This document shows, piece after piece, positions 1 to 32,247 of a DNA stretch of 32,247 nt (the first letter of the stretch is position 1; every line of letters starts with the position of its first letter). Made by a program: the position numbers and the translations under genes. The notes beneath the pieces are model-generated. The model was not told where the DNA came from. It ran no database searches and worked only from the letters and a program-made list of their open reading frames with translations. The stretch spans positions 1-32,247 of the forward strand of contig PCWF01000189.1 in assembly GCA_002796165.1 (NCBI GenBank), given 5' to 3'. Source of the DNA: Nitrospinae bacterium CG11_big_fil_rev_8_21_14_0_20_56_8. Lineage in GTDB: Bacteria; Nitrospinota; Nitrospinia; Nitrospinales; VA-1.

Positions 1-519
1 AAAAGCTCCCGCTTCGCCTTTATTCAGACTCCCGCGGTAACCAAAATAATCATCAGAAATAATAATGCTTCCAACTTGAAGCATCGGGCCCGGAATCCTG
101 AGCCCAATGAGCCCGCTGGATAAAATTTATTAACTTATTTCCTTTGAATATTTGTCTTCAGATTTCTCTGGGCTAGTCAAAAGCCACGTAAAATGGGAGC
201 CGCGGTTACCGGTTACAGTCTTCGAAGGCATTTTAGCTGAATGATTTAGAGTGTCAAGGAAGTAGTCCATGCCCTATTCCCTTGAATTATATATAGTTTT
301 ACGGCCTTTCGGCTGAAAGTTTGTGAACCCTATTCCTTCGCATCCTTAACCGCTCCACAAACGCCCTGAAATCGTCTCCCTTGCGTCTTTTTCAAACCAA
401 AACCCTTGCGCCCATTTTTCTAGAATGGAATATGCCGCCTCAATCCGCTTTCAAATTTTGTCGGACTGTTTTGATAAAGGTTCATGGCCGAATCATTTCC
501 CTCGCTTCCAAGGTTTGAG

Positions 520-1692
520 TTAAACGTATTTCGCCAAGATGCCTTTCAGGGTTTTGGCGTAGTTTTCCCAAGTGTAATTTTTCGCTACCCGGTACGCCGC
601 TTCGCCCATCTTTTTTGCGAGATCGGGATTGTTCAGCAGTTTGTTGATATGACCGATCATGGCTTCCCGGTCTCCTATGGGGGGGTGAAACCCGCTCACG
701 CCGTGTTCAAACAGTTCCGCTACGCCGGAACCCGCCGGGATGATCCCCGGGCATCCGCACCCGGCGGCCTCCAGGGTTTGCATGCCAAAGGCCTCATGGA
801 CTGGATGCACATGTACCGTAGCTTTCGAGCACAGGTCCATGATCATGGTTTCGTTCAGAGGACCCAGGACGCGGACTCTTCCTTCCAGTCCCCGCTTCTT
901 CAGGTCCATCAGAAAATCATCTTTCAACGACTCAGGATGCCAGAATCCCCCTATGGTCAGGATGGCGTCCTTGCGATCCAGTCTTTCAAGAATGTCGAGG
1001 AAAACGTTGGGGATGTTTCCAATGTCCCAGCGGTCGAAGGTGAGAAACATTGGCTCCCGGTCCGAAAAGGGCGGGAGGGTCTCTTTCACGAAGCAACCCG
1101 GTGCAAGAACTTCGAGCGGCTTGGCGGTCAGTTTTCTCAAATGGGGATGGTGGAAGGTACCGCTGGTGATGACGGCCCGGCATTTTGCCAACGCGAAACG
1201 GTCAAGCCATTGGGCACCCAGGTATAACAGGGGAAATTTCCAGCCGAACCGGTTTTCATAAATTTTCTTCGCCGTGTAGGTCGAGGGGTCCCACATCAGA
1301 AAAAGGAAGGGAATACCCCGGCGCCTCTCGATGTTTCGGGTGGCGAACGTACTGTATTGACAACAAGCGATGATGACGTCAAATTCTTTTTCCCCGATGG
1401 AACGATGGGCAAAGAAATAACTCAAGAGGTGATGGAGAGAGAAAAATGACATCCCCGGAAGCTTGAAGTTGATCCGCCGCGCCCACGCGGGAAAATTCTC
1501 GAAAAGGTAGCGGATCTTGATTCCTCCCATGTGGTAATCGTAGTGCTCCCGGTGTTTTTCCCAATGGTCTTTTTCAATAATTACCAGAGCCTCGGCTTCC
1601 ACCCCCTGCTCCACCAGTTTCCGGATGGGCCAACCGAGGAGTTTCGGCGTGCTCCCTGGAGCCAATTCGTCTATCAGAATTGCGATTTTCAT
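520..1692 (-). CDS. Glycosyltransferase, GT-B fold (GT4-like)
   Basis: 390-aa ORF with ATG at 1692. The C-terminal half carries the GT4 signature HPVHEAFGMQTLEAAGCGCPGIIPAGSGVAELFEHGVSGF (E-x7-E). It is the last gene of the nine-gene minus-strand array 10579->520. Confidence 0.85.
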   Translation of the reverse strand: MKIAILIDELAPGSTPKLLGWPIRKLVEQGVEAEALVIIEKDHWEKHREHYDYHMGGIKIRYLFENFPAWARRINFKLPGMSFFSLHHLLSYFFAHRSIGEKEFDVIIACCQYSTFATRNIERRRGIPFLFLMWDPSTYTAKKIYENRFGWKFPLLYLGAQWLDRFALAKCRAVITSGTFHHPHLRKLTAKPLEVLAPGCFVKETLPPFSDREPMFLTFDRWDIGNIPNVFLDILERLDRKDAILTIGGFWHPESLKDDFLMDLKKRGLEGRVRVLGPLNETMIMDLCSKATVHVHPVHEAFGMQTLEAAGCGCPGIIPAGSGVAELFEHGVSGFHPPIGDREAMIGHINKLLNNPDLAKKMGEAAYRVAKNYTWENYAKTLKGILAKYV

Positions 1693-1752
1693 TTTTTGGA
1701 TTTCAAAGCCTGCAAAGCGGGTTTAAAAGATATCAAGCAACCTTGCGCCGCA

Positions 1753-3372
1753 CTATGGGTTCTTTTTGAGGTAAAAATTCCCGAGGGCCAGACCGTCCAA
1801 TCCGGACGAGAAGTAGGTTTGCAGGGCAGACCGGGGTTCGCAGGTAATGGGTTGTCCCATCACATTAAGCGAGGTGTTCAGGACGACCGGGACTCCGGTG
1901 ATCTTTTCAAACTCGGAAATAAGTTTGTGATACCTCGGATTAGTTACGGGATTGACGGATTGAATCCGCGCGGTTCCATCGACATGGGTTACTGCCGGGA
2001 TGATCCTCTTCTTACTTTCGATCACATCGAAGGTGATCGTCATATAGGGGGACACAATGACGCCCTTGAAATAGTCCGCCTGTTTTTCCTCCAGAACGGA
2101 AGGGGTGAAAGGGCGGTACTCTTCCCGGAATTTGACCAGACGGTTGATTTTATCCTTCATGCTCTCGTCCCTCGGATCGGCCAGGATGCTCCGATTGCCT
2201 AAAGCGCGCGGGCCAAATTCCATGCGTCCCTGGAACCAGCCGATGATCATTCCCCGAGCCAGGTCCTCTGCTACCCGGGCTTCGATGTTTTCCAGAAATT
2301 CGTAATTCAAATGGCAATCATCCAAAACCTGCCGGATTTCCTCATTGCGGTACTCGGGGCCCAGGTAAGCGTGGTTGAGGGGTTTGGGAGCAATGTTGTT
2401 TTTGACGCTTTGGAGCAGGGCCCCCCCTATGGCGAGGCCGGCGTCGGAAACATGTGGCGGAACAAAGAAGTCGTCCACCAGACTCGATTCGCGGATTTTC
2501 TGGTTCATGGAACAATTCAGGGAAACCCCGCCGGCCAGGCAGAGGCGCCGGATTCCGGTCTTTTTCACCAGACGTTCCACCAGATGCAAGACCATGGTCT
2601 CCAGGGATTTTTGACCGCTGGCCGCAACGTTCATATGGTATTCGGTTACGGGTTCCCCTGAGAGACGCGCGGGTTGCGGAAGCGAAAGGTTCCCCACGTA
2701 AATTTTTTCCTGCTTGGAGGGGGCAGGAAGGCCGGGAGACACCGCAGATTTCAAATGAGCGGGATTTAACTGATATTTTTCTCCATGGATATGGAGCACT
2801 TCGGAGAAATCGAGGGTGGGTTTCCCGTAGGAGGCAAGGCCCATGACCTTGTATTCGTCGCTGTCTTTCTGGTAGCCCAGATATTGGGTGAGAATAGAGT
2901 AGAACACGCCCAGCGAATTGGGTTTGGAAATTCTGTAAAGTTCCCTGATATCCAGATTTTCCCCAACAGCGGCAAATGTGCTGGTCCCGTCTCCGGAGTA
3001 GTCCATCGTAAGGATCAAAGCGGGCTCACGGGTCCAGAGGTAATAGGTCGATGCGGCGTGGCACAGGTGGTGATCTTCCAGGACGATGGGAGGAGAATAA
3101 CCGAAGGTGAAATCGAAATAATCGTGAAGAATTTCGTTGAAATTCTTGTAGGTGGCTCCGGGAAAGGTTACCGAGGCGACATCGCGAATCGAAATGCCCG
3201 CTTGCTTGAGGCAAAAGCGGATGGCGTTTTTCGGCAAAAGCCCGGATGCGTGCTTGATTTGGATCAGTCGTTCTTCTTCGGCCGCGGCAATGATTTCTCC
3301 GTTGTGGATGAGCGCCGCCGCTCCGTCCTGGTTTCCGGATAACACACCGCCGCTGATTCCTAAGAAATACAT
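1753..3372 (-). CDS. Carbamoyltransferase, NodU/CmcH/TobZ family
   Basis: The ORF track gives 1753..3402 (TTG). I prefer the in-frame ATG at 3372 (MYFLGISGG...), which has AAGGAA about 8 nt upstream. The N-terminus (GISGG, DGAAALI, LEDHHLCHAAS) and the roughly 540-aa length are typical of this carbamoyltransferase family. Confidence 0.9.
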   Translation of the reverse strand: MYFLGISGGVLSGNQDGAAALIHNGEIIAAAEEERLIQIKHASGLLPKNAIRFCLKQAGISIRDVASVTFPGATYKNFNEILHDYFDFTFGYSPPIVLEDHHLCHAASTYYLWTREPALILTMDYSGDGTSTFAAVGENLDIRELYRISKPNSLGVFYSILTQYLGYQKDSDEYKVMGLASYGKPTLDFSEVLHIHGEKYQLNPAHLKSAVSPGLPAPSKQEKIYVGNLSLPQPARLSGEPVTEYHMNVAASGQKSLETMVLHLVERLVKKTGIRRLCLAGGVSLNCSMNQKIRESSLVDDFFVPPHVSDAGLAIGGALLQSVKNNIAPKPLNHAYLGPEYRNEEIRQVLDDCHLNYEFLENIEARVAEDLARGMIIGWFQGRMEFGPRALGNRSILADPRDESMKDKINRLVKFREEYRPFTPSVLEEKQADYFKGVIVSPYMTITFDVIESKKRIIPAVTHVDGTARIQSVNPVTNPRYHKLISEFEKITGVPVVLNTSLNVMGQPITCEPRSALQTYFSSGLDGLALGNFYLKKNP

Positions 3373-3414
3373 GTGAATTTTCCTTGGGTGAAGGGATGGC
3401 AAAACATAATGTCG

Positions 3415-4422
3415 TCAGGAAATTTTGGATTTTCTGAACAACGATTCCTGTAGAAAGCTCCTACCCTCCGCGCTGAACAGGGTCTGTTGGGTATAAATAA
3501 AAACTTGAACAAAGTTTAAAACGGGATGATACAGCCAATAAATATTTTTCTCCCGAACCGCAAGCCATAAGGCATGGATGCCGGAAAAAACGGGAATGCT
3601 TGCATAAAACAGCCAGAGCAGGAATCGCCTGAAGAATCCGGGATTAAACGCCCACCTCATGTTACGGTTTTTTCTCTGCTCCAGAAAATGTTTGGCGTAA
3701 TTCCGCCTGAATTTTCCTGCCCACTCCCCGACCGACCGGACATGGTGGTGGATGGTGTGCAGGTCGGAAATAAAGGCGACACGATTGTGGTTTTCCTCGA
3801 TCATGTTCTGGAAAATGTCGTTATCCCCGATAAAATCATCCGCGACGAAAAATTTACGGACATATTCCAGCTTCAGGATAAGCCCATTGGCTCCCCACAC
3901 AAGCGGGTGGCGGGAATCGACTTGGAACACCTTTCCTTGTTTATTGCCGGCAGAAAAAGACTGGCCCGCAATCAGATACCCGTCAAGGTGTTTGTTGGTG
4001 AAAAAGGAAAGCGGTTCGCTTTGAATCAGGGCAAAATATTTGTTGACGGGTTTGTCGTGCTCTCCTGAAACCTGCCTTCCCCACAGGGCGGCGAGATCGG
4101 GGAACTCTTCGAAGCAGAGGTTTGCCGTGTTCATCCAATCGGTCCCATAAAGCTCATTGTCTGCCGCGAACATGACGACTAGATCCGCATCCGCGTTTTC
4201 CCCGTAAATCCGAAACGCATAATGGGCCAGGCGGTCGGGATTTTCGAGAAACCGGACGGGAAACTGCATGGCGATTTCATAGGTACGGTCCGTGGAGCCC
4301 CCGTCCACGATCACCACTTCAATTTTCTCCCTGGGGTAATCCTGACGGAAAATACTTTCCAGGCATGGGCCGAGAAAGGCTTCCGCATTATAGGTCGGGA
4401 TGAAAATGGAGAATTTGTTCAT
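3415..4422 (-). CDS. Glycosyltransferase family 2 with C-terminal hydrophobic segment(s)
   Basis: The ORF track extends to 4677, but that N-terminal extension overlaps the upstream acetyltransferase gene and is Arg/Gly-rich junk. The in-frame ATG at 4422 gives MNKFSIFIPTYNAEAFLGPCLESIFRQDYPREKIEVVIVDGGSTDRT, a classic GT-A/GT2 start. An acidic AADNE motif follows. The C-terminus has FLLWLFYASIPVFSGIHALWLAV plus a second weaker hydrophobic stretch. Confidence 0.85.
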   Translation of the reverse strand: MNKFSIFIPTYNAEAFLGPCLESIFRQDYPREKIEVVIVDGGSTDRTYEIAMQFPVRFLENPDRLAHYAFRIYGENADADLVVMFAADNELYGTDWMNTANLCFEEFPDLAALWGRQVSGEHDKPVNKYFALIQSEPLSFFTNKHLDGYLIAGQSFSAGNKQGKVFQVDSRHPLVWGANGLILKLEYVRKFFVADDFIGDNDIFQNMIEENHNRVAFISDLHTIHHHVRSVGEWAGKFRRNYAKHFLEQRKNRNMRWAFNPGFFRRFLLWLFYASIPVFSGIHALWLAVREKNIYWLYHPVLNFVQVFIYTQQTLFSAEGRSFLQESLFRKSKIS

Positions 4423-4445
4423 TTTCAGGTTCCCGAAAACGGAGC

Positions 4446-5123
4446 TCAAATTTTGGACTTTCGGCTCGAATTGATAATTTTTGCCGGGACCCCCGCGACG
4501 GTGGTCCCTTCGGGGATGTCGGCAATGATAACCGAACCTGCCCCCACAATCACGTTTGAGCCGATTTTGATATCCGGGATGATTTTGGATCCCGCCCCGA
4601 TGAAAGTATTTTCTCCGACACTTGTATTCGAAGTGAAGTTGACCCCCGGACCGATATAAACGTTGTTTCCAAGGCACGTCTCGTGCTCGATTGTGGAATT
4701 GGAGTAAACCACCACATTGTTTCCGATTTTTGCGAAAGCATTGACGACCACTCCCGGATTCAAAACGACTCCTTCCCCGATGTCGGCAAATGGACTTACG
4801 AAAGCGGTTTTATGTATCAGGGAGGGAAGAGCCAACCCGAGTTTTTTTACCCGGTTGAACAGATCGTGACGCAGTTTTAGAAACCGGTTGGAAATTCCCA
4901 ATACCACATGGGTAATATTGTGTATTTGAGAAATTTTCTCCAGATCTTCAATCGTCCCCAATACGGGGAGATCCAGAACGCAAGATTCCGCCAGAGCGGG
5001 GTCGTCGTCCAGATATCCGACAATCCTGAACTCCTGCGGATAACATTCCCGAATGATCGCGACCAACACTTTCGCATGTTGCCTTGCTCCCAGGATGACC
5101 AGATTTTTAGCAGGCGGAGTCAA
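4446..5123 (-). CDS. Sugar N-/O-acetyltransferase, NeuD/PglD-like (left-handed beta-helix)
   Basis: 225-aa ORF with a TTG start at 5123 and no nearby ATG. The N-terminal Rossmann-like subdomain is LVILGARQHAKVLVAII...IVGYLDDD. The C-terminal hexapeptide repeats are IGEGVVLNPGVVVNAFAKIGNNVVVYSNSTIEHETCLGNNVYIGPGVNF...IGAGSKI...IGSNVIVGAGSVI. Confidence 0.85.
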   Translation of the reverse strand: MTPPAKNLVILGARQHAKVLVAIIRECYPQEFRIVGYLDDDPALAESCVLDLPVLGTIEDLEKISQIHNITHVVLGISNRFLKLRHDLFNRVKKLGLALPSLIHKTAFVSPFADIGEGVVLNPGVVVNAFAKIGNNVVVYSNSTIEHETCLGNNVYIGPGVNFTSNTSVGENTFIGAGSKIIPDIKIGSNVIVGAGSVIIADIPEGTTVAGVPAKIINSSRKSKI

Positions 5124-5223
5124 AGTGAGTACCGAACGGTTGAACCAGGTTCATGTGGCCGGCGCAGTGTTTCCACCGATGGGATTTTGGTTTCGCGGGT
5201 CCCACACGGGAATTCCGCGGACC

Positions 5224-6219
5224 TTATTCCTTCGGTCGTGACTGCAAGGCGGATTGGATTTCCTGCATAACGGTCACCACATCATGGCCCTGTTTCCCAT
5301 CTGTCAGGGGAACCCGGCGGGTCCGGATGCAGTCAATGAAATGCGAGCACATTCCCTTCAAAGGCTCGTGCTCCTTCAAGACGGGAGAGATGATGTCCCC
5401 ATCCCGCAGATGCAATTGGAACTCCCCGAAGTCGTCATAATCATCGGCGACCGAAATCCCTTTTTTAAACAACTTCACCTTTTCGAGGTTGTCCAGATCG
5501 TTAAAGACCACGCGGGCCCGGCTTCCCACAAGAGTGATGGTTCTTTCCTTGTTGGAATCCTCCCAACTGACATGGATGTTTGCGACCACGTTGTTGGGAT
5601 AGGTCAGGTTGATGAATGCCACGTCCTCTTTTCCTCCCTTGAGATGACAGGCACCGATGGCATGAACCGATTGGGGCGAGGAACCCAGAAAATAATTAAA
5701 GATTGAAATATCGTGGGGCGCAAGATCCCACGCTACGTTAACGTCATCCCGAATCAGTCCCAGATGGGTCCGATTGGCTTTAAGGTAATAGAGTTTGCCC
5801 AGTTCCCCGTCCTCGATCAACTCCTTCACTTTCTGGATTCCTGCGTTGTATAGAAAAATGTGGGCGACCATCAGGATACGGTTTTTTTTCTGAGCGATTC
5901 GGCACAGTTCTTCAGACTCCTGGGCTGTTGTGGCCAGCGGTTTTTCGGCGAGCACATCTTTCCCGGAAAGCAGAAAGGTTTTGGCCAGTTCAAAATGGGT
6001 CGCGGCAGGGGTTACGACGACAACGGCGTTCAGCGTCTCATCGTTGATCAGGTCGTCCATGTTGCTGGTTTTTCTAATATCGGGATAGTTCTTGATGCGG
6101 TCAAATTGTTTGGGGTTTTTATCGCACGCCCACGTCACTTTCACTCCCTCGAGAGCGGCCATGACACGAACGTAATTGGGGCCCCAGTGGCCCAGACCCA
6201 AAATGCCGATGTTCAACAT
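5224..6219 (-). CDS. Gfo/Idh/MocA-family NAD-dependent sugar oxidoreductase (WbpB/GnnA-like role plausible)
   Basis: 331-aa ORF. It has an N-terminal dinucleotide fold (MLNIGILGLGHWGPNY) and the LAEKPLA motif typical of the family. It starts 3 nt after the stop of the aminotransferase gene. Confidence 0.85.
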   Translation of the reverse strand: MLNIGILGLGHWGPNYVRVMAALEGVKVTWACDKNPKQFDRIKNYPDIRKTSNMDDLINDETLNAVVVVTPAATHFELAKTFLLSGKDVLAEKPLATTAQESEELCRIAQKKNRILMVAHIFLYNAGIQKVKELIEDGELGKLYYLKANRTHLGLIRDDVNVAWDLAPHDISIFNYFLGSSPQSVHAIGACHLKGGKEDVAFINLTYPNNVVANIHVSWEDSNKERTITLVGSRARVVFNDLDNLEKVKLFKKGISVADDYDDFGEFQLHLRDGDIISPVLKEHEPLKGMCSHFIDCIRTRRVPLTDGKQGHDVVTVMQEIQSALQSRPKE

Positions 6220-6222
6220 GGC

Positions 6223-7356
6223 TCAACCAAAAAAGTGTTTGATGGTTTGGATCACGCGGTCGATCTGATGGCCGGTCATCTCTGGAAACATGGGCAAGGA
6301 TAATATCTCCTTGCAGGATCTGTCCGTAAAGGGATTGTCGGTTCCCGGGATCTTCAAATGAGAATAAACCCCCTGTGCATAAATGGGGTGGGGGTAATGG
6401 ATTCCGGATTGGATCCCTTCGTCGTTGAGGTGCTTGAGAAGTGCGTCTCTTTGTTGTGTGCGCACCACGTAAAGGTGGAAAACGTGGTTTTCCCGTTCGG
6501 GAATTTGCGGAAGAATCAGGTCTCCAACTCCATGAAGATGGGCGTTGTACGAATGGGCAACTTTTCGTCTCGATTCGTTCCACCCGTCCAGCAGGGGAAG
6601 TTTTATGTTGAGGATGGCGGCCTGGACGGTATCAAGGCGGCTGTTGAATCCCAGAATGTCGTGAACGTATTTTTTTGGGGACCCATAATTCCTGAGGCGG
6701 ATCAAGCGCTCATATAGGGAATCCTCGGAAGTGACTACGGCTCCGCCATCTCCATACGCCCCGAGATTCTTACCCGGATAAAAGGAAAAACATCCCAGGT
6801 TGCCGAAAGTTCCGGTCCGCTTGCCATTCCAGTTGGCGCCATGCGACTGGCATGCGTCTTCGACCACTTTCAAGTTGTGATCCTGCGCGATCTTCATCAG
6901 GGTATCCATGTCCACCGCCCGGCCATACAGGTGAACGGGAATGATGGCACGGGTCCTCGGTGTTATTTTCTCTTCGATTTTTTGGAGGTCCAGGTTGAAT
7001 GTTTTTTCATCGGCGTCCACAAATACGGGAGTGGCTCCGGTGTATGAGATTCCGAGCGCCGTGGCGATGAAGGTGTTTGCGGCGGTGATCACCTCGTCTC
7101 CTTCGCCGATATCGAGAGCCCTGAGGGCCAGGTGGAGGGCGTCGGTACCCGAAGCCACTCCAATGCAGTATTTGGCCCTGCAGTAGGTAGCGAAATGGTT
7201 TTCAAATTCGGTAACCTGGGGCCCGAGTATGAATGAGGTGCTTTCGAAGACGGCTTCGACCTGGAGGCGGACCTGTTCCTTGAGATTCTGGTACTGAGTT
7301 TTCAGGTCGACAAATGGGATGATTGGTTTCACGGTTTTATCAGGAGGCAGGTTCAT
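6223..7356 (-). CDS. DegT/DnrJ/EryC1/StrS-family PLP-dependent sugar aminotransferase
   Basis: 377-aa ORF with the family block GVASGTDALHLALRALDIGEGDEVITAANTFIATA. Its ATG overlaps the stop of the upstream epimerase gene (ATGA, 7353-7356). Confidence 0.9.
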   Translation of the reverse strand: MNLPPDKTVKPIIPFVDLKTQYQNLKEQVRLQVEAVFESTSFILGPQVTEFENHFATYCRAKYCIGVASGTDALHLALRALDIGEGDEVITAANTFIATALGISYTGATPVFVDADEKTFNLDLQKIEEKITPRTRAIIPVHLYGRAVDMDTLMKIAQDHNLKVVEDACQSHGANWNGKRTGTFGNLGCFSFYPGKNLGAYGDGGAVVTSEDSLYERLIRLRNYGSPKKYVHDILGFNSRLDTVQAAILNIKLPLLDGWNESRRKVAHSYNAHLHGVGDLILPQIPERENHVFHLYVVRTQQRDALLKHLNDEGIQSGIHYPHPIYAQGVYSHLKIPGTDNPFTDRSCKEILSLPMFPEMTGHQIDRVIQTIKHFFG

Positions 7357-8423
7357 AAAAGGGTATGAGTGACGGATTCGTTTTGTTTGACCCAGTCAAA
7401 GATATTGGCGAGGGTTTCTTCCAGATCTCTTTTGGGTTTCCAGTTCAACCGTTTCGTTACCTTATCATTGTCGGTGATGAAAACGGGGATGTCGGCAGGG
7501 CGGTTGTTGGGGTCCCTGCCGATTTCAACCCGGTTGCCGGTCAGCTTGGTGCACAGATCCGAGAGTTCCTGAAGGGAGACGGAATTTTTGATTCCTCCCC
7601 CCATGTTGAAAATCTCACCCGAAAGCGCATCGAGTTCCCGGATCTGAATGACAATCAGTTCAAAGAGGTCCTGGACATGCAGAACATCCCGCACCTGTTT
7701 TCCCGTTCCGCCGAAACCGATGTAGTTCAGCTTCTTTTTGAAGTAGTGGGCCAGCATCCAGAGGGTGACCACCCCCTGGTCCACTTTACCGAACTGCCAG
7801 GGACCGGCAATCAGGCCACACCGGTTGACGATACCCCGGATCCCGTACATGGCCATGTATTCGGTCATCAACAATTCCGATGCCAGCTTGGTGGCGCCAT
7901 ACATCGATTTGGGCCCTGTGAGTGGAAAGTCCAGTCCCACGCCGTCGTAAGAAAGGCCGGGCAAGGTGTTCCCTCCAAGGTCCCATTCCAGGCGGGTGGG
8001 AGTTTCACGGGTTGGAATGGCCGAGAGCAGGTCGTAGGGGTAAACCCGGCTGGTGGAAAGGAAAATCACAGCCGACTTCTTTTTCCTGGCCAATTCCAGG
8101 CAATTGACGGTGCCAGTCAGGTTTGTCTGAATGACATATTTCGGGTTGACCCCATAACCCGCCATGACGGAGGGTTCGGCCGAACACTCAAGAATCAGAT
8201 CCAAGTCAAAGGCCAAGTCCAGGTCTTCCTCGGACCGGATGTCCCCATGAACGAACTTTACCCCGCTTTCGCGCAGGCGGGGCAGATTGAATTCGGACCC
8301 GCGCCGTTTCAGGTTGTCCAGAGCCCAAACGCCGGACCGAGGAAATTCGCGCTTCAGGGAAACCGCGAGGTGGCTTCCTACAAAACCCGCCCCGCCGGTG
8401 ACCAGAATGTTTTTTGGATCCAT
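7353..8423 (-). CDS. Extended SDR nucleotide-sugar epimerase, CDP-tyvelose/paratose 2-epimerase (Tyv)-like
   Basis: 356-aa ORF with TGGAGFVGSHL, DNLKRRGSEFNL, VKFVHGDIR, YGATKLASE (intact YxxxK), GKQVRDVLHVQDL and NMGGG..SVSLQEL. I recognise these blocks from memory of Salmonella Tyv. AAGGGAG lies upstream. Confidence 0.8.
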   Translation of the reverse strand: MDPKNILVTGGAGFVGSHLAVSLKREFPRSGVWALDNLKRRGSEFNLPRLRESGVKFVHGDIRSEEDLDLAFDLDLILECSAEPSVMAGYGVNPKYVIQTNLTGTVNCLELARKKKSAVIFLSTSRVYPYDLLSAIPTRETPTRLEWDLGGNTLPGLSYDGVGLDFPLTGPKSMYGATKLASELLMTEYMAMYGIRGIVNRCGLIAGPWQFGKVDQGVVTLWMLAHYFKKKLNYIGFGGTGKQVRDVLHVQDLFELIVIQIRELDALSGEIFNMGGGIKNSVSLQELSDLCTKLTGNRVEIGRDPNNRPADIPVFITDNDKVTKRLNWKPKRDLEETLANIFDWVKQNESVTHTLL

Positions 8424-8437
8424 TCCCTTAAACTCCC

Positions 8438-9496
8438 TTAAACCACGGTTTTCTGGATTTCAAAGATTTCCCGAATGATATCGGCGCATTGATACTTGAG
8501 GTCCCATCCGGGGTAGTGGGATTTGAATTTGCCAACGTCGCTGATCCACCAGATGTGGTCTCCCCGGCGGTTTTGCGGAACGTGCTCGTAACGGAGCTTT
8601 TTGCCGACAATCTCCTGGGTCATTTCCACCGCTTCAAGCATGGAGCAGTAGCTGAACCGGGCTCCTCCGATATTGTAAACCTCTCCCGAGCGGGGGGCCT
8701 GAAAAAAGTGGTAGAAAGCGTTAACAAGATCCAGGGAATGGATGTTGTCGCGGACCTGTTTCCCCTTGTACCCGTAAATCTTATAAGGCGTTCCGGAAAG
8801 GCAGGCGCGAACCAGGTAGGAAAGGAATCCGTGAAGTTCGGTTCCGGAATGGCGCGGACCGGTGAGGCAACCGCCCCGGAACGTTCCCGTTTTGAGGTTG
8901 AAGTAGCGGCCGTATTCCTGGGTCATGATGTCCGCTGCGACCTTGGAGGCTCCGAACAGGCTGTGCAGGTTCTGGTCGATGGACATGGTTTCATCGATTC
9001 CCCGGTGCCATTTGTGGTCGGGAGCCAACTCATAGCGGGTCTCCTGTTCCTGAAGGGGGAGAGAGTTGGGCAGGTCGCCGTATACCTTGTTGGTGGAGGT
9101 GAAAATAAAAACGGCTTCGGGGCAATATCTGCGGAAGGATTCGAGAAGTACAAGGGTTCCATTGGCATTCACGCTGAAATCCTTCAGAGGGTCCCGGGCC
9201 GCCCAATCATGCGAGGGTTGGCCCGCCGCGTGGATGATGAGGACCGTTTCCTTGCCATAGGTCCTGAATATGTCTTCGATGGCTTTTTCGTTCCGGATGT
9301 CTATCGAGTGATGCTGGTATCGCTTATATTTTTTTTCGAGGAGAAGGCGGTTCCATTCGGTATTCGCGTCTTTCCCGAAAAACTCCATACGCATGTTGTT
9401 GTCGATACCGACGACGTCATATCCTTTTTCACAAAAGAATCCGGCGGCTTCGGACCCGATGAGGCCCGCGGACCCGGTTATCACCACGACGGACAA
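8438..9496 (-). CDS. Extended SDR, second Tyv-like paralog with Phe at the expected catalytic Tyr position
   Basis: 352-aa ORF with a TTG start at 9496 and AAGGGAG 9 nt upstream. Motifs are [32 protein letters not shown] and [13 protein letters not shown]. Where Tyv-like SDRs have HSPYGxSK, this ORF reads HSLFGASK (residue 181, codon at 8954-8956). Confidence 0.8.
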
Positions 9497-9550
9497 GGTT
9501 TAAATCTCCCTTTGTTTCAGGATTCAAGGATGGAATGGAAAACCGGGCCT

Positions 9551-10579
9551 TTAGCCGACATATCTCTTGTCGGTCACTTCGGGAATTTCTGAAGAAGCTT
9601 CCAGGCCTACGCCTTGGGCGCGCAATGTTTCAATTTCACCCTTGATCCAGAAGTAGGTTTTTTCAAGACCGGTGTTTAGGGAAATGGAGGGCCTCCAGCC
9701 CAGGACTTTTTGGATCAGGGAATTGTCGCTGTTTCGCCCGCGGACTCCCAACGGGCCTTCGATGTACTTTTTGGTCAGATGCTTTTTTTCGAAGGACATG
9801 GCGATATCGGCAAGGTGATTGATTTCCACCAACTCGTCACTTCCGAGGTTCAGAGGATGCGGATAATCCCCCCGCATGATCTTGAGGGTCCCCTCGACAC
9901 AGTCATCGATAAACATGAAGCTCCTCTGTTGTTTTCCATCTCCCCAGATCTCAATTTCTCCTTTGGAGGCGGTCAGTATCACTTTCCGGCACATGGCGGC
10001 GGGAGCTTTTTCCCGTCCCCCGCGCCAAGTCCCATTGGGGCCATATACATTGTGATACCGGGCCACCCGGGTGACGAGGCCATAATCCTCACGAAAATAC
10101 TGGCATAGAAGTTCCGAGAAGAGTTTTTCCCACCCATATCCCGCTTCGGGCATAGCGGGGTATGCCATGTCTTCGCTTAAGGCCGGGTTGTTCAAGTCCT
10201 TCTGCAATTCCGTGTTGTAAGCGCAAGCGCTACTGGAGTAAAAAAAACGACGGGCCTGATATTTTCGCGCGGCTTCCAGCACATTGGTGGAGATGAGAAC
10301 GCTGTCGCGCATGATCAGGGCCCGGTAATTTTCGATGAACCCCATCCCACCCATATTGGCGGCAAGATTATAAACCTCGTCAAATTGGCCGCACGAACGG
10401 AAAATAGCCTCGGTTTCCTCCTTATAACGCAGGTCTACATTGAAAAATCGGTCGGCGGGGCTCCGTTCAAATTCCGGGTATTTCCAGTCGGCGGCGATGA
10501 CGGTTTCCCCGTCCGCTTTCAGTTTTTTTACCAGACAATGGCCGATAAAACCCCCAGCCCCGGTAACGAGAATCAGCAT
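9551..10579 (-). CDS. gme: GDP-mannose 3,5-epimerase-like SDR
   Basis: 342-aa ORF with ATG at 10579 and AAGGA upstream. It shares blocks with plant and bacterial GME as I remember them: TGAGGFIG, ADWK, NLAANMGGMGFI, SSSACAY, GYGWEKL, RYHNVYGPNGTWRGGREKAPAAMCRK, WGDGKQQRSFMFIDDCVEG, GVRGRNSDN and YFWIK. These were not aligned by software. Confidence 0.85.
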   Translation of the reverse strand: MLILVTGAGGFIGHCLVKKLKADGETVIAADWKYPEFERSPADRFFNVDLRYKEETEAIFRSCGQFDEVYNLAANMGGMGFIENYRALIMRDSVLISTNVLEAARKYQARRFFYSSSACAYNTELQKDLNNPALSEDMAYPAMPEAGYGWEKLFSELLCQYFREDYGLVTRVARYHNVYGPNGTWRGGREKAPAAMCRKVILTASKGEIEIWGDGKQQRSFMFIDDCVEGTLKIMRGDYPHPLNLGSDELVEINHLADIAMSFEKKHLTKKYIEGPLGVRGRNSDNSLIQKVLGWRPSISLNTGLEKTYFWIKGEIETLRAQGVGLEASSEIPEVTDKRYVG

Positions 10580-10745
10580 GGTTATCCTTTAAACGAGGAT
10601 GACAGAAGGGTTGATTTTTAAAAGAAACTGCAAGATTGGAACCTGACGTAAATTACATTTTTCGAACGGGAGCTTCGTTTGCGATTTCGGGTCCAAACCA
10701 ATCCATTCCGCGGCTGGATTCAGGGGAAGGAAAGGGCCCCCCAAG

Positions 10746-10775
10746 CTTATAATCTCATTTCGAAATATAAATCAA
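10746..10775 (-). promoter_or_regulatory. Candidate sigma70-type promoter for the 10579->520 operon (TTGATT-N18-TATAAG on minus strand)
   Basis: The plus strand has aatcaa at 10770-10775 and cttata at 10746-10751, with an 18-nt spacer. This places the site about 160 nt upstream of the GME ATG. The call rests on sequence pattern only. Confidence 0.3.
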
Positions 10776-10785
10776 AAAACTTGAG

Positions 10786-10862
10786 GGTAAGGTATCCTCC
10801 AGCTTTTACCGAAAAGGAGAACTGGGACGGGTAAGGGCCGTATTCGGTGGAACACGGTAAGG
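10786..10862. promoter_or_regulatory. Three direct copies of GGTAAGG between the two divergent promoter candidates
   Basis: Exact heptamers lie at 10786-10792, 10830-10836 and 10856-10862. The first two are extended to GGGTAAGG. Confidence 0.3.
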
Positions 10863-10945
10863 ATTCGGGGCGAAAAACGGGCCAATTTCAACCGTTCCCA
10901 AGTTAACCAAAGCATAAAAAAAAATCAACATTTATATTGTTCGTT

Positions 10946-10975
10946 TTGATTTCAAAGGGAAAATTATTTTATGAT
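10946..10975 (+). promoter_or_regulatory. Candidate sigma70-type promoter for the 11095 radical SAM gene (TTGATT-N18-TATGAT)
   Basis: TTGATT lies at 10946-10951 and TATGAT at 10970-10975, within an AT-rich stretch about 120 nt upstream of the ATG. Confidence 0.3.
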
Positions 10976-11094
10976 TAAAAGCATTTACCACAAGCCGTAT
11001 GCGTGGCAATTTTAATGTGTTATAGTTCCAGTAGGAACCGGGTTTCTTTGTCGACGACTATTTGTTTTCCCTTTTACAAGGAAGATAATTCACA

Positions 11095-12501
11095 ATGAGA
11101 GTTCTGCTTGTTCAACCGTTCAAAGATGCCGGATTGTCCAACCAATCCTGGCCCCCCATAGGTTTGGGTTATCTCGCGACTTCGGTCCGGAACGCCGGAC
11201 ACGAGGTTCAGATCCTGGATTGTCTGAAGGAATGCCGGGATAATGGGGATTTTGTCCGGGCCGTTGAAAAATTCGACCCTCAGGTGGTGGGGTACAATCT
11301 GTATTCCATTGCGGTGCCCCTTGTTCAGGAGATGCTGGAAGCCCTCCATTTGTCTCGGCCGAAAGTCATCAACATTTTCGGTGGTCCCCATGTGTCTTCT
11401 CTTCCGGATCAGGTTCTCGATGTGATCCCCCATGTCGATTATGCGATTCAAGGAGAGGGCGAGGTTCCTTTGCCCATGCTTCTCAAGGCATTGGAATCGG
11501 GGGTTCACACTTTTGGTGAAATTCCGGGCCTGATTTACCGGGAGGAAGGGATGATAAAGAAAAATCCATCCCATTTTCAAAAGAATATCGAAGAATACGG
11601 ATTTCCCGCCTGGGATCTTATTAAACCCCAGGAATATTTTCAATTTTTTGGAATTGGACCCGACACCGCACCCATATTTTTGTCAAGAGGGTGTCCATTC
11701 CCTTGTACGTTTTGCGCGGCCAGCGTGGTGACCGGGCGGTCTCTTCGATGGCGGGGTTTTGATCATATATTCGAGGAGTTCCGGCTTTTACAAAACGAGT
11801 ATGGAATCAAGCGGTTTGTTCTCGAAGACGAAGGGACGGGAGTTGCCGAAAAATTCCTCACCAAATTCTGCCGTCGGGTCAAGGAGGAAAGTTTCAAGGC
11901 GGCTTTTGCCATGGGGGTCGGGATGCGGCTTGACCAGTATTCTGAAGAGCTTCTCCTTGAGATGCGGGATGCCGGATTTGAAAAGAGGATCGTGCTTGGT
12001 ATTGAGTCGGGAAGCGAGCGGATACTCAATAAAATGAAAAAAGACAGCGATATCGATTTGATTCGGGAGAAAGTAGCTCTTATGGACCGGATGGGATTCG
12101 AACCCAACGGGTATTTTATCGTCGGATTCCCCAGCGAAACCCGGGAAGAAATCGAGAAGACCATTCAACTGGCTTTGAGTCTTCCGATCCGGGAAGCCAG
12201 TTTCACCGCGTTTCAGCCGCTTCCCGCGACACCTGCGACGGATGAATTGATCGCAAACGGTGAACTCCCTCCCGATTACGACTTCAGCAAACTGGTTCAG
12301 AACGGGATTGCATATGCGCCCAAAGGAATGACGGTGGAAGAGTTGGAACGCATCCGGAAAAGGGCCATCCTCCGATTTTATTTGCGGCCCAAAATCCTTT
12401 TCAGTTATTTCAAGTCCTTCCGAACCCTCAAATATGCGTTCTGCAAATTTCTTGCGATTTTCACCAAGGATAACGTCATTCCGGAACCCAATTGGTCCTA
12501 G
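11095..12501 (+). CDS. B12-binding-domain radical SAM enzyme (class B-like)
   Basis: 468-aa ORF. The N-terminal Rossmann-like module is VLLVQPF...PPIGLGYLAT...IFGGPHVSSLP...AIQGEGE. The radical SAM cluster motif is RGCPFPCTFC (CxxxCxxC). AAGGAAG lies upstream. Confidence 0.85.
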   Translation: MRVLLVQPFKDAGLSNQSWPPIGLGYLATSVRNAGHEVQILDCLKECRDNGDFVRAVEKFDPQVVGYNLYSIAVPLVQEMLEALHLSRPKVINIFGGPHVSSLPDQVLDVIPHVDYAIQGEGEVPLPMLLKALESGVHTFGEIPGLIYREEGMIKKNPSHFQKNIEEYGFPAWDLIKPQEYFQFFGIGPDTAPIFLSRGCPFPCTFCAASVVTGRSLRWRGFDHIFEEFRLLQNEYGIKRFVLEDEGTGVAEKFLTKFCRRVKEESFKAAFAMGVGMRLDQYSEELLLEMRDAGFEKRIVLGIESGSERILNKMKKDSDIDLIREKVALMDRMGFEPNGYFIVGFPSETREEIEKTIQLALSLPIREASFTAFQPLPATPATDELIANGELPPDYDFSKLVQNGIAYAPKGMTVEELERIRKRAILRFYLRPKILFSYFKSFRTLKYAFCKFLAIFTKDNVIPEPNWS

Positions 12502-12607
12502 CAAACCTGCCCCTTGTCAAGAATGTGTCCTTGCGGATGGAGTCTCTCCCTGGAAGGGGATAGGGATATAATACCGGGTGTCGATTGGTGGGGCTGAGGT
12601 TACCTGA

Positions 12608-13546
12608 ATGAGCCATCTTTTCGATCGCCTTGGATATGTTACATTATTCGCTCTCTGTGCCTTCACTCTTTTGAGCCTGGTCACCGCCTGGAATTGGGTA
12701 TCTGACCTGACCAGCCATTTTCGGGTTCAATATCTGGTCCTTTTGCTTCTTATCTCGATTCTGTTTCTGAGCCGCAAAAGACCGGTTCCCGCCGTGATGT
12801 CCCTCCTTTTTGCCGGGATTAACCTGTTTCCCCTGCTCCCCTTTTTGTTCGGCGCCGCCCCTGCCATGGCGGGAAATCCGGCGCACCGGGTTCTCATGGT
12901 CAATTTGCATCACTATGAAAATGATCAGTATGGGAAAGTCCGGCAACTGATTCGGACCCAGGAACCCGAGGTGATTCTTTTCCTGGAAGTCACCGAGAAG
13001 TGGACCGAAATGCTAAGAGGGGAGTTGGGGGGCTATCCCTACTCTAAAGTAGCACCCAGAGAGGATGCCATGGGAATCGGGCTGTTCAGCCGATTGGAAT
13101 TAAAAGACCTCGAGATCGGCCCGATTGGCGAAACTAACATTCCCTCGGTATTGGGAAGGATGAAGGTCGGGTCGAAGTGGGTCCGGGTGATCGGGACCCA
13201 TCTGATGTCCCCATTGACTCCCCGGTTTACCGAAGATCGGAACAGGCAATTGGGGGCTCTTCAGGAGGTTTTAAACGGGGAGAAGGGATTGAAGATGGTC
13301 TTGGGAGATTTTAACCTGACACCGTGGTCCTCGCTGATGAAAAACTTTGGCCGATCCACCGGGCTGATGGACACCCGCATTGGTCAAGGAATCAAACCCA
13401 CCTGGCCCAGCATGTTCCCTCCCTTGTGGATTCCCATTGAACATTGCATGGTGTCCCCGGAAATCGGTATCCATAAATTCCAAATCGGTCCCGAAGTGGG
13501 GTCGGACCATCTCCCTGTGATTCTGGATTTTTCCATTGCTTCCTGA
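12608..13546 (+). CDS. Membrane-anchored endonuclease/exonuclease/phosphatase (EEP) family protein
   Basis: 312-aa ORF with GAGG 8 nt upstream of the ATG. It has about three N-terminal hydrophobic helices. EEP signatures are VLGDFNLTPWS and the near-C-terminal GSDHLPV. Confidence 0.8.
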   Translation: MSHLFDRLGYVTLFALCAFTLLSLVTAWNWVSDLTSHFRVQYLVLLLLISILFLSRKRPVPAVMSLLFAGINLFPLLPFLFGAAPAMAGNPAHRVLMVNLHHYENDQYGKVRQLIRTQEPEVILFLEVTEKWTEMLRGELGGYPYSKVAPREDAMGIGLFSRLELKDLEIGPIGETNIPSVLGRMKVGSKWVRVIGTHLMSPLTPRFTEDRNRQLGALQEVLNGEKGLKMVLGDFNLTPWSSLMKNFGRSTGLMDTRIGQGIKPTWPSMFPPLWIPIEHCMVSPEIGIHKFQIGPEVGSDHLPVILDFSIAS

Positions 13547-13549
13547 GGT

Positions 13550-14083
13550 TCAGTTTTTATGCCGGCACTCGAATTTCTTGTCGGTGATCCAGGTGATCTC
13601 AAGGTAAGCGGGCAAGCGGGTTTCTTTGTTGAGCAGGGCGGAATTGATCTGTTGGTCCGTCAACCCAACCGCATCCGTCAAATCGGCCCCTTTAAGCTCC
13701 GCCTCCTCAAGATTGACGTTGGCAAGATTGGCGCAGGTAAGATCTGCCAGGGAGAGGTCGGCATCGGCCAGGTTGGCGCCGGAGAGATTGGCTCCGGAAA
13801 GGTTGGCGGATCGGATGTCCGCTTCATTCATATCGGCTCCGGAAAGGTTGGCCTCCCTTAGGTTGGATTTGCTGAGCTTGGATTTGCTCAAGTCGGCTTT
13901 TTCCAGATTGGCCCGGCTCAGGTTGGCGAAGAACAGATTGGCGTAACTGAGGTCTGCTTCGTTGAGGTTTCCTCCGCTGAAGTCGGCGTGGTCAAGGTTT
14001 CCGCCGCTCAGGTTGGCTTTGACGAGGTTGTGTTTGGATTTTTCGGCTTGTTCCCGTTCGGCTTTTCTTAATTCTTCCGTCAT
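13550..14083 (-). CDS. Pentapeptide-repeat protein
   Basis: 177-aa ORF. Residues about 20-135 are uninterrupted A(D/N)LxX pentads (ANLSGGNLDHADFSGGNLNEADLSYANLFFANLSRANLEKADL...). No signal peptide is visible. The plus-strand ORFs here are mirror artefacts of the repeat. Confidence 0.85.
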   Translation of the reverse strand: MTEELRKAEREQAEKSKHNLVKANLSGGNLDHADFSGGNLNEADLSYANLFFANLSRANLEKADLSKSKLSKSNLREANLSGADMNEADIRSANLSGANLSGANLADADLSLADLTCANLANVNLEEAELKGADLTDAVGLTDQQINSALLNKETRLPAYLEITWITDKKFECRHKN

Positions 14084-14125
14084 AAAATCGATGTCGATGA
14101 CTATGGAAATCCGAAAGTTTAAAAA

Positions 14126-15025
14126 TCAAAGAGGACTGGTGAGGGACTGGGCTTTCATGAAACCCAAAACATTTTCCTCAATTTCTTTTTTTGCCGTCAT
14201 TCCAATAACGAAGGAATCCACATAATTCACGCTGGATGCAAATGCGAGGGCTTTCTGCGGGGAATGTCCCAGTTTCCCTGCGCCAAAAAGTTTCATGGTC
14301 AGAATTCCTTTTCCCCCCCGATGCATTTCCTGAAGCATCTTTATGGTTTGGTTTCGTAGAGGTTCGTCCGGTTTATGGGGTTCAATCATTTTTGATACCG
14401 AGGGCAGGGCCGCCTTTGGAATTAAAAGCTTGGCCATTTCCACGGCCAAGGGAATGCTGGCTACCTTGGAAAGAAAATCTTCCTGGTAAGAATCCATGCA
14501 GACTCCATCATAATTCAGCCGACCCATTACCACATCGAATTCCTCCATTCGAGAGCCGGTTTCCATTGCCCCAATTCCGTGACAGGAAAATCCGACGGCG
14601 CGCAAAAGGCCTTTCCTTTTTAAATCGATTAAGGCGTTTAGGGCGCCTTTTCTGAGAAAAAAATCGAGAGCGTTTCTCATCCCATGGAGCAAAAACACGT
14701 CGACATAGCCGGTTTTCAATTCCTTAAGTGTGGATTCCACTTCATGGACGGCGGTCTTCCACGAGCATGCGCTCGTTTTGGAAACGAGGACAATATCTTC
14801 TCTTTTTACGCTTTTCAGCGCTTCCCTGAAATGGGGGTAAGTTCGGTAAGAGAAGGCGGTGTCCCAGAGATTGATCCCCAAGTCATAAGCATACAGCAAG
14901 AGATCGCTGAACTCCCTGACGGTCATGTCGCATTGGAGGTTGGTTCCGGAAAACCCAGTTGTCCCCGACCCTATACCCAGCCGGGAAACCAGAATGTCCG
15001 TTTTACCTAAAGGGGATCGGTTCAT
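14126..15025 (-). CDS. Aldo/keto reductase family oxidoreductase
   Basis: 299-aa ORF. The AKR N-terminus is LGKTDILVSRLGIGS. Candidate tetrad residues sit in WDTAFSY (Asp, Tyr), LVSKT (Lys) and FLLHGM (His). AAAGG lies upstream of the ATG. Confidence 0.85.
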   Translation of the reverse strand: MNRSPLGKTDILVSRLGIGSGTTGFSGTNLQCDMTVREFSDLLLYAYDLGINLWDTAFSYRTYPHFREALKSVKREDIVLVSKTSACSWKTAVHEVESTLKELKTGYVDVFLLHGMRNALDFFLRKGALNALIDLKRKGLLRAVGFSCHGIGAMETGSRMEEFDVVMGRLNYDGVCMDSYQEDFLSKVASIPLAVEMAKLLIPKAALPSVSKMIEPHKPDEPLRNQTIKMLQEMHRGGKGILTMKLFGAGKLGHSPQKALAFASSVNYVDSFVIGMTAKKEIEENVLGFMKAQSLTSPL

Positions 15026-15082
15026 CTCCGCCTTTCTTCGTTGCCCCTGCGCTGGGAATTAAGGGGAATCCTCCGGGTTTCT

Positions 15083-16567
15083 TCAACCCGTTTGCGGAAA
15101 ATATTGGAGCCCTTTTCTGGCCATCCGGGAAAGAAACCATTTAACGCCATTGAAGGCCGCCCCGGGTTTATAAAACGAGTTATAAGCCAGCCACTTCACT
15201 TTTTCCACGGTGGTCACTTTTTGCAGGGAAAGAAGGTCCAGCTCGTCTCTTAATGCAAGGACTTTTTCCGGCGCCACCAGGTCGGAATAAACTTTTTGCC
15301 CATGCTCCACGCCTTCCGCGATTTCCTTTTTCAATTCCTTATAGTAATCGGGGTCCACCAGGCCTTTTTCCACGCACAATTCGTATAACGGGGTTCCGGG
15401 GTAGGGGATCATGCAGGAAACCTGAAACCGATAGAGTTTCTTAATGTTTTTTACGATGAAGGCTCGGGTTTCAAGCATTTCTTCATAGGTTTCGGAAGGG
15501 GTGCCAATGATGAAGGTACCGAGAACATGGATTCCCGCCTCACAGGTCAGGTCGATGGCGCGTTGGTGATCTTCGGCGGTTATTCCTTTGCCCTTGATCA
15601 AGGTCAGCATGCGTTGGTTTGCACTTTCGAACCCATAGTCGATTTCGCAACAACCCGCCTGCTTCATCAGTTTCAAAAGCGGACGGTCGCTCTCTCTGAC
15701 AAGATTGCTCCGAATCTGGACATCCCATTTAACTTTCTTTTGCAAACCTCTGCGGAGGATTTCCTCGCTCAGTTCCTCGGTGTGCGATTTTTTAACGAAA
15801 AAAATATCATCGGTAAAAAAGAACCACCGGGCGTTATATTTTTCGACGGCCTCTTCCATTTCATCGACAATGTATTGGGGTGAATGGAATCTCATGCGCC
15901 CATCGGTGGAAAAATTCACGCAACAGAAGATGCAGGTATAAGGACATCCCCTCGAACCTGCAATGGTCGTGACACCATAGGAGTTCATCCCACGGATGAC
16001 GAAATACCGTTTATTGTAGAAATCGTAATTTAACAAAGCCCGGTCGGGATGGGGAATGGTGTCCAGATCGCTGATCAGTTTCCGGGGTTGGGTTTGAATG
16101 ACCTTGTCCTGATCTTTGAAAGCCAAGCCCTCAATGGAGGACAGGTATTTTGTATTTAATTGTCTGCCATTTTCAATAAACCCATCAACCAGCTCTTTGA
16201 AGGTTGCTTCTCCTTCGCCCGTCACGACAACATCGAAACAGGAATTTTTCAGTAATTGTTCCCATTGAACCGCCGCATGGGCTCCCCCGCAAACCATGAC
16301 CAGATCCCGGCCCGCCCGGGAACGCAATTCGCGGGCCAGATCATACAGAGCGACCACCTGACTGCTCAGGCTGGTGAACCCCACAATATCCGGGTTGAAG
16401 GCCAGGATTTCTCCGATGGGGTCCTTGGACCAGCAGACATCCACCAATTTGACTTCATACCGGTACTTTCCAAACTGCTTCAAATAAGAACTTAAATAGG
16501 TCAGGTTCAATGGGGGAAAGGAGGGGATATTTATGGGGTTAAACAGGCAAATTCTGATTTCGCTCAT
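15083..16567 (-). CDS. B12-binding-domain radical SAM enzyme (class B-like), second copy
   Basis: The ORF track extends to a TTG at 16639. I prefer the in-frame ATG at 16567 (MSEIRICLFNP...) because family members start directly with the Rossmann strand. Motifs are VCGGAHAA...VVTGEGE and SRGCPYTCIFC (CxxxCxxC). No clear SD precedes either start, so the start is uncertain. Confidence 0.8.
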   Translation of the reverse strand: MSEIRICLFNPINIPSFPPLNLTYLSSYLKQFGKYRYEVKLVDVCWSKDPIGEILAFNPDIVGFTSLSSQVVALYDLARELRSRAGRDLVMVCGGAHAAVQWEQLLKNSCFDVVVTGEGEATFKELVDGFIENGRQLNTKYLSSIEGLAFKDQDKVIQTQPRKLISDLDTIPHPDRALLNYDFYNKRYFVIRGMNSYGVTTIAGSRGCPYTCIFCCVNFSTDGRMRFHSPQYIVDEMEEAVEKYNARWFFFTDDIFFVKKSHTEELSEEILRRGLQKKVKWDVQIRSNLVRESDRPLLKLMKQAGCCEIDYGFESANQRMLTLIKGKGITAEDHQRAIDLTCEAGIHVLGTFIIGTPSETYEEMLETRAFIVKNIKKLYRFQVSCMIPYPGTPLYELCVEKGLVDPDYYKELKKEIAEGVEHGQKVYSDLVAPEKVLALRDELDLLSLQKVTTVEKVKWLAYNSFYKPGAAFNGVKWFLSRMARKGLQYFPQTG

Positions 16568-16970
16568 AATTTTTGCCGCCGATGTTTTGAGGTTAGACAA
16601 ATGGTCATGAAGCCCCGAGTCTTGAACCGATACATACAAAAATTGCAGTTTTGGAAGATCCCTGAAGAGAAAGGAAACCCCGGATTAATTAATTCAATAT
16701 AAAACCAAACGGACTCTTCAGGGGGCTAAAGGTATTGAGTTATGATTCGCGTACGTTTTCAGCCCCTGCGGCAAAGCCATAGGGCCGGAGAATGGCGATT
16801 TGAAAAGAGGCCTAAGAATCTTGCAGGAGAATGAATTCCCCCCTTAGTTTAATTATCGTTCAAAATCCCCTTTTCCTAAACTATTTATTAAACGGCAGAC
16901 TACCTTTATTTCCCAAAACTTAAGGTCTTTAGCTTAATTCATACAGGGATAAAGTGCCAATATTTTTTCC

Positions 16971-16986
16971 TCTCCAATTTGGAGCA
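16971..16986. promoter_or_regulatory. Palindromic motif TCTCCAATTTGGAGCA (copy 1)
   Basis: CTCCAA/TTGGAG inverted half-sites with 1 nt between them. It lies in the 693-bp spacer upstream of the SPASM radical SAM gene. A near-identical copy is at 18378-18395. Confidence 0.25.
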
Positions 16987-17082
16987 TTTCCCAATGATCC
17001 ACGGTCGATTCCGATCCGTAAACCCGGGATTGCAAACTTTCTCCGTTAAAACTTATTTGAGTTGGGCGAGGGGATATTTTTA

Positions 17083-17112
17083 TTGATTCTCTGATGATTC
17101 AAACGGTAAACT
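17083..17112 (+). promoter_or_regulatory. Candidate promoter TTGATT-N18-TAAACT upstream of 17333 gene
   Basis: TTGATT lies at 17083-17088 and TAAACT at 17107-17112. The architecture matches the two candidates in the 10.6-11.1 kb spacer. The -10 element is weak. Confidence 0.2.
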
Positions 17113-17332
17113 TTTACTGCCTAGCGCAAGAGTCGATCCGGCCCTTGGTCCCTGGTTTTTTCCGGCTTGGAAAATCGTGGGGTAAACGAGGTGATTTTGG
17201 GGTCAATTGCCTCGCCCTTTTGACCGTTAAGCCACTCAGTGAAAATAATCGCTCATTGGTTATTGAGACTTCTAGACCACCGGTCAATTTCCACCTGATC
17301 CAGTTCCAAACCCAGCTTAAAGGCATGATCGC

Positions 17333-18358
17333 ATGAATCCTCAAAAGGTTTATTTTAAGTATCTTGGGATTCGCCTGGTCAGGCGGATTTTGGAAAATCC
17401 GATATTTTCCCAAAATCCTTATTTCAGAGATTTTGTAAGGAAATTATCCCTGAGGAAAGCCAAAAGGCTTCAGAAAAGAACCTTTGACGGTTCCTTTGCC
17501 CCTTGGGCGGTTGAAATCGAACTCACCAATGGATGTAACATCGAATGTGTCTTTTGCCCGAATCCCGAGCATGTCCGCCCCAAGGGGATGATGTCCCTGG
17601 AAACGTTCCAACGGATCGCAAGTGAAATTAAAAAATTAAACGTTCCTCATATTATCATCAGCGGATTTGGCGAGCCCACTCTGGACAAAAATCTTGTAAG
17701 CAAACTTGAACATTTTAAGACCATAGGAATTTCAAGCGAGGTGATGCTCGTCAGCAACGGGACCATATTCAATCCTGAAATCCTGAAGGAAATCTGCGAC
17801 CGTGAACTTGTGGATATTATCAGCATCAGCGTGGATGCCGGGGATGAGGAATCGTACGTTGAAATCCACAAAAAGGAGGGATATGCAAAGATCCGGGCAA
17901 GTGTGGAATATATCGCCGAGTTGAAACTGAAGAAGGGTTCTTCCAAGCCTAAGGTGGATTTGCGCTATAAGGATTTTTATATGAACAAAGGCCAAATCCA
18001 CAAATTCATCGAAACGTTTTCGTCACATTCCGACAAGATGTCGATTTACGCCAATATATGCACCTGGCCCGGGGCGGATTCCAAAATCAAGGCAGTCGAT
18101 AAAGAAACCCTGATCAAAATTGTATGTCCCAGCCTGTATCAGGGCATGAGAATCAACTGGAATGGCGATGTTGTTATTTGTCCGCAGGATTACGAAGCCC
18201 ACGCCATCTGCGGCAATATCCTCAAGGAGTCGATGTTGGAAATTTGGAATGGCGAGGTTCTAAGCAAATACCGGAAAATGCATGAAAACTACCAATTTAA
18301 TGAAATCCCGGTCTGTAAAGATTGCGATATCAACACCCACCTCTTGGTTCCCCTTTAA
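17333..18358 (+). CDS. Radical SAM enzyme with Cys-rich C-terminal SPASM/twitch-like extension
   Basis: 341-aa ORF. The cluster motif is TNGCNIECVFC (CxxxCxxC). The C-terminal region has CPSLYQGMRINWNGDVVIC (CX12GX4C), then ICGN and VCKDC just before the stop. This is only part of the full seven-Cys SPASM pattern. Confidence 0.8.
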   Translation: MNPQKVYFKYLGIRLVRRILENPIFSQNPYFRDFVRKLSLRKAKRLQKRTFDGSFAPWAVEIELTNGCNIECVFCPNPEHVRPKGMMSLETFQRIASEIKKLNVPHIIISGFGEPTLDKNLVSKLEHFKTIGISSEVMLVSNGTIFNPEILKEICDRELVDIISISVDAGDEESYVEIHKKEGYAKIRASVEYIAELKLKKGSSKPKVDLRYKDFYMNKGQIHKFIETFSSHSDKMSIYANICTWPGADSKIKAVDKETLIKIVCPSLYQGMRINWNGDVVICPQDYEAHAICGNILKESMLEIWNGEVLSKYRKMHENYQFNEIPVCKDCDINTHLLVPL

Positions 18359-18377
18359 TCTTCCCGCGCTGGACCCG

Positions 18378-18395
18378 TCTCCAATTTTTGGAGCA
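18378..18395. promoter_or_regulatory. Palindromic motif TCTCCAATTTTTGGAGCA (copy 2)
   Basis: It lies 20 nt after the SPASM gene stop. A 6-bp CTCCAA/TTGGAG stem with a TTT loop is possible, but no U-run follows. Confidence 0.25.
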
Positions 18396-18551
18396 GGGCA
18401 GGGCTCTTTTGTACGGGCGGATTTCTAATAATCCGTTTAAAACCAATTTGTTTCCTGTGTTGTTGCTTGCGCGCCGGGCAGGGGATGAAAGATCCATTTG
18501 TGTTGACTTTCAGGCGAAAATGGGTAAATTGTTCTCGAAAAGGGGGGAACG

Positions 18552-19433
18552 ATGAAAATTTTATTATTGGGTGCGACCGGGTACTTGGGGGGCCAAGTAG
18601 TTGCCAATTTGGGCTTTGCGGACCGAGTCCGGTGTCTAGTCCGGAAAACCAGCAACGTTTCTTCCCTCACGGCACCCAATATTGAGTTGTTTTATGGTGA
18701 TTTAACGGATAAGGATTCCCTCGACCCGGCGATGGAAGGGATCGATATCGTCGTCCATACCGTCAAAGCGTCGACGATGGACAAGGAGGAGCAGTACAAG
18801 GTAAATGTTACTGGAACGCAGAATGTTCTCGATTTATGCCTCAGACATAATATTAAAAAATTGATTTACATCAGCGCGGTCGGGGTGATCTACAAAGAGG
18901 AACACCATAATGATTACATTAAGTCAAAAATCCAGGCTGAGGACCGAGTAATCAAAGCCGGCCTGAATTCCATCATTCTCCGTTCTCCCCTGATTTATAA
19001 CCAGAACAGTTTGCTGGTTAAAATCGTCAAATTGTTTTCCCGATTTCCGGTTCTGATTCTTCCTGAAACCATGTTCGATTACCGCTTTCAACAGCCCGTG
19101 TATATTGACGATATGGTTCAAACCCTGGTGAAGGCGATTTTAACTGACGATTTCAAAAAAAATCATCCCTATTTTGTGACCGGGCCCAGCAGTCCCCGCC
19201 TTTCAGAATTGATCGACTGGTGTACCATTTATCCCTTCAGACCCTTGAAAATCAGAATGCCCTTGGCGTGCTTAAAACTTTTCCAGGGTATTTTACGTAA
19301 CCCCTCGATTCAAAATTTTCTTTCATCTCAGAAGGAGTTTTATCAATTTGATTTGAAAGAATGTAGGGAAGATTTCGATTACCGTCCGAGGGAAATTTGC
19401 GAGGTAATCACCGGGACAGCAAAAATCACCTGA
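18552..19433 (+). CDS. NAD(P)-binding SDR-family protein (atypical/NmrA-like epimerase-reductase)
   Basis: 293-aa ORF with a strong G-rich SD (AAAGGGGGGAACG ATG). Motifs are MKILLLGATGYLGGQVV and YIKSK (YxxxK). Confidence 0.8.
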   Translation: MKILLLGATGYLGGQVVANLGFADRVRCLVRKTSNVSSLTAPNIELFYGDLTDKDSLDPAMEGIDIVVHTVKASTMDKEEQYKVNVTGTQNVLDLCLRHNIKKLIYISAVGVIYKEEHHNDYIKSKIQAEDRVIKAGLNSIILRSPLIYNQNSLLVKIVKLFSRFPVLILPETMFDYRFQQPVYIDDMVQTLVKAILTDDFKKNHPYFVTGPSSPRLSELIDWCTIYPFRPLKIRMPLACLKLFQGILRNPSIQNFLSSQKEFYQFDLKECREDFDYRPREICEVITGTAKIT

Positions 19434-19766
19434 CTTGGGGTGACTCGACCTTTGTATAAAAGTTAAGTGAGACCCTCCGGCCTGGTGAGGAAAACGTTGA
19501 ATTCGGGAGAATAACACATTTCTCATTCCTTTAATCCCGCGCGTTTTGGGATGCCACCCGGTTCCCCATCATTAAGAATCTCTGGGTTTATTCCGATGAA
19601 GAGTGTGGCGTCATTCTAAAGATTGATCCTGTTTTTTGACATGTTTCTATTCATGTAATGTACGGCATCCCCGGGTGTCATTTCTCACGTTTCTTTTCTG
19701 GTTAAGGGATCCTTGGTTAGCTCGTTCCATTAACTTAAAATACTTTTGCCGTATAGGGTGGTGCGA

Positions 19767-21140
19767 ATGAAACTTTCAGTAATCGGTTTGGGAAAATTGG
19801 GTGCGTGCACAGCGGCGTGTTTCGCTTATAAGGGGATACCCACCATCGGGGTTGATATCAATGCCGATTCTGTAAACGCGATCAATGCGGGCAAGGCGCC
19901 AGTATTTGAACCGCGTCTTCAGGAGTTGATCCAGGCCGCGGGCGACCGGCTTGAGGCGACTCTGGATTTTGACAGGGCCATCCAGGATTCAGAGGTTACG
20001 TTTATTGTGGTGCCCACCCCCAGTAGGGATGACGGACATTTTTCCAATGCTTTTGTCGAAGAGGCGCTGGCCGACCTGGCCTCGGCGTTAAAGAAAGTCA
20101 GAAAAAAGTATCATCTGTTTGTCATCACATCGACGGTTTCCCCCGGGGTGATTGAAGGAGAATTGATTCCCCTGGTGGCATCGGTTTCGGGAAAAAAGGT
20201 CAACAAGGATTTTGGTTTTTGCTACAACCCCGAATTCATTGCCCTGGGAAGCGTGATTTCGGATTTTCTGAATCCGGATCTCGTACTGATTGGCGAAAGT
20301 GACCCGAAAGCCGGGGATCTGCTTTCCCGGATTTATGAAAAAGTTTGCGATAACAAGCCCCAGATCTCCCGCATGTCGATTCCCAGTGCGGAAGTCACCA
20401 AAATCAGCCTGAATTCGTTTGTCACTATGAAAATCAGTTTTGCCAACACGCTTGCGAATATTTGTGAAAGGATTCCCGGCGCCAACATCGATGACATCAC
20501 GCGGGCTTTGGGAGCGGACAAGCGCATTTCTCCCTTTTACCTCAGAGGAGGCTTGAGTTTTGGCGGGCCCTGTTTCCCCCGTGATAATAAGGCGTTTTCC
20601 GCGTTTGCCCGGGAGGCGGGGGTGGACGCCTTTCTGGCCCAGGCCACCGATGAGGTCAATGAGGTTCAGGTGGACCGGGTGGCCGAGAAAATCCTCCAGG
20701 ACCTTCCCAATCACAAAAAGCCGGCGGTTGCCATTCTGGGTTTGAGCTACAAACCCAATACCCCTGTTATCGAAGAGTCTCCCAGCATCAAGATCATTGA
20801 AAAACTGCTTCAGGCCAAGGACCTGCTGGTCGAGGTTTATGATCCGGTGGCCCTTGAAAATACCAGGGCCCATTTTGGCGACCGGGTCCGATATTCTACC
20901 TCGCTGGAGGAGTGCGTGGGGTCCTCTCCCATTTGCGTGGTGGCCACGCCGGACAAGGCGTTTCGGAATTTGCGCCGCGAATGGTTCCGTTTCCAACCCA
21001 CGACGATTTTCGATTGCTGGCGGATTCTGGATCGGGTTGCCCTGGGAAATGGAATTCGCTATCTTCCCCTCGGGATTTCGGTGCAAAACAGTCCTGGGGT
21101 TTTTGATCGGCCCGTCAAATTGGTCGGCAAAAGCCGGTGA
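19767..21140 (+). CDS. UDP-glucose/GDP-mannose dehydrogenase family nucleotide-sugar 6-dehydrogenase
   Basis: The ORF track starts at a TTG at 19746. I prefer the ATG at 19767 (MKLSVIGLGKLG), which is preceded by AGGGTGG. Motifs are VIGLGKLG, NPEFIALGSVISDFLNPDLVLIG and the catalytic-Cys block FGGPCFPRDNKA. Confidence 0.9.
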   Translation: MKLSVIGLGKLGACTAACFAYKGIPTIGVDINADSVNAINAGKAPVFEPRLQELIQAAGDRLEATLDFDRAIQDSEVTFIVVPTPSRDDGHFSNAFVEEALADLASALKKVRKKYHLFVITSTVSPGVIEGELIPLVASVSGKKVNKDFGFCYNPEFIALGSVISDFLNPDLVLIGESDPKAGDLLSRIYEKVCDNKPQISRMSIPSAEVTKISLNSFVTMKISFANTLANICERIPGANIDDITRALGADKRISPFYLRGGLSFGGPCFPRDNKAFSAFAREAGVDAFLAQATDEVNEVQVDRVAEKILQDLPNHKKPAVAILGLSYKPNTPVIEESPSIKIIEKLLQAKDLLVEVYDPVALENTRAHFGDRVRYSTSLEECVGSSPICVVATPDKAFRNLRREWFRFQPTTIFDCWRILDRVALGNGIRYLPLGISVQNSPGVFDRPVKLVGKSR

Positions 21141-21167
21141 AGGTGTTTTCTGGGAGAAAAAGGTGAT

Positions 21168-22253
21168 ATGGAAAACAACGTTACCCCTTTGGTCAGTATA
21201 GTAAACGTTACCTGGAATGGCAGGAGTCTTCTTGAAAAACATCTTCCCAGCCTGGCCGGTCTCCATTATTCCAATTTTGAAGTGATTATTGTTGATAATG
21301 GGTCCACGGATGGAAGCGTGGAATTCGTCCGCGAACATTATCCTCGGTTCAAAATCGTTGCCAATGAAATCAACCTGGGTACCGCCGAGGGGAGCAATGT
21401 GGCCATCCCCGTTGCCCGGGGTAAGTATATTTTCTGGGTCAGTAACGATATGGAATTCGATCCCGATATCGTCGATCATCTTGTGGCGCGTTGCGAATCG
21501 GATCCCCGGATCGGGATTTGCACGGTTAAAATGAGGAGAATAAAGGACGAGCAGTTGGTCGATGAGATCGATAGCGTGGGGGCCGATCTGGACATTTTCG
21601 GGTTTCCGGCCTCGCGGGGAATCGACGAAGAGGACCGGGGCCAATTGGACTATTCGACGAACGTCTGTTTTTCCTTTGGCGGCGCCATGATGATCCGGAA
21701 AGACGTTCTTGAAATTACGGGAGGTTATGACCCCTCCTTTCTCACCCTTGCAGACGATATCGACCTTTCCTGGAGAGTCTGGTTGGCTGGTTACCGAGTC
21801 GTGGTGGAACCGAAGGCGTTTCTCTATCACCGGGTTAGTGCGACTTTGGGCAAGACGCATAATCGGGCGCAGAAGCGGTTTATCTCGGAGCGGAACACTT
21901 TGCGCACGTTGTTAAAGAACTATTCCACCGGGGTCCTCTTTTTTATCCTTCCGGTTTATTTCCTTCTTTTGATAATGGAAATGACGTTTTTCCTTGCTGT
22001 CGGGCGTCCTCAGATTGCGGTTTCCGGCATAAGGGCAATTCGATGGAACCTTGACCGATTGAAAGAAACCCTGCTCCTCCGAAAAGAGGTTCAGTCTTTC
22101 CGCAAGATTGGGGACGCGAAGATCCTCTCCATGCGCAAAAAATTCCCGGAGAAATTCAGGATCTTCCTCGATTATCTGAAATACCGCAATACCCCTCGCT
22201 GGAAAGGATATATGGGAACCGGAATCGGCGCCCAATCTTTGAAAAATGGCTGA
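21168..22253 (+). CDS. Glycosyltransferase family 2 (WbbL/rhamnosyltransferase-like), C-terminal hydrophobic segment
   Basis: 361-aa ORF with VSIVNVTWNGRSLLEKHLPSL...FEVIIVDNGSTDGS, DDIDLSWRVWLAGYRVV, and then a hydrophobic VLFFILPVYFLLLIMEMTFFLAV. Confidence 0.85.
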   Translation: MENNVTPLVSIVNVTWNGRSLLEKHLPSLAGLHYSNFEVIIVDNGSTDGSVEFVREHYPRFKIVANEINLGTAEGSNVAIPVARGKYIFWVSNDMEFDPDIVDHLVARCESDPRIGICTVKMRRIKDEQLVDEIDSVGADLDIFGFPASRGIDEEDRGQLDYSTNVCFSFGGAMMIRKDVLEITGGYDPSFLTLADDIDLSWRVWLAGYRVVVEPKAFLYHRVSATLGKTHNRAQKRFISERNTLRTLLKNYSTGVLFFILPVYFLLLIMEMTFFLAVGRPQIAVSGIRAIRWNLDRLKETLLLRKEVQSFRKIGDAKILSMRKKFPEKFRIFLDYLKYRNTPRWKGYMGTGIGAQSLKNG

Positions 22254-23523
22254 CCTCCTGCAGATTCTGAAATCAAAAACCGTTTTGGTCGTGGGGCAAC
22301 TCAAGACCAGCCGGACGGAAACTCTTGAAGAGTATTTAAAGGGGAAGGTCGGGGGCCTTTACGTATTTGGATTTTCCAGCCCGATGTCCAGGAAAGGGTT
22401 CGGGCGTCTCACGCAATACCATTCCGCAGAAAAAGTCCGGGAAAAACCGCTGAGTATTTTCTCCACTCCCAATCATAAGGGAACCACCGGCCCTGCGGTT
22501 CTGATTTCATTTTTTCTGACGGCGCTCCAGTTTTTTCGATGTTTTTTCAAGCTTCCTTCCCGGCCCGAGGTTTTTATCGGCGTGGCCACCTATTCTACGG
22601 TGCTTGGGATTCTCCTGAAAAAATTCAATTGTGTGGATCGTGTTATTTTTTACTGTCTTGATTATTCCGTTCCTTCCACGGCTCATTGGTTCGCAAATAT
22701 GTTTATCCATGCTCTGCGGCGGGTGGATGCCTGGGTGATCAAGAATTCCGATATGGTCTGGGACATTACTTCCCGAATTGGCGAGGCCAGGAAAAATTTT
22801 GATCGAATCCCTCTGGAATCGTATAACCCGATTGTGGTCCCCTTGGGATACGGAGAGGGGATAGAAAGATTTCGCCCGTTTGAGGAGAGGGAGAGGTGGA
22901 CCCTGGGGTTTGTGGGCACCCTTTCGTCCAACCAGGGGTTGGAGCTGATTGTGGATTCTCTTCCGGAGTTGAAATTAAAAATTCCTCAAATCAAATTGAG
23001 GATCATTGGGGACGGTCCGGCGTGGGAAAATATTCAGATGATGGTTCGGGAAAGGGGGGTTCAGGACTGCGTTGTTTTTCACGGATTTATACAGGACGAT
23101 GAAGAGGTTTATGACCTTCTGTCCCATTGTATGATCGGGTTGGCGGTGTGGACGGGAGGGGCGGATGATAATTCTCATTTTGCGGACCCTGGGAAGCCGA
23201 AACTTTATGCCCTCCTTGGGCTTCCGATTGTTATCACGGATGCCCCTCAAGTGTCCGAAGTGATAAAAGAAACCAATGCGGGAAGGGTGATCCGGTATGA
23301 TCGGAAGGCCTTTGTCAATGCGGTGGAGGAAATCCTCCTTTCAACGGAGGAACTGGGAAAATGCCTGGAGGGGCTCAGGTCATTTAAAAGCTACTGCAGA
23401 GCGGAACAGATTTTTGACGAGGCGACAACGGAGACCATGAAACGTTGGAAACAATTTACCGATAAACCTGCTTCCCCGAAATTTACAGGATTTTCCCTCC
23501 AGTCGGATTTAAACAGAAGATAA
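22246..23523 (+). CDS. Glycosyltransferase, GT-B fold (GT4-like)
   Basis: 425-aa ORF. Its ATG overlaps the upstream GT2 stop by 8 nt (ATGGCTGA). The C-terminal Rossmann half is LGFVGTLSSNQGLELIV...LRIIGDGP...VVFHGFI...GKPKLYALLGLPIV. Confidence 0.75.
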   Translation: MADLLQILKSKTVLVVGQLKTSRTETLEEYLKGKVGGLYVFGFSSPMSRKGFGRLTQYHSAEKVREKPLSIFSTPNHKGTTGPAVLISFFLTALQFFRCFFKLPSRPEVFIGVATYSTVLGILLKKFNCVDRVIFYCLDYSVPSTAHWFANMFIHALRRVDAWVIKNSDMVWDITSRIGEARKNFDRIPLESYNPIVVPLGYGEGIERFRPFEERERWTLGFVGTLSSNQGLELIVDSLPELKLKIPQIKLRIIGDGPAWENIQMMVRERGVQDCVVFHGFIQDDEEVYDLLSHCMIGLAVWTGGADDNSHFADPGKPKLYALLGLPIVITDAPQVSEVIKETNAGRVIRYDRKAFVNAVEEILLSTEELGKCLEGLRSFKSYCRAEQIFDEATTETMKRWKQFTDKPASPKFTGFSLQSDLNRR

Positions 23524-26500
23524 ATTCTCCGGTCCTAATTCGGGGTTTGGTTTAAGTCCTTCCGTCCTTCTTGGAATCATGCAAACGTGAATCCCGATCC
23601 CCACGAGCAAGAGATATATTCCATCCACGGCTAATACCTCCGCCAACTGGATTTTCCCGATTTCATACAGCCAGAAACCCAGGAATACGGAAAAGGGAAA
23701 TGCAAGAATGTACTTGGTCTCATATTTTTCATAAATCAGCGAACTGAGGGTTGGCCAGTATTTGTCGACCCGGTCCCGTATGGCCAGTACGAAACTCCGC
23801 CAAGCCAAAATACTGAAAAGCGGTGCAAAAGAAAAAAACGATTCTTCCAGGCCGAGTTCTCTTGAAAAGTGGTACTCATGCAACCCAAATGAAATTCCCG
23901 TCCATACCAGGGTTTGCCCAGGGTAGCCGAAGAGCCAATTCATGATGTTGTTCTTCCAGTAAAGATAAAAGTAGCCGAGTGAAATTAAAGGAAGGATCAT
24001 TTCAGACCGTTTGGCTCCAGTTACGCCTCCCAGATTCGCCATAACATATCCGATGACCAGCAGACTGAAAATCAAGAGGGCGGTGGGCGTGTCCGGATTT
24101 TGTGGGAAGAGGAATTTGTTTCTGGGTAAACCCCTTTCGGAGGGATCGGTCCTCCAGCGGAATTCATGCCAAACCACCCCTAAAACCAAAATCGCGGTGG
24201 ACCAAAAAAAGGTGGAACCCACCTGAATGGGCCGCCCGAGAACGGTGACGATGCTACCGCTTGAATTTCCCGCCAGCAACAATCCGGGTACGAGGGCAAT
24301 AAAACCGATTGCCCGGTTGAGGGTGACTCGGTTGTGGAGAGCCCATTGATACCAACGATTGAGTTGGTTACGAGCCGTTTCAAATTGCCTGGAAAATTTT
24401 TGCGTGAACATACGTGCAATTTTGAATGTCCCAAGTCGGTACAAAAGAACGATTATTAAGGCGATAACCGTTACTATTTGGAGGTTGAGCACCGCATTCG
24501 AGGGGGGAGATCCCGAGCCCCATTGGTTTTTTGAGGTTGCTTTGACTTTTCCGGAATAAAAGATGGAAAGAGATACGGATTTTTGAAGGAGGAGTTGCTG
24601 AACTCGGAAAAAAGGATGCTCCCAATAATGAAGCCGGGTTTTGTTTGTGGTCTCATCATAGTTGATGTCCAGATCGTTCAACTGGATCCAAAACCCATTG
24701 CCCAACAGGGTTTGGGCTTCAATATTCTTGAAGGAATCGGGCAAGGGGTAAATATACTGGTTTTCAAGATGGACCATATGATGTCGGAGCAGATCTTTTC
24801 TGGGTGAAAACAAGTGACTCCCGCTGAGTTTGGCTTTAATGCTGAATTCTGCGAGGCCCAGGTGCTCGATAAAGCTTTCTGATGCGGATCCCAGGTCTAC
24901 GGACCATTGAATTTTTTTAACCTGATCGTCGGGATGGATTTGTTCAAAAAAGATTTCGTTTAAAGGGATGTAAAAATTACTTTCGAGAGTGTTCCATGTT
25001 GGCGTAACAATACTACAATGGACGTTTGAGTTGGAGCCAGAACCGGTGACCAGGGAGAGTTTCAACCAGCAGGGAGAATCGAAATTGAGATCTTTGGGAA
25101 GTTTATAGGTCACCCATAGGCCCGACACCTTGCTGAAAGGAACGTTGATAGGTGTTTCCCAATGCACCGCCGGAAATTTGTTTTTCTCCCGGTCATACTT
25201 AACTGCCGCAATAAGGTTGTTGTTTTTGAATGAAATCCCAATCTCCGGGCTTAAACCCGGGGTAGTAGTGGGTTCAAGAACCAGGTTTTCGTCGAACAGA
25301 AGAGGCTCGTCCAATGCATCCTTCTTGGTTATATAAGTGGGCGTGAATAGAATAATTTCATTTAAGGTCAGGGTGGAGGATTCATTCTTAAAATTAAACC
25401 GAAGAGTAAATCCGAGCAAACGTCCGGTTGGCAACTCCAATTCATTGGCCTTCAGAGGCAAAATGGCTCGAGACTTCTGGGGGCCGGCCTCATGAACGGG
25501 AAAAAAATCTATCGAGGATATTTCCTGGATCCCCTCGCTAATATCAATAAAGAATTTGGTATCCGGGGTGACTTGGATATCTTTTGAAAAATGCATTTCC
25601 AGCCATTCTCCTTCCCCCTTGACCACCAATCCTTTTTGATTTTGGTCGAATCTGTCGAATTTATTCTTATAGGTCAGGTCTAAAAATTTTGGTCCATAAC
25701 TGATATTCAGGGGGTAGCGGATTTTCCCGAAAGAAATCTTGTTTGATTTTAACCCTATGGGGTCAAAAATCTGTCGTGAGTCATTTTCGCTTCTTACTTT
25801 TTCAAGAGTGAAAGATATTCGCCCTTTCAGATTTCCTGTAATAAAGTTCTGTGAAGTATTTTGTTTGGCAAGGGGCAAGGAAGTTTTCTTGGTGCGCGAT
25901 TCGAGGGAAGTTGAAATGCCCGGGTCTTCAGGTTTTTTTGAACTCTTAGAAGTAACTTTTTTATTTTTTCCGGTGTTGGCTTCCCCGGTGGACGATTCCA
26001 TGGAGGTAGAAGGGGCAGTCTCTTCGGGTTTTTCTAAATTTTTAGAAATAACTTTTTCATCGTTGCTTGCCAGGGAAAGCACCGGGTTGCCAAGGGCCCG
26101 GATGGCCATAAGCGGAAATGAGTCCCCCCTTTTTACTTTAACCAGAATTTGTTTGTCTGGAAGAATGCTGTGGGAACCTTGGATTTCAATTTTAAAAGGA
26201 CCTTCCAGATTATAAGTCAAGATAAATTCCTGATCCGATTTTGCTGGAGCGGGGTCCATGATCTGGGCATTGACAACGCCCTTTTTAGAAAGGAACAACA
26301 GATCAACCACCAGTTTTTCCCATTCCGATTTGACCCTGAAATATCCCCCTTCCTTGCCAGTCAGTTTTAAGCCGCGAGGACCTGAAAAAACCGACTGGTA
26401 TCCTATTGTCTCCGGGACATTCTTGAATCCGAATTGAAAATTGATTTTAGGCCATTCAACTTTTTCCTCTTCTATTTTGGGAGGTAAAAATGGGCCTCCC

Positions 26501-27951
26501 AGCCGCGCAATCAATTTTTGCGCGGGCTCAAGGTAAGTGGGGATGCCTTCGAAAAAATTGGTCTGGTTCTCATATGTTTTGGGAGGGGAAAGGTAATTGA
26601 TCATTTCTGAATTGTGCAGACGAAAGCCTCCAAATTGGCTCAGCTTTTCGGGTCTGGCGTACAGGGTCGCCCCAAAGAAACGGTGGTCCCAGGGGAGTTG
26701 GTCTGATAACTCTTTTATGTCCACCGTGAACCGCTTCAGTTTGGTTGAGAGAGAGGTGACTTTGGCCGAAAGGATTTTTGTAGGAAGCTCATTCAGTTTT
26801 CTGAATCCGGGGATTTCCGATTCGGCGCCGGAGGAAACGCCTTTTCCGATTGCGGCCAAATGGGGTAGGGCATTAAATACAATTTTATTGAGGCCTTTTT
26901 GGTTGGCGACATCGAGGGCCCTTCCATGAACAAAAACGATGACTTCCTCGAGAATAACCCCCTTGCCGGCACCCACTTTGTTGAAAAATTCCTTAAGCTG
27001 AATTCTCCAGACAGGTTCTTTGAATTCTTTTACCCTCTCCTGCGAAAAGACGGTTTTATCAATGACTCGCGATTCTCCTTTCCCGCCGATATTCTTCAAT
27101 CGCAAATTGATGGTATGCATTACGGTCGTCCCCGCAAAATGAAAATCAATCGTTTCTACGGGCGTCAGATCCATGTTCAGCCTTCGCTGAATAACCGTCC
27201 ATATCCGATCCTGTGTGTAATACCAGGAACCATCCTCGATATCGAGATTGAAAGCGCGGTCCAAAATGTACTTCAGTCCCTTTTTTCGCCAGAGAGCCGC
27301 GCCCACATCAATTACCTGATAGGGAAGGATCTCACTTTTTGTGGCGCTGATTCCCAGGATGGTGTTCTTTCTTGTGGGGTTTTTAGGAGACCCCGCAATC
27401 TGGAAATACAAGCGGGTGGGGTTTTCGGGGTTTAGGTCCTCATAGTCGAAATGAACTTCAGAAACCTTGGTGCTGTAAAAATTATTATCGTCGGGATGAG
27501 AAACCAGGGGTAGCTTGGTTAGACCTCCATTATTGGGCAACCATATTTTCTGATAAGGTTTCTTGTCACTTCCTGGTGAGTCCCTTAATAGCAAAGGGCG
27601 GGATTCATAGAGGATATCCTTTTCGTCCTGCCTGGCTCTTAAATTGGCCCAAACCTTATAAGTGCCGGGGGCGATCAGATCCTTGTTTTCTGCTTTTGAA
27701 AAGATAGGAACCCTGCTGTCTTCATAGGGGAAAGTACGGAGGGGGGAAGCTTCAGCAATCGAAAATGCCAAAACTACAGCGGTCAGACCCAAACCGATCC
27801 ATGCCTGTACGATGATGCAAATTACCGATTTCCATAGGAGTTCCGGCCCTGTTATAGAGTCTCTATTGAGGGAAGTGAATTTTGATTTGAATTCTGAAAT
27901 CAGGATTCCACCGTGAAGTGCCCAACCCGGAACCGGATCGGGGAAGAGCAA
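23509..27951 (-). CDS. Very large membrane protein of unknown function (N-terminal anchor, ~1085-aa ectodomain, C-terminal polytopic domain)
   Basis: A continuous 1480-codon ORF. The only start codon in the ORF before residue 260 is the TTG at 27951, and it has no SD. A hydrophobic helix spans residues about 41-66 (SVICIIVQAWIGLGLTAVVLAFSIA). The last roughly 328 residues (about 23512-24495) contain 8-9 hydrophobic segments. I recognise no family motif. Confidence 0.8.
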   Translation of the reverse strand: MLFPDPVPGWALHGGILISEFKSKFTSLNRDSITGPELLWKSVICIIVQAWIGLGLTAVVLAFSIAEASPLRTFPYEDSRVPIFSKAENKDLIAPGTYKVWANLRARQDEKDILYESRPLLLRDSPGSDKKPYQKIWLPNNGGLTKLPLVSHPDDNNFYSTKVSEVHFDYEDLNPENPTRLYFQIAGSPKNPTRKNTILGISATKSEILPYQVIDVGAALWRKKGLKYILDRAFNLDIEDGSWYYTQDRIWTVIQRRLNMDLTPVETIDFHFAGTTVMHTINLRLKNIGGKGESRVIDKTVFSQERVKEFKEPVWRIQLKEFFNKVGAGKGVILEEVIVFVHGRALDVANQKGLNKIVFNALPHLAAIGKGVSSGAESEIPGFRKLNELPTKILSAKVTSLSTKLKRFTVDIKELSDQLPWDHRFFGATLYARPEKLSQFGGFRLHNSEMINYLSPPKTYENQTNFFEGIPTYLEPAQKLIARLGGPFLPPKIEEEKVEWPKINFQFGFKNVPETIGYQSVFSGPRGLKLTGKEGGYFRVKSEWEKLVVDLLFLSKKGVVNAQIMDPAPAKSDQEFILTYNLEGPFKIEIQGSHSILPDKQILVKVKRGDSFPLMAIRALGNPVLSLASNDEKVISKNLEKPEETAPSTSMESSTGEANTGKNKKVTSKSSKKPEDPGISTSLESRTKKTSLPLAKQNTSQNFITGNLKGRISFTLEKVRSENDSRQIFDPIGLKSNKISFGKIRYPLNISYGPKFLDLTYKNKFDRFDQNQKGLVVKGEGEWLEMHFSKDIQVTPDTKFFIDISEGIQEISSIDFFPVHEAGPQKSRAILPLKANELELPTGRLLGFTLRFNFKNESSTLTLNEIILFTPTYITKKDALDEPLLFDENLVLEPTTTPGLSPEIGISFKNNNLIAAVKYDREKNKFPAVHWETPINVPFSKVSGLWVTYKLPKDLNFDSPCWLKLSLVTGSGSNSNVHCSIVTPTWNTLESNFYIPLNEIFFEQIHPDDQVKKIQWSVDLGSASESFIEHLGLAEFSIKAKLSGSHLFSPRKDLLRHHMVHLENQYIYPLPDSFKNIEAQTLLGNGFWIQLNDLDINYDETTNKTRLHYWEHPFFRVQQLLLQKSVSLSIFYSGKVKATSKNQWGSGSPPSNAVLNLQIVTVIALIIVLLYRLGTFKIARMFTQKFSRQFETARNQLNRWYQWALHNRVTLNRAIGFIALVPGLLLAGNSSGSIVTVLGRPIQVGSTFFWSTAILVLGVVWHEFRWRTDPSERGLPRNKFLFPQNPDTPTALLIFSLLVIGYVMANLGGVTGAKRSEMILPLISLGYFYLYWKNNIMNWLFGYPGQTLVWTGISFGLHEYHFSRELGLEESFFSFAPLFSILAWRSFVLAIRDRVDKYWPTLSSLIYEKYETKYILAFPFSVFLGFWLYEIGKIQLAEVLAVDGIYLLLVGIGIHVCMIPRRTEGLKPNPELGPENLSSV
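25897..26088 (-). repeat. Imperfect tandem duplication (96-nt period) inside the 1480-aa ORF encoding a Ser/Thr/Lys-rich linker
   Basis: The units start at 25897 and 25993. By hand count, 53 of the first 72 ungapped positions are identical. The encoded peptides are KPEETAPSTSMESSTGE... and KPEDPGISTSLESRTKK... Confidence 0.6.
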
Positions 27952-28503
27952 TGAATAGAGGCGTTATTTATGTTTCAAGAGAGGTTTCAGGTGAACGGCC
28001 GCTTCCCTTGAGCAAATTAACATAATGTTGCGTTCCCAAAGGAATTAGGATAATCTTTAACTCGATTTTCTTAGATAGCGATGCACTGTGGGTTTTAACT
28101 TGGACCCATGGACCCAATGTCCCGAGTTGTCGAAACTGATTTCAATGTGAGTTTCGGGTTGGCTCAACTAACCGGAACAACCGATCGCGGTTGAATCCGA
28201 TTTCCGGTGGGACCATTTTCGCTTCCTATAATACCGATAATAATATTTAAATCAAGATTCACTTTTCTGGGGTGGGTTGTTAAATCCGCTCGGTGATTCG
28301 GAAATTACCTTAAGGGAACCATTAAAAGGAGGGATCATTCCGCCTGAGGGTTTTTGTGTGGTTGCAATCCTCCCCTGGACACTTCAAAGGTTTTTTAACC
28401 CGCGCATCCCTGATCAATAACCGGTCGAGAAAATTCCCATCCCTAAAACCGTGTCCTCGAAAATCTCATCCAACTTAGGATTAATGCTATTGGAGCTCCA
28501 CTT

Positions 28504-30357
28504 ATGAGCGAGGGTACAATGCAGGTTGGCGGAAAAAACAAGCATTTTTACCCGGTTTTATTTTTACTGTTTGTTGCGCCCGCCATTTATGCGTCCCCCG
28601 ACTTTTTCACCCCCGATAAATACCTGAATATAGGCGATTTCGAATATCGCTTCCAGATTAATGATGTCTGGTTGGACGATTATTTCTACGCCTGGAATGC
28701 CCAGACCGATGATGGGCTTGGGGGGAAGAATTTGCCGCGTTTCCCCGTGCAGTTGTTTTTTTATTCAATCTTTGCAGGCTTGAAATTTATCGGTCTCCCC
28801 GATTGGATTTTGAATCGATTGTTTTTGCTCCTTCCGGCGTGGCTCCTTTTATTTTCCACCTATAGTTTTTTAAATTTTAACCTGACCGGTTACCTGAAAT
28901 ACGCGATGTCTGCATCAGGCGCGTTTTTTGTTCTGGTGGCCCCTCCGCACACATTTATTGCTCCCCTGTATCACCTCATACTTTCCGGAACCATCATGAT
29001 TCTTTGCGGGGTGCAACGGTACCTCGTTTCTCCCAAGGGATCCTACCTTTGCTTGATGGCCATAGGCCTTTTTCTTAGCTCCATCATGCCGAGATATCCC
29101 TATCTGGGATTTGTTTTGTCGTTAATATATGTGGTGGCCTGGTATTTGCTGAAACGTGGCGACGAGGACCTACTGAAACTTCCCGATCTATTCAAAGGTA
29201 TTTTCATTTTTGCCGGCATTGCCCTATTGCTTAACCTGAATATGATTTTGCCCTTGATCGTATTTTTCGGGGATCACTCCTCACGCGAATTGATGGTAAC
29301 CGAAGATGCGCTGAATTACCGGCTTGCCCTTTTCAACATGTTTCGGGGGTATACCGGGATTTTCAGTTCGATGAGGTTGATCGATTCCACCCCGGGAAGA
29401 ATTTACGAGTATTATTTTTCCCACAAAATCATCCGCCCGTTCACCTTTATCATTCCTCTTTTAATAGCCTTCGCTTTATTGAGGGTTTTTGTTAAGGGAG
29501 AAAACAAGCGTGTTCAGGCAATAGGGATCTTGCTTGTTTTTTCATGGGTCATCAATTTGATTTTTGGATCGGACTTCTATGCTTTGCTGGTAGGCATTAT
29601 TCCCGGGTTTTGGATTTTTAATAATCCAACCTACTATGTATCGATGATGGCCTTTTTTTCCGCGGTTCTCCTCACGTATGTTCTGCTGGAGATGGTTGAT
29701 TTTCTGATCCAGAAATGGGGCGAAAGGTGGAAACGATGGGTAGAAGCCGGAGGAATTGTCTTTTTTATCTCAATAATATTTATCCATTGCGGTTATTTTA
29801 TTGTGGATAAAATTCCCGAATCTCGGAGATTGTACGCGACTGCCGAATGGTTCGATCATGCCACCGGCGCCCGAGTTCCCTACTTTGAAATACCCCAAGA
29901 GTATTTCGACCTGAAAAAGACGATGGCTTCCGATCCGGAAGCCCGGGTGATGATTCTTCCCGAACTGTTCGGTTATACCCGGTACACTTGGTATCCCGTA
30001 TTGGCCATGCCTGAAATTCTGCATCAAATGACCACTTTGCGCCTGGGGGCGACTTCGGAGTTTGATTCGGCGTTTATAACAAATACAATTAATACTCTGA
30101 TGACCAATGTGGACAAGGCCCTTTTTTTGATGGGAAAGGGCAATTACAATTATATTTTTCTCCATAAGGATCTTCTCCCCCACTTTGGTCCGGTAAGATG
30201 GAAAAAATGGGCCGCCATACTTGGAGTCTCGAACTGTTTTCCAAAAGTAATGGATAACGACCATTTTATTTTCTACAAAATTGATTATTCATGCCGCCAA
30301 GTGAAGAAAGAGGCAGGTATCGGAACATCCATTGAAACCCCGTCAAAACCCTTGTGA
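28504..30357 (+). CDS. Polytopic membrane protein, GT-C-like architecture (function unproven)
   Basis: 617-aa ORF with GGAG 8 nt upstream of the ATG. It has about 12-13 hydrophobic segments over residues 15-450, then a roughly 170-aa hydrophilic C-terminal domain. The first predicted external loop is acidic (NDVWLDDYFYAWNAQTDDGLGG). Confidence 0.75.
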   Translation: MSEGTMQVGGKNKHFYPVLFLLFVAPAIYASPDFFTPDKYLNIGDFEYRFQINDVWLDDYFYAWNAQTDDGLGGKNLPRFPVQLFFYSIFAGLKFIGLPDWILNRLFLLLPAWLLLFSTYSFLNFNLTGYLKYAMSASGAFFVLVAPPHTFIAPLYHLILSGTIMILCGVQRYLVSPKGSYLCLMAIGLFLSSIMPRYPYLGFVLSLIYVVAWYLLKRGDEDLLKLPDLFKGIFIFAGIALLLNLNMILPLIVFFGDHSSRELMVTEDALNYRLALFNMFRGYTGIFSSMRLIDSTPGRIYEYYFSHKIIRPFTFIIPLLIAFALLRVFVKGENKRVQAIGILLVFSWVINLIFGSDFYALLVGIIPGFWIFNNPTYYVSMMAFFSAVLLTYVLLEMVDFLIQKWGERWKRWVEAGGIVFFISIIFIHCGYFIVDKIPESRRLYATAEWFDHATGARVPYFEIPQEYFDLKKTMASDPEARVMILPELFGYTRYTWYPVLAMPEILHQMTTLRLGATSEFDSAFITNTINTLMTNVDKALFLMGKGNYNYIFLHKDLLPHFGPVRWKKWAAILGVSNCFPKVMDNDHFIFYKIDYSCRQVKKEAGIGTSIETPSKPL

Positions 30358-30364
30358 GGTCCTC

Positions 30365-30574
30365 GTGCATTCCCTAACGATTTGTAAACCGTTTTTGCGA
30401 TTTTGGTTTTTATTTTTAATCGTATCCATGATGGTTTCAGGAGACGGCTGGGCGGCGGGAAAATCTGAACCGGAGATTTTAAATGATCTGGTGATGGACC
30501 GTTTGTTTGAAAAAAAGGAATTTGTAAATCCAGTTTTTTTTTGTTCAATTCCTGTGACGAGCCATGCCAGTTAG
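30365..30574 (+). CDS. Short ORF encoding a signal-peptide-like N-terminus; probable 5' half of the next gene
   Basis: The GTG at 30365 has GAGG (30356-30359) 5 nt upstream, and that SD overlaps the stop of the 617-aa gene. The peptide is HSLTICKPFLRFWFLFLIVSMMVSGDGWAAG.... The frame ends shortly after the T9 tract. Confidence 0.35.
   Translation: MHSLTICKPFLRFWFLFLIVSMMVSGDGWAAGKSEPEILNDLVMDRLFEKKEFVNPVFFCSIPVTSHAS
30534..30542 (+). repeat. T9 homopolymer at the junction of two overlapping ORFs in different frames
   Basis: Counted directly as cag-ttttttttt-gttc. Confidence 0.95.
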
Positions 30575-31296
30575 CCCAACTGGTACTGAAATCTTTTGGT
30601 TTCGAGATGATCGGAGCGGAAACCCAAATGAGGAATCTTTTCGCGATCCTGTATGGAGACCTGGGATTAATCGGCCTTCCTGAAATTCACGTTCACAAAA
30701 TCAACCCGACCAAATTTCTGTATTCGATCAAGAACGCCAAAGGTTCATTTTATATTCAGTTGAAGGAAGGGTATTCACCGGACTGGAAGGCATACCTGAT
30801 TCCCCAGCATGGAGTTGAAGGTGCAGAAAGCCCCATTCATTCTTCGGGTGTGGACCACCCCTTGATTACCTTTGGTGCTGATGAATTCATGATGAAACTT
30901 GGCAGAGAGGAATGCGGGGGGGAGAATTGCCGCACCGATTTTGAATGGGTATTGAGTGGAGAAATGAACAGGAGTTTAGTTTCCCGCCTGATAAGAGCGA
31001 TATTGGGGACGGATGGAATTGTGCAATGGCCGGAAAGTTTTCATTGGAATGAGAGCGGCCTTCATAATGTATGGTTTCTCGATTTGAGCTATTTGGAGGA
31101 TTTAAATGAGAAGACGGATCCCTTGTATAAAAAGAACCCGGATGGGACCTACGACCTCCATGTTTTAGTTGAATATTCCTACCAGAAATTCAGCTATTTA
31201 GGTTTGGTGAGCACGGTCGCAACGTTTGTATTCATTGGGATTTATTTCATTTTAGAGATGAGAACAACCCGGTCCTCACAAAAGACGGTCCCCTGA
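30541..31296 (+). CDS. Hypothetical exported/anchored protein (3' part of a probably split gene)
   Basis: 251-aa ORF. Its TTG start lies inside the T9 tract, and the first ATG is at 30607. The C-terminal anchor is LGLVSTVATFVFIGIYFIL followed by a basic tail. EGYSPDWKAYL is reminiscent of the C-terminal extracytoplasmic domains of YfhO-like proteins, but this is a weak, memory-based similarity. Confidence 0.6.
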   Translation: MFNSCDEPCQLAQLVLKSFGFEMIGAETQMRNLFAILYGDLGLIGLPEIHVHKINPTKFLYSIKNAKGSFYIQLKEGYSPDWKAYLIPQHGVEGAESPIHSSGVDHPLITFGADEFMMKLGREECGGENCRTDFEWVLSGEMNRSLVSRLIRAILGTDGIVQWPESFHWNESGLHNVWFLDLSYLEDLNEKTDPLYKKNPDGTYDLHVLVEYSYQKFSYLGLVSTVATFVFIGIYFILEMRTTRSSQKTVP

Positions 31297-31476
31297 AGAA
31301 TTTCAAATCAATTGCCTGCGTCAGCGGCATTGTCCCCCACCATGGTTTATCCCTCTGCATGAGAACGGATCGGATACCATCAAAAAACCGGGAATTTAAT
31401 TTCAAATCTAATTCGGGAAGCTTTTCTCAACACAAAAAAGCGGGATCATTTCCCATTCAATCCGCCTGAAAGAGTG

Positions 31477-32247
31477 ATGGACGAAAGAATTCAGATAAAC
31501 GGGGGTCGGGGGATAACGATGGTCACGGGTTTGATCCTTGTGGTCATGGCCACCTCCAAATACAGATCCTTACACACCTCCGTGTATGATTTAGGGGTTT
31601 TTTTTTCGAACTTATATCAGATTTCCATATTGGGGATCTGGAAGGGGATCTTTGTAGGGCACGTTCAACCGTTTCTCTTGATATGGGCCTTCATTTATGG
31701 TGTCTTCCCGGTAGAGTTTGCTCCTTACATACTTCTGAGCCTGCAAAGTTTGATGCTAGTTTTGCCGGGGTTCTGGTTGGCGAGGCAATATGGGATTTTG
31801 GGAGTTCTGGCCCTGGTTCTGTATTTCCCGATCTGGTACAACGCTCTCTTCGATTTTCATACGGACCATTTAGTTGTTCCCCTCCTGTTCTGGTTTTTCC
31901 TGCTGGTTGAAAAAAAGCAATATCGCCTTGCCGCGGTTCCCGCTCTGACCCTGGCCCTGGTCAAGGAGCCGTACGCACTTCAAACGGTGGCCTGTGGAAT
32001 ATTTCTTCTAATATGCAAGAAGGAGTATCGGACGGGGACCCTGATCGCCTTGGCGGGCATTGTCTATTTTTTGCTGTGCACCAAAGTTTTGATCCCCTAT
32101 TTTTCCCTGGGAGGCGGGAGCGAAGTTTTAGGGACATCGGCCTATTCCTGGTTGGGGAGCGGAATTTTTGAGATGATGCACCATGTTCTGACAAGTCCTT
32201 TTGCGGTTTTAAAAGAAATTTTGTGGAGCAGGGAAAAGTTATACTAT
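31477..32247 (+). CDS. Polytopic membrane protein, DUF2079-like, truncated by window end
   Basis: This ORF is not in the supplied track. My own translation from the ATG at 31477 is open for 257 codons to the window edge: MDERIQINGGRGITMVTGLILVVMATSKYRSLHTSVYDLGVFFSNLYQ...GHVQPFLLIWAFIYGVFP.... It has at least 6 hydrophobic segments. The pattern of TM1, then YDLG, then H-x-x-P matches my memory of DUF2079. Confidence 0.65.
   Translation, partial: MDERIQINGGRGITMVTGLILVVMATSKYRSLHTSVYDLGVFFSNLYQISILGIWKGIFVGHVQPFLLIWAFIYGVFPVEFAPYILLSLQSLMLVLPGFWLARQYGILGVLALVLYFPIWYNALFDFHTDHLVVPLLFWFFLLVEKKQYRLAAVPALTLALVKEPYALQTVACGIFLLICKKEYRTGTLIALAGIVYFLLCTKVLIPYFSLGGGSEVLGTSAYSWLGSGIFEMMHHVLTSPFAVLKEILWSREKLYY

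Follow-up and report, generated by a model that had tools for sequence, protein, structure and literature searches.

Three radical SAM genes within a cell-surface sugar-polymer cluster of an uncultured Nitrospinae bacterium

Sequence and synteny placed three radical SAM enzymes, and the seven genes they form with four neighbours, inside a cell-surface sugar-polymer cluster of an uncultured Nitrospinae bacterium, which raised the question of what such enzymes do there and whether the seven genes act as one cassette, as an initial annotation had proposed. The window (the whole stretch of DNA analysed, 32,247 nucleotides) was compared with 12 related loci from other organisms and with 94 paralog loci. 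Many of the related contigs came from one sequencing-run set (SRR22387933-SRR22388352), so the independence of their lineages is only partly established. On the best explanation, these three genes are part of an envelope glycan (or glycolipid) locus of a kind that is recurrent but uncharacterised. Similar gene combinations recurred in other uncultured microbes, and this recurrence points to an unstudied chemical decoration of envelope sugars.

Gene content and layout

All sequence features of the initial annotation were found at the positions it gave (Table 1). The motifs RGCPFPCTFC, RGCPYTCIFC and NGCNIECVFC were present in rSAM1, rSAM2 and the twitch enzyme respectively, Pfam confirmed Radical_SAM, B12-binding and SPASM domains in the three enzymes, and the interleaved EEP phosphoesterase, pentapeptide-repeat protein (PRP), aldo/keto reductase (AKR) and SDR genes each had their Pfam match. 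The assignment of two enzymes to class B was equally sound: rSAM1, with GGPHVS...QGEGE, matched B12-binding (E 1.3e-23) and Radical_SAM (E 1.7e-18), and rSAM2, with GGAHAA...TGEGE, matched Radical_SAM (E 1.1e-21) and B12-binding (E 8.1e-18). The three proposed transcription units (rSAM1>EEP; PRP<AKR<rSAM2; twitch>SDR) were recovered. The divergent spacer between the last two exists, but its length of 693 bp had assumed a TTG start at 16639; since the alignment of rSAM2 orthologs begins with the ATG at 16567, it measures 765 bp. An Rfam search of this spacer gave no match, its promoter and terminator matches were at chance level, and a promoter-like site (17220-17249) fell within orf80, an ORF that the initial annotation lacked. 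No riboswitch or defence-system signature was found at the locus.

Table 1. Features of the locus, with positions in the window
Feature	Position	Strand	Basis
rSAM1, class B (B12-binding domain) radical SAM enzyme, 468 aa	11095..12501	+	Pfam
EEP phosphoesterase, membrane-anchored, 312 aa, lineage-specific accessory	12608..13546	+	Pfam Exo_endo_phos E 2e-18
Pentapeptide-repeat protein (PRP), 177 aa, lineage-specific, last in rSAM2 unit	13550..14083	-	Pfam Pentapeptide E 4.3e-32
AKR, 299 aa, conserved rSAM2 partner	14126..15025	-	Pfam Aldo_ket_red E 1e-21
rSAM2, class B radical SAM enzyme, 494 aa	15083..16567	-	Pfam
Divergent spacer rSAM2/twitch, includes non-conserved orf80	16568..17332	.	Ortholog-aligned start
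orf80, 80-aa ORF overlapping the twitch gene start	17094-17336		Gene callers
Twitch-domain radical SAM enzyme (BtrN-like), 341 aa	17333..18358	+	Pfam Radical_SAM E 3.5e-21, SPASM E 2.7e-14
Extended SDR (3beta-HSD / NDUFA9 / HpnA-like), 293 aa	18552..19433	+	Pfam 3Beta_HSD, NAD_binding_10
GT2_b, membrane GT2 with GT21-like matches	21168..22253	+	Pfam
GT4_b, GT4 glycosyltransferase, overlaps GT2_b by 8 bases	22246..23523	+	Pfam
TM617, 617-aa polytopic membrane protein, probably GT-C-like	28504..30357	+	Weak matches of relatives
DUF2079 membrane protein, truncated, frame open to window end	31477..32247	+	Pfam DUF2079 E 2.2e-21

The initial annotation could map the gene combination to no known pathway, and all NCBIfam equivalog scores were far under cutoff, with no protein of the locus reaching those of BchE, HpnJ, AprD4, MgmA or the other curated families. 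The best match of rSAM1 was BchE (179 bits, cutoff 481), and its closest solved structure was MgmA (9ccb, E 2.7e-23). For rSAM2 the scores were 180 bits for BchE, 157 for HpnJ (cutoff 577) and 92 for AprD4 (cutoff 500).

The tail of the third enzyme had been called a partial SPASM/twitch. Its cysteine pattern (CX12GX4C...CX2C) was as described; the "partial SPASM" label was dropped in favour of a true twitch domain, as C265, C283, C328 and C331 were invariant across the twitch family in our alignment, together with C68, C72 and C75. The comparison with BtrN agreed with both sequence and fold: BtrN ranked first among PDB structures whether sequences (E 5e-9) or folds (E 1.5e-13, TM 0.76 on the target) were compared, and the next-best matches included the carbohydrate-acting DesII and BlsE.

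The conserved core of the locus type

The seven genes did not travel together. The 12 related loci contained no homolog of EEP, PRP or orf80, and the 94 paralog loci none of EEP; the SDR had only generic matches (21-27%) and was not conserved with the core. EEP, PRP and SDR are additions specific to the lineage. The three transmembrane segments claimed for EEP could be read directly as N-terminal hydrophobic stretches; it had only a weak VanJ match in NCBIfam and no PDB sequence match. The SDR scored 77 bits against HpnA (cutoff 368), with 3wj7, NDUFA9 and NSDHL as PDB neighbours, and orf80 had no family match.

The set that did co-travel comprised rSAM2 (with AKR adjoining in three loci), rSAM1-like paralogs, the twitch enzyme, GT2_b, GT4_b and TM617, so that the conserved unit extends beyond the 11095-19433 interval of the initial annotation to the last three of these genes. 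The seven-gene block is thus rejected as the core, which consists of a membrane GT2 and a GT4, a GT-C-like membrane protein, rSAM2 with AKR, rSAM1 and the BtrN-like twitch enzyme. The rSAM2 orthologous group (50-62% identity) occurred in glycan loci L012, L014, L015, L177, L178 and L179, all with GT2_b and/or GT4_b homologs and with rSAM2 identities of 51-62%. Glycan loci made up most of the independent rSAM2-ortholog contexts (5 of 6); the exception was L017 (Planctomycetia, 52%), where MTHFR lay on one side and IspH with a polyprenyl synthetase on the other. In L012, L177 and L178 the rSAM2 ortholog had both an AKR ortholog (50-57% identity) and an rSAM1 paralog (41-45%) next to it, and rSAM2, AKR and rSAM1 fell within about 5.5 kb of one another in four loci. 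The D-Y-K-H tetrad of AKR was readable in its sequence, and its solved-structure neighbours were generic. Homologs of the twitch enzyme adjoined GT2_b/GT4_b (L008), TM617 homologs (L009, L011) or an rSAM2 ortholog (L179).

Of all partners, GT2_b accompanied the rSAM genes most constantly, with identities of 68% in L008, 62% in L014, 43% in L015, 40% in L180 and 32-33% in L012, L177 and L179. Its Pfam matches included Glyco_transf_21 and its solved-structure neighbours were generic GT2 only, so its role as lipid-phosphate sugar transferase is putative. GT4_b was 46-47% identical to proteins in L008 and L014, and 29-37% to those in L012, L015, L177, L178 and L179. TM617 shared 33% identity with the proteins immediately downstream of the twitch homologs in L009 and L011, and 24-26% with proteins in L012, L177 and L178, which weakly match Pfam GT-C_AftD (E 1e-4 to 0.027). 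TM617 itself had no Pfam or PDB match, and its assignment as probably GT-C-like therefore rests on those weak matches of its relatives.

The rSAM genes are not clustered by chance: multi-rSAM arrangements recurred in independent loci (L179, L178, L012/L177 and L180). The L180 contig carried at least seven B12-rSAM and two SPASM genes among GT2 and GT-C-like genes, with PMT_2-like and Wzy_C represented, as well as DUF2079, the family of the truncated protein at the window end. Glycan genes were present in 32 of the 94 paralog loci, and at least two B12-rSAM genes in 19 of these 32. Class I methyltransferases, usually part of the conserved unit, were abundant in related loci and included an rSAM2-methyltransferase fusion (P0030), consistent with a heavily methylated product; none was detected in this window.

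Proposed tailoring of a carrier-linked sugar and its alternatives

Radical SAM enzymes are oxygen-sensitive. The reading we prefer, to which we give an even chance, is that radical chemistry tailors a sugar in the cytoplasm, on a carrier that is probably a lipid, ahead of GT-C transfer. The domain identities, cysteine pattern, fold matches and synteny are observed; the substrate, the order of steps and all reaction types are inferred. The sugar would be tailored in the cytoplasm while attached to its carrier, most likely a lipid or lipid phosphate loaded by GT2. The twitch enzyme may abstract a hydrogen atom and oxidise a secondary alcohol to a ketone, its single four-cysteine auxiliary cluster serving as electron sink as in BtrN, and NAD(P)H reductases (AKR, and here also SDR) could reduce the keto intermediates. 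The net outcome would be epimerisation, or deoxygenation if rSAM2 resembles the diol dehydratase AprD4. The class B enzymes may methylate or rearrange unactivated sugar carbons, with GenK-type C-methylation and HpnJ/Cds-type ring contraction as precedents, and GT-C-like proteins would export and transfer the finished unit. Oxidation, reduction, C-methylation, deoxygenation and ring contraction are thus the candidate reactions. Hints of a lipid-linked substrate came from the GT-C_AftD matches of TM617 relatives, from a PgpA phosphatase gene after the rSAM1-like gene in L012/L177, and from the 3beta-HSD/HpnA-like SDR. Against the chemistry, the predicted rSAM2 fold (AF2 model, pLDDT 87.6) matched the methylases TsrM, MgmA, TokK and CysS and the non-methylating AprD4 and OxsB about equally, so that fold comparison has no power to split a methylase from an AprD4-like dehydratase.

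In an alternative lipid reading, the rSAM enzymes would act on the lipid part; they might, for example, methylate or cross-link the tail of a membrane lipid or a carrier of isoprenoid or polyprenyl type. GT2_b and GT4_b would make a glycolipid head group, and the module would be a membrane-lipid pathway without glycan tailoring. Class B lipid methylases such as HpnP and HpnR are well known (PMC13459092), and the isoprenoid neighbours in L017, PgpA in L012/L177, the Glyco_transf_21 match and the lipid-associated best matches of the SDR (HpnA, SdmB, OleD, NSDHL) would fit. We consider this unlikely: no lipid-synthesis genes (squalene-hopene cyclase, fatty-acid, ether-lipid) turned up in the window, nor in most of the related loci, the constant neighbours were nucleotide-sugar enzymes, glycosyltransferases and GT-C-like proteins, the twitch enzyme was nearest to carbohydrate-acting BtrN, and the models for lipid rSAM enzymes (HpnJ, HpnR, ladderane-type) scored far under their cutoffs.

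Mere juxtaposition is less probable still. The seven genes would then form the sort of mosaic that hypervariable glycan loci typically show, with three rSAM enzymes serving unrelated processes, as the unmatched EEP, PRP and orf80, the generic SDR, the per-gene GC3 spread (0.53 to 0.67), the division into three transcription units set apart by long spacers, the chance-level promoter and terminator matches, and the L017 ortholog outside a glycan locus might suggest. However, chance hardly explains repeated linkage at 35-68% identity, which includes the rSAM2, AKR and rSAM1 groups in four loci, the adjacent twitch and rSAM2 genes in L179, and twitch genes beside GT2_b/GT4_b or TM617 homologs in three further loci. 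Maturation of a peptide or protein is very improbable. Here the twitch/SPASM and class B enzymes would act on orf80 or on a large surface protein (1480 aa here, LamG elsewhere), as RiPP maturases or MgmA/Mmp10-type methylases. The position of orf80 over the twitch gene start, the protein methylase MgmA as closest solved relative of rSAM1, the score of the RiPP enzyme ApyD (143 bits), the twitch fold matches to SkfB, SuiB and CteB, and the large secreted or LamG proteins bordering related loci speak for it. Yet orf80 was conserved upstream of no twitch homolog and no conserved precursor peptide was found; no related locus contained a homolog of the 1480-aa protein; and the twitch enzyme has one auxiliary cluster, where SPASM peptide maturases usually carry two (PMC9012708). 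Its modelled N-terminus was helical only and lacked an RRE, Pfam gave no PqqD-type match, and every RiPP and protein-methylase family model stayed under cutoff.

Comparison with known systems

The twitch-domain radical SAM enzyme BtrN is the 2-deoxy-scyllo-inosamine dehydrogenase of butirosin, and its substrate is a carbohydrate-like small molecule. It shares with the window enzyme a CX3CX2C core and, at the C-terminus, a twitch domain in which four cysteines (CX17C...CX2C) ligate a single auxiliary cluster. However, the two are only about 16% identical, the window enzyme has a conserved helical N-terminal extension of about 55 aa and an insert between core and twitch domain, and it lies in an envelope-glycan locus rather than an aminoglycoside cluster.

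AprD4 and AprD3 act in the C3' deoxygenation of apramycin and tobramycin. They form a radical SAM and reductase deoxygenation pair (PMC5461906), in which an enzyme of class B architecture and an NAD(P)H reductase act on a sugar. AprD4 was the best PDB sequence match of rSAM2 (E 1.8e-20) and among its best fold matches (TM 0.73), and the AKR gene conserved beside rSAM2 offers a functional analogy only. The low AprD4 family score of rSAM2 and the equal fit of the TsrM and MgmA methylases set it apart.

Remodelling by radical SAM enzymes of lipid-linked sugars installed by a glycosyltransferase is known from HpnI/HpnJ and Cds (PMC13459092). In HpnI/HpnK/HpnJ, which make the hopanoid cyclitol-ether head group, and with the calditol synthase Cds, a lipid first receives a sugar from a GT2, and remodelling of that sugar by a radical SAM enzyme follows. 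HpnJ was the second-best curated family of rSAM2, but far under cutoff; squalene-hopene cyclase, HpnH and HpnK were absent from the window, where the partners are instead a GT4, GT-C-like proteins, AKR and nucleotide-sugar enzymes. The class B C-methyltransferases GenK, GenD1, Fom3, TokK and CysS share the N-terminal B12-binding Rossmann domain and radical SAM core, and TokK and CysS were significant fold matches of rSAM2. By sequence, however, the window enzymes belong to no characterised methylase family, their cobalamin use is predicted, and their context is primary envelope-glycan assembly rather than an antibiotic gene cluster.

Domain architecture of the radical SAM enzymes

Three radical SAM enzymes are encoded in the window. 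For rSAM1 and rSAM2, ORF listing and Pfam bore out the initial annotation: both carry a B12-binding domain (PF02310, E 1.3e-23 in rSAM1 and 8.1e-18 in rSAM2) and a radical SAM core (PF04055), with the CX3CX2C and GG.H...GEGE motifs that it had quoted. Judged by their predicted domain architecture, they are class B (cobalamin-binding-domain) radical SAM enzymes. None of the radical SAM enzymes scored above cutoff against the curated NCBIfam equivalogs, including the models of characterised class B enzymes (BchE, HpnJ, HpnR, MgmA, AprD4, PhpK, BzaD, ApyD, and the ladderane-type lipid radical SAM enzyme). BchE was the best NCBIfam match of both rSAM1 and rSAM2, with about 180 bits where the cutoff is 481, and was followed for rSAM2 by HpnJ (157 against 577) and AprD4 (92 against 500); other class B scores were 120 against 360 for the MgmA family and 107 against 360 for TIGR04072. 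The closest solved structure was MgmA, a glutamine C-methylase, for rSAM1, and AprD4 for rSAM2. The AlphaFold model of rSAM2 was confident (pLDDT 87.6) and matched TsrM, AprD4, MgmA, CysS, OxsB, and TokK with similar significance (E 1e-16 to 1e-22). The modelled fold of rSAM2 confirms class B architecture, but would suit a methylase as well as a dehydratase or isomerase. AprD4 has the architecture of class B, yet is not known to use cobalamin.

The third enzyme had been described as a radical SAM protein with a partial SPASM/twitch Cys tail. The core and a SPASM-family tail were found by ORF listing and Pfam scan, and the Cys tail stood, but "partial SPASM" gave way to a single-cluster twitch domain. 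An alignment of ten family members retained the radical SAM triad and exactly four invariant C-terminal Cys (C265, C283, C328, and C331), and the motif of a second SPASM cluster (CX2CX5CX3C) was absent from it. The twitch enzyme is therefore predicted to hold a single auxiliary [4Fe-4S] site with four Cys ligands. The twitch domain has been defined previously, and the auxiliary cluster of BtrN is ligated by four Cys (PMC9012708). BtrN was the best match of the twitch enzyme among solved structures by sequence and the top Foldseek match of its model (4m7t, E 1.5e-13, TM 0.76 on target; model pLDDT 86.5), and DesII and BlsE, which also act on carbohydrates, were among the next-best matches. The N-terminus of the model is a short helical segment, with helices only over residues 1-45, and neither the Pfam scan nor the model revealed an RRE/PqqD-like domain. 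Close relatives were few in an exhaustive search, at about six representative clusters below 1e-50, against 109 at E <= 1e-30; the twitch family is thus small, yet part of a continuum.

The genes interspersed with these enzymes are as described initially, according to ORF listing and Pfam scan: an Exo_endo_phos protein (EEP) with three hydrophobic segments at its N-terminus, a pentapeptide-repeat protein (PRP), an aldo/keto reductase (AKR) whose D-Y-K-H tetrad can be read, and an extended-type SDR with GxxGxxG and YxxxK. Contigs near-identical to the window were present in several metagenomes.

Conservation of the gene neighbourhood

The initial annotation had treated rSAM1, EEP, PRP, AKR, rSAM2, the twitch gene, and the SDR as one cassette. 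We collected the neighbourhoods of divergent homologs and compared every window protein with them. The expected co-occurrence held in part: rSAM2, AKR, rSAM1, and the twitch gene recurred, whereas EEP, PRP, and the SDR did not. The seven-gene cassette did not survive this comparison, as EEP and PRP had no homolog in 12 related loci and the SDR gave generic matches only (21-27% identity). Two further proteins of the window, of 1480 and 251 aa, also had no homolog in any related locus.

Orthologs of rSAM2 (51-62% identity) were found in glycan loci L012, L177, L178, L179, L014, and, within an assembly of Patescibacteria, L015/L016, and homologs of GT2_b and/or GT4_b, two glycosyltransferases of the window, accompanied rSAM2 in all six contexts. 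In L012, L177, and L178, AKR orthologs (50-57%) adjoin rSAM2 and rSAM1-like genes (41-45%) lie a few genes beyond, so that, with the window counted, rSAM2, AKR, and rSAM1 fall within about 5.5 kb in four loci. Twitch homologs were located beside homologs of GT2_b (68%) and GT4_b (46%) in L008, directly upstream of homologs (33%) of the membrane protein TM617 in L009 and L011, and between a B12-binding radical SAM gene and the rSAM2 ortholog in L179. Class I methyltransferases were abundant in the related loci. A separate methyltransferase gene adjoins the rSAM2 ortholog in L012 and L178, and in L177 (10001-12361) the ortholog (62%) is naturally fused to a class I SAM methyltransferase domain (protein P0030). 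The functional unit is larger than, and different from, the seven-gene block.

A more distant relative of rSAM2 (43%) was found in L180 (1-21569 of a 106-kb contig, JGI 3300009538), where at least seven B12-binding radical SAM genes and two SPASM genes are interleaved with three GT2 genes. This locus also encodes a DUF2079 protein (14964-16745), amid the GT2 and B12-binding radical SAM genes, a PMT_2-like protein of 688 aa, an amino-oxidase-like flavoprotein, and a Wzy_C protein. Scanning genomes and metagenomes with an alignment of rSAM2 supplied background statistics rather than an ortholog survey: the matches listed were nearly all paralogs at 31-38%, plus two orthologs (L017 and L097). Among the matches listed, 94 distant paralog loci were at least 12 kb long; 30 contained two or more B12-binding radical SAM genes, 32 contained glycan-type genes, and 19 both, with no homolog of AKR, EEP, PRP, or TM617 in any of the 94.

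Glycan flanks and intergenic regions

The flanks of the radical SAM genes form a glycan locus. In the upstream flank, the WbpB/E/D-like trio suggests a 2,3-diacetamido-type sugar, and the nearby carbamoyltransferase (1753-3402, minus strand) suggests O-carbamoylation of the glycan. The longest-ORF calls of the upstream GT2 and acetyltransferase overlap by 232 bases; these long starts are probably wrong, because metagenome gene calls use a later start for GT2 (335 aa) and give an acetyltransferase of 207 aa. In pairwise alignments the 1480-aa protein showed hydrophobic stretches near its C-terminus. Kinship of this protein to TM617, or to the LamG/GT-C-like giants of other loci, was rejected, as they proved unrelated on comparison.

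Features of the window, with coordinates and strand
Feature	Coordinates	Strand	Remark
GFO-family dehydrogenase, DegT aminotransferase, NeuD/PglD-type acetyltransferase	4446-7356	-	WbpB/E/D-like trio; dehydrogenase resembles UDP-GlcNAc 3-dehydrogenase; NeuD/PglD type over curated cutoff
GT2	3415-4677	-	longest-ORF call
Acetyltransferase	4446-5123	-	longest-ORF call
GT4		-	upstream flank
Carbamoyltransferase		-	upstream flank
Three SDR epimerase/dehydratases		-	upstream flank
Spacer, epimerase gene/rSAM1	10580-11094		515 bp, divergent
41-aa ORF	~10806-10931	-	in metagenome annotations
rSAM1	11095-12501	+	
EEP	12608-13546	+	
PRP	13550-14083	-	
AKR	14126-15025	-	
rSAM2	15083-16567	-	
orf80	17094-17336	+	80-aa ORF
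Promoter-like site	17220-17249		inside orf80
Twitch enzyme	17333-18358	+	
SDR	18552-19433	+	
Nucleotide-sugar dehydrogenase			first gene named in downstream flank; over its cutoff
GT2_b	21168-22253	+	
GT4_b	22246-23523	+	shares 8 bases with GT2_b
1480-aa ORF	23509-27951	-	no Pfam match
TM617	28504-30357	+	polytopic membrane protein, 617 aa
DUF2079 protein	31477-32247	+	polytopic membrane protein; truncated, runs off window end

The divergent spacer between rSAM2 and the twitch gene, initially given as 693 bp, was corrected to 765 bp, because rSAM2 orthologs align from the ATG at 16567. The small reading frame orf80, which metagenome annotations list as a gene, overlaps the start of the twitch gene (ATGA). 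It had no homolog in the related loci and no family match, and is probably not a gene. No repeats and no RNA family were found in the spacer upstream of rSAM1. An Rfam search of the long spacers returned no cobalamin riboswitch or other RNA at gathering thresholds; the sole signal, a snoRNA at E 0.15, was judged spurious. Promoter and terminator searches gave matches no better than chance, and the repeat search gave none that was meaningful.

A putative pathway for tailoring lipid-linked sugars

Several contexts bear on the substrate. In L017 (8920-13364, a Planctomycetia MAG), an rSAM2 ortholog (52%) lies outside any glycan locus; its neighbours are MTHFR to one side and IspH/LytB and a polyprenyl synthetase to the other, and the substrate may be isoprenoid-linked. 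A PgpA-family lipid phosphatase gene follows the rSAM1-like gene and precedes a GT-C-like gene in L012 (15738-16205) and L177 (15669-16187). In the window the gene that follows rSAM1 is instead EEP, which is unrelated to PgpA and may replace it as a non-ortholog. Relatives of TM617 match the GT-C AftD domain weakly, GT2_b has GT21-like Pfam matches, and the nearest relatives of the SDR are of the 3beta-HSD, NDUFA9, and HpnA types. Taken together, these observations suggest that the substrate is lipid-linked. Among solved structures GT2_b had generic GT2 neighbours only. TM617 itself gave no direct family match and no match in a profile search against PDB sequences, and a word-index homolog search returned the query alone; its assignment to GT-C is weak. 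No literature was found on DUF6311.

We consider it roughly an even chance that the radical SAM enzymes act in the cytoplasm, tailoring a sugar linked to a carrier. The twitch enzyme would oxidise a secondary alcohol in the manner of BtrN, which oxidises a cyclitol alcohol by two electrons, and the keto intermediates would be reduced by AKR, and in the window lineage by the SDR too, resulting in epimerisation. Deoxygenation would occur instead if rSAM2 acts like AprD4, which works with a reductase partner (PMC5461906). The class B enzymes would methylate or rearrange unactivated carbons. The last step, transfer of the product outside the membrane, would fall to GT-C-like proteins.

Other readings were weighed against this one. 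A pathway modifying a lipid core is unlikely. Membership in the hopanoid hpn side-chain module was rejected because the scores fell below cutoffs (HpnA 77 against 368 and HpnI 25 against 310, besides HpnJ) and the partner genes were absent, with neither squalene-hopene cyclase nor HpnH among the scanned ORFs of the window. A mosaic of genes without joint function is less probable still; GC per gene gave a weak mosaic signal and nothing more. Glycan-associated radical tailoring, in contrast, is plausible and backed by synteny, although the seven-gene unit initially proposed for it is not.

Modification of a peptide or protein is very improbable, as orf80 is not conserved and the twitch enzyme has one auxiliary cluster only and no RRE. 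The candidate RiPP maturation system, with orf80 as its precursor, was rejected on the lack of conservation and of an RRE; a second auxiliary cluster was likewise missing. No orf80 homolog was found in L008, L009, L011, or L179, and no small ORF was called upstream of the twitch homolog in L008, L010, or L179; in L009 and L011 the upstream stretch to hand covers approximately 140 bases. A defence system, such as the prokaryotic viperins, is excluded: PADLOC gave no full-length match, and its partial matches (pVip, about 50 bits over residues 60-198; PDC-M51A, 46 and 19 bits) were confined to the radical SAM core region.

More tentatively, an unrecognised class of radical-SAM-rich envelope-glycan loci might be shared by uncultured members of several phyla, Nitrospinae and Patescibacteria among them. 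The class B and twitch enzymes of these loci would act on lipid-linked sugars, by C-methylation, deoxygenation, or ring contraction, before GT-C-like transferases place the sugars on the surface. Radical chemistry would then be routine in primary envelope-glycan assembly, beyond antibiotic and hopanoid/GDGT head-group pathways, and would yield C-alkylated or carbocyclic sugars of kinds not known from the surface polymers of bacteria. If the module modifies envelope sugars, new C-methyl, deoxy, or carbocyclic structures are predicted in uncultured lineages, hundreds of unannotated B12-binding radical SAM paralogs would gain functional handles, and GT2, GT4, rSAM2, AKR, rSAM1, and the twitch enzyme would form a compact, testable set for heterologous reconstitution. 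Tailoring of sugars by radical SAM enzymes is known in aminoglycoside antibiotics (BtrN, GenK, and AprD4) and in lipid head groups (HpnJ and Cds). In the papers returned by our literature searches, cobalamin-type radical SAM enzymes were nowhere connected with surface-polysaccharide or GT-C-type glycan loci. The nearest functional precedents for the proposed pathway are HpnI/HpnJ and calditol synthase, in which a radical SAM enzyme remodels a lipid-borne sugar installed by a glycosyltransferase (PMC13459092).

What the first reader, a model, noticed from the sequence alone, without database searches (positions are those of the whole stretch)
23509..27951. Orphan 1480-aa membrane protein with an N-terminal anchor, a giant ectodomain and a C-terminal 8-9 TM domain
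Seen: this is the longest gene in the window. It has one N-terminal helix (residues about 41-66). About 1085 residues of mixed, beta-rich-looking sequence follow, split by a Ser/Thr/Lys-rich linker. The last 328 residues form a polytopic block (for example VLNLQIVTVIALIIVLLY, TALLIFSLLVIGYVMANLGGV and VDGIYLLLVGIGIHVCMI). I recognise no catalytic motif.

It is transcribed divergently from a GT-C-like gene and convergently with the cytoplasmic GTs.

Inference: in a locus that lacks Wzy, Wzz and Wza-type genes, this protein may supply polymerase, ligase-like or scaffold and export functions. The membrane domain would act on a lipid-linked glycan and the ectodomain would bind or measure the polymer. 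It is a good candidate for an undescribed component.
Basis: partly seen in the sequence, partly recalled or inferred. Interest (0 to 1): 0.7.

Follow-up and report, generated by a model that had tools for sequence, protein, structure and literature searches.

The report
Uncharacterised glycan-locus membrane protein family
The 1480-residue gene is real and belongs to a rare, unnamed protein family that nearly always sits next to a GT-C-type membrane sugar transferase and lipid-sugar flippases, so it is probably a new sugar-chain-holding partner of that machinery rather than a polymerase.

Summary
The ORF (23509-27951, minus strand, 1480 aa) and its described layout are confirmed. It has an N-terminal hydrophobic helix, an ectodomain of about 1085 residues with a Ser/Thr/Lys-rich linker, and a C-terminal helical membrane block.

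It is not a strict orphan. An exhaustive HMMER search found 70 homologous cluster representatives. None is named and none has a Pfam domain. They come from Nitrospinota, Nitrospirota, Desulfobacterota and Beta/Gammaproteobacteria.

AlphaFold2 models built with the family alignment show two things:
- Residues about 760-1070 form tandem beta-sandwiches. Their best PDB matches are CBM22, CBM51, reelin repeats and BcsB.
- The C-terminal block has 9 TM helices (pLDDT 85) and no PDB fold match (best E = 1.3).

The block shows no relation to WaaL/Wzy or GT-C. Its conserved motifs (N1212, WHExRW, YFYxPW, WR, WP) face the cytoplasm. Short-form homologues lack TM2-5.

In about 10 of 13 informative homologue loci, the gene directly upstream, or one gene away, is a DUF2079 or PMT_2 GT-C protein. 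Wzx-like flippase(s) and GT4 genes usually follow.

Best reading (about 0.4): a non-catalytic, glycan-binding membrane partner or co-polymerase-like guide for the DUF2079 GT-C and Wzx. The polymerase/ligase idea is not supported.

The parts
23509..27951 (-). Full CDS of the 1480-aa protein ('BIG' family member), TTG start, stop included
   Evidence: The identical protein P0001 was called on Logan/ENA contigs.
27754..27825 (-). Residues 43-66: N-terminal hydrophobic helix, either a signal anchor or the h-region of a long signal peptide with a possible AEA|S cleavage site
   Evidence: KD peak of 2.44 at 43-61. Homologues P0002, P0003 and P0011 start with classical signal peptides.
27340..27753 (-). 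Residues 67-204: conserved N-terminal ectodomain segment (G96, Y98, W137, D169 of the 'DYEDL..ENP' motif)
   Evidence: Family alignment A1 and its conservation list.
26860..27339 (-). Residues 205-364: the ~160-aa 'R module' (W221, K224, Y228, R232, D240, W243, Q255-R256-R257, D269, E336). It occurs once here and 1-5 times in homologues.
   Evidence: Local HMM of the module against the 70 family sequences; conservation.
26032..26859 (-). Residues 365-640: middle ectodomain with the invariant GGPF(L) (485-489) and E499-W500. Not modelled.
25717..26031 (-). Residues 641-745: Ser/Thr/Lys-rich low-complexity linker. It is not conserved in sequence among homologues.
   Evidence: Composition; pLDDT <50 at the start of model 1; homologue sequences.
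24727..25674 (-). Residues 760-1075: tandem beta-sandwich (CBM-like) domains with the conserved Cys pair C961/C979 and W1016
   Evidence: AF2 model pLDDT is mostly 80-96. Foldseek PDB hits are CBM22 tandem (E 2.7e-6, prob 1.00), reelin, SGBP-B, CBM51 and BcsB. Conservation.
23557..24501 (-). Residues 1151-1465: C-terminal 9-TM helical block (TM1 1151-1172; TM2-5 are long-form-specific; TM6-9 are the conserved core)
   Evidence: AF2 TM-only model has pLDDT 85.3 and pTM 0.70. No PDB fold match. Topology from the positive-inside rule. Short forms lack HMM positions 430-565.
24154..24171 (-). Residues 1261-1266: W-H-E-F-R-W motif at the cytoplasmic end of TM3 (H1262 27/35, R1265 27/35 conserved)
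22246..23523 (+). GT4 glycosyltransferase, convergent with the target and overlapping its 3' end by 15 nt. It is the counterpart of the GT4 that follows the Wzx genes in homologue cassettes.
   Evidence: Pfam Glyco_trans_1_4 / Glycos_transf_1; cassettes.
28504..31296 (+). Divergently transcribed 617-aa polytopic protein (28504-30357) plus a 251-aa protein with a C-terminal TM (30541-31296). Together they resemble one AftD/DUF6541-like GT-C gene found whole in homologue loci.
   Evidence: No Pfam hit. 9 KD TM segments. The 251-aa protein aligns to the C-terminus of the L009 810-aa protein at E 2e-6. Relatives hit GT-C_AftD/DUF6541 weakly. Five in-frame stops lie between the two ORFs.
31477..32247 (+). 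N-terminal 257 codons of the DUF2079 (GT-C-type) gene, which runs off the window. It is the conserved partner gene of the family.
   Evidence: Pfam DUF2079 at E 2.2e-21. The full 521-aa gene is on contig L001. The ortholog alignment has invariant DLG, LFDFHxDH and a Cys pair.

Best explanation
The gene encodes an inner-membrane protein of a previously undescribed family.

Shown:
- A periplasmic arm of about 1085 residues that includes a chain of beta-sandwich, carbohydrate-binding-module-like domains.
- A C-terminal helical bundle with no solved structural relative. It has 9 TM helices here and a 5-TM core (TM1 plus TM6-9) across the family.
- In most homologue loci with readable flanks, the gene is co-transcribed directly after, or one gene away from, a DUF2079 or PMT_2 GT-C-type membrane glycosyltransferase. 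Start and stop codons are often coupled. It usually also lies directly before one or two Wzx-type flippases and a GT4. In this window the same genes are split into divergent and convergent units.

Inferred mechanism:
- Cytoplasmic GT4/GT2 enzymes build a polyprenyl-linked sugar unit, and Wzx flips it.
- The DUF2079 GT-C, together with an AftD-like second GT-C, extends or transfers the glycan on the periplasmic face.
- This protein docks to that machinery through its membrane bundle. It uses its lectin-like arm to hold, guide and possibly size the growing chain.
- In this reading it is a non-catalytic co-polymerase or guide subunit. It would be analogous to BcsB beside BcsA, or to the built-in CBM domains of EmbB/AftD.
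- The cluster of conserved residues on the cytoplasmic face (N1212, WHExRW, YFYxPW, WR, WP) would be a docking surface for Wzx or for the cytoplasmic transferases.
For: Family:
- 70 homologous representatives exist, with homology over the full length.
- The family occurs in Nitrospinota, Nitrospirota, Desulfobacterota and Beta/Gammaproteobacteria.

Synteny:
- DUF2079 is immediately upstream in L002, L003, L004, L006, L009, the P0077 locus, L010 and L018.
- In L011 DUF2079 is one gene away, with a Wzx between.
- PMT_2 is upstream in L005.
- A GT-C-like polytopic protein with no Pfam hit is upstream in L008 and L019.
- In L019 the pair stands alone among unrelated genes.
- 4-8 nt start/stop overlaps with DUF2079 and Wzx occur in several loci.
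- Initiating phosphoglycosyl transferases lie in the same cassettes.

Fold:
- Model 1 (pLDDT 78.5) has beta-sandwiches that match tandem CBM22, CBM51, SGBP-B, reelin and BcsB.
- The conserved Cys pair C961/C979 fits a periplasmic location.

Topology:
- K+R counts in family loops are 7.7/2.3/1.5/3.2 for the odd loops against about 0.5 for the even loops.

DUF2079:
- It shows GT-C hallmarks, including an invariant Asp in the first outer loop.
Against: - No binding, interaction or phenotype data exist.
- No sugar-binding residues could be identified.
- Foldseek matches are fold-level only (TM-scores 0.1-0.25 for multidomain alignments, 6-11% identity).
- The N-terminal 700 residues were not modelled. 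They carry strongly conserved polar residues (R232, Q255-R256-R257, D240, D269, E336, GGPF, E499) that could be an enzymatic site.
- The conserved cytoplasmic-face motifs are not explained by a purely periplasmic guide role.
- In this window the gene is not in the canonical operon order.
- At least one locus (L017) showed no GT-C next door.
Confidence: 0.4

Rival explanations
1. It is itself the missing polymerase or ligase. The C-terminal membrane block would be a new catalytic fold that joins flipped lipid-linked units. DUF2079 would do something else, such as side-chain decoration.
For: - No Wzy_C, O-ag_pol or WzyE family gene appears in the window or in any of the homologue cassettes, although Wzx and initiating transferases are present.
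- The block carries invariant polar residues (H1262, E1263, R1265, N1212) and has a novel fold.
Against: - There is no fold or profile similarity to WaaL/Wzy/GT-C/SEDS.
- The conserved motifs map to the cytoplasmic side, and outer loops are only 3-8 residues long.
- Short-form members lack TM2-5, which hold the H-E-R motif, yet sit in the same cassette.
- DUF2079, with GT-C hallmarks, is a more economical candidate for the periplasmic transfer step.
Confidence: 0.15
2. It is the acceptor rather than a helper. In this reading it is a membrane-anchored glycoprotein whose linker or ectodomain is glycosylated by the adjacent GT-C (PMT_2/DUF2079) with flipped lipid-linked sugars, as pilins are by the neighbouring TfpO/PglL gene.
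For: - The gene is directly adjacent to PMT_2-type and DUF2079 GT-C genes.
- The protein has a Ser/Thr-rich exposed linker.
- Linkers of variable composition occupy the same position in homologues.
Against: - The linker is not conserved in sequence or S/T content.
- The family conserves a polytopic membrane bundle with cytoplasmic-face motifs, which a passive substrate would not need.
- The cassettes encode whole polysaccharide-type pathways, with an initiating transferase, several GT4s and two Wzx.
Confidence: 0.15
3. The membrane block is a transport or export module. It would be a channel or flippase-like partner that moves the lipid-linked intermediate or the polymer across the inner membrane, with the ectodomain receiving it.
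For: - The conserved residues lie at the cytoplasmic entrance.
- The gene is translationally coupled to Wzx genes.
- BcsB and SIDT1 are among the whole-model fold hits.
Against: - The TM-only model matches no transporter fold.
- The 5-TM short form leaves little room for a pore.
- Dedicated Wzx flippases are already present.
- The neighbouring GT2 has one TM and no processive-synthase features.
Confidence: 0.1

Closest known systems
BcsB, the periplasmic subunit of bacterial cellulose synthase
   Same: - It is a membrane-anchored, mostly periplasmic protein built from jelly-roll carbohydrate-binding domains.
- It is encoded next to, and works with, a membrane glycosyltransferase and guides the nascent glycan.
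- BcsB chains (5eiy_B, 5ej1_B, 9b8i) appear among the fold hits at E about 1e-4.
   Different: - BcsB has a single C-terminal TM helix and flavodoxin-like domains, and it partners a GT2 synthase.
- This protein has a 9-TM bundle (5-TM core) and different modules, and its partner is a GT-C.
- There is no BcsB Pfam hit, and TM-scores are only about 0.1.
C-terminal carbohydrate-binding domains of mycobacterial GT-C enzymes (EmbA/B/C, AftD)
   Same: - Periplasmic CBM-type beta-sandwiches are associated with GT-C transferases that use polyprenyl-phosphate sugars.
- AftD-like and UbiA genes occur in some homologue cassettes.
   Different: - In Emb/AftD the CBMs are fused to the enzyme.
- Here they are on a separate polypeptide with its own membrane bundle.
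- There is no sequence similarity.
Polysaccharide co-polymerases (Wzz/Wzc, PCP family)
   Same: - These are inner-membrane proteins with a large periplasmic domain.
- They are encoded in Wzx-dependent glycan loci and are non-catalytic modulators of chain length.
- The variable number of R modules (1-5) could vary the reach of the arm.
   Different: - PCPs have two TM helices flanking an alpha-helical coiled-coil domain.
- This protein is beta-rich with a polytopic C-terminal block.
- There is no Wzz Pfam hit.
O-antigen ligase / Wzy polymerase (Wzy_C superfamily)
   Same: Both are polytopic inner-membrane proteins of glycan loci. The role is vacant in these cassettes.
   Different: - There is no Pfam match and no Foldseek match to WaaL-type structures.
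- hhalign probability against E. coli WaaL is 0.2%.
- The block lacks a large catalytic periplasmic loop.

Membership tests
Wzy_C / O-antigen ligase / Wzy polymerase | Sequence match to the Wzy_C, O-ag_pol_Wzy or WzyE profiles | tested here: not met
   Pfam and NCBIfam give 0 hits at E<=1 for the target and 0 hits for 18 family members. hhalign of the C-block profile against E. coli WaaL gives probability 0.2%.
Wzy_C / O-antigen ligase / Wzy polymerase | WaaL/Wzy-type helical fold with a large periplasmic loop that carries the catalytic Arg/His | tested here: not met
   The TM-only AF2 model (pLDDT 85) has no PDB match, best E = 1.3. Outer loops are 3-8 residues long, and the conserved His/Arg lie at the cytoplasmic end of TM3.
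GT-C glycosyltransferase | N-terminal polytopic domain with a conserved acidic residue in the first outer loop, and a match to GT-C clan profiles or folds | tested here: not met
   - No GT-C Pfam hit.
- No Foldseek hit to ArnT, PglB, Emb or AftD structures.
- hhalign against the neighbouring DUF2079 gives 0.7% and against the 617-aa protein 0.1%.
- The first outer loop of the block is an 8-residue hairpin with no invariant acidic residue.
Polysaccharide co-polymerase (Wzz/PCP) | Two TM helices flanking an alpha-helical periplasmic domain; Wzz Pfam domain | tested here: not met
   There is no Pfam hit. The modelled ectodomain is beta-sandwich and the C-terminus has 9 TM helices.
BcsB | BcsB Pfam domain; two jelly-roll plus flavodoxin-like repeats; single C-terminal TM anchor | tested here: not met
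   There is no Pfam hit. Foldseek hits to BcsB have E about 1e-4 but TM-scores about 0.1, limited to beta-sandwich parts. The membrane part is a 9-helix bundle.
CBM-like beta-sandwich (fold level only) | Jelly-roll or beta-sandwich domains structurally similar to solved carbohydrate-binding modules | tested here: met
   Foldseek hits are 4xup (CBM22 tandem, E 2.7e-6, prob 1.00), 7js4 (CBM51), 7kwb (SGBP-B) and 6sgf (CBM86, TMt 0.54). The model region has pLDDT 80-96.
CBM-like beta-sandwich (fold level only) | Actual carbohydrate binding | not testable with these tools
   This requires glycan arrays or ITC with the purified ectodomain.
SID1/CREST-type membrane hydrolases | Beta-sandwich ectodomain plus an 11-TM domain with a conserved His/Asp/Ser metal site | tested here: not met
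   SIDT1 (9m8u) hits the whole model at E 2.6e-5 but with TM-score 0.12. The TM-only model does not retrieve it. Only one His is conserved in the block.

The most novel reading that the evidence does not exclude
This family, together with its obligate DUF2079 partner, forms a previously unrecognised type of Wzx-dependent, Wzy/Wzz-independent glycan polymerisation machine in diderm bacteria. The new-fold membrane bundle would be an active part, either catalytic or coupling cytoplasmic synthesis to periplasmic extension. The modular beta-sandwich arm would act as a molecular ruler that sets chain length.
Probability: 0.15. Interest if true: 0.85.

Novelty: new variant of a known kind. Interest (0 to 1): 0.6.

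Why it matters
Many bacterial surface-glycan loci, especially in uncultivated marine and sediment lineages such as Nitrospinota, lack recognisable polymerase, chain-length and export genes.

This protein defines an unnamed family with no Pfam, NCBIfam, PDB or literature entry. The family is genetically locked to DUF2079, itself an uncharacterised GT-C family, and to Wzx flippases across at least four phyla.

That gives a concrete two-gene unit, DUF2079 plus this protein, to test. It offers a likely function for DUF2079 and a membrane fold with no solved relative.

If the pair proves to be a polymerase/co-polymerase system, it would fill a gap in annotating 'incomplete' Wzx-dependent pathways.

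Tried and rejected
1. Word-indexed homologue searches with the protein and with the 18-sequence profile returned only the protein itself. The exhaustive phmmer search was needed.
A tighter C-terminal sub-clade alignment (A6) worked.
4. PDB sequence searches with the protein and with the profile gave only noise: a flavin reductase at E 0.016 and TRPM2 at E 0.04.
5. I rejected a 'split processive synthase' idea, in which the GT2 would dock on the membrane block and WHExRW would mimic QxxRW. The neighbouring GT2 has one TM, no synthase features, and is not conserved in the cassettes.
6. An internal duplication of TM2-5 versus TM6-9 is not significant (hhalign probability <1%).
7. Similarity between ectodomain segments of the target itself was not found. 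The apparent R-versus-M1/M3 hits come from extra R modules of other family members in the alignment columns.
8. Tandem repeats, Rfam families and promoter/terminator scans showed nothing relevant.
9. Literature searches for DUF2079 and PF09852 found nothing functional. A search for Nitrospina glycan papers found nothing relevant.


Full report
**Observation**

The window contains a 4443-nt ORF on the minus strand (23509-27951) encoding 1480 residues, the longest in the window. The TTG at 27951 is the only canonical start before the first hydrophobic segment, and an in-frame stop lies four codons upstream.

Hydropathy analysis shows one N-terminal helix (43-61), then no hydrophobic segment until residue 1153, then a dense polytopic block to about 1457. 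Residues 660-760 are rich in K, S and T (15%, 14% and 9%).

The neighbours are also as described. A polytopic 617-aa gene is transcribed divergently (28504-30357). A GT4 (22246-23523, overlapping the target's 3' end by 15 nt) and a GT2 (21168-22253) are convergent. The rest of the window is a sugar-nucleotide and glycan-modification locus. It holds a UDP-glucose dehydrogenase, several epimerases/dehydratases, a DegT aminotransferase, a PglD-like acetyltransferase, a carbamoyltransferase, and three radical-SAM enzymes.

**Not an orphan, but an unnamed family**

Pfam, NCBIfam and PDB-sequence searches find nothing. The word-indexed protein search finds only the protein itself.

An exhaustive phmmer search of 1.84 billion representatives with residues 281-1480 found 70 proteins with E<=1e-3, 40 with E<=1e-10 and 10 with E<=1e-30. 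Alignment shows homology over the whole length at 19-26% identity to the target. No member has a Pfam domain. The only names any source gives are 'hypothetical protein', from Candidatus Nitromaritima and a Nitrospinaceae MAG.

Further members were recognised in three ways:
- A Methylophilales genome (CP081940.1) and a Desulfohalobiaceae MAG, found by walking from the neighbouring gene.
- A genome scan that returned Proteobacteria, Gammaproteobacteria, Nitrospinota, Syntrophobacter and Desulfobacteraceae MAGs.
- Candidatus Magnetomicrobium (Nitrospirota), from the same scan.

The family is therefore rare but spread over at least four diderm phyla.

**Architecture of the family**

Homologues begin with classical signal peptides. 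The target has a longer n-region and a possible AEA|S cleavage site. Either way the ectodomain is periplasmic.

A module of about 160 residues (205-364 in the target) has strongly conserved W221, K224, Y228, R232, D240, W243, Q255-R256-R257, D269 and E336. It occurs once in the target and up to five times in relatives. A segment with invariant GGPF and E499-W500 follows, and then a variable low-complexity linker.

The AF2 model of residues 740-1480, built with a 35-sequence family alignment, has mean pLDDT 78.5. It shows beta-sandwich domains over about 760-1070 and a helical block from 1151. Foldseek against the PDB returns:
- tandem CBM22 (E 2.7e-6)
- reelin repeats
- SGBP-B
- CBM51
- GH101 accessory domains
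- BcsB

All are fold-level matches with low TM-scores. A conserved Cys pair (C961/C979) fits a periplasmic disulfide.

**The membrane block**

A TM-only model (residues 1140-1480, 37 sequences) is confident, with pLDDT 85.3 and pTM 0.70. It shows nine TM helices, a long basic cytoplasmic helix after TM1, a short outer beta-hairpin between TM2 and TM3, and amphipathic cytoplasmic helices between TM7 and TM8.

Foldseek finds no PDB match with E<=1e-3. The best is E = 1.3, to GPCRs, with TM-score <=0.27. Profile-profile comparison gives 0.2% probability against E. coli WaaL, 0.7% against the neighbouring DUF2079 and 0.1% against the 617-aa neighbour.

Across the family, the odd loops carry 7.7, 2.3, 1.5 and 3.2 K+R on average. 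The even loops carry about 0.5 and are only 3-8 residues long. This fixes the topology. It places the conserved motifs on the cytoplasmic side: N1212 at the start of TM2, W-H-E-x-R-W at the end of TM3, Y-F-Y-x-P-W after TM5, W1384-R after TM7, and W-P1400 in the amphipathic helices.

A short-form subfamily of about 900-1060 aa lacks TM2-TM5 entirely but keeps TM1 and TM6-9.

These points argue against an outer-face catalytic domain of the Wzy, ligase or GT-C type.

**Genomic context**

The window's own contig continues beyond the window with DUF2079 (its first 257 codons are window 31477-32247), a Wzx-like Polysacc_synt gene, a methyltransferase, a radical-SAM enzyme and a GT2.

In homologue loci the order is strikingly constant: [AftD/DUF6541-like polytopic protein] - DUF2079 - family member - Wzx (often two) - GT4. 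The evidence, locus by locus:
- DUF2079 is immediately upstream in L002, L003, L004, L006, L009, the P0077 locus, L010 and L018.
- In L011 DUF2079 is one gene away.
- In L005 a PMT_2 GT-C takes its place.
- In L008 and L019 a Pfam-less polytopic protein with about 9-11 N-terminal TM segments and a soluble C-terminal part takes its place.
- In L019 the two-gene pair sits among unrelated genes.
- L017 is an exception: no DUF2079 or GT-C-like polytopic gene was detected upstream of the family member.

Start/stop overlaps of 4-8 nt with DUF2079 and with Wzx are common. Initiating phosphoglycosyl transferases (Glycos_transf_4, Bac_transf) occur in the same cassettes. No Wzy, Wzz or Wza family gene was seen in any of them.

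The DUF2079 orthologues are 37-50% identical. They have an invariant Asp-Leu-Gly after TM1, an LFDFHxDH motif and a C-terminal Cys pair. From established knowledge, these are the usual hallmarks of GT-C enzymes acting at the outer face with polyprenyl-phosphate sugar donors.

**Interpretation**

Shown:
- A real, conserved, periplasm-facing modular beta-sandwich protein.
- A membrane bundle with no solved structural relative.
- A tight genetic link to a GT-C (DUF2079) and to Wzx flippases.

Inferred (confidence about 0.4): it is a non-catalytic glycan-binding partner, a co-polymerase or guide, for the GT-C/Wzx machinery. This would be analogous to BcsB or to the fused CBMs of Emb/AftD. The cytoplasmic-face motifs would serve as a docking surface.

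Rivals:
- A new-fold polymerase or ligase (0.15).
- A glycoprotein acceptor (0.15).
- A transport module (0.1).

The conserved polar residues of the unmodelled N-terminal half leave room for an enzymatic ectodomain.

**Comparison and novelty**

The protein fails every tested membership criterion for Wzy_C/WaaL, GT-C, PCP, BcsB and SID1-like families. It meets only the fold-level criterion for CBM-like beta-sandwiches.

Functionally it resembles known accessory subunits of glycan synthases, so I rate it a new variant of a known kind. It has an uncharacterised family, a membrane fold with no PDB relative, and a conserved partnership that also gives a handle on DUF2079.

Interest is 0.6. It is not yet surprising enough mechanistically for a top score. 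It is, however, a well-defined and testable unknown in a pathway class where the polymerase and chain-length functions are missing.

Noticed in passing
window 28504-31296 (+): The 617-aa polytopic ORF and the 251-aa ORF (C-terminal TM) are in the same frame, separated by 183 nt with five stops. A 48-aa ORF lies in another frame across the gap. The 251-aa part aligns with the C-terminus of single 760-1030-aa GT-C-like genes in homologue loci (E 2e-6). This looks like a split or decayed AftD/DUF6541-like GT-C gene, or a genuine two-gene version.
   Followed up: partly
window 27952-28503: A 552-nt intergenic region lies between the divergent target and the 617-aa gene. It holds one sigma-70-like match on the minus strand (28255-28228) and a perfect 8-bp tandem TGGACCCA x2 at 28101-28116. 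No Rfam family was found.
   Followed up: no
window 4446-10579 (-): This stretch encodes a PglD-like acetyltransferase, a GFO/IDH/MocA oxidoreductase, a DegT aminotransferase and three epimerase/dehydratase genes. This is a bacillosamine- or diamino-sugar-type nucleotide-sugar pathway, so the locus glycan probably contains N-acetylated amino sugars.
   Followed up: no
window 11095-12501 (+), 15083-16639 (-), 17333-18358 (+): Two B12-binding radical-SAM enzymes and one SPASM-domain radical-SAM enzyme are embedded in the glycan locus. Similar radical-SAM genes recur in homologue loci L003, L005, L009 and L013. This suggests unusual sugar methylation or modification.
   Followed up: no
window 1753-3402 (-): A NodU/CmcH-type carbamoyltransferase (Carbam_trans_N/C) lies in the locus, and one is also present next to the homologue cassette in L002. 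O-carbamoylated glycan is possible.
   Followed up: no
window 13550-14083 (-): A 177-aa pentapeptide-repeat protein (Alr5209/HetL-like by NCBIfam, below cutoffs) sits among the glycan genes. Its role is unclear.
   Followed up: no
window 20088-21860 (-): A 590-aa ORF with no Pfam hit lies antisense to the UDP-glucose dehydrogenase and GT2 genes. It is almost certainly a spurious shadow ORF.
   Followed up: partly
locus of P0077 (ENA ERZ1305449, no DNA held): This homologue cassette also carries a GT-C_AftD gene, a UbiA prenyltransferase-family gene and a HAD-methyltransferase fusion. This is reminiscent of decaprenyl-phosphate-arabinose-type donor synthesis.
   Followed up: no
L019 5596-10595: In Candidatus Magnetomicrobium the family member and a 639-aa polytopic Pfam-less protein form an isolated two-gene unit. 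The flanking genes are unrelated (Mrp antiporter subunit, DHDPS, Orn/DAP decarboxylase, NACHT). This is the minimal form of the partnership.
   Followed up: partly
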